A stretch of 64,000 nucleotides of DNA. Origin: Prasinococcaceae sp. CCMP 1430 (lineage: Eukaryota; Plantae; Prasinodermophyta). Below, in pieces: positions 1 through 64,000 of this stretch. Both the position numbers and the translations under genes were made by a program. The notes below the pieces were generated by a model. That model made no database searches. It was not told where the DNA came from and saw only the letters and a list, made by a program, of their open reading frames with translations. The DNA is taken from contig RQSC01000028.1 in assembly GCA_013416795.1 (NCBI GenBank), positions 586,043 through 650,042 on the forward strand, given 5' to 3'. Positions within the stretch are counted from its first letter, which is position 1. Each line of letters starts with the position of its first letter.

Positions 1-40
1 GACGCGCCGCGATCGCCTCCCTCTCTCTCCTTTGCCGCAG

Positions 41-1152
41 GCCCAGCGGACAGCAGCCGCGTGGCGCTGCAGCGGCTCGACCTGGACGCCAGCTCCCCCG
101 AGCAGCTCGCGGCCGCCGTGGCGGGCTACGACGCGGTGCTGCACACGGCCGGGCCCTTCGAGAGCGACGACACGCGGCTGCTGGAGGCGTGCATTGCCGC
201 CCGCGTGCCGGTGTACTGCGACGTGGCGGATCCCATCGAGTACCTGGCCAAGGCGCGCGGTGAGGAGATGAACGCGCGCGCGGCCGAGGCCGGCACGATG
301 GCGCTCTGCGCCGCGGGCGCCTTCCCAGGCCTAAGCAACCTGCTGGCCGCCAAGCTGGCGCGGGACCTCGCGCCTGCTCGAATCGCCGACGTCGACTTCC
401 AGTACTTCACGGCGGGCCTCGGCGGCTCGGGAGCGGTCAACCTGCTCATCACGAACCTGGGCTTCGGCGCGCAGCTGCCGCGGTACAGGGGCGGCCGGTA
501 CGCGCCGGCGCGCGAGGCGGGCGTGGGCGGCGGACGCGTCGATTTCTTCCTGAGCGAGGCCGACGCCAGCTTCGCGCGCGTGGGCACGCGGGACACGTGG
601 CCGTGGCCGTTCCCTGAGGCAGCCACCGTCGCTGACCACCTTCGCATCAGCGGCGACTCCAACGCGTCGATGGGCACCGCGCCGGACATCTGGAACGCCG
701 TGATGCGCGTCATGTGCGAGCGCCTGCCGCGCGACTGGTGGTCGGACGAGCGCTTCAGCGCCGCCTTGGCAGACTTCAGCAGGCCGCTCGTGGCGCTCAC
801 GGACGCGGCGGTGGGCGAGACGCATTGCATGCGTGTTGACGTGCGCGCCGAAGACGGGCGGCGCGCCTCCGCCGTGCAGGGCCACGACAGCTTCAGGAGG
901 TGCGTCGGCCAGAGCATGGCCGAGTTCGCGCTAGACCTTCTTGCCAGGCGGGGCACCAACTTGTTCTCGCCGGGGGTGCGGTGTCCAGAGGGCTTGTACG
1001 AGTGCCAGGGCTCGTCGGAAGGTGCCGGCGAGGATCGTCCAGGAGCGTCTGCCGCCGAAGCGGCGGATGCCCTGCTGGAGCGGCTATGCTCAACGCCGGG
1101 CACGTTCACCTACGCCGTTTCTGTCGGGCAGGTCGACGACAGCGCGCTGTGA
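41..1152 (+). CDS. Saccharopine dehydrogenase-like NAD(P)-binding oxidoreductase (plant At1g50450-type); last exon, 5' part upstream of window
   Basis: Motifs YDAVLHTAGPF, YCDVAD, AGAFPGLSNLLA, YFTAGLGGSG; pyrimidine tract plus CAG acceptor at 38-40; stop at 1150-1152. Confidence 0.8.
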
Positions 1153-1207
1153 GTCTTTCGGCGAATCCGTCCATGTCGGCGGGCCTGGAGCGCATCTGCT
1201 GCTGCAA

Positions 1208-4200
1208 AGGGTGCGATTACAGTGCAAGAAGACGCAAGCGCAAGGTTGCGTAGCGCGCGTGTGTAAGATCTAGGTTCGTGTGTGAGAGCGAGCTATCCAC
1301 CCGCAGCGCGGCTGCGAGAGCGGCGCCTTGGGTGGTCGTGTGTGTGCACGCCGCACGCGCGGAGCACGCATGTCGACGATGAACTGTGCAGGCCGTCGGC
1401 AAGGACCCGAAGGACCTTGTCCGTCGGCCAGCGGCTTGGGTCCGTCTGCGTGACCCGGTTGGTGAAGAGGTGATCGATGTCGGCTATGGAGAACCTGTGC
1501 GTACGGCCCAGGGTGTCGAACGCCAGCGGGAGGAACTGGATCCTGTGTTGCGCGCAGATGTCCGCGTAGCGCTGGCGGTGGGCCTTGTAGAGGCGCTCCA
1601 GGCCCGCCGCGGTGAACGGGTTCGTGCCTGCCATGTCGACCTTGGCTGACGGATCCGTGATCTCGTCTCGCGGCGCCACCCAAGGATGCGCCTTCGGGTC
1701 CCTCCTGCACTGCCTGGTCTCTCGCGAGCCACTGATGCAGTACGTCACCGAGATCCGCAAGTAGACAGTCATTTACCTGATGACCTACCCCAGCACTGCC
1801 TGGTCTCTCGCGAGCCACTGATGCAGTACGTCACCGAGATCCGCAAGCTGGACCCCGACGCCATGGTCCTCTCCATCATCGACGACGTCGCGACGGTCTG
1901 CGACGGCGCCAAGGTCCCGCTGGCCAAGGCCACGGATCTGCTCAACGAGGCGATGGCCACAGTGGGGGTGACTTACCACGGTCTCGACTCTGACAAAGTC
2001 GTCACCTTCCGCCCCCACTCCGCCTTCCACGGCAAAGAGTCGACCGCGCTACCCCCTCCTCCACTCTCCACCATCCCGACCAAGCCTTCCGTCGAAGAAC
2101 TTCGGGCCTTCATCTCGCTACTGGCGGCTGAGGAGCCCAAGTTGGAGCGGCGGGCGGCGGCAACGAATGGCTCGCAAGGCAGTCAGCAACGTACACACAC
2201 GATCGCCCCAGGCGCCGCTCTCGCGGCAGCGCTGCGGGCGGATAGCTAGCTTTCACTCATGCCAGTGGACGCGCCGCCAAAGTGGTCGCGCTCGCCAATC
2301 AAGCCTTCCGTCGAAGAACTTCGGGCCTTCATCTCGCTTCGCGTCTGTCAACGGGGCGAGTGGACGCGCCGCCAAAGTGGTCGCGCTCGCCAAGTCCCAG
2401 CAACGCAAGCTGCGCATGCACGTCCACCCTGACAGGCTCACCGCTGCCCGCAAGGAGGCGCTTGGCAACGCCCTCCTCGACAAGATCGCCGACGTCAACT
2501 GCGTCCTCGATGCGGCTCTGCTCACCGTGGGCGACGGCAAGGCGGTGGTCGCCTACCTCGACTCCCTTCCCCCCGACCCCCGCACCTCCACCGCCGGATG
2601 CGCGCCAGGGGCGGTTCAAGGCGTTGTCGTCGTGGGCTTCCCGCTCGGCACCAAGGACTTCGTTGCAGGGGCTCTCGCGAAGAAGGACGCGGTGTACTAC
2701 CGCAAGCTCACCGCCTGCAACCAGTTCTCCGCGTGGGGACACAACAGCGCAGCGCTCTTGCTGCTCCGTATGTGCGTCCACCCCATCAGCGACTACCTCC
2801 TGCGCGGCCTCTTCCCGGGCGGCAAGGGCGAACAGGACAGGTACGCTGAGCCAACACACTTCCTCGTGAAGCGTCACCACGCCCTGCTTCAGGCCACAGT
2901 GGACTGCGCGCTCGGCCAGATCCCGCCAGACGACACTCCGACCCGCACCGAGTCGCTGGCGAAGATCTTCCCCAAGCACGTCGGGCTTCCGATCTCCCAG
3001 GGAGGATTCGGTATGCGCGCCCCTTCCACCGTTCGCCTGCCGGCGTGGGTTGGTGCGAGGACTTCAGTCCTTCACCTCGCCACACGCCACCCCCTCGCTT
3101 GGCAGTACTTCACCCGCCCCGACACAGCGGGCGCTGCCCTGTACGAGGCCCTGCAGACCATGCTCAACACCGACGACGAGCCCCTGGTTCCACCGTTTCC
3201 CGCGAATGCCGATCCGAGTCGGCCCAGTTTCCCCACTACTCCCCTTTACAACGCAGCTTACGCCGGCCACGATAAGTGCGTGCAGCTGCTGCTCGAGGCG
3301 GGCGCGGACACAAACACGGGCGATGTGAGATACGACATGACTCCTTTGAACGGTGCAACCGAGCTGGGTCACATTGAGTGCGTGCGACTGCTGCTGGAGG
3401 CGGGCGCCGACATGAACCAGCCAGACAAAGACAAGTTCACCCCAATTATTACTGCAGCCCGATGGAACCGCGCAGACTGCCTCGAGCTCCTGATCGAGGC
3501 AGGCGCCGAAATTGAGAAGCGGGACCTTGGCGCCGTCGCAGACCGTCTCGACGTCGTCGATGATGGCAGCTAAGGGTGCGATTACAGTATGGAAAGACGC
3601 AAGCGAGAGGTTGCGTAGCGCGCGTGTGTCTAAGATGATGATGACGATGATGGAGAGGACCATGGCGTCGGGGTCCAGCTTGCTGGCAGTAGGCACACCT
3701 GCGGCTGCCTGACCGGCTCATCGAAGCCACCGTCAAGGACCGCTGCAAGCGCTTCCTCGACGACTCCGCCAACTGGGAACTGCTCCACAACGAAGCACAC
3801 GTCGAGCTCGCCACCGCTGCGACAGAGGCGCAACAGTTCGTCGCTGGCAGCGACAGCAACGAACGGGTCATCTCGTCTCGCGGCGCCACCCAAGGATGCG
3901 CCTTCGGGTAGCGCTACGCGAAAACTCTGTGAGCACCACCACATCCAGTTCCACACGCTGGCGTTCGACACCCTGGGCCGGGCGCACAGGTCCTCCAGAG
4001 GTGCCATCGAGCACCTCTTCACCAACAGGGTCACGGCGACGAACCCAAGCCGTTGGCCGACGGGCAAGGCTCTTCGGGTCCTTGCCGACGGCCTGCACAA
4101 TTCATCGTCTGCATGCGTGCTCCGCGCGTGCGGCGTGCACACACACGACCACCCAAGGCGCCGCTCTCGCAGCCGCGCTGCGGGTGGATAGCTCGCTCTC

Positions 4201-4276
4201 ACACACGAACCTAGATCTTACACACGCGCGCTACGCAACCTTGCGCTTGCGTCTCCTCGTACTGTAATCGCACCCT
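1208..4276. mobile_element. Degenerate, rearranged CRE-like non-LTR retrotransposon mosaic (RT and restriction-like endonuclease fragments) with inverted outer copies of the element 3' end
   Basis: RT motifs VISSRGATQGCAFGSLLHCL (from 1657), VLSIIDDV, GVVVVGFPLG, ALLLLRMC, LPISQGGFGMR; RLE-type tail KAHRQRYADICAQHRIQFLPLAFDTLG (- strand, about 1510-1600) and its homologue near 3935-3980 (+); 1208-about 1550 is the inverted homologue of about 3930-4276. Confidence 0.75.
3238..3519 (+). repeat. Three ankyrin repeats in frame with the RT-thumb ORF 2167-3573
   Basis: TPLYNAAYAGHDKCVQLLLEAGAD, TPLNGATELGHIECVRLLLEAGAD, TPIITAARWNRADCLELLIEAGAE. Confidence 0.9.
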
Positions 4277-4430
4277 ACACTACTATAACTTGCTTGATAA
4301 CTTCTTACACAGGAGCGCGGCAAACCTCAATGCTGCAGCTCGACACGGCACTCTCTCTCTCTCCGCAAATCGCCATTGTTTGTTATCACGTTCTCAGTCT
4401 CTCTCCCCTCCCTCTTTACGCTCTCTCCCC

Positions 4431-4908
4431 TCCCTCCCCCACCCACCCACCCACCCACCCACCCACCTGCTCCCCCGTCCGCATCCCCCCCTGCCTGCGA
4501 GCGGATAACGCTCGTGGCATTTTTTAGGGTTTACGCCGAAAATATCGCGATGCGCTCCAACCGCAACCCACAAACGCTGAAACCGCCATCAAATCACACC
4601 GAAACGAACGCGAGCTGCAGATTTGAGGTTTCGAGGCGTTAATGCAATGCATGCTGACGTTGGATTCGGATCGATAGGGTCTGTGGGAAGAGGGTGCGCG
4701 GGGCGCCGGGCGTGGGGCGGCGCCGGCCAGCCGCGGGGTGGGTGGGTTGGTGGGGTGTGGAGCTGGGAGGAGAGCTGCGAGGACGCCGAAGAGTGGCTGA
4801 GGAGGGAGGCTGCGCCACTGCGCGCGCGCGCGCGCGCGCGCGCGCGCGCCTGGCGCCGCGGGGTCCCCTCCCTCCCCCACCCACCCACCCACCCACCCAC
4901 CCACCCCG
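4431..4908. repeat. Two copies of TCCCTCCCCC(ACCC)n (about 4431-4467 and 4868-4906) plus a (CG)n tract at about 4821-4849
   Basis: Read directly from sequence. Confidence 0.85.
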
Positions 4909-4929
4909 AAACCCCTTCTCTCTCCCACT

Positions 4930-7900
4930 GGTGGCAGCACCCCGTGAAGGACTGCGTGTACCTCATGTCTGCCGCGCCAGGTAGACATCCCAAGGCGTCT
5001 CCCAAGTACAACAAGGTCTGCACGCTCTCCTTGCCGCGCGAGGCAGGTGGCGTCGTGTCCACACATGCATCAACGCGATGGCTCGCTAGCAACCAGGCGG
5101 TAGTTGGACATCCGGAAGCGGACACGTCCTCGACGTGCCCAATGACGAGCCGCCATCGGACGCAAACCACACGCGATAGTTTATGTTGACCATGATCAAA
5201 GTATCGAACAGCAGCCAGGAGAAGACGAGCACGTAGAAGCCCATGCGCTCGCTGTGCGTGGCGAGGACTTCCTGAAGAGCCTTGGTGAACGGATAGAGCA
5301 CAGGCCAATAGAACTTCGTCACCTTGATGTACACGTACAGGAGCACGATCGCCGACACAAGCGCGACACCTGAGAAGCCAAAGCTCGCCCAGTACTGAGA
5401 GTCGGAGAACGTTCGCACGGTGAACACCTGCTGTGGCAGGCAGGGGTCTGCGTCCGAGATGCGTTGGTCGCGCGAGTGCGCATGCGGGAGCAAACACGTG
5501 TCAGCGAGCACCGGCGGACGCAGCAATCTGCGCGCACGCATTCGCTGCGGGAAGCCTTTTCTAACTTATGTGGCACCATACCCTGCCAGAAGTTGGCGGC
5601 GCGCGTGCAGATAAGAGAGCCAGCAAGCACATGTGGTGCGGCCAGCGTGCTTGTGGATCTGTGCAGACGGCAGCTATGTGGGTGTCGCGAGTGTCGCGCG
5701 TCACGTACCCCGCTCGCTGTAGGGATAGTAGTCGCTGTTGGGCCCCCACCGCAGAATTGGGGATATCACGAGGTACGTCGCATAGCTCGCCCCCACACCG
5801 ATGAACTTGGCAATGGCGAAACGCTGCTTCGCCCGAAGGTAATCCGGGTGAGCGTTCGATGTTCCGCGGCCGTCGATGTCGCATTCATAGTCGAGCGGGA
5901 GCGCCAGGCTGTCGATGTTGTCTCCTCGAGGGTTGCAGCGGCGGCCCTTGAAGATGTTGATGCCCCATGTCTTGATCCAGCAGCGGAAGCGAAACCACAT
6001 GCTCGTGAGATGAATGGGGCTGATGAGAAGGGGCGCCACTGTGGAGAAGAAGAGGCCGACATACACCCCCATGAGGTCACCAACGCTGTCCTTGCCCTCG
6101 CTCTCGTTCGAGCTATTGAAGGCCGCGTACAAAGCAAGCGCGGTGTAGACGAAGAATCCGGAGAGGATGAACGTCATGTCTGAGTGGAAGATCGCCTGGG
6201 TGGGCTTTGAAGTGATGTGCTGCACCACCTTACGGTAAATGGTCTCAGGGATGAACAGGATGAATGAGAGCGCCGTACGGACGCCGTCTGACACCTGCGT
6301 GAACCCGTAACTGTACGCGTAGAGGAAGATGATGAAGAGGTGCATGATGAAGAGGATGAGGAAGTACAGCTGCGACCACGCAGATGCCAGCCCAGCGGGG
6401 CGCGCAGTCGCCGACATCCACGAGCGGAGCGCCGAGAGAGACAGACATTCATCATCAGTGACGAACACACGCATGATCACAAGTGCAGGCGACCTCGCGA
6501 CAACGATGGAGCCCCACATCACACCAAGAGCGCAAACACCAGCCGCGAACGCTTGCATTGGTGCAGCACCCTTCCCATCCGCGCACACACCTTCATGCGC
6601 TCCCACTTGCTTTCGGTCGTGTTGAACTTCCCTCGAAATTGCGTCTTCTGCCTCTTGAACTCTGGAGCACGCAAGGCGGTGCGTCCGCGACGGTAAGCCT
6701 TGTCGCCGCCGTCCGTCGCTTCGAGCGCTTCCTGCGCATCCGCGACTATGTTGGCAGGTGTGGTTGCTGCCTCGGGCGCTTCAGGGGCGCTTGGCACCCA
6801 GCCCGTGTGCGGCTTGGGGCCCTTCGAGCGATGGCCACGCGAGCCCGCCCCGAGCCCGTCCGAAGAAGCGGCACTGTGCGCGTCGATGAGGCCACTCTCG
6901 TCGTCGTCGTCGTCGTCGGTGTCTTCCTCCAGCATCGCAAGCAGGTCTTCATGATTGCCCATGCCGGCCCTTTCTGCCCAGCTCATGAGCTTGTCGGCGT
7001 TCGCTCCAGCTGCGTCAACGGTCAGGTCGCTCGTAGGATTCTCCTCCTCTGCGGCGGCAGCGGCGTCTCGCAGGTCGGACACGTTGAGTGCCGGCCTCGG
7101 GAATGTGTCGTCGCTGACGCTGCTCCCCCCGGACGTACTGGACAAGCCAGACTTCTTTGAGTCTGCAGCCGTGAGTTCGTCAGCGAGCGCCTGGTCGGCC
7201 TCGTCCCACTCGCCTGCGGCTTTTGCCTTCTTGTCTCGCTTAGCCTTCCACTTGCGCAGTCGCTGGCGCAGCCCCTTCGTGTCGCTGGCGCCGTGGCGGC
7301 CGCGGCGCCTCCTGTGTGCGAAGGCCGCCGCGTAGAGCGCCTTCACGTCCATCACGCTCGTGTCGGCGTCGGTGTTGTAGTTGAGGATCCAGCTGCGAGA
7401 GAGTGTCAGGCCGATGACGACGGTCAGGAACGTGAGCAGGTTGACCACGATGCCGAGCATCGAAAACGAGCCAGTGGTGGCAAAAATAGGGGCACACAGG
7501 GCAACCTGTAGCCCGTAGGTCGCCAGCAAGATCAGGGCATAGTGGTGAAAGGGGCGCCAGGGCATGGATGGGTCCACCGACGCGAAACACAGATGGCACA
7601 TCACAAACGCCTTGGCGACCTGCACGATCGGATTCTGCCAGAGCACGAAGACGAGCTGCTGGCTGAACGAGCAGGGGTCGTTCGCGCTGCCGAGGGGAAT
7701 GGCGCCTACCATCCACGTGGCCTGCGTAGTGTGCACGCCACGCGCGCGGCGTTTCCCAGCGGCGGCGCGACGCGTGGAGTCCGCGGTGCCGTGCGCTTTC
7801 GCCGGTCAGTCATAGGCGAAGGCACGTGCGCACTCTGCGGTGTGAGAGGGCGTCAAAGGAGTGCGCGCGCGCGCAAGGGGCCGCCGCCGATGGCGCACGC

Positions 7901-8721
7901 ACCATGGCGGTCGGAATGATGAAGACCACCGCGGTGACCAGAAACCAAAAAAAGAACTGCGACTTGTGCCTAGTCCACTGGAGAAGCGCGGTGATGCCCA
8001 AGAGCTTGAAGAGCGTCTGCAGGTTGAAGCGTTGTAAGGTCCACGTCTTCCCCGCGCTGGTCTTGATCTCCAGCTTCTTGACGATGCTCTGCTGTGCCAG
8101 GTAGTGCTCAGTGGCGAGCGCGAAGGAGAGCTCCGAGGGGTACGGCACGCGGGGCCAAGAGAACTTGTTGCGTAGGTAGTCGTAGTGCTCGGGGTGCGGG
8201 ACGAAGTGCTCGGGGTCCCCTCCCCAGATCACCCAGTACGGGAACCACCACGTGAGGGTTGGCTGCAGGAAGGGATCCACAGGCTCCGGGTCGTCTGCCT
8301 TGACCTTCTGGTGGCGCCTTGGGTATGGCCACCACCAGCACTGCCACGCGCCGCGCCCCTGCGCCCCGAGCGTGTCATCGTCCGCGGCGTTGACCGCCGC
8401 GAACGTCTTACGCCTGCCGAAGCCGCTCTTCTTGCCGCCCGCGTCCGCCGTCGCCGACTCGGAGGCGTCCTGGAAGAGGTCATCTTCGTGCCTCGGCTGG
8501 GCCTCGTCGTCGGCCTCCTCCGCAGCACGGTCCATCGTCGCATGCTGGACGGGCGCATCGTTTCGCTCAGTGCCTCCTCCGGACGACGACTGCTCGCGCC
8601 GCGCCTGCTGAGACGGAGCGCCGACAGCCTCCGCGTCGAATCCGAGCGAGACTGGCCGCGCCGCGCGCGGCTTGAACTCCCCATCCGCGCCCCCGCTGGG
8701 CGACGACGGCTCTTCGCTCAT
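4930..8721 (-). CDS. Multi-exon polytopic membrane protein of unknown function
   Basis: Exons 8721-7903, 7721-6591, 6369-about 5705, about 5425-5188 and probably a further exon near 5000; GT-AG introns 7902-7722 and 6590-6370 keep the frame; many hydrophobic helices; 3' end uncertain. Confidence 0.65.
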
Positions 8722-9095
8722 GGTGCACGCGGCCTCGTCACTGTCGTGGCCCCGCCGCCCCGCCCCCCCCCCCCGCCGGGCNATGACCCTTTGCCTTCAA
8801 TTTAAATAAAGACTCTCCTTCTTCCCCCCGTCCCCTCTTTTCGGCCCGCCAGCTCAGCGGCGGCGGCGCGTCGCCGGGCCATTTTTGCGCGCGCGCGACG
8901 GAGGTGCGGCGGCCACAGGGCGCGCGCGGCACGTGGGGCGGCGCGAAGAAAGAGCAGGTGCGCGGGCACCGGCGGCCGGAGGAGAGGCGGGCCACCCGGG
9001 CTTAGCGCGCGACGCCGCGCGCGCACCCGCGCCGACCGTCGGCCGGGGACGGACCATACGCGTCCGCCAGTTGACCGGTAGGTTGGGCTCCTACA

Positions 9096-10724
9096 ATGGC
9101 GCCAGTCTTAGTGGCAGCAGCGACCGCCTTGCCTGCCGCGCCCGGGCGTGCCGCGGCGCGCCGGCCGCGCGCTAGGGCGCCCGTCATGCGCTGCGGCAGG
9201 AGGAGGGCGGCGATCGCGATGGCGTCAGCGCCCGGCTATTTCGAGGACGCGAACGCGCGCCGCGCCTCGCAAAGCGCCGCCGTCGGCGATCGCGCGCGCC
9301 CGGTGTCGACGCATGCAGAGTTCGACGCCGCGCTCGCATTCGCCAACGACCGCGGGGCTCTCACGATCGTGGAGATCTTCAGCACCAGGGAGTGCGAGCT
9401 CGGCGAGGGCGCATACAACGCGCACGAGACGCCCGTCTTCGAAGACCGCCAGCGCGCGCACCTGGCCCTCATGGAACCCTGCCGCAAGCTGAGGTCGACC
9501 ATCACACGCGTAGCACGCGACGCGCCGGGCGTCGAGTTCGTGCTGATCGATGCCGACGAGTCCGCAGAGACGAGCCAGCTCGCTGCGTCTCTCGGTGCGA
9601 CCATCTTCCCCACCGTCCAGTTCTGGAAGGGCAACGAGCTACTCTACCAGGTGAACGGCGCGTCAGGTGCCGAGCGAGCCGTCGCGGAGGGCTCGCTTTT
9701 CCTCGGAGACTCGATGGCCGGAGGACGTGACGTCACCGAACTCGTTGAGACGGTCGCCTCCAGAGCGGACCTGGATGACCTCTTGGCGAGGTGCTCGATG
9801 CCAGGACAGGGGCCGCGCGGCGTGCCCATTGATGTTCCTTGCGAGAAGCAGCTCTGCGTCCTCGACGTATCTTTGGCGAAGAATCATCCCGAGTGCATGC
9901 ACATCTTCCCCGCGGTGGTTGCCCTCGCCAAGAACACGCAAGGGGCTGTGCGCTGGGGGCGCCTGCTCGGTGACATGGGAACAGACGCGACGGCGCTCAT
10001 CACAGCTTTGAAGGTAGATACAGTGCCAACATTCATCATCTTTCACGATGGCATCGAGGTCAGGTACGTCAGCAATGTTTCCGACTCGGCACTTTGCCTG
10101 TGCACACGCGCGAATAAGAGTGCGACTTTTCTAACCTGAGAAGTGCGTGTGCTCAAGCGCATACAACAACACATGAATGCCATCGAAATAGCGAGGCTGA
10201 CACTGAGCCTGTCGACACGCGCGCGTGCTTGTGATACGGGCGCGGATGCCCTTATTGTTGGTGCCATGCAGCCGCTATTCCGGCTGCGATCGCGTGCAGC
10301 TGATGACGGCCGTCATGAGCGAGCTGCAAAAAAATGGCATCCGCATGCCAACGCCACCGCCGCGCAAGCATATGACCATAGAGGAAGCAGACAAGATCGC
10401 CAGGTACGCGTGATCATGCGCATGAGGAGTTGTGCAAGCACGCACTCTCACGCTGCGGGCACTCACGCAATGCGTGTGGACTGCCCAGTCATTGGCAGTC
10501 AATGCCGCTGCCCGCTCAGCTTGCAAGAGTGCACACTCACCCAGGCATGCGCGCTGCGAATTCGTCGTTCCTTCACACAATCACACGCAGGGCGAGGCGT
10601 GAACGCGCCCGCGATATGGGAGCGCGACCTCAGGGTTGGTGAGCTATCATACAGTAGTACTACACCACCTCTGCCATACCCGTGCAGTGCACCCAGCGAC
10701 TTCATGAGGGTATTTTACCGGTAG
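9096..10724 (+). CDS. CDSP32-like plastid thioredoxin with two Trx folds
   Basis: Ala/Arg-rich transit-like N-terminus; domain 1 VSTHAEFDAAL...VEFVLIDADES...FPTVQFWK; domain 2 LCVLDVSLAKNHPECMHIFPAVVALAK...VDTVPTFII; intron 10064-10271 joins to RYSGCDRVQL; final exon tentative. Confidence 0.75.
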
Positions 10725-11235
10725 CGTTTTCAGGCACGTGGTGGGAGCGACAGGTAAGCCCAAATGCCGCATCCCGTTGGGCCGACGCAACACGTGAGGC
10801 GTAAGAGAGTGATACGTTTTGCCATCGTGAGTGCACAACTTGAAGTCAGCAAGCGCGCCGTCGTGCCAGCACGTCTGCGTGCACGCCGCACAGATGCCGC
10901 TCGTGCTCATGGTGCGCAAGGAGCGCGATTCCTCTGTCCGGCGCCCCTCGCTCTCGATGTCCGCGGCTCACCCGCCGCGCAGCTGCCCCGGGGCCATCCA
11001 TGCGAGAGTGACTGGCGATATTTCTACCCACGGGAGAGTTCTCATCAAAACGCATTTGCGGTCAGCGACAATATCAAACCGGCGCTGCACGCGCCCGTGC
11101 CTCGGCGGCGGTTCTGCTGCTGCTGCTGCTGCTGCTGCTGTCTGCTGCGCGCGCAGAGTCGGTTGCGGGCGCGGTGCCACAGGGCGAGCCGCCCGCAGGA
11201 GGGGCAGGGGGAAGGGGGGGGGGGGGTCAGGCGCG

Positions 11236-12031
11236 ATGGCGGATGCGGTGGGCGCCCTAGTGGTGCGCGCGGCGGATGCGCTCGCCGACGGCACGAAGGC
11301 CTTCGCGGGGGTCGCCGCGTGGGGCGCAGGCGCCGCGGCGGGCGCCGCTTGAGGCGGCGACGGACGCGGCGCTCGCGGGGCCCGCGGCCGCGGCGCTCAA
11401 GGCGGCGCTTGCGACCAACCCGGACGCCCTCGCGTACGGCGGGGCCGCTGCGGCGCTCCTGCTCGTTCCCGCCGTGCGCAGCAGGCTGTGGCGGCAGGCG
11501 TGGCGCACGATGCGCACAGAGAGCAACGACCTCGAGGCAGCGCAGGCGCAGCTGGCGACGCTCGAGACGGGCGTCAAGGCCTTCCGCCCCGAGGCGGACA
11601 AGCTCATGTCGCGCGTGACCAAGGCGTACGCCGACGCGGCAATGGCGCAGAGAAAGGCCGTCGATGCGAGCGCGGAGCTGCAGCGCTTGCACACGCGCAT
11701 AAGCGCGTCGGCTGCGGACCTTACCAAGCTCAAGAAGAGCATTCGGGGCATCTCGCTCTCGGACGCGGTGCGTGCGCCGCGCCGCGCCGCGGCGCTGGTG
11801 CGCGAGCGCCCACTCATTGCTGCACCCGCGTGCTGGTCTCGCGCAGGGCCACGCGCACGAGCCACTCGCTGACAGCGCGCCCGCTTTCACCACGCGCATG
11901 CGCCGGCACACGCACATGTCCGCACACCCGCATTGCAGGTCCCCACGCGCTCGGCGGCCGCCGTGAGTGAGAAGAATGCGCTCAAGCTCAAAAGGGAGGT
12001 CGGAGGGCTGCTCGAGGCGGTGTCGCGCTAG
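11236..12031 (+). CDS. RGS1-HXK1-interacting protein 1 (RHIP1)-like coiled-coil protein; apparent frameshift near 11350
   Basis: ALLLVPAVRSRLWRQAWRTMRTES followed by a coiled coil resembles plant At4g26410; intron about 11767-11938; the ATG 11236 frame stops at 11352 while the main frame continues. Confidence 0.55.
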
Positions 12032-12187
12032 GCGCCACGCAGCGAGGTGTCGCGGCAAGCGGCACGGGCCGTCTCGTGGCCATGCGGTGACGAGCACTTA
12101 ATATGAGGTTTGCACAGGTGTGGGCGCCAGAGAGGTAGCGCGCCGTCCTCAGTTCTCGCTCATCGCCGCACGCCGCAGCGTGCGGCC

Positions 12188-13337
12188 TCATTCGGCCTTC
12201 ATGGCCTTGGCGCTTGCAAGCTCGAGCACATCCTCGACCATCTTCTTGAGCTTAGCCTGGGCGCGCCGTGGGCGGCCCCAGGGGTGTGCAAGTGTCAGCG
12301 AACCACGCAGCGCACCCGTTGGGAGCTTGTGAGGCGGTAGCGCGCTGCCGGCGAGCGCGGCGTGGCTGCGCACCTCGCTCGCGCCGACGCTCTCTCCAAC
12401 GCGCTTCTCCCCGCCGTGGTACGCATGGAATGTCGGCAGTGGCCCGACGCCGCGGGCCTCGGCGCTGCCCTCGCACTCGTCCACGTCAACCGACACAAAG
12501 CGCGCCGACGCGCCCGCATCTGCAGCGAGCCGTGCGAAGAGCGGCGCAATACGCTTGCAGGGGCCACACCACGACGCGCCAAAGTCCACAAACGTTGGCA
12601 CGCCGGCAGCCGCACCTGTGCGCATGCGCAGGCGAGGCCGTAGCGCGCACGTTTGCGCGAGCGCGCAGTGGGCAGAGGGCGGTCAGTATGGGGCGGCGCT
12701 GGGTGCGCTTCACAGACGACGGCGCCTTGCTGACCGCTGGCGCTGGCCACCGTGCGCACGCCCTTGCACTCGCGCGTACACATGATGGGATCGCGTGGGC
12801 GCCGCGCACCATCCGCGATCAGCGCGTCCAAGTCTTCTGTACTGCTGATGACGCCGACTTCGCCTGGCGCGGGCGGCGCCACGGAGGTCGCTGCGCAGCC
12901 CTTGCGCTGCCGCGCTTCACCGCATGCCCCACCGTCCACAAGCCGACAGGAGTCGCCGTCGCACACCATTCGCTTACTGCCTGCAGCGCCACCACGGCCT
13001 TTCTTGATGATCCCGAACTTCACCATGAGCGGGCGCAGCGGATTCCATGCCGCGAGCGGTCGCAGCCACTCATCGAGCCTGCATTGCGGCGCAGCAGAGC
13101 GTCCGCTCGCGTCAGCGATCCCCCGTACTACCGCCCACACGCTCGCCACTCGCCTCTCACTTTTGCGCATGCCCTCCCTCTTGCGCGCGCGCTCGCACAA
13201 ACGCACGCGCTCGCGTTTGCGCGCGCGGGGCCGCACCTCGCCGCCCACGCCGCGGGCAGCACCGCGCGCGCCGCCCACAGCACGAGCGGGATGAGAGCGT
13301 GCACCGGCACGCAGCACGGCCCGAGGCAGACGATCAT
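12188..13337 (-). CDS. Thioredoxin (WCGPC) with a hydrophobic Cys-rich N-terminal extension; 4 exons
   Basis: FVDFGASWCGPCKRIAPLF, FVSVDVDE, LPTF; exon 1 13337-13237 (MIVCLGPCCVPVHALIPLVLW), exon 2 from 13078; GTGCG donors and CAG acceptors preserve the frame. Confidence 0.85.
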
Positions 13338-13525
13338 GGCGCCCCTGCGCGTGCGCGTCTGCGCGCGTGGGCAGCGGTGTGCCACTGCGCGCCGCGCGCC
13401 ACCGCACGGCCAGCTCAAAATTCCTTCAACAGCCTTCAGATAATCGATGTTCGGCGCATGTGATGTGATACAGAATATGTACAGTGTCAGTGGAACATTT
13501 ACTTTTTCCTGACTGACTCCGGCAC

Positions 13526-16500
13526 TCACGAGTCGGCGGCGGATGCATGGGCCACCTCACCGGTCGAGTCGTTCTCCGCGGCGTCCTCCTCTCCGGCCTT
13601 GCCTCCGGCGTCATCGCTGGCCGCCGATGCAACGTCACCGTTGGCTTCCGCCCCGACCGGTGCCACGCCCTCGGCGATGGTCTCGGCAACCGTCGTGGAC
13701 ACTTCGGTCACACCGCTCGGCAGGCTCGAGCTCCTCTCCAGGCGCTCCATCTCGTTCGCACTCACCACGAGCCCCGCGCTGGAGCGGCGGCCTTCCGAAC
13801 CGTCTTCCTCTTCGTCGTCGGATTCGTCGCCAGAGTCGTCGCCGTAGTGGGCGCGCGAGCGCGCGCCTGGGATCTCGCCATCGGTGGACCCCCCGGAGCT
13901 CGACCCGACGCCGTCGGTCATCATCATGTGCCGGTGACCATTGCGGATTCTGCGGGTGACCTGCGGGGACAAGGGGGGCGACTTGCTCGCGACTGCAGTC
14001 CCCACGGACACCTCCAGCAAAGGCGCGGGGCGCGGCACGGTCTCGCGGCCACCGTTTGGCGTGCCAAGTGCGGACGCCGCGAAGCCCGGCGGCTGCGCTG
14101 CCCTGAGCTCAACCGGCGCCGAGGGCATGCGCGCGAGCTCGGAGTGGTAGATGTAGCGCATCTCGTTGCACCAGGTGTCGTAGCGATAGCGCACGCGCAG
14201 GCTTGGCACGTTCGTCTTGTGAATGTCGTTGCCTGCCACGCCGGGAAGCCAGTACTGGTCGCTCACCCAGTGCTGCTTGCATTGGTGCGGGAAACCCGAC
14301 ATGAGCACCGAGTTGCGCGCCATCTCGCACATATCACACGACGTGAGCTTCCAAACCTGGGCGGCCACACTGTACTCCTCGACGAGCGGCTCTTTGGTGA
14401 GGTGGATCTGCAACGGGTCGTCCGAGCTCAGCGAAATGAACAGCCCGCGTGCCAGAAAGGTCGGCAGCGGGTTCTTGTGGTAATCCAGGAAGAGCGAGTT
14501 GTTGGACAGGGGGCTCATGCACAGGCCGATCTGGGCGAGGTAGAACATGTACTGCAACCCCGGGCTCTTGCGCAGATTGATGCCGTGCGCGATGTTGTGG
14601 GCCAGCAGGAACGAGGTGGCCAGGTGGTCGAGGTCGCCCGCCTCGCCTGCGTGCGGGCGGAACGCGAAAGTGTTCAGCCCCTTCGACTGGCGGAAATCGT
14701 TGAGCACGTGGAGATTGGCCTCGATGTAGTAGGCGTAGTAGGCAAACGCCGGGTTGTGCGGTACGTTCCAATCGCAGGGCTGGGGCATGTGGCTCTTCGA
14801 GGGCCGTCGTTCGGGTCGGCTCTCGTCGTCCACCATGTCGAAGCCCACGACTGTCTGCAAGAACATGTGCAGCTGCGGGTGCGACTGCGGGTCGATGGTC
14901 ACCTCGAAGAGCGAGTTGAAGATGTTGTCGATCATCTGCTGGAAATTCTGCAGCGTGCCGTTGCCGTGGTAGATTTCGTACAGCCGCGGGATCTGGATCA
15001 TCCACTGCACGTTGTCGCAGTGCAGAGCATTGTTGCACACCCACGCAGCGAGCGTGTCCCATTCGGTGGCCTTGCGGCCATAGATGGAGATGCGGTACTC
15101 GGCCATCTGGTACTTGGACGCCATGAGGTCAGAGAACACCTCCTGCGTCAGCTCAGCCAGGTAGCGGCCCTCCAGGAGGTTGTCCTGTTTGATGAAGATT
15201 TCGCGCAGCTGGCTCTGGCCGCACGGGTTGTACTTCAGGTTGAACTTGTCGAACCGGTGGAAAGTGTGCTTGTCAGCGTGCATGTCGAGCGTGTCCACGT
15301 TCAGGTCATAGCCGGTCAGGTTGAGCAGCTCGAACACCTCTGCCAGCGTACGCTCCTTCCCGTCAATCTTGGCGACGACCTCATCGGGCTCCTTGCGCAG
15401 CTTGTGCTTGATGAAGCGCAGCAGGTGCTTCTGATTCATGCACGAGCTGTGGTGCACGTGCGTGTCGACCTTGCGCACGTTGTAGAAGTCGCGATGAGGC
15501 GCGCCCTTCTGCGCGAAGAACTCTTTGTCGGCATTGAGCATGAGGTGCATGTTGAACTTCTGCTCAAGGAGCAGCAGGCGGTGGTGGCAGAAGCTCTTCA
15601 CGGGGCCCGAGTTGACGACGCGCAGCACGTGGTGCAGGTCTTTGAAGAACTCGTTGGCGGTGTGCTTCGGAGCGAAGGCCACGTTGCCGTTTCGATCGTA
15701 CACGTGGACGACGCCGCGCACGAACTCGAAGCTATGGTCGCTCGCGGGGCGCGGCTCCCACACGAACGGGTTCTTCTGCTGCCGCGGCGTCGCCACGCGT
15801 CCGCCCGAGGTTGAGGTGCCTCCCGCGGCGGCCGCCGACGACGGCCGCGACACGTACACGTACTGCTCGCGCATGTCAAGCAGCCTGCGCATGTCCCGGC
15901 ACACGTGCATGGTCTCCTCGTTGTGTGGGGTCTCCGGATGTTGCACAGTGACGTAGTCGTCTTCCATCTCCTGCCGCGATGGCACCGCCGTTGCGTCCAG
16001 CGTAGCGGACGAGTTGTCCTTGCGCATCCAGCCGGGCACGTTGCGGTCCGACGGCGCGTGGCTGCCCATGTGCACCTCGTTGGTCGTGCCCTCCGCCACG
16101 CCGCCGCGCCTGCCTGGGTGCTTCGCGGCGGGGGTGAGACCTTCGCCGTCGGTCTCCTCCACCTCCGTTTCCATCTCCGACTCGAACTCGGACGGGTACG
16201 GCGGCAGGACGCTCTCGCCACCGCGGCGCTCGCCGAGGCGCGACATTGTGCGATTCCACGGCGCCGTGTCTGTGTCCGCTCCGGTGCGATCCGCGTCGTG
16301 CTCGACGTACAGACTGGAGGACATGCCACCCATCGCGCCCTGCTGGTGGCCGTGGCGCCCGCCTGCGCCCCTCTCGCCGCCGGCAGGGGCGCCGCGGCTG
16401 CGGCCGCCGAGGTTGCTGCCGCTCAGTCCAAGCGGCGCCCCCAGCGACTTGCCCCCGCGCTCGGACCCCACGTGCCCGGCCTCGTCGTTGCCGTTCGCGC

Positions 16501-16570
16501 GGCGGTGCGGCGGGCGCTTCAGCGGGCTGCGCACGCCGTGCGACGACGAGTTGGAGCCCTGGCGGTGCAT
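13526..16570 (-). CDS. AMPD: AMP deaminase (start uncertain; ORF open to 16714)
   Basis: RDFYNVRKVDTHVHH, KFNLKYNP, FRPHAGEAG, SPLSNNSLF, LSSDDPLQIHLTKEPLVEEYS. Confidence 0.97.
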   Translation of the reverse strand: MHRQGSNSSSHGVRSPLKRPPHRRANGNDEAGHVGSERGGKSLGAPLGLSGSNLGGRSRGAPAGGERGAGGRHGHQQGAMGGMSSSLYVEHDADRTGADTDTAPWNRTMSRLGERRGGESVLPPYPSEFESEMETEVEETDGEGLTPAAKHPGRRGGVAEGTTNEVHMGSHAPSDRNVPGWMRKDNSSATLDATAVPSRQEMEDDYVTVQHPETPHNEETMHVCRDMRRLLDMREQYVYVSRPSSAAAAGGTSTSGGRVATPRQQKNPFVWEPRPASDHSFEFVRGVVHVYDRNGNVAFAPKHTANEFFKDLHHVLRVVNSGPVKSFCHHRLLLLEQKFNMHLMLNADKEFFAQKGAPHRDFYNVRKVDTHVHHSSCMNQKHLLRFIKHKLRKEPDEVVAKIDGKERTLAEVFELLNLTGYDLNVDTLDMHADKHTFHRFDKFNLKYNPCGQSQLREIFIKQDNLLEGRYLAELTQEVFSDLMASKYQMAEYRISIYGRKATEWDTLAAWVCNNALHCDNVQWMIQIPRLYEIYHGNGTLQNFQQMIDNIFNSLFEVTIDPQSHPQLHMFLQTVVGFDMVDDESRPERRPSKSHMPQPCDWNVPHNPAFAYYAYYIEANLHVLNDFRQSKGLNTFAFRPHAGEAGDLDHLATSFLLAHNIAHGINLRKSPGLQYMFYLAQIGLCMSPLSNNSLFLDYHKNPLPTFLARGLFISLSSDDPLQIHLTKEPLVEEYSVAAQVWKLTSCDMCEMARNSVLMSGFPHQCKQHWVSDQYWLPGVAGNDIHKTNVPSLRVRYRYDTWCNEMRYIYHSELARMPSAPVELRAAQPPGFAASALGTPNGGRETVPRPAPLLEVSVGTAVASKSPPLSPQVTRRIRNGHRHMMMTDGVGSSSGGSTDGEIPGARSRAHYGDDSGDESDDEEEDGSEGRRSSAGLVVSANEMERLERSSSLPSGVTEVSTTVAETIAEGVAPVGAEANGDVASAASDDAGGKAGEEDAAENDSTGEVAHASAADS

Positions 16571-17243
16571 GCGCGTGTGATGGCCGTGGTGCGACCGGTC
16601 GCGCGCGCCATTGCCTTGCCCGGCGCCACCGCCGGCCGCTGCTGCGCCGCCGCCGGNGCGGGGTTCGTGCGGTGCGTGTGGTTGGTGCAGGGCGGTGACG
16701 CGCGCACCACGCACCCTCGAAGTCGATCGACGCCATCGCCGCCCCCTCCTCCATCGCCGCCGCCGGCGTGGGGCGCGCGCGCGCGCGCGCGCAGTGGCGC
16801 CCCCGCGCGCGCGCGCGCGTTCTCATTCCACCCCACCTCTCCCCCGCGCACCCGCGCGCGCGCGCGCAATTCGCGGCCGCAGCGCGGAATCGGAATCGGA
16901 ATCGGGAATCGGAATCGCTGCATCGCAGCAGTGCAGCAGCGCCGCAGCGCCCCTCGCGCGGCCCAGGTGCGAACCTGCGGCACATTCAAAGGCGCCGAAC
17001 GCGAGCGCGCGAGCGAGCGCGCGCCGAATGGGAATTTGTCCCCGCGCGCGAAACGAAACGCGGCCGCACAAAAACGACGGAACGGCGGCGGCCCGAGCCC
17101 GAGCGAGCGAAGCGAGCGCATCGTTTTGCGTCGCGCTGCGGCGATCGATCCGTCCGGCGCGCGCGAAGGAGGGAGGGAGGGAGGGAGGGGGCCCCGGCCC
17201 CGCGTTCGCACTCGGCCGCGGGGCAATTCCTTTCCAATTCGGC

Positions 17244-17352
17244 AGAGCTCTACTCTGCTCTGCTCTGCTCTCTCTGCTCTGCTCGGCTCGGCTCTGCTCT
17301 GCTCTGCTCTCTCTGCTTGGCCTTGCTCTGCTCTGCTTGGCTTGTCTTGGCT
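17244..17352 (+). repeat. Pentanucleotide microsatellite drifting CTCTG/CTCGG/CTTGG; (GGAATC)n at about 16886-16915 and (GGATTC)n at about 17438-17455 nearby
   Basis: Read directly from sequence. Confidence 0.85.
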
Positions 17353-17712
17353 TGGCCAGGCTTCGAGAGATTCGGATTCAACCCTATCCATTAACCCCAA
17401 ACATAACCCTAACCCTATTGCACTGTTGCTTCGAGTCGATTCGGATTCGGATTCGGTGCTCCAACCACCCAACCAACCCACCAACCGACCAACCACAGGT
17501 CGGCACAAACGCGCGCGCAATTGGAATTCGCCTCTTTTTCCGCAATCCAGCTGTACTTTTTTTTCCGCAATCCGCGCTGGCAGCTTCCCTGCACGCACGG
17601 GCGCGTTCCTCGCGGGCGCGTTCCCTCGCGCGCGCCACCTGCGCGCGCGGGCGCCCGAGCCGTTCGGAAACGCATGCCGCCCCGCGAGAGATCGCGATAG
17701 CAGCTTCTGCGC

Positions 17713-18478
17713 GTGCGCGCAGCGCGCGCGCGCGCGGCCCGCATCGAGCACGCGCCACAACTCTCGCGCGCGCAGCGGGAGCAGCGCGGTGCCTCCAGCC
17801 CGCACACCGAGGAGGCTGAGCTGCGCGCGGCCGAGCGTGAGCGCCTGGTGAGCGTGTCGGACCTCGCGCGCACGGTGGCTAAGCTTGACGCGACTGTGAG
17901 ATTGCAGATGGACATGACCCGCGATGACCCGCGAGATGTGGCGGATGCTCAGCCGTGAGGTCGCAGTGGCGCTCGCGATGTGGACCAACGGCGAGGCGGA
18001 GGTCGCAAGCAGCGCGCCGCCCGCGCCGCGGCGGTGTGAGCTGGCGCGCGCGGGCACGTGCGTGGTGTGCTGCGCGGCGCCCATCGACTGCCTGCTCTAC
18101 CGCTGCGGCCACATGTGCACGTGCACGGGCTGCGCAACGCAAATCATGGCGCGCGGCCGCTTGCAGCCGGGCGGACCGCGCTGCCCAACGTGCCGGGCGC
18201 CCGTGCTTGACGTGGTGCCAGCGTACGGCGCGCCGCCCGCACTGCGGCGGTGTGAGCTGGCGCGCGCGGGCACGTGCGTGGTGTGCTGCGCGGCGCCCAT
18301 CGACTGCCTGCTCTACCGCTGCGGCCACATGTGCACGTGCGCGGGCTGCGCAACGCAAATCATGGCGCGCAGCCGCTTGCAGCGGGGCGGACCGCGCTGC
18401 CCAATGTGCCGGGCGCCCGTGCTTGACGTGGTGCCAGCGTACGGCGCGCCCCTGGCGGAGGAGAGTAGTCTCCCGTGA
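17713..18478 (+). CDS. Neuralized-like / plant At5g04460-type C3HC4 RING E3 ligase with a tandemly duplicated RING; frameshifted by a 10-bp duplication (possible pseudogene)
   Basis: [22 protein letters not shown]...CPTCRAPV twice (72-aa unit); upstream [20 protein letters not shown] is broken by ATGACCCGCG x2 at 17914-17933; true start not located. Confidence 0.75.
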
Positions 18479-18499
18479 TGCACATCATGCCGCAAAGCT

Positions 18500-19250
18500 T
18501 CCCCGACACGTCGGGCAAACATGACGCCTGACCACTCGCGCACAATCTTGTAGAGGCGAGAGACGACGAAACATCACTGGACGGTGGGGCATGGCATGAG
18601 GAGCTTCTCCTGCCACGAGCCCTCCAAGTCGTACCCCAGGCTCTCCTGCATGACCACGCCGAAGAGGGAGAGGAAAAGGTTGAGCTGAAAGGCCACCTCG
18701 AGTGTGTCGTCGTCATCCTCGGCGTACGGCAGAAAGTACAGCTGGATGCATACGCCGGCGGTGGCAATGAAGAACGCGTTTATGGAGACGTACTCCGGCG
18801 CCGCGATCTCCACCAGGACGACGAACGACGTCTGCACCAGTCGCCGGCAAATCTCATATCTGCCAGCAGTAGTAGTGCCGCATTCGGCGGCAGCGAAGGG
18901 GAGGGATTTCGCAGCGTGAGAAAATGGGCACGCACGAGCACGCGATCGCGGCTGCCGTGCGCCTCCACGCGTGCGCGAGGGGAGGCGGGATTGTTGAGGC
19001 AGATCCAAGTAGCGGGCACTCAACGGCGTCAGCATGGGCGCGCAAGGCCGCGGTGGCGTACCTAAGGGTACTGCACAGTGAAAGGGTGCACGCACCTAGT
19101 GTATACGGCGTCTGAGTTGAGCTGCGTGACGGGCACCTCAATCTCGGCGATGGAGACGAAGAGCGCGTACATGGAGACGTACTCCGGCGCCGCGACCTCC
19201 ACCAGGACGACGGTCGACGTCTGCACCAGTCGCCGGCAAATCTCGTCGTG
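18500..19250 (-). pseudogene. Degenerate fragments of the C-terminal multi-TM domain of a large membrane protein, partly duplicated
   Basis: EICRRLVQTSFVVLVEIAAPEYVS...YFLPYAEDDDDTLEVAFQLNLF; in-frame TGA at 18574; second diverged copy at 19171-19244. Confidence 0.5.
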
Positions 19251-19786
19251 TGGTACTGTAGTAGTCTTTCTGTGATTCTGTCCCTCCGATCGCTCGAGGC
19301 GCGCTCCGCGCGCCTCGCTCGCGAGTGTTTCGGGCGCGGAAACCTCTATCAAAACACGGACAAAAACTTCCGCAAGCTGCGCGGCAGTTTCCTTCATTCC
19401 TCCCTTCCTTCCGACTCAGATCGGACGTTTTATCGACTTTCGTTCGCTTTTGTTGAACGCTTTGAGCCGAGCGCGAACGCGGCCGCTCCGTCGGCGCGTT
19501 CCCCGACCGACGCCGAGCCGCGCCCACCGGCGGGGAGGGCGATGCGTGTGCGCGCGCGTGGGCGTGTGTGCGCGTGCGCGTGTGCAATGCGGGGCGCCGC
19601 GGGGTGCGAGGGGCGGCGACAGGCGCGGCGGGAGGAGGGACGGGGCCCCACCCCCTCGGCGGGGAGTGCGTGTGGACGCGGAGACACACACACACATGGT
19701 ATGTACAAGCGATTCGTAGCTACTGTACACGCAGTGTACACGCGCCGCGGCGAGGGCGCCCGGCGCCGGCGAGGCGGCGGGCGCGG

Positions 19787-20872
19787 CTACAGGCCTGCTC
19801 GCTCCCTGAGCCGCTCCCGCGCGCGCGCTGCGCTGGCGGCTCCGCCCGGGCCGCCCGCGTACGCGCCCGCCCACACATCCTCTGCGCCGTCCCGCGCGGC
19901 GGTGTTGTGGCGCCTGTCGCTGGGCGCCCGCGCCGAGAAGGTGTGCCCGCCGCCCGCGTGCACCCACTCGCCGGCCTGCATCGCGTCCCAGCAGCGCTCG
20001 CACACCACGAATCTCGCCGCGCCACCCGCGCCCGCGGCGCAGTCCTCGCACGCGTATCGGTACTCGCCCTTCAAGTCATGAGGAGCACCGCGCACGCGCC
20101 AGGTGTTGGTTGGTCAGCACTCAGCACCCAGCACACATGACCCCGTGGGTGGCATGCGCGCCCACCTCGGCTGCCTGCTGGCTGCGCGCACCTTGGGTGC
20201 GTCCGCCCTGCCAGACCAAAGGCGCTCCTGACCGGTCTCCATGCGCCCGGAGCAGCGGCTGCACGCGTCCACGTCACGCACGCCGGCGCCGCCGCCTGCG
20301 CCTGCGCTCGCCTCAGCTCGCCGCATTCCTGCCTCGCGCCTCTGAACGGCCTCCCCCAGACGCTCGGCGGCTGCGTGGCAGCGCGCGCGCGAGCTCTCGC
20401 TGCTCGGGTCCCGCAGAATGAGCTCTGCCGCAGCCTCGTCGAGCGCCCCCGCGAAGCCCGCAGCGCCGAGGAGGGCCTCCGCTGGCGCACCGCCGCCGCC
20501 GAACGCGCGAAGCGCGCGATCGAGGCGCGCGTTGGCCTTCCTCACGCTGGCGTACTTGGGCTCCGCGTGCGCGCGCGTCGCGCCGTTGCGCAGGACGGTG
20601 CATAGCGTCCGCGCGGCGTCGTCCAGGGCGTCAGCGCTCGCGCGCGCCTCAGCAGCGCCCGCGAGCATCGCATCGATCGCCAGCTCGATAGCCGCCGCGT
20701 CCGCAGCGCCAATGCCGTGACACGCCGCTGCGAGCGCGGCCGCATCCTCGAGGTGCGCTCTCGGACGCTCCCAGCTCGCGCCCCCGCCAGCACCCGCGCG
20801 CGCGTAGAACGGCCGCCCGCTGTCGGCGTCGAAGTACTCCTCCCAGGCGCCGCTGCTGCCCCCCTCGGCCAT
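19787..20872 (-). CDS. WW + PUB + Cys-rich zinc-finger protein (putative p97/CDC48 adaptor); 2 exons
   Basis: [14 protein letters not shown]...SWERP (WW); [10 protein letters not shown]...[11 protein letters not shown]...LLGAAGF (PUB); CSRC, intron, CEDC...CERC...H. Confidence 0.7.
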
Positions 20873-20986
20873 CGCGCCTCCTGCGGCGCTGCGGCGACCC
20901 AACGCGGCGCGGCTGCGCCTCGCGCGCGCCGTGCGCCCGCGCGCGCTGACGGCTCCTCTTCCGCGCCGCCGGCCGGCGCAGGCGGC

Positions 20987-21739
20987 ATGACGGGGGGCAT
21001 GGCCGGCATGGCCGGCGGAGATCCGATGGAGCAGCTGCGCGCGATGGGCATGGGCGACGCCGCCGAGCTGCCGCCGGAGCAGGAGGTCGGCGAGGAGCGC
21101 GAGCTCGTGTCGGGGGGCATGCTCAAGAAGAAGCTGCTGGCGAGGGGCGAGGGCTACTCGACGCCCGAGAAGGGCGACGAGGTGACCGTGCACTACACGG
21201 GCCGCCTCACCGACGGCACCAAGTTCGACAGCAGCGTCGACCGCGGCGACCCCTTCGTGTTCACCGTGGGCGTCGGCCAGGTGATCAAGGGCTGGGACGA
21301 GGGCGTGGTGTCCATGCGCAAGGGCGAGAAGTGCCTGCTGACGTGCGCGCCCGACTACGCCTACGGCGCGCGCGGCTCGCCGCCCACCATCCCGGCGAAC
21401 GCCACGCTCGAGTTCGAGGTGGAGCTCATCGCCTGGAAGAGCGTCAACGACCTCAACGGCGACGGCACGGTCGTCAAGAGGGTGGTGCGCGAGGGCAGCG
21501 GCTGGGAGAAGCCCAAGGACCTCGACGAGGTGGAGGTGGCCTACTCGGTGGCGGGCGCCGGCGGCGAGCGGGTGGTGGCCGAGACGACCGCCGAGTTCTC
21601 GCTCGCCGACGGCCACCTGTGCGCCGGCCTCGCGGACGTCGCGCGCAGCATGAAGCGGGGCGAGCGCGCGCTGGCGACGCTGAGCGGCGCGGCGCTCGCG
21701 CCGGCGCCCCGGACGCGCGCCGCCGCAGACGCTCGCTGA
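20987..21739 (+). CDS. FKBP62/ROF1-type peptidyl-prolyl isomerase, truncated (first FKBP domain plus part of the second, no TPR)
   Basis: [83 protein letters not shown]. Confidence 0.85.
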
Positions 21740-21812
21740 CCGGCGCGCGCTGAGTGCGACCGCGCCCCAAACGCCAAGTCCCTCTCAGAGCAGGCGACGA
21801 CGCTGCGCACGC

Positions 21813-23402
21813 ATGGCAGCGGCGGCCGCCGAGACGGGCAGCAACGCCTTCGGCGAGGCGTTCGCTGACGCGCTCGCGAGGTCGCTCGTGCCTGGCGACG
21901 CCAATGTGCACGCGATGGTCGCGGCGTTCGGCGCGCCTGCAGCTGCGGCGTCGACCGGCGGCGCGCCGTACGCTCCGTTTGTTGACGCGCACGCGCTCGT
22001 GTCGAGGTAAGCTGCGCCACACTTGCGTGTTCAGATACAGCCTCGTCCCCACGCTCGCTCGCTCCCTCCTCTATCTTCGCACCGCTGACACGCCCGACTG
22101 GCCGCCTCCAGGGGCGTGCTCGGTAGCGGCTCAGCGGCATCGGTGACCCTATGCGCGCTTGGCAACGGCACGGACGCCCCCATGGTGGCGGTCAAGCGGC
22201 TACACGCCGACGCGCGTCGCTCGCGCGAACTTCGCACGTCCCTCGCCGTCGAAGCTGCCGCGTTGCGATCGTTGCTTGGCACGCCGGGTGTTGTGGGCTT
22301 CCTCGGCGTTGCACTTGAGGAACACGTCCCACGTGAGGTCATGGATGGCAGCGAGGTGCAAACGTCGCTAGTTCTCGTCATGGAGGCGTGGGGTGGCGGT
22401 GGCACGCTGCGCTCGCAGATACTGAACTGCATGTCAGGCCGCACCCGCTACTGCGGCGCAGACGCCGCGAGGTGGGCCGCGCAGTCCGCGCGGGCCATTG
22501 CAGACATGCACGCGCGATCGATTGCGCACAGGGACATCAAGCCTGCCAACATTGTGCTCGGAGTACCACCAGGCGCCGATGGAAAGACAAAGAACCTCAG
22601 ATGCAAGTTGACCGACCTCGGGCTCGCGAGGTGCCTGCCCCGAGCTGGCGCTACCGTAGCGCCCGGCACTGCCGGGCAGCACGCCGACCAGACGTGGAGC
22701 GCGAATGCGGATCTTCCCGTGATGGACGGCACGCACCCTTACATCTCGCGGGAAGCGGCAGCTGGCGGCAGCTACGACGCGGCAGCAGCAGACGTTTTCG
22801 CGCTTGGCGTGACGTTGTACGAGCTCTTCGCGATGGACCTACTCGGAGCGGCGCGCGTGGACGTTGCGGACCCCGACTTCCTCGAAAAGTGGCTGCGTGC
22901 CGACAACCCTTGGCGTCCACGGATACCGCGCGAGGTACCTGCGCCCGTGGCAAGCGTCATCCGCAAATGCTGGCTTCCGTCGCCCTCGGAGCGCCCGTCG
23001 GCTGAGGAGGTCGCGCGCGCGCTTCAGGCCTTCTCCTCGTCTGTTGACGCCGGGGAGGTGGAATTTGTTGGCTACCTAGCCCAGCAGCAGCCCTCGTGGC
23101 TCGTCACTGCCGCCAGCGCCGCATTCGCGACGCTCACTTCTTCGAGCACGTGGAGCTACCTCCTGAGCGTGTGCGGGCTCAGCTATTGCCTTCCTGGCGG
23201 GGCGAGCAGCTCCATCAGAGGCTCCATCGGCGCCGATGGTTCCATGCGCTCCACCTACTCGGCTCTGGAGGAAGAGGAGGAGGGAGTGCGTTTCGAAGAC
23301 ATCGGCGATGTCGAGTTTGCCGGGAGGGGCTCGGAGTCAGAGGACGAGCTCGCACCGCTCTCGCCCGCGCGACTCGAGGGAGGCATGCCAAGGGGCTTTT
23401 AA
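21813..23402 (+). CDS. Ser/Thr (TKL-like) protein kinase; intron about 22006-22115
   Basis: LGSGSAASV, VAVKRL, HRDIKPANI, DLGLAR, GTHPYISRE, DVFALGVTLYEL; GTAAG donor. Confidence 0.85.
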
Positions 23403-23464
23403 AAAAAATGCGGAATTGGATTTGTGTCGACTGGGCGCTTGTCCTTGCGCTCGCGCTCGCTTTG

Positions 23465-24656
23465 TCAGTCCTCGCCGAAGAGGGCGTGCGCGAGGGGCGC
23501 GGCCATCAAGCTCACGAGCTCGGCGGGCTTGTCCACGTGAACGTTGTGGCCCGCTCCGCGCAGCAGGTGGTGCGTTGCGTGCGGCGCCGCGACAAGCCTC
23601 GCCACGTCTTCAGGACTCCATCGATCTGCGCAAAGCTCCGCCTGGACGACATGAAAGTCCACACCTGTGCCCGTACCCTCAAGCAGGGGCCAGTAGTCCG
23701 TGTCGAAATAAGAGTCCAGCATCTGCCCTGCGCCCTCGACATCGATGCACCAGCGCAGCGGCGGCGGTCGGGCACGCGCGCCGTCCTTCGCAGGCTCCGC
23801 CCCGCCGCCCGCCGCCCACTCGTCGGCTGGCACGGCCTCGAGCGAGCCGCTCAACCATCGACCAGTCTCCGCGCCAACACCCGCTCCCTCCAGCTCCACC
23901 ACAGCACTCTCGCGCGTGGGAAATGGCCCAGGCACCTTTCGCAGCGTAGAGAGCACCTTCACGGCGTCCCCGGCGAGCGCCGATGCCTTGCCGGGCACGG
24001 CGTCGAGCACCCAAGCCTGGCGCAGCGCGCCCTCGTCGCCGGTGCCGCTCGCACGCTCCTGTGCCTGCGCAGCTGCGTATGCGAGCGTTGCCTTGCCACC
24101 GAGCGAGTGGCCGACGAGCACGCGCGGTGAAGCCCCGAGCGCCGCGAACGTGCGGCCGAAATCGGCGGCAGTCGCTGCCAGGTCGTGCGGTGGCGCCCAG
24201 CCGCCGCCCGAGCGGCCGTGGTTGCGCATGTCGAGCAGCATGCCACGCACGCCGGGATGGGGGAGGCCCGATCGCGCGGCCTCGGTGAGCGCAGCGGCGA
24301 GAGTCGCCTGCGGGGGCGTTGGTGACAGCAAGCGAGGAAACAAGAGGGACGGACGGTCAGCGGGTGCGCAGGTCGGCTGGCACACGCGCGCGCGCGCGAC
24401 CCGGCCGGAGCGCTGCGCACCTTTGCAAATGTGCGCAGGTTGAGGCCGCGTCCGAACACGCCGTGTACGAACGCGACGCACGGCAAGTCCGACTTCGACG
24501 CCGGAGCAGTTGCCCCAGGGGGCACGATGCAGAAGTCGTCCGTCGCGAGCACGCTCTTTGGCGCTGCACCTGCGCTTGCGCCTGCTGCAGCCACTGCAGC
24601 GGCGGCAGCCGCACTTGTCGACGCTATCGCGCGTGCGCGAGCAGCGGCCTTGGCGC
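23465..24656 (-). CDS. ABHD11-like alpha/beta hydrolase; no local ATG, entered through a splice acceptor at 24657
   Basis: FVHGVFGRGLNL, DMRNHGRS, GHSLGGK, AGHNVHVDKP; intron 24420-24308. Confidence 0.85.
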
Positions 24657-24748
24657 CTGCGAGGGGAGGAAGAGGACGAGGAGGATGAAGACTACGATTG
24701 CGCAACGACACCGGAGGAGTCAGACGATGATGGCCTCGGGCTGGACGA

Positions 24749-25687
24749 CTAACAAGCGCGATGACAGCGCACTGCTCTTGCAGCGACCGCCTCTGACGTC
24801 GCCGCCTGTGCCGCCTTCGCCGCCTTCGCCACCTGCGCCGCAGCCTGCACCGCCACAGGCACCGCCTGCTCCTCCTGCGCCGTCTTATCCTCTTGCGCCG
24901 CCTGCGCCTGCGCCGTCAGGGGCGCAGCAGCGGGCGTCGCCTCCTGCGCCGCAGGAGACGCCTCGGCGGGCGCTGCGGCGGGCGCTGCAGCGGGCGCTGC
25001 AGCGGGCGCTGCAGCGGGCGCCTCAGCGGTCGCCTCGGCGGTCGCCTCGGCAGTCGCCTCGGCGGTCGCCTTGGCGGTCGCCTCGGCGGGCTCCTCAACG
25101 GTCGCCTCGGCGGGCTCCTCAACGGTCGCCTCAGCGGGCGCCTCGGCGGGCTCCTCAACGGTCGCCTCGGCGGGCGCCTCGGCGGACGCCTCAGCGGACG
25201 CCTCAGCGGGCGCCTCGGCGGGCGCCTCGTCGGGCGCTTCGTCGGGCGCTTCGTCGGACGCCTGGGCGGGCGCCTGAGCGGGCGCCTCAGCGGGCACCGC
25301 GGCCACTTCGACACCTGTGAGCCACTTCGTTTCGGCGGCCTGCGCGTCCATGATGCGCGCGACGAGCTCCGCCTTACTGCCTCCGACCTTCAGCTTGCGC
25401 TCACGCAGCATGCCCTTCAGTATCCCCACCTTGAGCTTGTAGAGCGACTCGACGGTGTGCTTGGTGGAGTCGGCCGTGGCCGCCGCGCGCACGGCTGCGC
25501 GCGGGGGCGGGCGCGGAGCCGCGGCGTTCGCGCGCGCAAAACCGGGAATTATTTGGGTGTGGTAGAAGGGTTTGTGAGTTTGGAATGGTTTTTTGATGGT
25601 GCCTGCGGCGACCCTTGCGCGGGGCGCGGGGCGCGCGACTGGAGGCGCCACTGCTGGCCGCGCCCGGTGCGGGCGGGGCAGCGCCAC
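24749..25687 (-). CDS. Organelle-targeted SAP-domain protein with an Ala/Glu/Pro 4-aa repeat tract
   Basis: LKVGILKGMLRERKLKVGGSKAELVARI (SAP); 12-nt repeat units encoding AEAP/AEAT/AAAP at about 24960-25290. Confidence 0.7.
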   Translation of the reverse strand: MALPRPHRARPAVAPPVARPAPRARVAAGTIKKPFQTHKPFYHTQIIPGFARANAAAPRPPPRAAVRAAATADSTKHTVESLYKLKVGILKGMLRERKLKVGGSKAELVARIMDAQAAETKWLTGVEVAAVPAEAPAQAPAQASDEAPDEAPDEAPAEAPAEASAEASAEAPAEATVEEPAEAPAEATVEEPAEATVEEPAEATAKATAEATAEATAEATAEAPAAAPAAAPAAAPAAAPAEASPAAQEATPAAAPLTAQAQAAQEDKTAQEEQAVPVAVQAAAQVAKAAKAAQAATSEAVAARAVRCHRAC

Positions 25688-25888
25688 TCACTGCGCCCGA
25701 GGTCTGGCTCGCTGGCAGCAATTTGACCGCTGTTTCGGGCCGAGTTTTCGCACGCGCGCGCACAAACAGCCTCCGCCGGCGCGTCGGGGCTACACTTGGA
25801 TGCGGTGCTCGTTATGCTCAGCGAGCGCCGCAGCGCCGGGGGCAGTGCTGAACGCCTGCTGCACAGCAGCTGAGCGCAGGCGTGGGAA

Positions 25889-26710
25889 CTACTGTCCACT
25901 ACCCCATGCCATGTTCTGCGTCGGGGGCGGAACGTCTACCTTGAAGTGCGCGATCAACGCGTCGACCTTGCGCGAGAGTTCGTCGATCTTGTTGGCGTTC
26001 TCCTCGGCCTTCTTAATCTGCGCGGTGTCGCCGCGAACGCGCTGGCGCTCCCTGAGCAATCCGACGACTTCGTCCACGAGCTCGCTCTCGCCGCCCCATC
26101 CTGGGCACACTGGCTCCCCGAAAGCTCCGCCGCCCACGCCGTCGCAGCCGCAACCGCCTTTGCCGGGCGAGTGCGAGCGCACACGAGTCAGTGAGCGCGA
26201 GTGAGCGCGTCGCGGGCATCGCGTAGGCGCGGGGGCGTTTGCAAGCGCACGCTTGTCAGCGACATGGAATCTGGGCCTTGGCGCGTGCGCGTATGCTCAT
26301 GCGGCGTCGAGCGCCACGTACGCGTGTGCTCGACGCCGGCGAGCTCGCCGTATGGGAGGCGCTTGACCGACGAGCAGCACATGTTCTTGCGCGAGACCAC
26401 CAGCTCCTGCGAGACGCGCGAGTCAGCACGGGCGCACAGCGCACGTTCGCCGCGCTCTCGCGCCCGCTGGCGCGCACGCACGCGCGCATGCACGACTGGA
26501 GCGAGCGCCACGCGCACGGCGTGCCTCAGTCTCGAGGGAGAGCTTCACGGTGTCCCAGAGAATACAGCCAAAACACGGGATGCCGCAGCTAACGAGCGCA
26601 ACCAGGCCCTTGATGATGGGTTCCCAGTTGCTCGTGAGGTCATACTCGCGCACGGGACCGTCGCTCGAGCCCAGCGGCGCCGGGCGTGCCGTCACAACGG
26701 ACTGCTGCAT
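25889..26710 (-). CDS. Small 3-exon hypothetical protein (Cys/Gly motifs, C-terminal coiled coil)
   Basis: Exons encode MQQS...CFGCILWDTVKLSLETE / ELVVSRKNMCCSSVKRLPYGELAGVE / GCGC...CPGWGGESELVDEVVGLLRERQRVRGDTAQIKK; intron-like CG-rich spacers with CTGAC. Confidence 0.55.
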
Positions 26711-26977
26711 GCCGGCGGACGCACTGCGCTCCGGCGCGCTCCGTTCGCGCCGCTGTGGCCGCTGCGGCGCCCGCCGCTGCCGCGCGCATCATCGCCACCA
26801 TCGCCGCTACTGTGGTCTCGCGTGCCGCGCTCGCGCTGTGCCACAGTGGAGGCTCTGGGCTGGAAATTTCAAAGCGCATTCGGTGAAATATGAGAAACTA
26901 CGTAAGTGTATGTGTATCAGATGAAAAATGTTTCACTGCGTTTATTACCATGCCCGGGCTCACGAGAAGCCTCATCG

Positions 26978-29900
26978 TCATTGCAGCGGGTGTCCGCCCT
27001 CGCCACAGTCGACGGTCCTATTCGCAGCGGCGCTGGCGGCTTGCAGCGGGTCGTCAGGCGCCTGCAACGGATCTTGAGCCGCACTGCCATCATCAGCGCC
27101 GCCGCCCGCGGAGCTGGCGGGCGTCGCGGCTCCCTCGGCGGCCTCCTCGGGTGGCGGCGTGTCGGCACGAGTTGCGGTTGTCTGGGGCGTCTCGCCAGGC
27201 ATGTCCTCGCAAGCAGCGTCAGCCGCTTCGGTTGTGGCAAGGTCGGCGCTCCCTGGCTGCACCTCAGCAGCATTCTCCACCGCCTCTTCAGCGGCTCGTC
27301 CCACACGGTCAACAGGGACGGCCCTCGCAGACACATTGGCACGCGCGGCGGTCGCGTCGGCGACATTCTGCAGGGCCGATCGCGCAACATCCTCGGGAGC
27401 CGGCAGCGCGAGCGTGTGGGTGCTTCCTACGAGCGCCGCCGCACCACCCGATTGTTCCCGCGCAGACGCAGGCAGGAACAGCGCGTGATCCGCCCCCGAG
27501 TGTGCAGCCCACACAGCCGACGCCGCCAACTTCTCGCGCACAACATCGGCGAAGGCGCCCTCGGCCGACAATAGGCGGATGACATCCACCGCGAGCGCCC
27601 TGACCACAAGCACGTCTGCCTCGGCCTCGTCCGAGCCCGCACCACCTTCGCCGCCCTCGCCCTCGCTCAGAAGGTCGAGGAGAACTTCGAGCAAACCCGC
27701 GGCGACGCACTGCTGCACGAGCGCGTCGCGTCGCGCGTTCGCCGAAGGGAGAGCGCGCGAGAGCGCCTCAATGGCAAGCGATGCCGCTGCCGTGCCCTTG
27801 CCGATGCACGCTTTCAAGCGCGCGGCAACGCCCGCGCAACCTGCCAGCGCCGAGCGCGCCGAGTCTCCCGATGCCACAAGCTGGTGCACCAGGCGCAGCG
27901 CAGCACCCTCGACGCTCGACATTCTCGCGCTCGTGTCCGTGTCCGTGGGGAGCAGCGCCACAATCCTAGGCACCTTCCCCAGCATTGCGAGGTGCTCTCC
28001 CACAGTGGGGTACGAGCGAATGAGCAGCGTGGCGGCATTCGAGACGAGCACGGCGTTGCTCTCTGTCTCACCACCGACGTCGCTGGCACCCGACATGAGT
28101 GACTCTCCGCGTGCCTCGAAGTAGTCGAGGAGGGCCTCGGCGGTGCGCTTTGAATCGCGCAGCGCGAACGCCGGGTCCTTGACGAATAGGCGCACGAAGA
28201 TGCCACCGACATACAGCTCGCCAGGGATGACGTATGCAGTGCCCACCGCGGCCTCGTATGCTTCGGCGCGCTCACGCTGCGACGCCACCTGGGCAGTGCA
28301 CGCTGCCAGCAGACGCGTGCTCGCGGAACAGGCAAGTTCGCGCGACCAGACTAGCGCGGGTGTCTCGGAACGCGAGGCCAGTGACGAAACAACACCCGTT
28401 TCGTCGTCTCGCAGAGCGTCGACGAGCGCCTGAGGAAGGTGCGCGCGGACCATGGCACACGCACGCTCTCCGTGTACCCTCTCGCGCAACAGCTTGCTTA
28501 GGAGCACCGTGTACGGCTGCATCAGCCTGTCAGGCAGCAACGAATGCTTCGGCCTGTCGGCACTCGCCTGCAATGGCAGTATCGACGCAAGCACGTAAAG
28601 GATGCCGCCGCCGAGCGCACTCTCCTTGGCGACTGTCGCCGAGTCGGCGACGAGCGAGAGGGCATGCGCACTCAGCTCGCGCGCGGCCTCCGTACCCAGC
28701 AAGGTGAGCTGGAAGATGCGGCGCACGATGGGTGCGAGCGCCTGCGGCGCACCCGGCCGCGCGCATGCCGCTGCGACGACCCGGAGTGCCGCCTCGGACG
28801 TACCGACCGCATCTGCCCCTGCCGCAGTGGCCTCTTCGGCTCCGGCCAGCAGCCATGGCTGTAGCATCGAGAGCTTAAGGCTCGCCATGCTCGCTCCGGG
28901 CGACGTCGACGCCACTGCAATCTGTGCGGCATTCAGCGACGCCGAAGCGCGCGCGTGCGCACGCGCATCGCCCGCGTCGGCCTCCACAGCGCAGTTGGAC
29001 GCGTACTCTAATGCCGTACCGGCAAACGCCACAGGATTCGCCAGCGTCGCGGGCTTTTCGTTGTACACACGGACGTACACACCGCCGACGACAAGTTCGT
29101 CCTTGAGCGCATCGAACTTGAACGAAGCGTGCTCCGCCAGGTCATAGCCTTCCTCGCCAGGTTCAACAGCGATAGCCTTGTCGAGGTGCGACTCGAGCTC
29201 GGCGCGCATGCGCGAGTTCCAGAGGATAGTACACGTCTCGATGGACGATGTCAGGATACCCATCACCTCGGTATGCTCGCCACGAGCAAGCAGACGCGCA
29301 ACGCCAGGAGTAAGGAGCGCTGTCACCACGCTCGCGTTGACTTTGGCCTCGGGTGTATTCGCGGCGGCACCGAGGCAGCCACACAGGCGCGCGAGCACCT
29401 CCGAGGCACGAAGCGCGAGCTCGTTGCGATGGCGCTGCACGTTGGTGGGCACCCCAGGGCCCATGCGCGCACTGCCAGCGTCGGCGGGCTTGCCAGTGGC
29501 GGCATCCACTGCGATCACCTGACCAGCCGTACCTGGTGCGGGCGCGCCCGGAGCGACACGCGCGTTGCTAGCCCCTTGATCGAATGAGTTGCGCTGTACA
29601 GGCTTGCTCGGATTGTCTGGTGCATCAGTGTCGTCCGGGCGCGACTTTTCTGTGTCGCCCTCTTCCTTCAGTGTCGCATCGTAGCGAAGCATGAGGACCA
29701 AGCAGCGGAAGATGAGACCCGCGCGTGCAATCGCGCCCTGCATGGCGGGAGCCGCGCAGAGGTTGCCGCAAGTACGCAGCGCTGCATCGCAGCACAGCGG
29801 CGCGTCACCTAGCCGCGTGCAGCGCACCACGTCGCGCACGACTGCGTGCGCCTCAACGTCGAATGCGTCGCGCGCGCTTGCCAGCGCCGCCAATCCCGCC

Positions 29901-32900
29901 AACGTGCGTAAAACGTCAGCACCGATCGCGCAGCGGTGATCCGCATCTGACACGTCCGCGGGCGCGGCTGCCGCCGTACGCGCGAGCAGCGCGCCAAGCG
30001 GAACGACGCCGCCAGCACGGGCGACGGCGTCACCGTTCTGCACGCTCGCCATGCACGTCAGGAGGATGAGCTCCGAGGAGGCGGCTGCGCGTTCGTACAC
30101 ACACGCATGTTGCCGGTCGCCGCTGTCGCCGGCGGTCGACATGTCCCGCGGCGCGGGCACGAGCGCTCCAGGTGGCGCATCTGCTGCGCGCTCGACCTCA
30201 GCCAATAGCAGCGGGAAACCCGCATACATGAAGGGCGCAAGCTCGGTGGGCTGGCGGCGATAACATGCACACTGCGCTCGCAAGAGCAGCACCACGCGCC
30301 AAGGCGCAGCACCCTGCGCGCCCGCCGCGCCCGCGCGCAGCCGGTCGTAGGCCGCGCGCACCGCTCGGAAGCGCGCAAGACCACCTGGATTCTTGTCTGG
30401 ATGATACCGCATTGCCAGGCGGCGGTATGCCCGCTTGAGAAGCGACTCACGTTCGTCCCGAGGCAGTGCGTGCCAATCCTCCTTGAGTTCGAGCTCAGCA
30501 GCTGCATCGGTCTCCGACATGCTCATGGGCTTCTTGGCCAGCTCAGCGCGCCAGGCTGCGAGGAGCGCGCGCACGACATCGACAACATCCTTGATGCGCC
30601 AGCCTGGGAACCGCTCTTCGTCCGCCAGGGAGCGCAGGTAGTACCTGTGGCACCAGACTTCGTCCTCAAGTGCTGGGTAGGTGATCGGCGCGATGGGCGC
30701 ATACTCATACACGGCGCAGTGGTTCTCGGCCAGTGCACGCGGAAAGTCGCCAAGATGCACAGTGAGCTGCGCCACAAGCCTCTCCTCGCGCATTGATCGC
30801 GTCCAAATGAGCTCAGGCGTGTCCGCGTCGGCCGTGAGCGCCTGTGCGAGCGCGGCCGCGCCGTAGGTCTCGGCGATCTGGAGCAAAGACTCGGGCAACA
30901 GGTCGCCCAGGGCGGATCTTGAGGCGAGCGAGCCCTGGGTGTTCGCATGTGCGCCAGCACCCGGTGCGGCGGTACTGTCCTGGCGCATGTGAGAGGCACA
31001 CAAGAGATCCGAGAGTGCGGCCAGGTTGCTACCAGGATATGCCAGCGCGAAGTAGAAGACACCTGTACGATAGAGGCGCACCATGGTCGCCGGATTGTAC
31101 GCAACGACTGCCTTGAGTAGCCTCGCGCTTAGGTCTGCCACGCGCGCGTCGCCGCAAAGCATCGCCTGCGCGACGTGGGCCAAACAGTGCGGAGCACACA
31201 GCGCGCGCTTCGCCTTTGGGATGGGGCGCACGGGATCACCGTCAGCATCGACGCTTGGTGCGGCTGTGACGATGGCGATGAGCGTCTCGAGTGCCGCAGC
31301 GGCCGCTTCCTGTGGGCTAAGCGTACGACGGCCAGCCGCGGCCATCCATCGCAATTCACGAACGTCACGGAGGCGTTGCCAGCCAAGCGCTGTGACAGCA
31401 TCGCCGCGTGCGCGCACGCGAGTGACGCCAGTGGCCTTGCCGTGACTGAACGCTTGGCGTAGCTCAGCACGCGATAGTGGCCCTACACAACTGACGCCGG
31501 CAGGGCAGGACGCGCCCATTTCCCACGGGTTGTACGAGGAGACATCGACGCCTGCATCGTCTGCTATGTAGTACCAAACCTTGAGCGGTTCAACGTGCGC
31601 GGTCGCTGTAAGCAGATTGCTTGCCATAGGCATGAGCGCGCGCTCGCCTGCGCCGTGTGCGCCCGCAACGATGCATGCGAGCACGTCCACGAGGCCTGCA
31701 TCGACCATCGCTCCCGCGTTGGCCTCTACGAGGCTAGCGTTGGGACCGCTCGTCACCAATGCGCGGAAGAGCAGCAACAGCTTGTCGCGCAGCCCTGCGT
31801 CCAGGGTATGATCGATAAGGCGCCCGCAGTGCGGCACGCCCTTGAAAGGCCCAATCGCGCCCGCTTGCTGTGAGTACGCTGCACTCATGGCCTGCACACA
31901 CAAGTGCCGCTTGTCGACTCGCCGGGGAGCACTGTCCCCGAGCGGCGCGACATCCACGTCGGCGAGTTCAAGGAGCTCGCGGTAGGCAGCGTAGAAGAAC
32001 TCCGCCGGCTGGCGTATGAGGCCGAAGGACACCGCGCTTGACAAGCGCGAGCGTTCTGGAGAGCGCACTTGGGATGTCATGCCACCACCGTCCAGGCCGG
32101 CGCCACCACCATCCTCCGGAGACTTCAGGGGTGCCGCATTTTCGATCAAATGGCGCACAAAAGTCCCACAGATTCGAACCTCTTCCTCTAGCGAAGGGTA
32201 CCGCACGTAGAATTCGCGGTGATTCCAGCTCACATGTCCCACAGAGCCTCCGAACGCCGTGCCGCCTGCACCTCCCACTGGTGTCTGGTCGACCGCAGCC
32301 TCCACGGCGGCGCGCGCGCTGTACTCCTCGCGCTGCTGCTCGAGCTCAAGCGTGGCTATCTCGCGGTCGAGTGCGTGGCGCAACTCGGCGCGCGTGACGT
32401 CGTTCCAGACCAGCGAAGGACTCGCCCACGACTGATCAGCAGTCGCCCAGAGGGCATCCCAATTGCAGCGCAGCCGTGATCCCCCATCCCCCGCTGCAGA
32501 GACCTGCTTGCCCACGTTCGCGATCGCGCCCACGCCGCGGCCAGCAACAGACTCCGGGTCAACCCCGCCAACGTCGTCCAGAGCCGCCATCGCAGCAGCA
32601 GAACTGATATGTTTCAGCGCAGAGCGCGGCTCTTGAAGCATCGACAGCAGACCTTCAGGCAGGCATCGGCCAAGCAGCGACATTGCTACCGAGTGCGCGT
32701 CGCACCACAGCGAAACTAGCAAACGACTTTCCTCGCGTCGGTCGGCGCGCTCCTCAAAGAGAGCTGCTCGCAGGTGCACGAGCACGGCACCATCGCACAA
32801 GGCTGCATTTCGAGCTGCTGCACAGCGCTCGCTGTTTCCCTCCTCGGCGAGCGTGCGCATAATGCTCGCTGCCACATGGGATGCGCGTACAGCAGGATGT

Positions 32901-35326
32901 TTGAAGAGCGCGAACAGGGCACGCCCGGCAGTCGCAAACTCGGCCAACACTTGGTCGGTGATAGTGGCGCTGGTGGTGCTGCGCCCTGGAGAGCACACAC
33001 ACTGCTCGAGGGCACACGCAGCCGCCACGGTTAAAAGCGCGCTGGCCTCGCCGCTGGCTGATCCGGCGGAGCGTGCGACGCTGCCAGTGGGTGCGCTCAC
33101 GGGTTTTGTCTCAGTGGCAGTCTTGGCAGGGTTGGAGCTCGTTTGAGCGCCAGTTGGCGTGTGCGCTGGCTGTGCGGCACGACTCGGAGCAGCCGCAGCC
33201 GCTGCCACACCCCCGCCGCGCCCGCCGCGGCGGATGCACGCGGCCAGGTCCGCGCACGCCGCCTGCTTGCTTAGCAATGCATTCTTCCCCGCCGCGCGCT
33301 GTGCCTCGCTGCCAACGTCGATGAGCGCCACAATAGCGCGGCAGGCCTCAGCCGCCACCCCCGCCGAGTGCGCGCGGAGGCATGCCGTGACGCGAGCAGG
33401 CGCACCAGCCGTCGACAGGAAAGCCGCCGCCGGTACTGGTGCACCCGATGCAAGCCTGGAAAGCGCCGCGAGCACCTCCATGGCGCCCACCGATGCAGCG
33501 AGCGCCACTGAGTCTGACGCGCGAGCGAGGTCGGCGAGATCGACCTGAGTTGGCAGCAGTATCGCCAGCATCGGCATGATGAGCTCAGCCTCCTTCGCGG
33601 TGAGGGAGTGCAGCTTGGGTCCCGAGTACGCCACGTCGGCGTTCAGCATGCGCACGGCACCGCGCAGGTTACTCTCAGCAGCACGCGCGGCGGCCACGTA
33701 CACGTCGGAGACGGCAACCGAGCGCCCCGTGGCGAGCGCCGCGCGCGCGGCGTCCTGCCCACCGAGCGCGGCCGCGTGCGCGCGCGCGGCACTGAGCAGC
33801 CGGCGCATAGCAAGGCGCTCGACGGGTAGGTCGGCATCGGCGCTCGCACCCGCATCGTGCGCGTCGCCCGCGCCGCTGGCGCGGATGTGCGCGCCGTACT
33901 CACGCGGCACGAGGCTCGCCACCGTGGGCTGCGCCGCTGGCGGGCGGGCAGCCCCGACACGCGCGTCCGCCTGCGCTTGAGCGGGGAAGATGCCAACAGG
34001 CGTGTAGCGCACGGCTGGCGTACTGGCGTGCGCGTACGCTGCGTCGAGAAGCGCCGCGAGGAACTCGTCGCGGCGCGAGCACTCGTACTCGGACGGCGGC
34101 GCGCCGTCCGACCAGTGCAGCGTCAGGCGCAGCGCTGCCGCCTCATGTCGCACCACCGACGCCAATGCCGCCAGCGGGCGGTTGGCAGTCGGCGCAAAGT
34201 CGTCCCGCCGATCGAGGAGGCACTTGGAGTACACTTGCAGGGTGCGCTCCACGCGGCGGGTCAACAACGTGATGGTACGCGGGCTGGCGCCCCCGCCACC
34301 ATCGAAACCGTTGCTGCGCTCACTCCCCGTGGCGTCGCCATTCGAGGTGACTTCACGGTCGTCGGCGAGGCCCGCGAGCGCCGCGCCGGGGCCCTTGAGG
34401 CGCGTGACTCGGAAGGACGCACGCGGCGCCTCCTGCGTGACGTCGAGGCGACGTCGCCGCTCGGCCTGCTGCGCACGGAATTGCTCAACGCCCAACGGCT
34501 GCTGTCGCTGCGCCCCCGCACCCCCTGCGATCGCACCACCTGCTGCGGCGACTGAGACCGTCACGCCCACGGCGGCCGCGCTGGCGCTGCAGATGGCGTC
34601 CAGCACGGGCCGCGCTCCGCCGCCGCCACGCGCGCTGAAGCAGCGCGGCGTGAAGCCGCGGCCGCCGCGCAGCACGAAAGCGTCGGCGTCGGCGAGGAGC
34701 GCCGCCCCCGGCGCAGCCATGTCACGATAGTCGAGTTGCCACGTGCACTCGTGGTGGGAGTCAAGCTCACCCGACGCGGGGCGCTCGTGCAGCTCGCGAA
34801 CGCCCGACGCGCCAACCTCGAGGACACACTCGAGCCACTCACCCGAGCCTCGTCGCAGCCTCGCCGCGGCAAAGCGGCGCGGCGCCCACGCAACAGCCGT
34901 CGGGGGGGTCGCGCCGTTTCGCTGAGCCCGCGCCGCGGCGTCGGCAAGCGCGCGCTGGAGCTCGGTGAGCAGCGCCGCGCGCTCAACGCAGCTCCACCGG
35001 ATTTCTTTGAGCTTGCTGCTGGCGCCGTCGGCGCGCACGCCGAGCGTCACGTCGAGGGCCATGCGCGTTGCCCCGACGGCCACTGCGCCGCCCGTCGGGG
35101 CTGCCGACACGAGCCCACCCGAGCCGTCGTACACGTACGAGTTGGTTGGCGTCGCGCCCGGCCCACAGTCATTGGGGTCGAGCGTGTACAATCGCCGGTC
35201 GGTGACGACCAGCACGCGCTTGTACCGCCCCTTCCACGAGTGCTTCGTCGCCACGAAGCGCCCGAGGACGGCCTCGTCGCCGGGCGCACCGCCGCGGCGC
35301 TCGCGGTCGTCGGCGCGACCCCCACG
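26978..35326 (-). CDS. RME8: RME-8 / DNAJC13 / GRV2 endosomal J-domain protein (5' end in gap)
   Basis: TKHSWKGRYKR N-terminus, IWN-type repeats (LVWNDVTRAEL, LIWTRSMRE, ILWNSRMRAEL), GYF_2-like WYY...GPLS, J domain KRAYRRLAMRYHPDKNP, ELYVGGIFVRLF. Confidence 0.95.
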   Translation of the reverse strand, partial: RGGRADDRERRGGAPGDEAVLGRFVATKHSWKGRYKRVLVVTDRRLYTLDPNDCGPGATPTNSYVYDGSGGLVSAAPTGGAVAVGATRMALDVTLGVRADGASSKLKEIRWSCVERAALLTELQRALADAAARAQRNGATPPTAVAWAPRRFAAARLRRGSGEWLECVLEVGASGVRELHERPASGELDSHHECTWQLDYRDMAAPGAALLADADAFVLRGGRGFTPRCFSARGGGGARPVLDAICSASAAAVGVTVSVAAAGGAIAGGAGAQRQQPLGVEQFRAQQAERRRRLDVTQEAPRASFRVTRLKGPGAALAGLADDREVTSNGDATGSERSNGFDGGGGASPRTITLLTRRVERTLQVYSKCLLDRRDDFAPTANRPLAALASVVRHEAAALRLTLHWSDGAPPSEYECSRRDEFLAALLDAAYAHASTPAVRYTPVGIFPAQAQADARVGAARPPAAQPTVASLVPREYGAHIRASGAGDAHDAGASADADLPVERLAMRRLLSAARAHAAALGGQDAARAALATGRSVAVSDVYVAAARAAESNLRGAVRMLNADVAYSGPKLHSLTAKEAELIMPMLAILLPTQVDLADLARASDSVALAASVGAMEVLAALSRLASGAPVPAAAFLSTAGAPARVTACLRAHSAGVAAEACRAIVALIDVGSEAQRAAGKNALLSKQAACADLAACIRRGGRGGGVAAAAAAPSRAAQPAHTPTGAQTSSNPAKTATETKPVSAPTGSVARSAGSASGEASALLTVAAACALEQCVCSPGRSTTSATITDQVLAEFATAGRALFALFKHPAVRASHVAASIMRTLAEEGNSERCAAARNAALCDGAVLVHLRAALFEERADRREESRLLVSLWCDAHSVAMSLLGRCLPEGLLSMLQEPRSALKHISSAAAMAALDDVGGVDPESVAGRGVGAIANVGKQVSAAGDGGSRLRCNWDALWATADQSWASPSLVWNDVTRAELRHALDREIATLELEQQREEYSARAAVEAAVDQTPVGGAGGTAFGGSVGHVSWNHREFYVRYPSLEEEVRICGTFVRHLIENAAPLKSPEDGGGAGLDGGGMTSQVRSPERSRLSSAVSFGLIRQPAEFFYAAYRELLELADVDVAPLGDSAPRRVDKRHLCVQAMSAAYSQQAGAIGPFKGVPHCGRLIDHTLDAGLRDKLLLLFRALVTSGPNASLVEANAGAMVDAGLVDVLACIVAGAHGAGERALMPMASNLLTATAHVEPLKVWYYIADDAGVDVSSYNPWEMGASCPAGVSCVGPLSRAELRQAFSHGKATGVTRVRARGDAVTALGWQRLRDVRELRWMAAAGRRTLSPQEAAAAALETLIAIVTAAPSVDADGDPVRPIPKAKRALCAPHCLAHVAQAMLCGDARVADLSARLLKAVVAYNPATMVRLYRTGVFYFALAYPGSNLAALSDLLCASHMRQDSTAAPGAGAHANTQGSLASRSALGDLLPESLLQIAETYGAAALAQALTADADTPELIWTRSMREERLVAQLTVHLGDFPRALAENHCAVYEYAPIAPITYPALEDEVWCHRYYLRSLADEERFPGWRIKDVVDVVRALLAAWRAELAKKPMSMSETDAAAELELKEDWHALPRDERESLLKRAYRRLAMRYHPDKNPGGLARFRAVRAAYDRLRAGAAGAQGAAPWRVVLLLRAQCACYRRQPTELAPFMYAGFPLLLAEVERAADAPPGALVPAPRDMSTAGDSGDRQHACVYERAAASSELILLTCMASVQNGDAVARAGGVVPLGALLARTAAAAPADVSDADHRCAIGADVLRTLAGLAALASARDAFDVEAHAVVRDVVRCTRLGDAPLCCDAALRTCGNLCAAPAMQGAIARAGLIFRCLVLMLRYDATLKEEGDTEKSRPDDTDAPDNPSKPVQRNSFDQGASNARVAPGAPAPGTAGQVIAVDAATGKPADAGSARMGPGVPTNVQRHRNELALRASEVLARLCGCLGAAANTPEAKVNASVVTALLTPGVARLLARGEHTEVMGILTSSIETCTILWNSRMRAELESHLDKAIAVEPGEEGYDLAEHASFKFDALKDELVVGGVYVRVYNEKPATLANPVAFAGTALEYASNCAVEADAGDARAHARASASLNAAQIAVASTSPGASMASLKLSMLQPWLLAGAEEATAAGADAVGTSEAALRVVAAACARPGAPQALAPIVRRIFQLTLLGTEAARELSAHALSLVADSATVAKESALGGGILYVLASILPLQASADRPKHSLLPDRLMQPYTVLLSKLLRERVHGERACAMVRAHLPQALVDALRDDETGVVSSLASRSETPALVWSRELACSASTRLLAACTAQVASQRERAEAYEAAVGTAYVIPGELYVGGIFVRLFVKDPAFALRDSKRTAEALLDYFEARGESLMSGASDVGGETESNAVLVSNAATLLIRSYPTVGEHLAMLGKVPRIVALLPTDTDTSARMSSVEGAALRLVHQLVASGDSARSALAGCAGVAARLKACIGKGTAAASLAIEALSRALPSANARRDALVQQCVAAGLLEVLLDLLSEGEGGEGGAGSDEAEADVLVVRALAVDVIRLLSAEGAFADVVREKLAASAVWAAHSGADHALFLPASAREQSGGAAALVGSTHTLALPAPEDVARSALQNVADATAARANVSARAVPVDRVGRAAEEAVENAAEVQPGSADLATTEAADAACEDMPGETPQTTATRADTPPPEEAAEGAATPASSAGGGADDGSAAQDPLQAPDDPLQAASAAANRTVDCGEGGHPLQ

Positions 35327-35769
35327 NNNNNNNNNNNNNNNNNNNNNNNNNNNNNNNNNNNNNNNNNNNNNNNNNNNNNNNNNNNNNNNNNNNNNNNNNN
35401 NNNNNNNNNNNNNNNNNNNNNNNNNNNNNNNNNNNNNNNNNNNNNNNNNNNNNNNNNNNNNNNNNNNNNNNNNNNNNNNNNNNNNNNNNNNNNNNNNNNN
35501 NNNNNNNNNNNNNNNNNNNNNNNNNNNNNNNNNNNNNNNNNNNNNNNNNNNNNNNNNNNNNNNNNNNNNNNNNNNNNNNNNNNNNNNNNNNNNNNNNNNN
35601 NNNNNNNNNNNNNNNNNNNNNNNNNNNNNNNNNNNNNNNNNNNNNNNNNNNNNNNNNNNNNNNNNNNNNNNNNNNNNNNNNNNNNNNNNNNNNNNNNNNN
35701 NNNNNNNNNNNNNNNNNNNNNNNNNNNNNNNNNNNNNNNNNNNNNNNNNNNNNNNNNNNNNNNNNNNNN
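35327..35769. other. Assembly gap (N run)
   Basis: Ns. Confidence 1.
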
Positions 35770-35939
35770 CACATCGCGCGCGGCAAGCGCGCCCGCCGCG
35801 CGGAGGTGCTCGCCCCGCGTGGCGCCGACGCACCTGCGTACTCGACGCGCGCGCCCGCGCGGCGCACCTGCGACGTGGGCGGCGCGGTTGAGGAGGGAGG
35901 CGGTGGTGCGCTCCAGCGCGCTCGTGCGCGGCTGATGCG

Positions 35940-36089
35940 ATGCCGCTCATCGAGGAGCTGCCCTCGGCAGGCGCGGGGGGCGCCGACGCGGGACGGCAGC
36001 AGGCCGCCGGCGCGATGGGGGGCAGCAGCTTCGATTTCAGCCGTGGCATCAAGGGCGCAGGGGGAATGAATGGCGATGGCAGCGGCAGC

Positions 36090-36120
<31 letters not shown>

Positions 36121-36887
36121 GCGTGGACATGTCTCGAGGCGACGGCCGCTTCGCAGATGGCAGCAACGTCAAGATGCAACGCAGTGATCGCGGCAACATC
36201 GTGCGGCTTTCTCCGGCGGCGTTCGACGAGGGCAATCGAGAGGAGACTGTGCGAGAGCTTGAGCGCATAGGGGCTATACCCAAGCAGTGTGGTGGTGGGA
36301 AAGCAGGTGAGGCGCAGGCGGAGCAGCACCGACGTGCGGAGGAGCGGCGACTCCTCGACGGCCTGAAGGCGGAGGCGGCCGCCGCGCCACAGGCGTTCAT
36401 GGACGACGAGATGGCGAATGGTCTGTCGAGGCTGTTCAACGAGAGCTTCCAGGCGGCGCAGGCGTATGCCGGGGCGGCGTCTTCGAGCACAGTCGCGGCC
36501 GCGGGCGAAGAGGGCGCGAGCGGTAGCGGATTGCTCAGCGAGCTGGACAGGGAAGGCGACGTATCGGCCGACGCCGCGGCCGCGGCATCGGCGTTTCGCC
36601 TGGGCGGTGGCGGCGGCAAGGGCTTACCACGGCCCAAGCACTTCATGAGAGAGATCACCAACAAGTCCGGCGCAGCGTGCGTGGAGTGCTCCTTGGAGCT
36701 GCCGGGCGTCTCCAGCGCCGCCGAGGCCGCCGCGGAGCTGCACGTCGCGCCGCAGCTCATCGAGCTGGCGGTGCCTGGACGATTCGAGGCCAGGGTGAGG
36801 CTCCCCAAGCGCGTCCGCGACGCCGAGGCCAAGGCCAAGTGGAAGAAGGCCACCTCGACGCTCGTCGTCACCGCGCCCCTCGAGTGA
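35940..36887 (+). CDS. PIH1/CS (HSP20-like fold) C-terminal domain protein, putative co-chaperone
   Basis: N-terminal MPLIEEL; C-terminal LELPGV...V.LP..V....AKAKWKKATSTLVVTAP. Confidence 0.7.
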
Positions 36888-37276
36888 CCGCTATGTAAGG
36901 CGCACTCGCATAGGCTCGAGCCGTTCTTGCTCGGTTCCGATCGGCTGGGGTACCTGGTACTGAATAGGAATAGGAATAGGATTATCTTGAGGGTTGGTTT
37001 GCAATACGGTCAGCCCCAACACATCCGGGAGGTCCCAACCGGGGCTGAGAGCCGCACCCCCGTACGTCGTGCTGATGACTGAGAGGGTCTGCCAGCCGGT
37101 TGAGGCTGCCGTGCGCGCCACAGCGCGCGCGCGCGCGGCACACGCGCCGCGAGTGCGCGCGCGCAGGCGACGCTCCTCCCTCCCACCACCCCGTCCCATC
37201 CGCTACCTCCCCTCCCCCGGGGCCCGCGGGCAGGGGCGAAATGAGTATGGTAATGTGTGTAATTATGGATGCCTGA

Positions 37277-38433
37277 GCGCGTCTGGAGCGCTCGCGCTCG
37301 AGCGCCGCCGCTGCGGCTGCTGCCGCCACGGCAGTCGCGCCCGCGTCTCCGCTGGCGTCATGGGCGGCGTGGGCGCTGACCGCGGCGGCGGCGGCCGCCT
37401 TCGCAGCGTGCGTGAGCGCATTCCTGTTCGCGTGCGTGGCAGTCATCCGGGCAGCAATGGCACTGCGCGCATCGACATCCGCCGTCGTGGGCGCGTGCAC
37501 GGCCGTGGAGTCCGCATGCGACGCCGTCATTCGCACAGCAAACACCGTGGACACAGACTTGCAGACCGTCGAGCGGCTGGCCGACCGCATCGGCCAAGAG
37601 GCCGGGCTGCTCACAAACAGGCTGTCGTCACTGCCGACTGCAGCCCTCGGCAGCCTGGTGGGCGGCACAGGCGGCGGTGCCGCGCAGGAGGGCGGTGCGT
37701 GCGTTGTTGGCTACTCCGACCTGTGCATCTCGCTCGGTGGGCGCATCCCTGGCCGCCGTGCAGGTGACACATGGGTGCCGCCCACCGATGGCATCGGTCG
37801 GAAGGAGGTCGCCGCATCCGCGCCGCGGCTGTCGTTCTCTGCACGGAACGTTTTCGCGACGGGCGAGTACGTCGCAGTGCCGCGAGGCAGAGGGCTCTAT
37901 CACTCATGGGGCGTAATAGAGGACACGGAGGGCCAAGTCGACGCTGGTGAAGGCGGGGAGGGGGCAAACGCGTGCGTGTGGCCGCCGCCTGCAGCGTACG
38001 TGCGCGCGAGCATGCACGGCGCCAATGGGTGCGCCATGCGCCCCCTGCAGCGACTGTGGGCATCCACAAGCGCGCGGATGTTAGCGGCCGCACTCTGTGC
38101 TTTTTGCGCTGCTTGCAATGACTGTGGCTGACACGCCCTCAATTATGCGCACAGCACTCAGAGCACTCAGGGTGACCTCGGACTGATCGGCGCCCTCAGC
38201 GCCACGGTGTCAGACCTGCTGGACGGCAGCATCGGGGAGGATTCTGCCACAGAATACCGCGTTGTGGTGTCGACCGACCCAAGCGGCGACGAGTACAGCT
38301 ATGTTGTCGCCACAGCCGCCGAACTCGGGAAGCTGATTCCGAAGTGAGTAATCTCAGTACTGTACCATTCTTACAGGGGCTGGAAACGCGCGCAAATGGA
38401 GCGCTGCGCGTGCGATCAGGGTGGCCGGTCTAG
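37277..38433 (+). CDS. Multi-exon hypothetical protein (TM helix followed by a coiled coil); boundaries uncertain
   Basis: Open frame 37277-38131 with hydrophobic AAFAACVSAFLFACVAVI; GTACGT and GTGAGT donors and a coding-like exon at about 38172-38344. Confidence 0.45.
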
Positions 38434-38548
38434 CAAGGCACGCGCGCGCGCACGCGCGCTGTGCGCTCGGCGGGGCCAGCAAGCGCTGCTATGTGGCCAA
38501 GGCAAGAGTCCACAGAGCGCGCGCGCAGTTGGTAGCGAGCGCTGCAAC

Positions 38549-40157
38549 TTACGAAGTCGCGGTCTCAAAATCTGCCTCCAATGCGCGCGTCTGCGCCTGG
38601 CCGGCCGAGGGCGGACCACGCGCCGGAGATAGCGACGCGAACCCATCGAATGCCTCTTCGGGCGTGGTAGCCTGCGGGGGTAGCCCCTCCGGCACCCGCC
38701 CTGGCTCGTACAAAAGCCCAACGTGGTGGCACATCACCATGAGCTGCGTGTGAAAGTGGTGATTGCCGAGGCAGTTGCTGTGGCGGCGCGCGCGATACAC
38801 CGTCTCGACGGCGTCCATCATGAAGTAGTGCTCCCTCAGCACGAGGTACGCAGCACACACGAATCCGCTACGCTTGAGACCCTCAACGCAGTGGATGAGG
38901 ACCTTCTTCTGGACAGCGCTGTTCTGGTTCTCCCGCTCGCAGCGCGCGATGAAGCCCATCGCCTTCTTCGCCATGTCGCTGAGCTCGAATTCGGGGCGTA
39001 CGCCGACCTTGCCTTCGCTCACGAACTGCTCCTCGACCATGAGCGGCGACCACTCGTTGCGCGTGGTCATATCCACCGCGCCGAGGTTGCAGTACTCAAT
39101 ACCCGTGCCCTCGTACGTGCTCGCATCCACCCCGAGGGGCGCCGTCTTCTCCTCCTGCGCACAGTTGAGGACGTAGCCGACTCCCAGCCTCTTGAGCTTG
39201 TCCACGTCGGCCGCCTCCTTTACGCCTCCCAGCAGCACTGGCGCGCCCTCGACAATCGGCACAGGCAGCATGGGATGTCCCGACTTCACCTCGAAGTCCT
39301 CGCCCTTGGCTTTGAACTCCGCCGCGATGGCCGCGCACGCCGCGATCTTGCGCTCATCCGCGCGCACAGCCGCGTAGCCCTCGGGTGTCACGGTCGCCTC
39401 CTTCGCAGGCTTCGAAGACGGCGTGGTGCCTGCGGGGAAGGATCCGCTGAGAATCGAGTCCGCAACGGCCGCGGCGATCTGACGCACTGCCTTCTTGCGG
39501 AGGTACCCCTGGCACGGAACCTGCGGACGCGCGAGAGACGAGCGCTCGCACGCGTCAGAACAAGCGCGCGCCAGGGCCCGCGCGCGAGCATGGTCGAGAG
39601 CACACGCACTTACGGCGATCGCAACGCACCGTGTGGCGCTTCCCTGGTATCCACGCTTTGAGGAGCTTGTGCAGCATCCAGTTGCTAAAGATGTCTGTGC
39701 ACTCCTGTGAGCTGCCGTCGTCCTGCTTGTACGTCAGCAGCGTCTCGACGGCCTCCACGATGCGCTCCTTCACCTCCTCACCATGGTCAGCATCGGGAGC
39801 GTCGCCATTTCCGAAGTTGGACGCGCCCGCATTGGGGGTGGACGGCTCGTCGGCACATGCGTGCGCTGCCGGCGGGCCATTCGTCGGCTCAGGGCTGAGG
39901 ATCGGGCTGCCGAAGGCGCTCGACGGGGCGCTCACGCCCGCCGGAGTGTGAAAAGCGCTTGGCGCACCGCCGCTGGCCGGCGATGCGCCGTGTGCCTCGC
40001 CGCCCCCTTTTTCCGTCTCCGCCGCCGCAACGACCGCTTTGGTGGCCGCGCGCGCCTCCGCATTGCTCTTGCCCGCGCCTCGGGTCGCACCGCCCCGCTC
40101 GCCGTCGCCGCGGCCCCCACCGCCACTGTACGCGTACGCGTACGCCGCGTACGCCAC
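38549..40157 (-). CDS. Dual-specificity protein phosphatase; start not resolved
   Basis: LLGGVKEAADVDKLKRLGVGYVLNCA, VLIHCVEGLKRS (CX5R), AYLVLRE; intron about 39632-39505. Confidence 0.85.
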
Positions 40158-40709
40158 CGCCGCCGCGGTGACGGCGGTCGCAGCGGCGGCGGCCGCCGTT
40201 GCACGGGCGGGGTCGAGTCAGGCGCGCGCACAGTACGTACCCAAAATTCGCCGCCCCCACCCCCACCCCCGCCGCCGCCGGCGCGCGATGTGCCGGCAGG
40301 GGCGGCGCGGAAGCTGCCAGGCTGCGAGCGATTTTTGAACTCGCGCAGCCGGCAAAAGTCGTATGTGTTGGTATCGCGAACCGTTGCTGCGGCGGGAGAA
40401 TCGGAATCGCACGCCGGACGTGTGCTTTTCAAACGCACAAACGGCGGGCAAACTGCGAGTGGGAGAGCGCCTGGAGGTGCCGCGCGGTCCGCCACAGCGC
40501 GTGCGCAGCAGGTGGTGGTGGTGGTGTGGGGGGAGGAGGCGCAGGGGAGGACGAAGCGGAGGCGCCGGGCGGGGGGCGCTGTTCGCCGGAGAGGCGGGGG
40601 GGGGGGGGGGGGGGGGGGGGTTTGTGGGAAATGCGTTTTGAGGTGTGTTGGCATGGATGAACGTGCGGTGTGGCTGTTGGCGTGTGTGAGCGGCCCCGCG
40701 GCGAGTGCG

Positions 40710-42383
40710 ATGCCTCCCAGGCGCACGCTGGGACCGCGGCTGCGGCCAGCTGCCAGGGCCGCGGCCACGAGCGGTGACGCGGCAGGTGGTAGGGACTCGC
40801 CCGCGAAGAACACGCGGGGGAAGAGGGCAGCGCAGAAGGCGGGTGCGGCGGCGCAGGGGCCGAGGTCCGCCGGCAAGCGCAGGGCAGGAGGTGCGCCGGT
40901 CTCGATTGACCTCGTGGCCGACGGCAGCGACAGCGATGGCGGCGGGCACAGTGCGCCGCCCCCACAGAAGCGAAAGCATGCGGCAAGTGGTCCGAAGCGG
41001 GGTAAGGCGGGCGGTCGCTCAGGGGCCACGGCCGCGGTCCGCTTGCCTCCGGCGGCGGCTCCGTTGGCCATCACAAAGCTCTTCGGTCCGTCGGGTGGAG
41101 CAGTCAAAGCGGTCGGCAGCCTGACCGCGCTGCTCACCAAGGGCGGTGAGAGGGTGGAAGCCACGCTGATCGGCGAGGGCGCGCACGCCGGCGTTTACAA
41201 GCTGCGCGGGAGCGCGCTTGCTGCAGCCGGCATTTCCGAAGACTCGGTGGTCGCGAAGTGGGCCGAGCCCCTCGCGCCCAAGGACATGGCCGCAGCTGCC
41301 ATCGGCAACCCCGAGAAATTCAAGACGTGGCGGGAAACGTACGTGCACGACAGACTTGTCACGCCAATGGTTCTCGCCGACGGCTGTCCGCACTTTCCGG
41401 TGCTGCACGGTTGGTATCACTGCGCGAGCGCCGGCAGGGCGCTCATGGTCATGGAAAGGGGGGAGATGTCGCTCGAGGCGTGGGGCCGCGCGTCGAAGCG
41501 CTCTGAGACCGAGTGGCTCGCGGTGCTCTTCCAGCTGTACCACGCACTTGCGGCCATGCAGCACAAGGACATGCTGCACTTCGACGTCAAGTGGGAGAAC
41601 GTGCTCATGAGGCGCACGGCCAACAGCGGTGGGGGCCACTATGCGTACACGGTGCGCGGCACGACGTTCCACGTGCCAAACATCGGTTGGCAGGCCATGC
41701 TGTGCGACTTCGGCTTGGCCCACGTGTGCGACCCGTGCCACGAACCGGCTTTCTATAATGACAAGGGGCGCAAACGCGGCGGGTGGGTGGCGGTGTATGG
41801 GTGCGATCGCAGCAGGCTCAGCGCAGATCTCCGCCGCGTCGAGAATGACGGGCAGCTCGTGGCAGAACGCACGCTCGGATCCAAGGAAGTTCGCTTCAGG
41901 GACAGAGCGTCGAACAGCAACGACTCTGCCGCTGTCGGCACGCCCTCGTGTGAGCGCCTCGCGGCGCGCACCTTCGCAAACGACCGCCGATTCGACACGC
42001 GAGAGCTGGCGCGCTCCTTCGAGCCCGGGGCGCTGCAGAATGAGACGCCAACCAACCTGAGCAAGCCTCATACCGATCACGGCGTCAAGGTGAGCGTGCC
42101 CTCAGCTTTCCGTGTGTCTAGGTGCCGTGCGCGCATGCGCCTTGGCCCACGCATGCGCATGCGGGCCCTCGCTGACCGACCCGCGTGAGCACCCCAGATG
42201 CCTTCGAAAGTGCTCAAAATCTGCCGCGCGGTGTACAAGGTCGACACGAGCCGAGGCAGCACGTCGCGCTACGCGGCCGAGCACTTCTGCGCCGACGCAG
42301 TGCTGTGCACGCACTTCGCTACCGTCTTCCCCGCCAAAATGAAGGGCGCGCCCATCGCCGCATACGACTACGAAGGCCATTAA
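40710..42383 (+). CDS. Atypical Ser/Thr protein kinase (haspin-like or NCLDV F10-like appearance); intron 42090-42197
   Basis: IGEGAHAGVYK, VVAKW, LFQLYHALAAMQ, HFDVKWENVL, YTVRGTTFHVPNIG, LCDFGLA; GTGAG...CCCAG intron in phase 0. Confidence 0.8.
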
Positions 42384-42546
42384 CAGTCACGCGCGCACGG
42401 GCGCGTCCTGGCAGAGAGTGCGGCAAAATGGAAGACGGGCCGGCCCGCCGTGTCACGCGATGTTTAAGAATGCGCCCATGTCTGGACTAAGACCGGCGCG
42501 CGCGCGCCGCTCTCGCCTCGACGCGCGCGTGCTACGTCGAGTCGTG

Positions 42547-43810
42547 CTACGTCGAGTGCGTGTCGGCCGCCTCGCGCGCCTCCGCTTGCGCCTGCGCCTG
42601 CGCCGCCGCCTTGATTACCTCCGCCACGTCGCTGCCGCCCCCGCCGGCGCTCGCGGCGGGCTGGCGCTCGGTGGTGCTCGCGTTGCTCTCGTGGTTGGGA
42701 TCGCGCGGATCCAGGAAGAGCTGTCCGCGTAGCTTGTCGTGCAGCTGATCGAAGAGCTGCTTCTTCAGGCCGTCGAACGCCTTCTCCAGGCGGTCGAGCT
42801 CCTCGGTGGCGCTGCCGGCGCGCGTGCAGGCATGTGGGGAGGAGGGGATGAAAGGTAGCGCTGCGTGTCAGAGTGGCCACGCGTGCGCGGGCTGCGCGCG
42901 CGCCGCGCGCGAGAGAATCCGCCCGCCGCTGCTCGCACCTGGCGTTGTACATGAAGAGGCCGTAGTAGAGCTCGAAGGAGTCGTTGGCGGTGTTGTCGAC
43001 AAGGTCGAGCAGCGTCTGGTAGCCTTTGGTGTCAACGGGCGTACTCTCGAGGTCTAGCCGCCCGAGCATGCGGCCGACAGTGTGCGTGATGAACTGCGAG
43101 GACGCCGCGTGGCGGTCGTGCTCTTCGCACGTCATGGGCACCATCTCGCAGCCCTCCGCCTCGAAGCACCTGAGGAAGTTGGCCACGCGCTCCTCGCGCG
43201 CGGCGCCGGCGTTGACGCGCACCGGGTCGTACATGAACGTGAGTCCCTGCCAGCCGTTCTTGCCCGACTCGGGGCCGAACATGGGGTGCGTGCACAGGAT
43301 GTCGAAGTAGTCCGGCAGCGTGCTCAGCAGCAGGCGCTTGGGGAACTGTTTGACGCTGAGCACGTCCACGAAGAGCGTCGACCGGCGCAGGCGCTGCACC
43401 GGGAGGTGCGAGAGGACCGTCTCGGTGCTCAGAATGGAGGTGCACAGCACCACCACGTCGGGGTGCGACTCGGCGAAGTCGTCCGCATCGGTAAAGTACT
43501 CCACGCCGAGCTCGGCCGCGCGCGACGAGTAGTCTGTGCGCGACGTCGCGAGCACGCGGTGGCCCTGCCGCACGAACTTGGCGGCGAGGAACTGGCCGAA
43601 GTTGCCAAAGCCCACCAGGCCGATCGTCAGCCGCTGCGACTCGCGCACCTCCGCCGCCGCGCGCGCCTCCGAGTCGAAGCCAAACGCCGCGTCGAGCGCC
43701 ACCGCCGCGCGCCGCCGCGCGCGCACCCGTAGCCCCCCCCCTCGCCGCCCCCACACCCCCCTCACTGCACCGCACCGCGCCGCCAGCGCCCGCACGGCCG
43801 CGGCTGCCAC
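42547..43810 (-). CDS. Plant-type arogenate dehydrogenase (TyrA family), single domain; intron about 42938-42815; start unresolved
   Basis: IGLVGFGNFGQF, FVDVLSVK, LCTHPMFGPESGK, HDRHAASSQFITH, SFELYYGLFMYN, ELDRLEKAF. Confidence 0.93.
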
Positions 43811-44134
43811 GCGCGCACCATTTCAGGTTAATAATTAGGGTCCGAAAATATACATACAAACGCCCTGCATTTCTCAGGCGGCGGCGGAACGTTTAGGTTT
43901 CGGCGGCGCCCGCGCGTGGCGGGCGCGCGCCTGGCCGTGATTCAAACCATATGGATTCCATGGAATCCATACCCTATCTCGGCGTTTAAGGAATCCATAC
44001 TATATGTAAAACAATTGTATTGTGAATATGAATTCGCCAGAGGTTCGGCGGCGGCGGAAGCGTGCGACGACCATCACTCAAAAAAAAAAAGGAGGGGAAA
44101 TACAGTAAAAAAAAAAGTCGGGTCGATTCCCCGA

Positions 44135-45865
44135 ATGGCGAATGCGACCGTTGGCGCCGGCGCAGCGGCATCGGCGGCGTTCGAGCCGGTGCTGCCGGGC
44201 GGTGCAGGCCTGCGGGGGGAATGGATCGCGGCGCTGTGTGTGTGCTGGGGCCACAGCGGCCTCGGCAGCCGGCTGCCGCGGGCCGCGGGCGGGTGGAAGG
44301 GCGGCCGACGGAGCACGGCCGGGGCAAACGCGACGCGGTCGGGGAGGGGGCGGGGCATGGGGGGAGGCGGGGCGATGATGGCGTCCGCCCCGGGGCACGT
44401 GCACGTGCTCTCGCCGGTGCCCGCGGCGACGGTGCTGCGCGCGCTCGCGCTCGCGATGTGGATGGCGGCGGCGACGCTCGCCTGGTCGGGCGCGTGTGCG
44501 CGCGCGGCGGGCGATCTCCTCACTGCCGCCGCGGGGGCCACGTGGGAGAGCGCGCTCGCACCCGCCGAGCGTGCGCGCCTGAGGAAACATCGCGCGCTGC
44601 TGCGCAAACGCCGCGAGGGGCAGCGGTCGACAGGCACGCGGGCGGGCGATGCGGAGTGGCAGCGGCTCTCGCAGCAGCAGCGTCGACAGCTGCTGCTACT
44701 GCTGAAACTCCAACCTGAGCTGTTGGAGCAAGAGCAGCAAGAAGATGCACAGAGCGCAAACGCCAGCACTGGTACCTCTGCCGCGCAGCAGGGCGACGTT
44801 CCGGCGCCAAGCACCACAGCTACAGCAACAGCCGCGGCCGCGGCCGCGGCCGAGAGCACGCCCTCGAAGCCCGCGCGTCTAGCTCCGCGCGTGTCGTGCG
44901 TCGCTTCCCCAGGGCGCCTCTTCTCGCATGCGGGCGTGCCGCTCGCCGACCCACCCGTGGCTCCGTCACTGCCTTTCGAGGAATGGAGGCATCGCCCCGT
45001 GCTGATCCGCCCCGCCGGCGATGCCGCGGGCCTGCGCTGCAGCCTCATGGACGAAGCCACCGACGCAGAGGGCAACATGCTCACTCCCTCCGCCGATGGC
45101 GCGCTGCCGATGGGCGTGCCGTTTCGCTTCGAGTCGCCGCTCTTCGAAGGCGTGGCCATTGTGCGCGCCAGGGGCATCCCAGGCGGCGCGTACGACCGAG
45201 CGTACTTCAGCGGTCGGCGACGCGCGCTGCAGGTGTGCTACCAGGGCAGGTTTCGCCGGCCGCTGCCCGTGGGCGACATGCGAACTGGGCACGAGTTCGC
45301 GCGGCCGCTGCGACTGCCGCCACACTACCGACGAGTGGTGGCGCTCATCTGTAGGTTCGTGAGTGCCGTTGTGCCCGGTATTGTCATCGACACCACCGCG
45401 CAGAGGCCCTATGCGCGCAGCTCGTTCGCCGCGACGGTTCAGGCGATGCGAGTGGATTTGCCCGGCGAGGAGCCGGACGTGCGGGACCACAACATTGCTG
45501 AAGACTGCAGGCGCCTCGGCGGCATCTTTGCAAATCGCAAGGTGTCTGCGAGCAAGCGCAAGCGTCTGCTGGCGGCGCGCGGTGGCGGTGGCTACATCTT
45601 TGACACCAAGCACGTGTACACCTTCGACACGTACGACCACGTGCTGAAGCTCGACGACTTGAGCCTTCGGTTTCCCGCTGTTGCCATCCATATGGCCGAC
45701 GGCCTTGACGGCCAACCGCTGCACTTCATGGCGCGTGACCAGCGAACGGGCGAGTATGTGTGGTCCTTCGAGTGCTGGCACGAAGCGACGCTTGCGGTCG
45801 CCGAGGCTCGCAGGGCAGAGGAGCGCGAGGCCACAGCGTGCGCCGCAGGAGCGCTCGGCGCGTGA
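44135..45865 (+). CDS. DUF1769-domain protein (start uncertain)
   Basis: FRFESPLFEG, YFSGRRRALQVCYQGRF, GHEFARPLRLP, FDTKHVYTF, GQPLHFMA. Confidence 0.75.
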   Translation: MANATVGAGAAASAAFEPVLPGGAGLRGEWIAALCVCWGHSGLGSRLPRAAGGWKGGRRSTAGANATRSGRGRGMGGGGAMMASAPGHVHVLSPVPAATVLRALALAMWMAAATLAWSGACARAAGDLLTAAAGATWESALAPAERARLRKHRALLRKRREGQRSTGTRAGDAEWQRLSQQQRRQLLLLLKLQPELLEQEQQEDAQSANASTGTSAAQQGDVPAPSTTATATAAAAAAAESTPSKPARLAPRVSCVASPGRLFSHAGVPLADPPVAPSLPFEEWRHRPVLIRPAGDAAGLRCSLMDEATDAEGNMLTPSADGALPMGVPFRFESPLFEGVAIVRARGIPGGAYDRAYFSGRRRALQVCYQGRFRRPLPVGDMRTGHEFARPLRLPPHYRRVVALICRFVSAVVPGIVIDTTAQRPYARSSFAATVQAMRVDLPGEEPDVRDHNIAEDCRRLGGIFANRKVSASKRKRLLAARGGGGYIFDTKHVYTFDTYDHVLKLDDLSLRFPAVAIHMADGLDGQPLHFMARDQRTGEYVWSFECWHEATLAVAEARRAEEREATACAAGALGA

Positions 45866-46049
45866 GCGTGGCGCCGTCGCCTCGGAAAGCCCTGCCGCCC
45901 GGCCATGCGAGTTGACGCTGAGTCACGTACGTGCACATTGGCGGAGCGCATCTCGCGTCTCCGTATGTGCCGTATGGTCATTTCTCTGCTCCCAAGCACG
46001 TAAGGACGAGCTCACCGCTGCGGCGGAGGCCACAGCGGCTGCTCGGGCG

Positions 46050-47019
46050 AAGTAGGCTGCCTGCGTGGTGTACAAACTCTTTGTTACAGCGTTTGTCATC
46101 CGCACGCACACACACCGCCGCTGCCGCCGCCGCCGCAGCAGCATCCGATGCTGCGCCTTGAGACGGCGAGCAAAAATAGGCGGATGAGACTAGCGCTTCC
46201 GCGCTGCGGAAGCCTCGCTGTCGAACGCGAGCAGGTCGCCCGCACGCTCGCCGATGAAGAGCGCTCGTAGCCGCGCGCGTTCCTCCATGAGGCGCACGAG
46301 CTCGTCGGCTTGCCTGGACGGCCGCGGGGAGGCGAGGGGGCACACGCGCGCGTCAGCAACAGGTAGATGCGCTTAGCTCGGTGCGTAATTGAAAGAGACA
46401 TAGGCAAGCGCGCCATGAGTCTGCGCGCGACGCACCCGTCCGCCTGCGCCACCATGGCGTCCACTTTCTTATCGGCGGCGGAGGACGCACGTGCGGCCTC
46501 CTCGCGCGCCTCGCGCGCGGCCGCCTCAGCGGTCTCCTTGGCGGCGAGCATACTGTCGATACTGTCTCTGCACGCCGTGAGCCGCCGTTTGGCTCGGTCG
46601 AGTTCTGCCTCGAGCGCGGGCACGCGCGCGAGGTCCGCGGCACGCTCCTCCTCGCGCTCGCTCACTGCGCAGGCCGCGTCATCGGCAGCACGTTTCGCGG
46701 CGGCCTCCGCCACGGCCGCTCGCCCGCTCAAACTCACAACCATGCCGATCGCCACTCCCAACGAGAGCGTAGCCCATATCAACCCGAAGCGAGCAAGCGG
46801 CGCATCGCCGCTGGTGGCGCACGCAGCTGCGCTCACAGCAATGCCAGCGACGCCGCGTGCGGCTACGCGGCCGCCGCGGGCGCTCGCCGCAGCCGCGAGC
46901 GTCGACGGTGACACCCACGCGAAGCGCAGCGCAACAATGCACGCCGACTGCGCCGCAATGATCGCGATAAGGACCGCGTCGGCCGCAGCAGACACGGATG
47001 CTGCAGCTGCGGAGGACAT
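46050..47019 (-). CDS. Hypothetical 2-TM coiled-coil protein; 3' end uncertain
   Basis: Two hydrophobic segments then heptads (ALEAELDRAKRRL); intron-like block about 46440-46315. Confidence 0.45.
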
Positions 47020-47454
47020 GGTGCGCCCGCGCAACCACGTGCCCGCACTCGCGTGCGCAGGCACGAGTCGCCTGGTGTGCCTCTGCGCGTTCTGCTCCGG
47101 CGGCCGCCGCGGACCGCGCGCCGCGAGGGCCCGCCCGACGCGAGGTCGCGGGCGCCCGGCTGGAGCCACCGCGGCGGGATGTAGCAAGAGGGAAGAGCTG
47201 GCGGCCGAGACGGTTGCACGCACGCCCTGGGCCTCGGACGCGCGCGCAATGCCGCTAGCGAGCGCACTGCGCGGCACAAACTCACCGCGCGGCGGCGCGC
47301 TGGCAAGCGAGCTTGAACAGGCAGCGGTGACTCTACATGCGATCGTAGCTGGGCTTGCGGGCTCCTTGCTGCATTACACTCGACGCGGTGCTTGCGCACG
47401 GCGCGCGGGGGCGCGAGCGCCGGGGTGGGATGGCCGCGCGAGGTCGCTGCGGCC

Positions 47455-50160
47455 TCACCCACTGCGCACGAAGCGGTGCAGCGCCGCCTCCGGCACGACC
47501 ATCTCGTGGCGCGCAGCTCCATGCGCGCCGGCCGCTCCCGTGTCCGAGGCCCTCCCTGAGGACGACCGGCCACGGCCGCGTCGGCCGTCTCGCTCGCCGC
47601 CGGCATTGCCGCGGCGTGCGGAGAACGGAAGGTTGAGCGCGTGAAGCAGCCGCGCGAGCTCGCCGCGGACAGTCCCTTGCGCCTCGCCCGCGCCAGCCCC
47701 CGCGTCGGCATGGGCGGCGGCGGCGGCGGCAGAGGCGCGCGCGTCACCGCCCTTGGGCCCGACGCCCTCGACATCCTCCGCCTCGAACGAGATGACCAGG
47801 CCGCCGCGCGGGCACGCGCCCGCCCAGAGCCTGCGCATGCCACGCAGCATACACAGCACAGCCACGCGGGCCTCCGAGGCGGTGAGGCCGCTCACGTCCA
47901 CCGCCAGCGCGAGCGGCGGCGACGCTGCGCCATCGTCACCGTCGGCGCTACCGTCACCGCCATTGCTCCTACCGCTGTCGCTTGCGGCGTCGGCCTCGAG
48001 GGTGACACCCGCGAATCCAGCAACGCTGACGACGCTGTCAGCGCCGCCGGGCACTCCGCCGCCGTCGCTCGGCGCGCGAGAATCGGAGCGATCCCGGTGG
48101 CCGTCGCCGCCCGCACCGTCTCCCTCGCCCCTCGCCCGGTCCTGCCCCTCCTCGGCCGCAGTGGCACACACGAGGTCCGCCCACGTGGCCGTGAGCCTGT
48201 CGAAAACCCACGCCAGCTGTTGCTCGTCGCTGCCCGCGGGGATGACGCCGCGGCGGCGGCGGCCGACCGCGTTGCCGCTGGGAGGCACCGCTCCGCCACC
48301 CTCGCCTCCTCCCTGGCCACCAAGTGCGCTCTGGTCGCCCAGGCCGCCCCTGAAGGTGCCGCCGCCGCTCAAGCTGCTGCTACCGAGGCTGGTTGTGCTG
48401 GCGCTCGCGTGGCTGCGCGATCCAGCAGCGCTCGCACCCGCGCGGCTGCGCGCCTTGCGGTAGGCCTCAAAAACGCGCGGCATGATGGAGGCGTCGCCCG
48501 CGCGCTGCGCGGCGCTCACCAGCGTGTGCACTGTCACCACGTTGGGCGTGAGGCCCGCTCGCAGCATGGCGTCGTATGCCGCCAGCACGTCGCTCGGATC
48601 GCCGCCGGAGCCAGCGCCGGGGCCGCCCATGGCCTCGGTGGCGCACTTGATGAGAGCGGTGTAGCACTCCACGTCCGGCCTCACGCCGTCCTCCCTGAGG
48701 CCGGCCATAGCGGCGTGCGCGGCGCTCAAGTCACCGGCGGATGCCGCCACCGCGAGCATTGACTTGCGCGTCACGGCGTCGGGCCGCAGGCCCTCCACCT
48801 CCTGCATCTCCGCGAGGAGCGCCTCGGCCTGCGCGACGTCCTGCGTGGCCACGCACGCGTGTATGAGCGTGTTGTACGTCGACGTGTCGGGGCGCGCGCA
48901 CTGACGCGATGCGATGTCGCACGCGCGCATCTCAGCGAGCAGATTCTCGGCGGCATCGGCGTCGCCCGCCCGCGCACACGCCGCGAGCAGCGCGTTGTAT
49001 ACGGCGGTGTCGGGCACGGCGCCCCGCGCGCGCATCATGGGTAGCACGGACAGCGCGCGCTCGAGCTGCCCCGCGCCGCCGAGGGCAGCGGCGAGGCTCG
49101 CCCACGTGCGCTCGTTGGGCTCGATGCCGAAGCGCCCCATCTGGTCGAGCGCGGCAAGCGCGCGGTCCGGCTGCCGCGCCGCGCCACAAGCGGCGATGAG
49201 CGTGGTGAAGGTCACCACGTCCGGCCTGCACGACACGGCGCTGCCCTCGCCGCCCCCCGCGCGCTCCATCTGCTGCTCGGCGAGCAGCATCTGCATGTCC
49301 TCCATGGCATTGTAGGCCACATCTGCTCTCGCCGCCCGCCAGGCCGCCTTGAGCAGCAGGTTGAAGGTGAGCGTGTCGGGCGTGACGCCGCTGTCGCGCA
49401 TGTCTTGGTACGCGCGCCACGCCACGTCCACGCGCGTGTGCGTCGCATCGAGCAGGTAGTTGTAGGTGGAGGCTGTGGGCGCGCTCTTCACGCGTTCGTC
49501 GGCGCTGAGCTCGTCCCACAGCTCGCACGCGCGCGCGACGTCGCCGCACGCCCCTGCCGCGCGAATGAGGCACTGGTAGGTGTTGAGGTCGGGGCGCTGC
49601 GACGCCGCGCGCGCGCGCCGCATCCACGCGTACACCGCCTCGGCCTCGGCGAGCGCGCCTGCGGCACCGAAGCGTGATATGAGCGAGTTGGCGTAGTACG
49701 TGTCCTGCCGCGGGTTGTCGCGGCAGCGCATCTCGACGTATGCGCAGCCCGCCAGGGGCGCGCGCGCGCGCACGCACGCATCGAGCGCCGCGTCGGCGTC
49801 CACCAAGAATCCCACGCGCGAGCCGCACTCCTGCGCGGCACGCAGGCACGACATGCACGCCGAGGCGCGCCCGGCCTCGAGTGCCGCTCGCGCGAGCAGC
49901 CGCCGCTCGCGCGCGCTCAGCGCAGCAACCGCCGCCAGCGGCGGCCAGCGCGCGCGCGCGCTGTGCCCCGATGCCTTCCTCGGGGGCATCTCGAGCCCGA
50001 GATGCGACACCATCGACGCAAAGGCCTCCTCTGCCGACGCGTCGCCGCTCGCCGCGCCGCCGCGCCGCCCCCCGCGGCCGCGCTGCTGCTGCTGCTGCTG
50101 CCGGCGGCCGCGCTGGCGCTTTTTGTGCCGCGACTGCGCCGGCGGCGACAACGAAGACGG
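47455..50160 (-). CDS. P-class pentatricopeptide repeat protein with a C-terminal SMR-like domain (5' end in gap)
   Basis: Repeated 35-aa units (PDLNTYQCLI, PDTLTFNLLL, PDVVTFTTLI, PDTAVYNALL, PDTSTYNTLI); VDVSGLTASEARVAVL. Confidence 0.9.
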   Translation of the reverse strand, partial: PSSLSPPAQSRHKKRQRGRRQQQQQQRGRGGRRGGAASGDASAEEAFASMVSHLGLEMPPRKASGHSARARWPPLAAVAALSARERRLLARAALEAGRASACMSCLRAAQECGSRVGFLVDADAALDACVRARAPLAGCAYVEMRCRDNPRQDTYYANSLISRFGAAGALAEAEAVYAWMRRARAASQRPDLNTYQCLIRAAGACGDVARACELWDELSADERVKSAPTASTYNYLLDATHTRVDVAWRAYQDMRDSGVTPDTLTFNLLLKAAWRAARADVAYNAMEDMQMLLAEQQMERAGGGEGSAVSCRPDVVTFTTLIAACGAARQPDRALAALDQMGRFGIEPNERTWASLAAALGGAGQLERALSVLPMMRARGAVPDTAVYNALLAACARAGDADAAENLLAEMRACDIASRQCARPDTSTYNTLIHACVATQDVAQAEALLAEMQEVEGLRPDAVTRKSMLAVAASAGDLSAAHAAMAGLREDGVRPDVECYTALIKCATEAMGGPGAGSGGDPSDVLAAYDAMLRAGLTPNVVTVHTLVSAAQRAGDASIMPRVFEAYRKARSRAGASAAGSRSHASASTTSLGSSSLSGGGTFRGGLGDQSALGGQGGGEGGGAVPPSGNAVGRRRRGVIPAGSDEQQLAWVFDRLTATWADLVCATAAEEGQDRARGEGDGAGGDGHRDRSDSRAPSDGGGVPGGADSVVSVAGFAGVTLEADAASDSGRSNGGDGSADGDDGAASPPLALAVDVSGLTASEARVAVLCMLRGMRRLWAGACPRGGLVISFEAEDVEGVGPKGGDARASAAAAAAHADAGAGAGEAQGTVRGELARLLHALNLPFSARRGNAGGERDGRRGRGRSSSGRASDTGAAGAHGAARHEMVVPEAALHRFVRSG

Positions 50161-50646
50161 NNNNNNNNNNNNNNNNNNNNNNNNNNNNNNNNNNNNNNNN
50201 NNNNNNNNNNNNNNNNNNNNNNNNNNNNNNNNNNNNNNNNNNNNNNNNNNNNNNNNNNNNNNNNNNNNNNNNNNNNNNNNNNNNNNNNNNNNNNNNNNNN
50301 NNNNNNNNNNNNNNNNNNNNNNNNNNNNNNNNNNNNNNNNNNNNNNNNNNNNNNNNNNNNNNNNNNNNNNNNNNNNNNNNNNNNNNNNNNNNNNNNNNNN
50401 NNNNNNNNNNNNNNNNNNNNNNNNNNNNNNNNNNNNNNNNNNNNNNNNNNNNNNNNNNNNNNNNNNNNNNNNNNNNNNNNNNNNNNNNNNNNNNNNNNNN
50501 NNNNNNNNNNNNNNNNNNNNNNNNNNNNNNNNNNNNNNNNNNNNNNNNNNNNNNNNNNNNNNNNNNNNNNNNNNNNNNNNNNNNNNNNNNNNNNNNNNNN
50601 NNNNNNNNNNNNNNNNNNNNNNNNNNNNNNNNNNNNNNNNNNNNNN
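50161..50646. other. Assembly gap (N run), flanked by low-quality homopolymer-rich sequence to about 50850
   Basis: Ns; runs of A, C and G. Confidence 1.
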
Positions 50647-51088
50647 CCCGGCCGGGGCGACGCCGCCCGCGGGGGTGGGGGGCCGGCGGAGCGCGGGGTT
50701 TTCAGGCCCCCATCAAATCAAAGCCGTTCCAAAAAAGCCCCCTCCGGGGAAAAAAAAAAAAAAAGTGGGTTTTCGTGGCCCATCAAAGAAAGGCGTTCAA
50801 AAAAGCCCCCTCCGAAGAAAAATAAAAATAAAAATAAAAATGGGTGTGCAAGCACGGTCAGAGCGCCTTGCGTGGGAAGCCCTCGAGATCGCCCGTGGGT
50901 ACATTTGTGCTTGAAATGTATGATGTGACGCACGGAGGAAAAGATGAAAAAGGCAAGGGCCGAAAGGGCTCGGGCGCGCGCGTGGCGCACACACGCGCCC
51001 GCAGGCGCGCGCGCGTGCGCCAGAGGGGGAAGGTGGGGCGGGGCAGGCGATTGGCGCGCCGCGCGCGGGTCGGCGCGGCCGCCCGGAC

Positions 51089-51400
51089 CTCGGAGTACTT
51101 GTTGGTGAGGCACGAGCCGACCGCCTCCATGACGGCGCGGCTGGTGAAGTTCTCCGACGCGATGAGCTCGAGGCCCTTGCGCTGGCGCTGCGCCTCGAGG
51201 CTGACGATGGCGGCGATCTCCGGATCCGCCTCCGTGAGCGGCAGATCGGGCTCCCAGAGCGACTTGCCCGCGGCCGTGGCGCTGCCGTCGCCGGCGACGG
51301 CGGCGCGCGCGGGCGCTGCCGTGCCCGCGCCCGCCCCCCGGCCTGCGCAGCGCACGGAGCACACGAGCGCAGCCGCCGCGCCGGCGGCTGGTCACGCAGC
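51089..51400 (-). CDS. SHMT: Serine hydroxymethyltransferase, first coding exon (probably the plastid isoform); remainder lost in gap
   Basis: [50 protein letters not shown] followed by a GT donor at 51088. Confidence 0.9.
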
Positions 51401-51745
51401 GTCGAAGACCGGGTTTGTCCGCCGACTTACACGGGGTCTTCTGTATTTGTATCGGTGACGTCAGACGCCATTCCGGGGACATTTTGCGGATGGCCGCCGC
51501 TTCCCTCCGTCCACCCGTCACTCGAGCCTTAAACCCTCTTTAGAAATTCCCTTTATTCCGCCTGCACGCGCTCGAAACCCAAACGGGGCCGAGGCATCGC
51601 CTCTCCGGCTCGTGGCGCGGCGCCACGCCGCAGTTTGTGGGCGCCGGCCGCCCGCAAACTGCGGCCGAACGCGCCCCAACCCCGATCGAAACCCAGGCCA
51701 CGCGGAAACGCAAAAAGCCAAAAAACGAAGGCGCCATCGCGGAAA

Positions 51746-53140
51746 ATGCGGATGAAAGCTCCAATCACCACCACCATCCATCATCAACGTCCCAGAAACT
51801 CTGCCACTCGGCGCGCGCGCGGCGGCGCTGCGCACCGCACCGCATCGCATCGCATCGCATCGCATCGCATCGCATCGGCGGCGGCGGCCGCCACCGAGGC
51901 CGTGGCGGAGGAGGCGGAGGAAGAGGACTATGAGGACAACCGCGTCCCCGTGACGGTCGTGACGGGCTTCCTGGGGTCGGGCAAGACGACGCTCATCAAC
52001 CGCATCCTGACGTCACCCGACCACGGCAAGCGCATCGCCATCGTGGAGAACGAGTTTGGCGCGATCGGCATCGACAACGACCTGCTTGCGGCGCGCGGCC
52101 GCGAGTCAGAGAAGGGCGACAACATAGTGGTGATGCTCAACGGCTGCGTGTGCTGCACGGTGCGCGACGACCTCATCACGACGCTCACCGAGATGGTGAC
52201 GCAGCGCCGCGAGCTCTTCGACCACATCATCATCGAGACCACGGGCCTGGCCAACCCGGCGCCCGTGGTTCAGACGTTCTACCTGGATCCCACGCTCAAC
52301 GAGGAGCTCGTGCTGGACGGCGTGGTCACGCTCGTGGACGCCAAGCACGCCGAGATGCACCTCGACGAGGAGAAGCCCGCGGGCATCGTCAACGAATCGG
52401 TGGAGCAGGTGGCCTTCGCCGACAGGCTGGTGCTCAACAAGTGTGACCTCGTCGACAAGGCTGACCTTGAGCGCCTCGAGGAGCGCGTGCGCTCCATCAA
52501 CGCGCTGGCCACCATCAAGCGCTCCGTCAACTCGGAGGTGCCCATGGACTACCTGTTGGGCATCGGCGGGTTCGACATCGACACGGTGGAGGACTCCGTG
52601 AAGGAGTCGTTCGTGCCGAGCGGCGAGGCGGACTCGTCGGCCGGCGAGGAACAGGCCTCCGAGAAGGGGTGCGGCGACCCCGCGTGCGAGGACCCGGCGT
52701 GTGACGATCACTCGCACGCGCACGCGCACGAGCACGGCCATGCACACGCGAGCGCCGATGCCGAGGAGAGCGAGTGCTCGTCCGGCTGCACGGACCCCAC
52801 GCACGACCACTCGCACTCGCACGACCACAAGCACGACGACGCGGTGACCAGCGTGTCGCTGAGCCTCAAGGGTGACCTCGACCTGGATGCCATCAACGCC
52901 TGGCTGGAGAGGATGCTCACCGAGCGCAACGAGGACATCTTCCGCATGAAGGGCATCCTCTCCATACAGGACGTCGACGAGAAGTTCGTCTTCCAGGGCG
53001 TGCACCAGCTCTTCGAGGGTCTTCCCGCCGAAGAGTGGGGCGAGGGTGAGGAGCGTGTGAGCCGCCTGGTCTTCATCGGCAAGGAACTCGACGAGGCGGA
53101 GCTCACGGCGGAGTTCGAGTCGTGTATGGCGAAGCCCTAG
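51746..53140 (+). CDS. COG0523 / CobW-family (ZNG1-like) metal-chaperone GTPase
   Basis: VPVTVVTGFLGSGKTT, ENEFG, GCVCCTVRDDL, ETTGLANP, NKCD, His/Cys-rich insert, FRMKGIL...FQGVH (CobW_C). Confidence 0.95.
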   Translation: MRMKAPITTTIHHQRPRNSATRRARGGAAHRTASHRIASHRIASAAAAATEAVAEEAEEEDYEDNRVPVTVVTGFLGSGKTTLINRILTSPDHGKRIAIVENEFGAIGIDNDLLAARGRESEKGDNIVVMLNGCVCCTVRDDLITTLTEMVTQRRELFDHIIIETTGLANPAPVVQTFYLDPTLNEELVLDGVVTLVDAKHAEMHLDEEKPAGIVNESVEQVAFADRLVLNKCDLVDKADLERLEERVRSINALATIKRSVNSEVPMDYLLGIGGFDIDTVEDSVKESFVPSGEADSSAGEEQASEKGCGDPACEDPACDDHSHAHAHEHGHAHASADAEESECSSGCTDPTHDHSHSHDHKHDDAVTSVSLSLKGDLDLDAINAWLERMLTERNEDIFRMKGILSIQDVDEKFVFQGVHQLFEGLPAEEWGEGEERVSRLVFIGKELDEAELTAEFESCMAKP

Positions 53141-53275
53141 GCTAGAGCAGTGGCGGCGAGAGCGCGCCAAGTGTAGGATAGCAGCGTCATCGCACGCGTC
53201 GCGCACCCGCAAGTGCTCATGTTTGTCTCCCGGCAACGAGTGAACACGCGCCGCCGTTACGACCACCAAGGATGT

Positions 53276-54960
53276 TCACATTGCGGTCGCCTCTTGCACG
53301 CGGTAGGCCTATTCGCGGTCGTGTGTGTGCGCGCGTTCGTGTGCCCATGTGCGTTTGCATGGGAGAGCGTGGGTGTGGGTTGGTGTGCACGCGTGCGTGC
53401 GGACGTGTGCACGCACGCGCGCGCGCGCGCGTGGCCAAACGCGTGAAGAACCGCGGCGCGAATGCATCAGCGCTCTCTGTTTCCGGCGTGCGAGCATCTG
53501 CGCGCGCGCCCAGGCTCGCGCGCGACGCGCGCGAGCGCGCCACGCGCACCTTCTTGGCCAAGCCGTAAGCGAGCTCGTAGACAACCTCTTTGGCTTCCTC
53601 CATGTCCATGGCGCCGTCGTCCACCATGCCCGCCGCCCAGCCAGACACCGCGCGGCGCCACAGCGCATGGCGCGCGGGGATGCTTGGGAACGCCCGCGTG
53701 TCATCGTTGAAGCCCGCGAGGCTGTACACGCCCGCGCTCTCGGTCACTCGGTCTAAGTAGCGGCGCATGCCGTTGCGCGAGTCGTGGAACCACCACGGAG
53801 GGCCCAGCTTGAGCGCGGGATACGCCCCCGCGAGCGGCGCCAGCTCGCGCGCGTAGGCGTCCTCATCGAGCGTAAAGATGATGATCGTCATGTTCGGATG
53901 CGAGCCGAACTCGGCGAGCAGCGGCCGCAGCGCGCGCACGAACTCCTGCGCGCGTGGCACGTCGCCGCCCGAGTCGGGGCCGAACGTGTCTCGCAGCGCC
54001 GCGTCGTGGTCGCGATAGACGCCGCAGTGCAGCTGCATGACGAGGCCATCCTGGGCGCTCATGCGCGCCATCTCGAAGAGCATATGGCCCTCGAAGGCGG
54101 CCGCGCCCTCCGGCGCCACCCTCCCCTCCAGCGCCTGCGCGAACGTCATGCGTGCCGCGAGCGTGCTGAGCGGCGCGATGGGTGTTGCGCCCAGGTCGTT
54201 CACGCCGTGGTCTGTGGCCAGCGCACCGGCGTCGACGAATGCGCGCCGCCGCTGCCTGAGCGCCACAAGGAAGCTGTCGTAGTCAGAAACCTCCACGCCG
54301 CTCACTGCGTTGAGCTGCTGCAGCAGCCCCAGGAAGCCCGGAGCGCCCACTTTGAAGAGCGCGTCTGGGCGCAGCGTGGGCACCACGCGCGCGCTGACAC
54401 CCGGGGCGCGCGCGATGGCCGCATGCGCGGCGAGGTCGCTCGTGGCCGCGTCGGTGGTGGATAGGAGTTCCACGTTGAACGACGCGAGCAGCGACCGCGG
54501 CGCGGCCGCCGGCGCGGCCAGCGCGTCGACGAGAAAGTCGTACGACGCGTCGGCGTTGTGCGCGCCCAGCGGCCAGTCTGCCCAGCCGAAGACGCTCTCG
54601 AGGCTATCTCGCAGCCACAGCGCCGTGGGCGTGCCGCGCAGCACGTGCGCGTGCGTGCAGAACGTACGCCAAGCCGAGCGGTCGTCCGCGACGGCCAGTT
54701 TCGTGCCTTCGCGCGCGCGCGGCCCGCGCGGCTCCACGCCGAGCGCCTGGGCCGACACGCGCGCCTGCGAGCGCATCAGGCGCAGCAGGTAGTGGTCGGG
54801 CTTCACGAAGAGCTCGGTGGGCGTCCTCCACCTGAACATCTCATCGGCCAGGACGGCCGGATCGACGTGCCCGTGCGGGCAGACGAGCGGTAGCGCTTCC
54901 ACGGACGCGTAGAGCTCGGCCGCAAGCGCCAGCCGCGCGGAGCCGCCGGCGCCCCCCAGG
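53276..54960 (-). CDS. uxaC: Uronate (glucuronate/galacturonate) isomerase, bacterial type; intron 53549-53309; ORF open upstream to 55490, true start unresolved
   Basis: LPLVCPHGHVDP, PDHYLLRLM, PTLRPD, ATDHG, MQLHCG, GPPWWFHDS, GFNDDTRAFPSIPARH, LAYGLAKK|AYRV. Confidence 0.93.
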
Positions 54961-55633
54961 TAGCGCAGCTCCCGTCGCGAGCTGGCCGGCGCCGGCGCTG
55001 GCGCCGTCTCTGGCGCGGCGTCCGCCTCGCCGCAGAGCGCCGCTGCCGCTGGAGTTTCTTGAACCTCGAGCGGCACGCGCGCGCTTCCTTCGGGTCGGCG
55101 CGCACCCGCAGCCCATGCCGCGCGTGCGCGCGCGCCGCGCGCACCGCGCGGCGCGCGACGGCGATCGGATCGGCCAGGAAGAGAAGGGGGAAGAGGGGGG
55201 GGGAGGAAGTCGTCCCCTCCGCCGCCACGCCGTGTGTGGCGCCCACCCCCACCTCCCACACCCACACCTCCCTCACACGCGCCTCCCCTGCAAGCTCCGT
55301 AACGGCCAGCAGCAGCACCCCACTCAATTAAAATGCTGCTCTGAACGAACCCCGGATTCGATCCGCGCTTGCCCCCCTCCACGCCGAGGCTCCTGCGAAG
55401 GCGCGAGCCAAAAACACCGGTAGTTTGATCCAGAAATCGCAGCGGGCGCGCACCGCTGCGGGCGTACACGCAGTGGCGTGAGCATATCATCGCCTAGATA
55501 TGAACCCTACATATAAACCCAAAACATGCGAGTGACCCCTAACTGCGCGGCCCGGGGCCGTTCCCCCGGTGGGCGCGCGCGCTGCGAGCGACCGCGGGCG
55601 AGGTGGGTGGGGGGTGGGAGAGCGGAGCGCGGA

Positions 55634-55774
55634 CGCGGGCGCGTGTTGTGTGCCTGTCTGTGCGCCCGCCGGCGCGAGCGCAGGCGTGCGCGGGCGCGGG
55701 CCACTCGTCCGCGCCCGCGCACGCCTGCGCTCGCGCCGGCGGGCGCACAGACAGGCACACAACGCGCGCCCGCG
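55634..55774. repeat. Inverted repeat / hairpin: 66-bp arms (one G.T mismatch), 9-nt loop
   Basis: 55634-55699 pairs base by base with 55709-55774; 55645-55699/55709-55763 is perfect. Confidence 0.95.
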
Positions 55775-55798
55775 CGCCCGCGCGAGAGCGCCGCCGCG

Positions 55799-58135
55799 AT
55801 GGCGGCCGACGATGCGGTCACGCGCGACCGGTACGGCTTCGTGGTGTCCCCGGCCCAAGTGGGGCAGTTCCGCGAGCACGCGCCGCTCTACCTGCGCGAG
55901 GAGGAGGAGCGCGGCCCGCGGTGGGACGCCTTCCTGGCGCGCGCCGCCGACGCGCTGCGCAAACAGGCAGCAGGCACGGCGGACGCGGGCGCGGCGGACG
56001 CCGGCGCCGCCGAGAGCGACATCGACGTTGTCGTGCGGGCCCTGGAGGACCCCGCCGCCTCGCTGGGCGGTGGGTGCGAAGGGGACGCCGCGTCCCCCTC
56101 CGCGCGCGCGGACCTCGAGAGCGAGCTGCGCGTGCTCGTGCGCGGCGGCATTCCAATGCACCTACGCGGCGCGCTGTGGGGTGCCTTCACCCGAGCGCGC
56201 GGGAGGGCCTTGCTCGCGCGTGGGGGCAGGGACAACGACGAGCACTCGGAGGGGCAGGCAGAGGGGCAAGCGCAGCGGTGTGCGGGCGGCAGGGACGCGC
56301 AACCGCAGGCGACGCCGACACGCAGCGTGGCAGCGCCTGCGGCCGGCGAATGCGCGGGCGCAAATGTGGCGGGCACGCCTGCGACCCCCACGGCGCAGCT
56401 CACGAGCGTCCTTGGGGCAAGCAGCCCCTTCGTGAGCCCCGCGACGCGCGCCAAGCGCGCCACCGCCGGACAGGTCGAGAAGGATGTGCGCCGGTCCTTG
56501 CCATGCCATCCGGTCACGGAGCACGAGGCTGGCGCCGAGGCGCTGCGCAGCGTGCTGCTGGCATACGCCGAGCACAACCCATCGACAGGCTACTGCCAGG
56601 GCATGAACTTCGTGGCGGCGCTGCTGCTGTTGTTCCTTGACGAGGCGGACGCGCTGGACGCGCTCGTGTGCCTGGTGGATGGCGTGCTCGAGGGCTATTT
56701 TACCGACGACCTCGAGGGAATGCAGTGCGACGCGGGCGTCGTGCGCGAGTTGCTGCACTCGCACTACGCTGCCGCGGCTGCACGGCTGGACGCACTGGGC
56801 GTCGACGTGGCGTGTGTTGTCCCCCAGTGGCTCATGTGTGCCTTCGTGAATTCGCTGCCCTGGGAGACGACGTTGCGCTTGTGGGACGTGCTGCTCTACG
56901 AGCAGGACCGCACAGTGCTCTTCCGGGCGAGCCTCGCACTTTTTGAACCGCATGCTCGCGCGCTCTCGCGCGCGCAATCCTCCGGCGACGCGCTCACCAC
57001 GCTCATGGGCATGGCTCCCGCGGCATTCGACGCCTCGGAGCTCGTAGCGCATGCCATGGCGCTGCGTCTTGATGGGGCGGCGCTCGTGATCCTGCGCGCA
57101 GAGGCGGCCGAGCGCGTGGCGGCGCAGATGGCTGCGCGCCACGAGATGGTGCGCGTCGACGAGCAGCACATTCGCATCGAGGCATCGGGCGACGCAAGTG
57201 AGCGTGAATGTGCGGGGGGCGATGGGGCAGGCGAGTCGCCCGGCGGCGGCGGTGAGGGCGCTGAAGCGCGCGCGGAGGGAAGCGGCCGCGTACGTGGAGG
57301 CAACGCGGGTGGGTGTGCGGACGGCGGCGAGCAAGTACCTGGTGGAGACGTGCTGGCGCTGAGCAGCGAGCTGCGGGCGGCGACGCTGCAGCTTGGCCAG
57401 CTGCGGGGAGAGATGTCCGACGCCCGCGTTGGCTCCGCGCGCGCTGAGCGACGCAGCCGCGCCTTGCGCGAAGAGCTTGACGCGCGCGCGGCGTCCGAGG
57501 CAGCGCTGCGCGCGGAGCTCGCGCGCAAGGATGAGGAGTGCGCACACGCAGCCGAGGAGCGCGCACACCTCGCCGCGCTTGTGGCGCTTCTGTCGGAGGA
57601 GTGCGCGGCACTCGCCGCGCGGAACGGTGAACTCTGCGCTGCTGCGGGCGCGCTGGGCGTCGACCCAGCTCTGCTTGGCCCGTGTGAGCTCCCCCGTTCG
57701 CCAGCACCCGCGGCTGCGCGTTCGCACACGCTCAACGCACGCGTGCGCGGCTTGGACTCAGCGCCTCCATCGCGTGGCGCTGAACGCGATGGCCGCGGCG
57801 CCGGCAGAGGTGGTGGCGGCGGCAGCTCTGGCGCGGACGCCTCGCCCGCAGAGAGCGTTCTTGAGGCGGCTCCACAGGTGCGCCTGTCCCTCTCGCTGAC
57901 GTCACACCAAGATGCCGGCGGGGCCAGCTGTGAAGGAGCCGGCGCGCCCGCTGGCGCGAGCGAGGATGGGCGAGCGAAACAACCCGCACACGCTGCGGAG
58001 CTGCACAAGCGCTCCTATTCGGAGGACCCCTCGTCGCTGCGCGTGGCGCGCGCGGGAGACGGCGGTGATGGCAGCGGGGAAGGCGAGGGCGGCGGCAGGA
58101 TCTCACGCGCGCTGCGAAACTTTTGGCGGCGCTGA
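55799..58135 (+). CDS. TBC-domain Rab GTPase-activating protein with a C-terminal coiled coil
   Basis: RDRYGF, VRGGIPMHLRGALW, QVEKDVRRS, GYCQGMNFVAA, QWLMCAFVNSLP...RLWD. Confidence 0.93.
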   Translation: MAADDAVTRDRYGFVVSPAQVGQFREHAPLYLREEEERGPRWDAFLARAADALRKQAAGTADAGAADAGAAESDIDVVVRALEDPAASLGGGCEGDAASPSARADLESELRVLVRGGIPMHLRGALWGAFTRARGRALLARGGRDNDEHSEGQAEGQAQRCAGGRDAQPQATPTRSVAAPAAGECAGANVAGTPATPTAQLTSVLGASSPFVSPATRAKRATAGQVEKDVRRSLPCHPVTEHEAGAEALRSVLLAYAEHNPSTGYCQGMNFVAALLLLFLDEADALDALVCLVDGVLEGYFTDDLEGMQCDAGVVRELLHSHYAAAAARLDALGVDVACVVPQWLMCAFVNSLPWETTLRLWDVLLYEQDRTVLFRASLALFEPHARALSRAQSSGDALTTLMGMAPAAFDASELVAHAMALRLDGAALVILRAEAAERVAAQMAARHEMVRVDEQHIRIEASGDASERECAGGDGAGESPGGGGEGAEARAEGSGRVRGGNAGGCADGGEQVPGGDVLALSSELRAATLQLGQLRGEMSDARVGSARAERRSRALREELDARAASEAALRAELARKDEECAHAAEERAHLAALVALLSEECAALAARNGELCAAAGALGVDPALLGPCELPRSPAPAAARSHTLNARVRGLDSAPPSRGAERDGRGAGRGGGGGSSGADASPAESVLEAAPQVRLSLSLTSHQDAGGASCEGAGAPAGASEDGRAKQPAHAAELHKRSYSEDPSSLRVARAGDGGDGSGEGEGGGRISRALRNFWRR

Positions 58136-58211
58136 GCCGATGGACGGAGTCAAGTAATCTGTATCTTATCCCGGGGCACACGCTGAGCATGAGCAGGGCC
58201 GCCAAAGTCCG

Positions 58212-61200
58212 TCACGACAGGTCAAAGGAACCTTGTCCGTTGTGAATGGCGTACATCAGCCTCTCGCGCATGGCGGCCTTCGTGCTGTATGGCGGCATCT
58301 TGAGGTAGTTAGCGCACGTCATAACACTCGGCAGATCGCCCGTGAGTAGCATCTGCTTGCTGACGGCCGGCGAGGGCGAGTTGTTGGGCGTGTTTCCGGC
58401 CTCGCCAGAAACGTGTTTGCGCACGACGGTTAGGCGCGGCGAAAGGGCCGCAAGGCCACCTGGTGGCAGGCGAGGTGCGCCAGTCACGAAGCGCAGGAAT
58501 GCCCGCTGGTCGTCGGCGCCGAGCTCCGACAGGATCTCCACGAGGAAGCCGCAAGGGGCGCTGGCGGCCGTGTAGCCGTGGTCAAACTTGATGTGCTCCA
58601 CAAGCATGGCCTTCGCCCAGCGCTCAGTGCAGCCGCACACCAGTTCGTTGATCTCCTCAGCGCTGAACGGCGCGAGCGTGCGCATGTCGAAGACCTTGGC
58701 CATGCCCTCGCAGAAGGCGGCCACCTGCTGCTCGACGCCCGCGCCGACAGTCGCGTCCTTGACGGCGACCAGGTAGGACCTTAGTTCTGCGGGCCCAACG
58801 CCCGTGCCCTGCGCGACCCCGCCGCCGAGCTCCGCGTCTCGGTACCCCGGCACAGCCCATTCAATGCAGAGGTCTTCGATGGTAGCACCGTCAACTGCGA
58901 GTGCCTTGGCCTCGCTATGCCTTCCCTGCGACTGCAGAGCGTCGTATTCGTCTACATAGGCGCCCAGCTTCGCGAGCGTGGCCGCTAGCGCAGGGTCCAC
59001 ATCCGATACACGAACGTCCGCAGCACGCCCGCCATCGGTCGCGCGCGCGAGGGCCAGGTCCCAGAAGGCGGGCGACAGGTGCATGTCCATGAGCCGCCCG
59101 TCCTGCAGCGCCTTCCCGACCGACGAGCCCAGGAGCCTAAAATGCTTGAGTGCGCGCTCCCTGCGCGACGCCTTGGTTGCCAGAGGGCGCGGGAACAGGC
59201 CGCAATTCGCGCGCACCATCTCAGCTTCTGGTGCGCCCTTGCCCTGCTTGCTCGCAACGGCGCCATCCGTGTCCATGTCGTTCTGGGCGCTGGGCACATC
59301 CCCATCGTCGCGCCAGAGCTTGAGCTTCCTCTCCTGCAGTGAGTGGCCCAACAACGTGTAGAACTCCAGCGTCGGCCCAAGACCCGTGCCGACCTCTTGG
59401 AAGTACTCGATTTCAAGCGTTGCCGTCGAGCCCGCGCACATATCCATGACTTTAAATGCGCTGGCCATGATATCGCCACGCGAGAGTCGCACTTTCTGCC
59501 GCTGCAGCCGCGCCACGCGTGGTTCCCCACGCTGCGTGTGCCGCGAACCGCCCCCGTTGCCGCGCTCCGCCGTGCCGCTGTCGACGCCCTGCTGCTGCAG
59601 CCGTTGCAGAGCACGCGGCAGGCCGAAGGACGTGCCGTAAAAGAATTGCCTTCGCACCTCAAAGGTGAAGAGAAACGGGCACGCCTGCATCAGCTGTGCG
59701 CACCACTCTGGCAGACCAGCGCTGAGCACGAGCGCGTCCTGGAGCTGTCGGGAGAGTTTGCTGCTGAGCTTTGTGCTCGTGAAACGCGCCGCGAGATGCG
59801 CAGGGAAATCGCCCCCAAGGCCGCGAGCCGCCAGGGTCTCGTGCGCTTGCAGCCAAAGGCGTCGCAACACAAGCAGGGCATCGTAGCCTGGCGTGCACTT
59901 CGCCAGCGAGCACGGGAGTGCGTCCGATGAGTGGGCGTGGCTGCCGGTGCAGCCGACGGCGGTCACACCTTTCGATTCGGGGCGCTCGGCATCCCCAGCA
60001 CCCGCGTCCGAATCGGTGGCGCGCCTGTATGAGATACTATGAACCGTGTCCCAGAGCCGCCGCTGCTGCGAGGGCTGACCTCCGGTTTCGGCATTCCTCT
60101 CAGCGAGCGCGCCGTTGAGGGCCGAAATGATCGTCATGCCCGTTGGCACGTCCCTTCCATCGATGGAGAAGACGAAATGCTGCTCACTGGCCTTGCCCTT
60201 GCCGTCTTTCGACCCGCCGGCCGCAGCCGCTGCGTATGATGCCGCCGCACGCTTGCGCTCGCCCGCAGAGCCGCCCGCGTCGGCTTCGCCGCCACCGGTG
60301 GGCGACGGCGGCCTCTCGACGCCGGGATCGGGCGCACCAGCTGATTCTCCGCCGTCGCTCTCCCTTCCGCCATCCGTGCCCGGGTCGATGTCCTTCACAG
60401 GCTCCGCCATGGGAACTTCCTCCTCGTGTTCATAGTCATCCAAGTCATGCGCGTAGTCGTCCTCGTCGATGTCGTCCATCGAGTCGTCCTCGTCGAGAGG
60501 TGGAGGATCCTCATCTGCGTCCATGGCGTCGGCTTCCTCCGCCGGCGGGGGGCTGCCGCCCACGTCGCCGCGCAGTGCGCGGGTGAGGGCGGAGGCACGC
60601 GCGCCCTTGGCGCCATCATGAGGAGCGGCAGCGTCCGGAGCATCCTCCAAAGCCTTGTCCTTGCCTTTCGAAGGCGCGTCTGTATCCACCTTCGCTGCTG
60701 CCTTGGTCATCGAGCGTGTCATGCGGCCAGCGGGCTCATCGGCGCGCTTGCCCTTACCCTTGGCTGCGTCTGCCTCCGCGCGCCCCGGCGCGGGAGCAGG
60801 CACGTCGGGGCGTTGTACACGAGGCCACAGGAAGTCCTCCACGGACTGGAGCGTCTCAAGTGGCTCGATGAGCACGACGTTGCCAGAGTAGTCGCGCAGA
60901 GAGCGCTCGCCGGATGCGCGGCACAGCCGTAGCTTGATCGGATGCGCCAGTGCGGAGAGCGATCCGGCGATTCCGCTGCTCGCGCCCGGCGGCGGCGTGC
61001 TCTGCACAACCGGAAGGCGCTCGAGCACGTTGTACGCTTGGCAGAGTTTGCCGACGAGCTCGTGCAGCCCGCTCGATACGCCTGAGCCGGGAGGCATAGC
61101 CACGGACACAAAATCACGAAGGCGGCGCGATGCCCAGTCGCCCTTTTCGGAGTTGCTCAGAGTATCGGGAAGGCCGCCGAAGGTGAAGTGACGCTTGAGG

Positions 61201-63799
61201 GCCTCGATGGTTCCAGACCCGAGGAGCTCAAACGTTGAGGCACCCTCGTCCTCGGTGAGCACGAGTACTAATTTTCCGAGCAAGGCCGCATCGTTCACGG
61301 CTGCAGCTTCGAGATCGGCGTTGGCCGGGGCCCCAGGCGCGGAGCTCAACTGACTGCAGAGCTCCTTGAGCTGGCGAAGGCCCTTGGTCGCGCCAGAGTT
61401 GCAATCGTCCGCAGCGTCCGTCGATGCTGCAAAGTGCGCGATCTTCAGTTCGCGCGCGCGCTGCCCGAGCTTCAGGGTCGATCTAATCGACGTTGGTCGC
61501 GGCGAGCGCGGGCCGCGCGCGCGCGCGCCCTCGTCTGCGTCACCTTCGTCCGCGTCGGCCTCGGGAGACATGAGACGATCGAGCTGGTGCACGACGCCTT
61601 CCTTCATAAAGTACTTGCGGAAAATGTCAGGCAACTTCTCCAGGAGCTGCTCGGCGATTATCAGCGCCGCCATCGCGACCTCCTTGTCCTCGTTGCCCAG
61701 CAAGCCCGCGAGGAACGACGATATTGGCGACGTGCGCAGCAGGACCTCGAGATTTGCAGGCGTGCTGTAGTACAGCAGCTTCCAGAGCGACAGCATGCAC
61801 TTGTGTCGAACGGCCGAGTTGGACGAGTGCTCGTGCACATGAATGAGCGTGCCGTACAGCGTGGTGGCGTAGCTCGTGATGAGCTCGCTGTCAGCCTCGA
61901 GCTTCGCCTCGAATGCCAGCATGGCTTCGCTGCGCACGCACTCAGGCGCGGCACTGCGCACGCGCTCAGCCACAGGCGAGTCGTCCATTTGGGCGTCGCC
62001 CTCCTCCTTCGCAGCGGTCTGCCTTGTCACGCGCCCAGTCGGCGAGCTCGGGGTGCACGCCTCCGGACCGCGCGTCACAGCCTCTGGCAGTGAAGGGAGC
62101 AAAGCGCTCACGAGATTGAGCAGCTCGTACTGCTGATCAGACGAGCGCGCGTACGGGCTGCCAGGCGATGGCACTGCAGTCGCGACGCACGTCAACACGC
62201 CGTTCGCAATCTTGTGCGCCCCGCGTTCCAACAGCTTGGACGCGATTTCGGGGCTGGCGTTGGCACCAGTTCCAATCGCGCGGACAAGCGCCGTGTACGT
62301 CGGAGGCGACAGCTTCACGGGTACGGTATCGGCCCCCGAGCTGCCCGCTGAAAGCAGCGAGAGCGAGTTCTCCACCAAGCTATCGCCGAAGAGCGTGCGC
62401 ATGCGGTCCGCGTTGTGCGACCAGCTGTCGGCGATGCGCGATACACACACGCACGCGTGCTCGACCAACTTGGTGTCCTGGTACTGCAGAATGTTCGTCA
62501 GGTTGGGGATCACCTCGGCGACCATGTCGGCAGAGGCCGGCGAAAGCTGCCTGCAGATGTTTGCGGCGGTCGAGAGCGCCACGCGCTGTACACCCGTAGA
62601 GAAGAAGTCCAGGTACGAGAGCACCGCCATGAGGCCGCCAGCGCGCAGCACCGGCGCGGGATGCTCTTTCGAGAGCTTCTCGAGCGCCTCGAGACACTGC
62701 TCCGCGAGGTCGATGTACTCGATGGTGAGGAGGCGCGTGCAAAACGAGTTCAAGGCACCGTAGTGCACGACGGCGTGGCAGCTCGATGGCAGCACGTCCA
62801 TGAGATGCGTGAGGGCCCTTGCAGCGAGGAGCATCATGTCTGGGTTGTGCTCTGCGTTCATGAGGTTCACGAGCACTGGGACGAACGAGTCCGTGCTAAA
62901 AGTCGCGAGGTTCTCCTCGTTGGCCATCGCCAGCAGCTCGCAAAGCTCATTGAGGGCCTCCATCTGGGTGGTGTCGTCCCCTTCCGCCTTCAATCCTTGC
63001 AAGATGCCCTTGAACCGCGAGGAGTTTGCGCCTATCCCTGGGATGAGGTCCTCGAGCCCGGCACCCAGCCTGCGCAGCAGGCCGTGGAGCGCGCCCGCGC
63101 CGCCGCCCGCACCCGCGCCGTCCTCATCAGTGTCCACGTCGCCGCGCCCGCGGCCCTCGAGGACCTCACGCAGCGCACGCTCCGCGTCAGCCATTGCCGC
63201 CGCAGCAGCAGAGGCCGAGTTGCGCCCCTCGCCCCCGTCGCCCGCCCCCCCGCCCGACGCGCCCGCGCGTGGGTTGTCGTCGCCGTCCATTGCCGCGTGC
63301 CTCGATGCGCGCGTGCCGCGCCGCTTCTCGGCCGATTGCGCGTATCCAGCCGGTTGCGCGAGCGAGCGCTTGAGCCCGCGACCGCCCTTTGCGGCAGGCT
63401 GCTCCGCCTCCTTCTGTTTTCCTGCACTCCTCGGGGTGGGATTGGTCTTGGCGACCTGCAGCTTGCCCTTGGCGGCGGCCGCGGCTGCACCGACGGCACC
63501 CTGCGCTGCCGCGGCCCTGTCCTTCTTGTCTGAATCGGGCGCAGTCCTGTGGCGCCGGCGCAGGGCGTGCGCGCGTGCGCGATCGAGGGAATCGGGAAAA
63601 GCCCCGTCGCGGCTTTCCGAGTCAGACAGGCGCAGCGAGCTTTGGTGTTCCGGGGCGCGGCGCACGCACCGCGCGCTCGCCGGCCACGTGCGTCGCCCTT
63701 CGGCGCGCTTCGACTCACCTCTTGTGGTCTGTGCCCGGGTCGGTGGTTCTCCGAGCGGTGCTACGCCTCGCGCGTGCTTTGGCAGCCCCGCCCGCCATG
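58212..63799 (-). CDS. UPL3: HECT E3 ubiquitin ligase UPL3/KAKTUS (TRIP12/UFD4 family); intron 63718-63547
   Basis: ARM region LLTIEYIDLAEQCL, RLQRQKVR, EVGTGLGPTLEFY, FLRFVTGAPRLPPGG, LPSVMTCANYLKMPPY, QGSFDLS*; GTGAGT donor and CAG acceptor join ATG 63799 in frame. Confidence 0.96.
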
Positions 63800-64000
63800 C
63801 ACGAGTGCCTGGACGCGTGCCGGCTTCCTCCTCGGGGTAGCGGCGCGCAGCTGCCTCCCCGAGCGCCTGGGCGAATTTCCGGCCGCGCGCGTCGCTGCGG
63901 CCCTCCCCAGCGCCTCCGCCCTTTGCCCCGCGGACGGATCCCCCGCGAGCGGCGCCCCTGCCGCCCCGGGGCGCGCGCCCCGCCCGCCCCTTCCCCGCTC

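Follow-up and report, generated by a model that had tools for sequence, protein, structure and literature searches.

The analysed window, a stretch of 64,000 nucleotides of DNA, carries on its minus strand a full-length gene for a uronate isomerase (UxaC) of bacterial type at 53276-54981. This identity is confirmed by a match to PF02614 (2e-66, 225 bits against a cut-off of 25) that covers profile positions 15-461 of 464 in Pfam, by the NCBIfam equivalog PRK02925 (424.8 bits against a cut-off of 387), and by the Caulobacter UxaC (PDB 2q01), which is the best solved relative of the algal protein (E 1.9e-115). The main exon (53550-54981, minus strand) comprises 477 codons, from SRRELRYLGG to ELAYGLAKK, and carries the Pfam, NCBIfam and PDB matches, and the last exon (53276-53308, minus strand) encodes AYRVQEATAM followed by the stop codon TGA (53278-53276). 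The hallmark motifs HGH, WWF and GFNDDTRAF, described as intact in the initial annotation, were all located by coordinate on the minus strand, and the DHY motif is intact too (PDHY, 54789-54800). The HGH sequence (54867-54875), an HxH metal-binding motif within PHGHVDP, aligns to PHGH of 2q01 and PHNH of 1j5s and corresponds to the HxH motif that, in the UxaC family, terminates the first strand of the amidohydrolase barrel. The columns of WWF (53787-53795) are invariant in an alignment with bacterial sequences (A1). The same holds for N416, D417, D418, T419 and R420 of GFNDDTRAF (53688-53714), in which the Asp and Arg of the D-x-R pair presumably have the catalytic roles in the UxaC mechanism. 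Altogether, more than 90 invariant columns of this alignment are kept in the algal protein.

The two exons are separated by a spliceosomal intron of 241 nt with canonical GT-AG borders (GTGCGCGTGG...GAATAG; 53309-53549, minus strand). This intron is well supported, and its borders are exactly those initially annotated as splitting the LAKK|AYRV motif. Its removal restores the conserved bacterial C-terminus, as AYR(L/V) occurs in all full-length bacterial rows of the alignment, and the complete C-terminal helix (..LAKxAY[RK]L) is present only when the intron is removed. Compared with a variant on a Tara metagenome scaffold (L006), the intron shows eight substitutions as well as indels of +6 and -2 (net +4, breaking the frame if read through). 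In the exons there are no indels, the last exon shows no differences in 33 nt, and the splice sites are perfectly conserved. Read-through of the intron is thus ruled out by the aligned C-terminus and by the confinement of the indels to the intron. In addition, a metatranscriptome contig (X1) covers 53783-53549 and stops at the donor, with one extra letter that mismatches the intron. No junction-spanning read was seen, and a search for transcript-derived protein fragments across the splice junction, using the last 110 aa of the main exon as query, returned only bacterial fragments with at most 73 % identity. The RNA fold of the intron is not clearly more stable than that of shuffled sequence (z -1.77).

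The 5' border of the main exon at 54981 is part of the gene model, with homology being certain from about 54970. The 5' limit at 54960 given in the initial annotation is not a start, since the bacterial N-terminal homology reaches about 54970 and no in-frame ATG exists on the minus strand between 55490 and the HGH motif. The sole ATG within 370 nt upstream, at 55116, is out of frame. For this reason, a 5' intron is needed. The model places a putative intron of 124 nt at 54982-55105 on the minus strand (GTGCGCGCCG...GGCCAG), which has the same GTGCGC donor as the C-terminal intron and would restore the frame. It would be preceded by a putative first mini-exon, ATGGGCTGCGG (M-G-C-; 55106-55116, minus strand), containing the sole nearby ATG with a G at -3 and a G at +4. 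Besides the modelled pair, there are at least two further GT-AG pairs in frame, and no read evidence was found for the mini-exon. In the assembly of an independent DNA run from 2024 (X2), 105 letters replace one at 55095. As this net difference of +104 is not a multiple of three, the stretch 54982-55105 is probably non-coding. A 757-aa open reading frame opened by the ATG at 55490 was discarded as a candidate for the protein, as its N-terminal 170 aa are of low complexity, it begins 36 nt from the RabGAP open reading frame, and the net +104-nt difference lies inside it.

The DNA of the window is that of Prasinoderma coloniale, a marine green picoalga, since the protein of the convergent neighbour, a CobW/COG0523 GTPase gene (51635-53140, plus strand; Pfam cobW and CobW_C), is 100 % identical to PRCOL_00006442-RA in EukProt. 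The remaining matches of this neighbour are green algae and plants. A pelagophyte such as Aureococcus, considered on account of the high GC content, was discarded in view of these matches. The GC content of the window is 68 %, in agreement with the 69.8 % of the P. coloniale genome (PMC7455551). On the other side of UxaC lies a divergent RabGAP-TBC gene (55526-58135, plus strand; Pfam RabGAP-TBC 2.6e-43). A scan of 17 long coding-like open reading frames, among them ankyrin, AMP deaminase, kinase, PPR, HECT, RME-8 and RabGAP, showed that the scanned flanking genes are all eukaryotic.

Close relatives of the gene were found only in the Tara variant L006 and in a second GC-rich eukaryote, whose UxaC (L001-L005, from the runs ERR14025480-83, ERR14025353, ERR13064789 and SRR6370753) is 63-65 % identical to the Prasinoderma copy. 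In the L001 orthologue, a 103-nt insertion (GTGCGCGTGG..CACAG) shifts the frame at LADE|AFRW, a position other than that of the Prasinoderma intron, and the intron donor motif is identical between the two genes. Judging from this intron-bearing, 63 % identical orthologue, the transfer would not be private to Prasinoderma. Apart from UxaC itself, the L001 contigs share no gene order with the window. The JGI metagenomes contained no further eukaryotic relatives (best match 53 % identical) and IMG/VR no viral vector, the single viral match being a 50 % fragment; the word-index protein searches cover relatives above about 55 % identity. The protein evolves under purifying selection. Over 887 nt of the main exon, the gene differs from L006 by 10 synonymous and 3 non-synonymous substitutions, with indels being absent, and the comparison with L001 yields a dN of 0.32 and a dS of 0.71, a dN/dS of 0.45 that is only rough because dS is compressed by the extreme GC3.

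All further UxaC matches are bacterial with at most 54 % identity, and the next-best ones (49-54 %) are named mostly Chloroflexota. An actinobacterial or alphaproteobacterial likeness, as suggested in the initial annotation, is not supported, the best database matches being of the Chloroflexota type instead. A remainder that is exclusively bacterial at this identity, next to only two eukaryote-type relatives, fits the horizontal acquisition proposed there. Among the matches listed, there is no named eukaryotic protein besides the two relatives. In an unrooted tree with a bacterial sample consisting of the 80 best matches only, the eukaryotic UxaC sequences form a clade with 100/100 support among bacterial sequences, but no donor group is singled out. 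The stem of this clade is long (0.98 changes per site), and the branch to which it attaches is long as well. Consequently, its placement and the donor are unreliable.

Given the bacterial type of the protein and the assembly gaps elsewhere in the window (N runs at 35327-35769 and 50161-50646), the stretch might be contaminating bacterial DNA or a chimera created when the algal genome was assembled. This can be dismissed because of the eukaryotic flanks and the independent DNA assembly across the junctions. A 12.6-kb contig of X2 spans 52900-55700, including UxaC and its neighbours, and the Tara scaffold L006 runs from UxaC through the 3' end of the CobW gene. Moreover, a spliceosomal intron interrupts the gene, the GC3 of its main exon (0.89) is like that of its neighbours (0.74-0.89), and the nearest bacterial protein is just about 54 % identical. 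Contamination is thus hardly conceivable, and the conclusion that UxaC is a nuclear algal gene, drawn initially from the intron and the eukaryotic flanks, is supported. Such a gene could still be a transferred relic that is silent or decaying, has lost its start and encodes no active enzyme. The 5' region would be compatible with this, as there is no in-frame ATG upstream of HGH and the lone nearby ATG is out of frame. The gene also seems to have no counterpart among the published gene models of P. coloniale: searches spanning 60-192 and 257-819 aa found no PRCOL protein for UxaC, while that of the neighbour was found. Two probable RNA runs labelled with the species of the window, taken as P. 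coloniale cultures, contained no UxaC contig; the CobW neighbour has a depth of 18-80 in the probable RNA runs, and two contigs (X5 and X6) extend over its 3' end as far as 53145 and 53251. Expression of UxaC in culture appears to be low. However, UxaC is present in a marine RNA library, in which two short metatranscriptome contigs (X1) match it with the synonymous variants of the wild Tara genotype. The exon of 477 codons is intact and retains every invariant residue, synonymous differences from the wild variant prevail while indels are limited to the intron, the splice sites and the last exon are perfectly conserved, and the orthologue of the second lineage is intact as well. This orthologue likewise has no in-frame ATG, a shared layout that indicates a conserved 5' intron rather than decay. 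Taken together, a relic is unlikely.

Another possibility concerns the origin of the gene. It could have been inherited from early on, either by endosymbiotic transfer from the cyanobacterial ancestor of the plastid or from an early eukaryote, and then lost almost universally. Nostoc sequences are indeed among the 80 best genome matches, a tree constrained to unite the eukaryotes with Nostoc is retained by the AU test at the 0.05 level (p 0.087), and the long stem fits an old event. Nevertheless, lifting the constraint improves the tree by 37 log-likelihood units, and Nostoc is nested with strong support in a clade dominated by Chloroflexota and not beside the algal clade. The matches listed contain no further named eukaryotic protein, although the same database yielded EukProt, MMETSP and NCBI plant and algal proteins for the neighbour. 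Furthermore, the isomerase pathway of hexuronates, with uronate isomerase as its entry step, has been placed in bacteria only, and fungi have no homologues of the bacterial hexuronate-pathway genes (PMC4870679). Old inheritance is therefore very unlikely.

Overall, we consider it probable that an intact UxaC of bacterial type was gained by an old horizontal gene transfer, became adapted to its host and most likely still is an isomerase. With a horizontal gain, the donor of the enzyme (EC 5.3.1.12, an amidohydrolase-fold TIM barrel) would have been a bacterium with a UxaC of the large 'GFNDDTRAF' subfamily, which today is best represented in Chloroflexota. The transfer would have taken place before the lineage diverged from at least one further GC-rich eukaryote. 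Later, the gene would have acquired the codon usage of its host and spliceosomal introns at lineage-specific positions. In Prasinoderma, these would be the one cutting LAKK|AYR and probably a second one at the 5' end, whose removal puts the only ATG in the vicinity into frame.

The enzyme is predicted to convert D-glucuronate to D-fructuronate and D-galacturonate to D-tagaturonate, and both reactions have most likely been kept. Possible sources of uronates may be dissolved organic matter, the annotated polygalacturonases of the alga and myo-inositol oxygenase, and the uronates might feed a mannonate/KDG-type catabolism. According to the initial annotation, such a catabolism might recycle the wall or mucilage of the alga itself. 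The genes of the bacterial UxaC relatives adjoin those for D-mannonate oxidoreductase, tagaturonate epimerase, MIOX and sugar ABC transporters, which places this subfamily in the classical isomerase pathway. The partners of UxaC in the bacterial route, namely UxuB/UxaB, UxuA/UxaA, KdgK and Eda, were not found among the 17 long coding-like open reading frames of the 64-kb window, where no uxuA, uxuB or kdgK family matched, in line with the initial annotation. An NAD-binding open reading frame at 42467-43822 was considered as a mannonate oxidoreductase and rejected, being prephenate-dehydrogenase-like and scoring below its cut-offs. In the available parts of the text and supplements of Li et al. 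2020 (PMC7455551), neither UxaC nor the KO numbers of its partners were found. A complete isomerase route in Prasinoderma and its relatives, consisting of UxaC, mannonate/altronate oxidoreductase, dehydratase, KDG kinase and aldolase and perhaps fed by MIOX or by the alga's own polygalacturonases, is rather doubtful. If it existed, a pathway regarded as bacterial would for the first time be known from a eukaryote, and a deep-water picoalga could feed osmotrophically on dissolved organic matter rich in uronic acids.

The presence of an intron-bearing UxaC in the deepest-branching phylum of green plants and in a second eukaryote suggests that this enzyme can be long-lasting in a eukaryotic nucleus. 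It is a concrete candidate for the use of organic carbon by an oligotrophic picoalga, and it marks a gene that is apparently absent from the published P. coloniale gene set. The value of this finding is only moderate, because algae have often received single enzymes by transfer.

Among known systems, the UxaC of Caulobacter crescentus (2q01) is collinear with the algal protein over its full length (query residues 62-522, chain residues 22-468). The algal protein, 2q01 and the bacterial subfamily, which includes sequences from Chloroflexota, Acidobacteriota and Nostoc, have the HxH, DHY, WWF, NDDTR and LAKKAYR motifs and a length of about 470-480 aa in common, with an identity of about 50 %. 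Unlike the bacterial subfamily, the algal gene is nuclear, contains at least one spliceosomal intron and has a GC3 of 0.89. It also lies outside the operons with mannonate oxidoreductase, UxaE or transporters in which the genes of its bacterial relatives are found. The enterobacterial UxaC of Salmonella (3iac) and TM0064 of Thermotoga maritima (1j5s), the characterised enzymes of the isomerase pathway, share their Pfam and NCBIfam family and their fold with the algal protein, and their reaction is presumably identical. However, their distance from it is much greater (E 1e-39 to 6e-45), and Thermotoga has the motif variant TDSR where the algal UxaC has DDTR.

Plants salvage glucuronate by MIOX and glucuronokinase. 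This route, the glucuronate-gulonate-xylulose route of animals and the GaaA-D/GluC routes of fungi share their substrates, D-glucuronate and D-galacturonate, with UxaC, but the enzymes are unrelated, and these eukaryotic routes start by reduction or phosphorylation, whereas UxaC starts by aldose-ketose isomerisation. Animals, fungi and plants have been described as processing glucuronate and galacturonate by other chemistry (PMC4870679). In the nuclear genome of P. coloniale, glycosylation genes of bacterial and archaeal type have been reported, and horizontal gene transfer was invoked as an adaptation to oligotrophic deep water (Li et al. 2020, PMC7455551). UxaC follows the same pattern of a bacterial enzyme gene amid eukaryotic genes, but differs from these glycosylation genes in its enzyme, its pathway and its apparent donor group.

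The UxaC coding region extends from 53276 to about 54981 on the minus strand, and its 522-codon frame upstream of the proposed C-terminal intron covers the Pfam UxaC profile almost entirely (2e-66). With 424.8 bits, the algal frame passes the 387-bit threshold of the NCBI equivalog for glucuronate isomerase. Its alignment with the solved Caulobacter enzyme 2q01 is end to end (1.9e-115); the Thermotoga and Salmonella enzymes are more distant matches. The motifs HGH (54867-54875), PDHY (54789-54800), WWF (53787-53795) and GFNDDTRAF (53688-53714) were confirmed at these positions on the minus strand, and all of the more than 90 invariant columns in an alignment with ten relatives are kept. The bacterial-type UxaC with intact motifs described in the initial annotation is borne out by these matches, and every sequence-level test placed the protein in the family. 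Judged by its sequence, it is an ordinary UxaC family member; the unusual part is the host.

The convergent gene for a CobW/COG0523 GTPase (51635-53140, plus strand) encodes a protein 100% identical to PRCOL_00006442-RA in EukProt, and otherwise its relatives come from green algae and land plants. Prasinoderma coloniale CCMP1413 is the alga to which PRCOL identifiers belong and whose genome has 69.8% GC (Li et al. 2020, PMC7455551). In a Pfam scan, ten more of the window's long, coding-like ORFs showed eukaryote-type domains (ankyrin, thioredoxin, AMP deaminase, protein kinase, dual-specificity phosphatase, Duc1, PPR, HECT/TRIP12, RME-8 and, at 55526-58135 on the plus strand, RabGAP-TBC); the rest of the scanned ORFs had no Pfam match or a prephenate-dehydrogenase-like fold. 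The GC3 of UxaC is 0.89, that of its neighbours 0.74-0.89, and the gene is physically joined to them in a 12.6-kb contig from a 2024 DNA run and in a Tara scaffold. Bacterial contamination of the algal assembly as the source of UxaC is therefore excluded, as the initial annotation had concluded from the intron and the eukaryotic flanks.

CobW and UxaC converge at 53141-53278, with stop codons 135 nt apart. Since a probable RNA contig for CobW (X6) reaches 53251, 25 nt from the UxaC stop, their 3' UTRs must overlap in antisense. The CobW protein contains a long His-rich insert (..DHSHAHAHEHGHAHA..THDHSHSHDHKHDD..), which is typical of metal-chaperone members of CobW/COG0523; the annotated PRCOL protein, with 416 aa, is shorter than the window ORF. 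A CobW homologue with 64% identity in an ocean sample (L167, Tara run ERR1719417) hints at an uncultured P. coloniale relative about as distant as the UxaC orthologue on L001, a DNA contig of a second eukaryote. The window has two assembly gaps, visible as runs of N. One, at 35327-35769, interrupts a very long RME-8-like ORF (26981-37009, minus strand); the other, at 50161-50646, interrupts a gene of PPR repeats (47458-50712, minus strand). Neither gene model is complete in the present assembly.

The unspliced UxaC frame continues beyond LAKK into low-complexity sequence. Removing 241 nt at 53549-53309 on the minus strand (GTGCGCGTGG...GAATAG) yields the codons AYRVQEATAM followed by a stop; the exons of this spliced model were each analysed on their own. 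As every full-length bacterial relative in the alignment has ..LAK[KR]AY[RK]L within one to three residues of its end, splicing restores the conserved C-terminus at the right place. The Tara Oceans metagenome scaffold L006, with 97.4% identity over 1534 nt, represents a wild variant. Over 887 nt of the main exon, the window and L006 differ by 13 substitutions, of which 10 are synonymous and 3 non-synonymous, with no indels; the 33 nt of the last exon are identical. The intron shows eight substitutions together with indels of +6 and -2 nt, a net change of +4 that would alter the reading frame if 53549-53309 were coding. In the marine metatranscriptome run X1, a 236-nt contig covers 53783-53549 and then has one final letter mismatching the genomic donor T. 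Spliced RNA would give such an end, since the exon 2 letter expected there is C and not the intron T; this is a single letter rather than a junction read. At 53628 and 53670 the X1 contigs agree with the Tara genotype in their synonymous variants. The previously proposed GTGCGC...TAG intron splitting LAKK|AYRV is thus well supported as real by the comparative evidence and the X1 end at the donor.

At the 5' end, homology to bacterial N-termini (..DRYF..) extends to ELRYL at about 54970, and no in-frame ATG was found from there to 55490. The sole ATG within 370 nt upstream, at 55116, has a good context and is out of frame. A putative 5' intron with a GTGCGC donor right after ATGGGCTGCGG (55105) and an AG at 54983-54982 would give MGCG-SRRELRYL.., a modelled start that matches the bacterial N-terminus in length. 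On reading of the sequence, at least two further GT-AG pairs likewise restore the frame. In the assembly of an independent DNA run (X2), 105 letters replace one window letter at 55095, reflecting either a strain indel or a GC-rich repeat collapsed in the window's assembly. The net change is not divisible by three, which argues for a non-coding stretch there and against a 757-aa ORF from 55490 as the UxaC protein. The structure of ATG 55116 plus 5' intron is put forward as a proposal from this model.

In a collection of 5.8 billion proteins, just two outrank the bacterial ones: the Tara variant and P0002, at 63% identity. The next matches are bacterial (49-54% identity), with Chloroflexota, Anaerolineae, Caldilineaceae and Ktedonobacter among the names where given. 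P0002 is encoded on DNA contigs L001-L005 from six sequencing runs, with 72% GC. Its gene lacks the C-terminal intron and has a frame-shifting 103-nt insertion (GTGCGCGTGG...CACAG) at LADE|AFRW (L001:3907-4009). The contigs therefore come from a second eukaryote, whose intron sits at a different place in the gene; the common donor motif and high GC suggest that this host may be another prasinodermophyte. The transfer is older than the split of the P. coloniale and L001 lineages, with introns gained or lost later. No synteny of the window with the L001 contigs was found outside UxaC. In L001, the nearest upstream ATG begins a hydrophobic stretch that resembles a signal peptide or anchor (MACHRHLLSALGALAALVVLAALL.., L001:3347-3467) and that a putative intron GT(3468)..AG(3763) would link in frame with the enzyme; P. 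coloniale UxaC lacks this stretch, and the putative starts of both read M-[G/A]-C.

Among 185,579 prokaryotic species genomes and in JGI metagenomes, all matching loci were bacterial (43-53% identity). In IMG/VR a single 50% fragment was found, and there is thus no sign of a viral vector. An unrooted IQ-TREE phylogeny (LG+C20) combined the three sequences of eukaryote type with the 80 top-scoring genome matches, any more distant eukaryotic UxaC being outside its scope; it is to be read with the skewed composition of the algal sequence and the restriction to top matches in mind. The eukaryote-type sequences form one clade (100/100) with a stem of 0.98 changes per site, which joins a long-branched Deinococcales MAG (95/80), a grouping that is probably due to long-branch attraction. 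The remaining tree is dominated by Chloroflexota, with Nostoc, Acidobacteriota and others embedded. Constraining the algal clade with Nostoc cost 37 log-likelihood units and was not rejected (AU p 0.087). The position of the eukaryotic clade among bacterial sequences points to a bacterial origin, as the initial annotation had assumed, and the tree singles out no donor group. The annotation's actinobacterial or alphaproteobacterial attribution is not supported: the one point in favour is the Caulobacter origin of the closest solved structure, and the named nearest matches are of Chloroflexota type.

Several findings speak for use of the gene: UxaC is intact in two lineages, its changes compared with L006 are mostly synonymous, and its splice sites are conserved. 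Between the algal gene and L001, dN (0.32) is below dS (0.71), a rough comparison because codon bias compresses dS. UxaC sequence also occurs in the marine RNA library X1. Other findings call for caution. Two probable RNA data sets labelled with the window's species gave no UxaC coverage and covered CobW at a depth of 18-80. No PRCOL protein for UxaC was found among matches spanning 257-819 aa and 60-192 aa; that of the neighbour was found at once. The published gene set, built with guidance from transcripts, seems not to include UxaC, unless its model measures 193-256 aa or exceeds 819 aa. The gene is probably expressed at a low level in standard culture.

A search of the open literature found no paper tying glucuronate or uronate isomerase to the own genome of an alga or other eukaryote, and neither the P. 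coloniale genome paper nor its accessible supplements mention UxaC (PMC7455551). That algal nuclei can hold single enzyme genes of bacterial type is well known.

Judged by homology, the algal enzyme would most likely isomerise D-glucuronate to D-fructuronate and D-galacturonate to D-tagaturonate. In bacteria these reactions open the isomerase pathway; mannonate or altronate follows, then KDG and KDPG, and finally pyruvate and glyceraldehyde-3-phosphate (PMC4870679). No partner gene of this pathway was found in the 64-kb window, consistent with the earlier report of no uxuA, uxuB or kdgK there. Plausible substrate sources would be uronates imported from dissolved organic matter, glucuronate from myo-inositol, or galacturonate from the alga's own polygalacturonases, of which K01213 and K01184 appear in the KEGG table of the genome paper (PMC7455551). 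Wall or mucilage recycling, as initially suggested, is one possibility among the putative roles.

The closest bacterial relatives, judging by their gene neighbourhoods, use UxaC as the entry to the isomerase pathway. In Nostoc and Litorilinea, UxaC lies near a D-mannonate oxidoreductase gene (NF006132, above cut-off). In the former this gene is directly downstream; in the latter it is some 1 kb upstream and on the other strand. Nostoc also has myo-inositol oxygenase nearby: the locus of Nostoc sp. PCC 9305 (L046:2376-9755), with myo-inositol oxygenase, a LacI regulator, UxaC, D-mannonate oxidoreductase and a LarA-like gene, looks like a cyanobacterial cluster for catabolism from inositol via glucuronate to mannonate. 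In Ktedonobacter robiniae (L008:1585-8819), UxaC follows a four-gene sugar ABC transporter and precedes the tagaturonate epimerase UxaE, an arrangement that is the epimerase variant of galacturonate catabolism in Chloroflexota.
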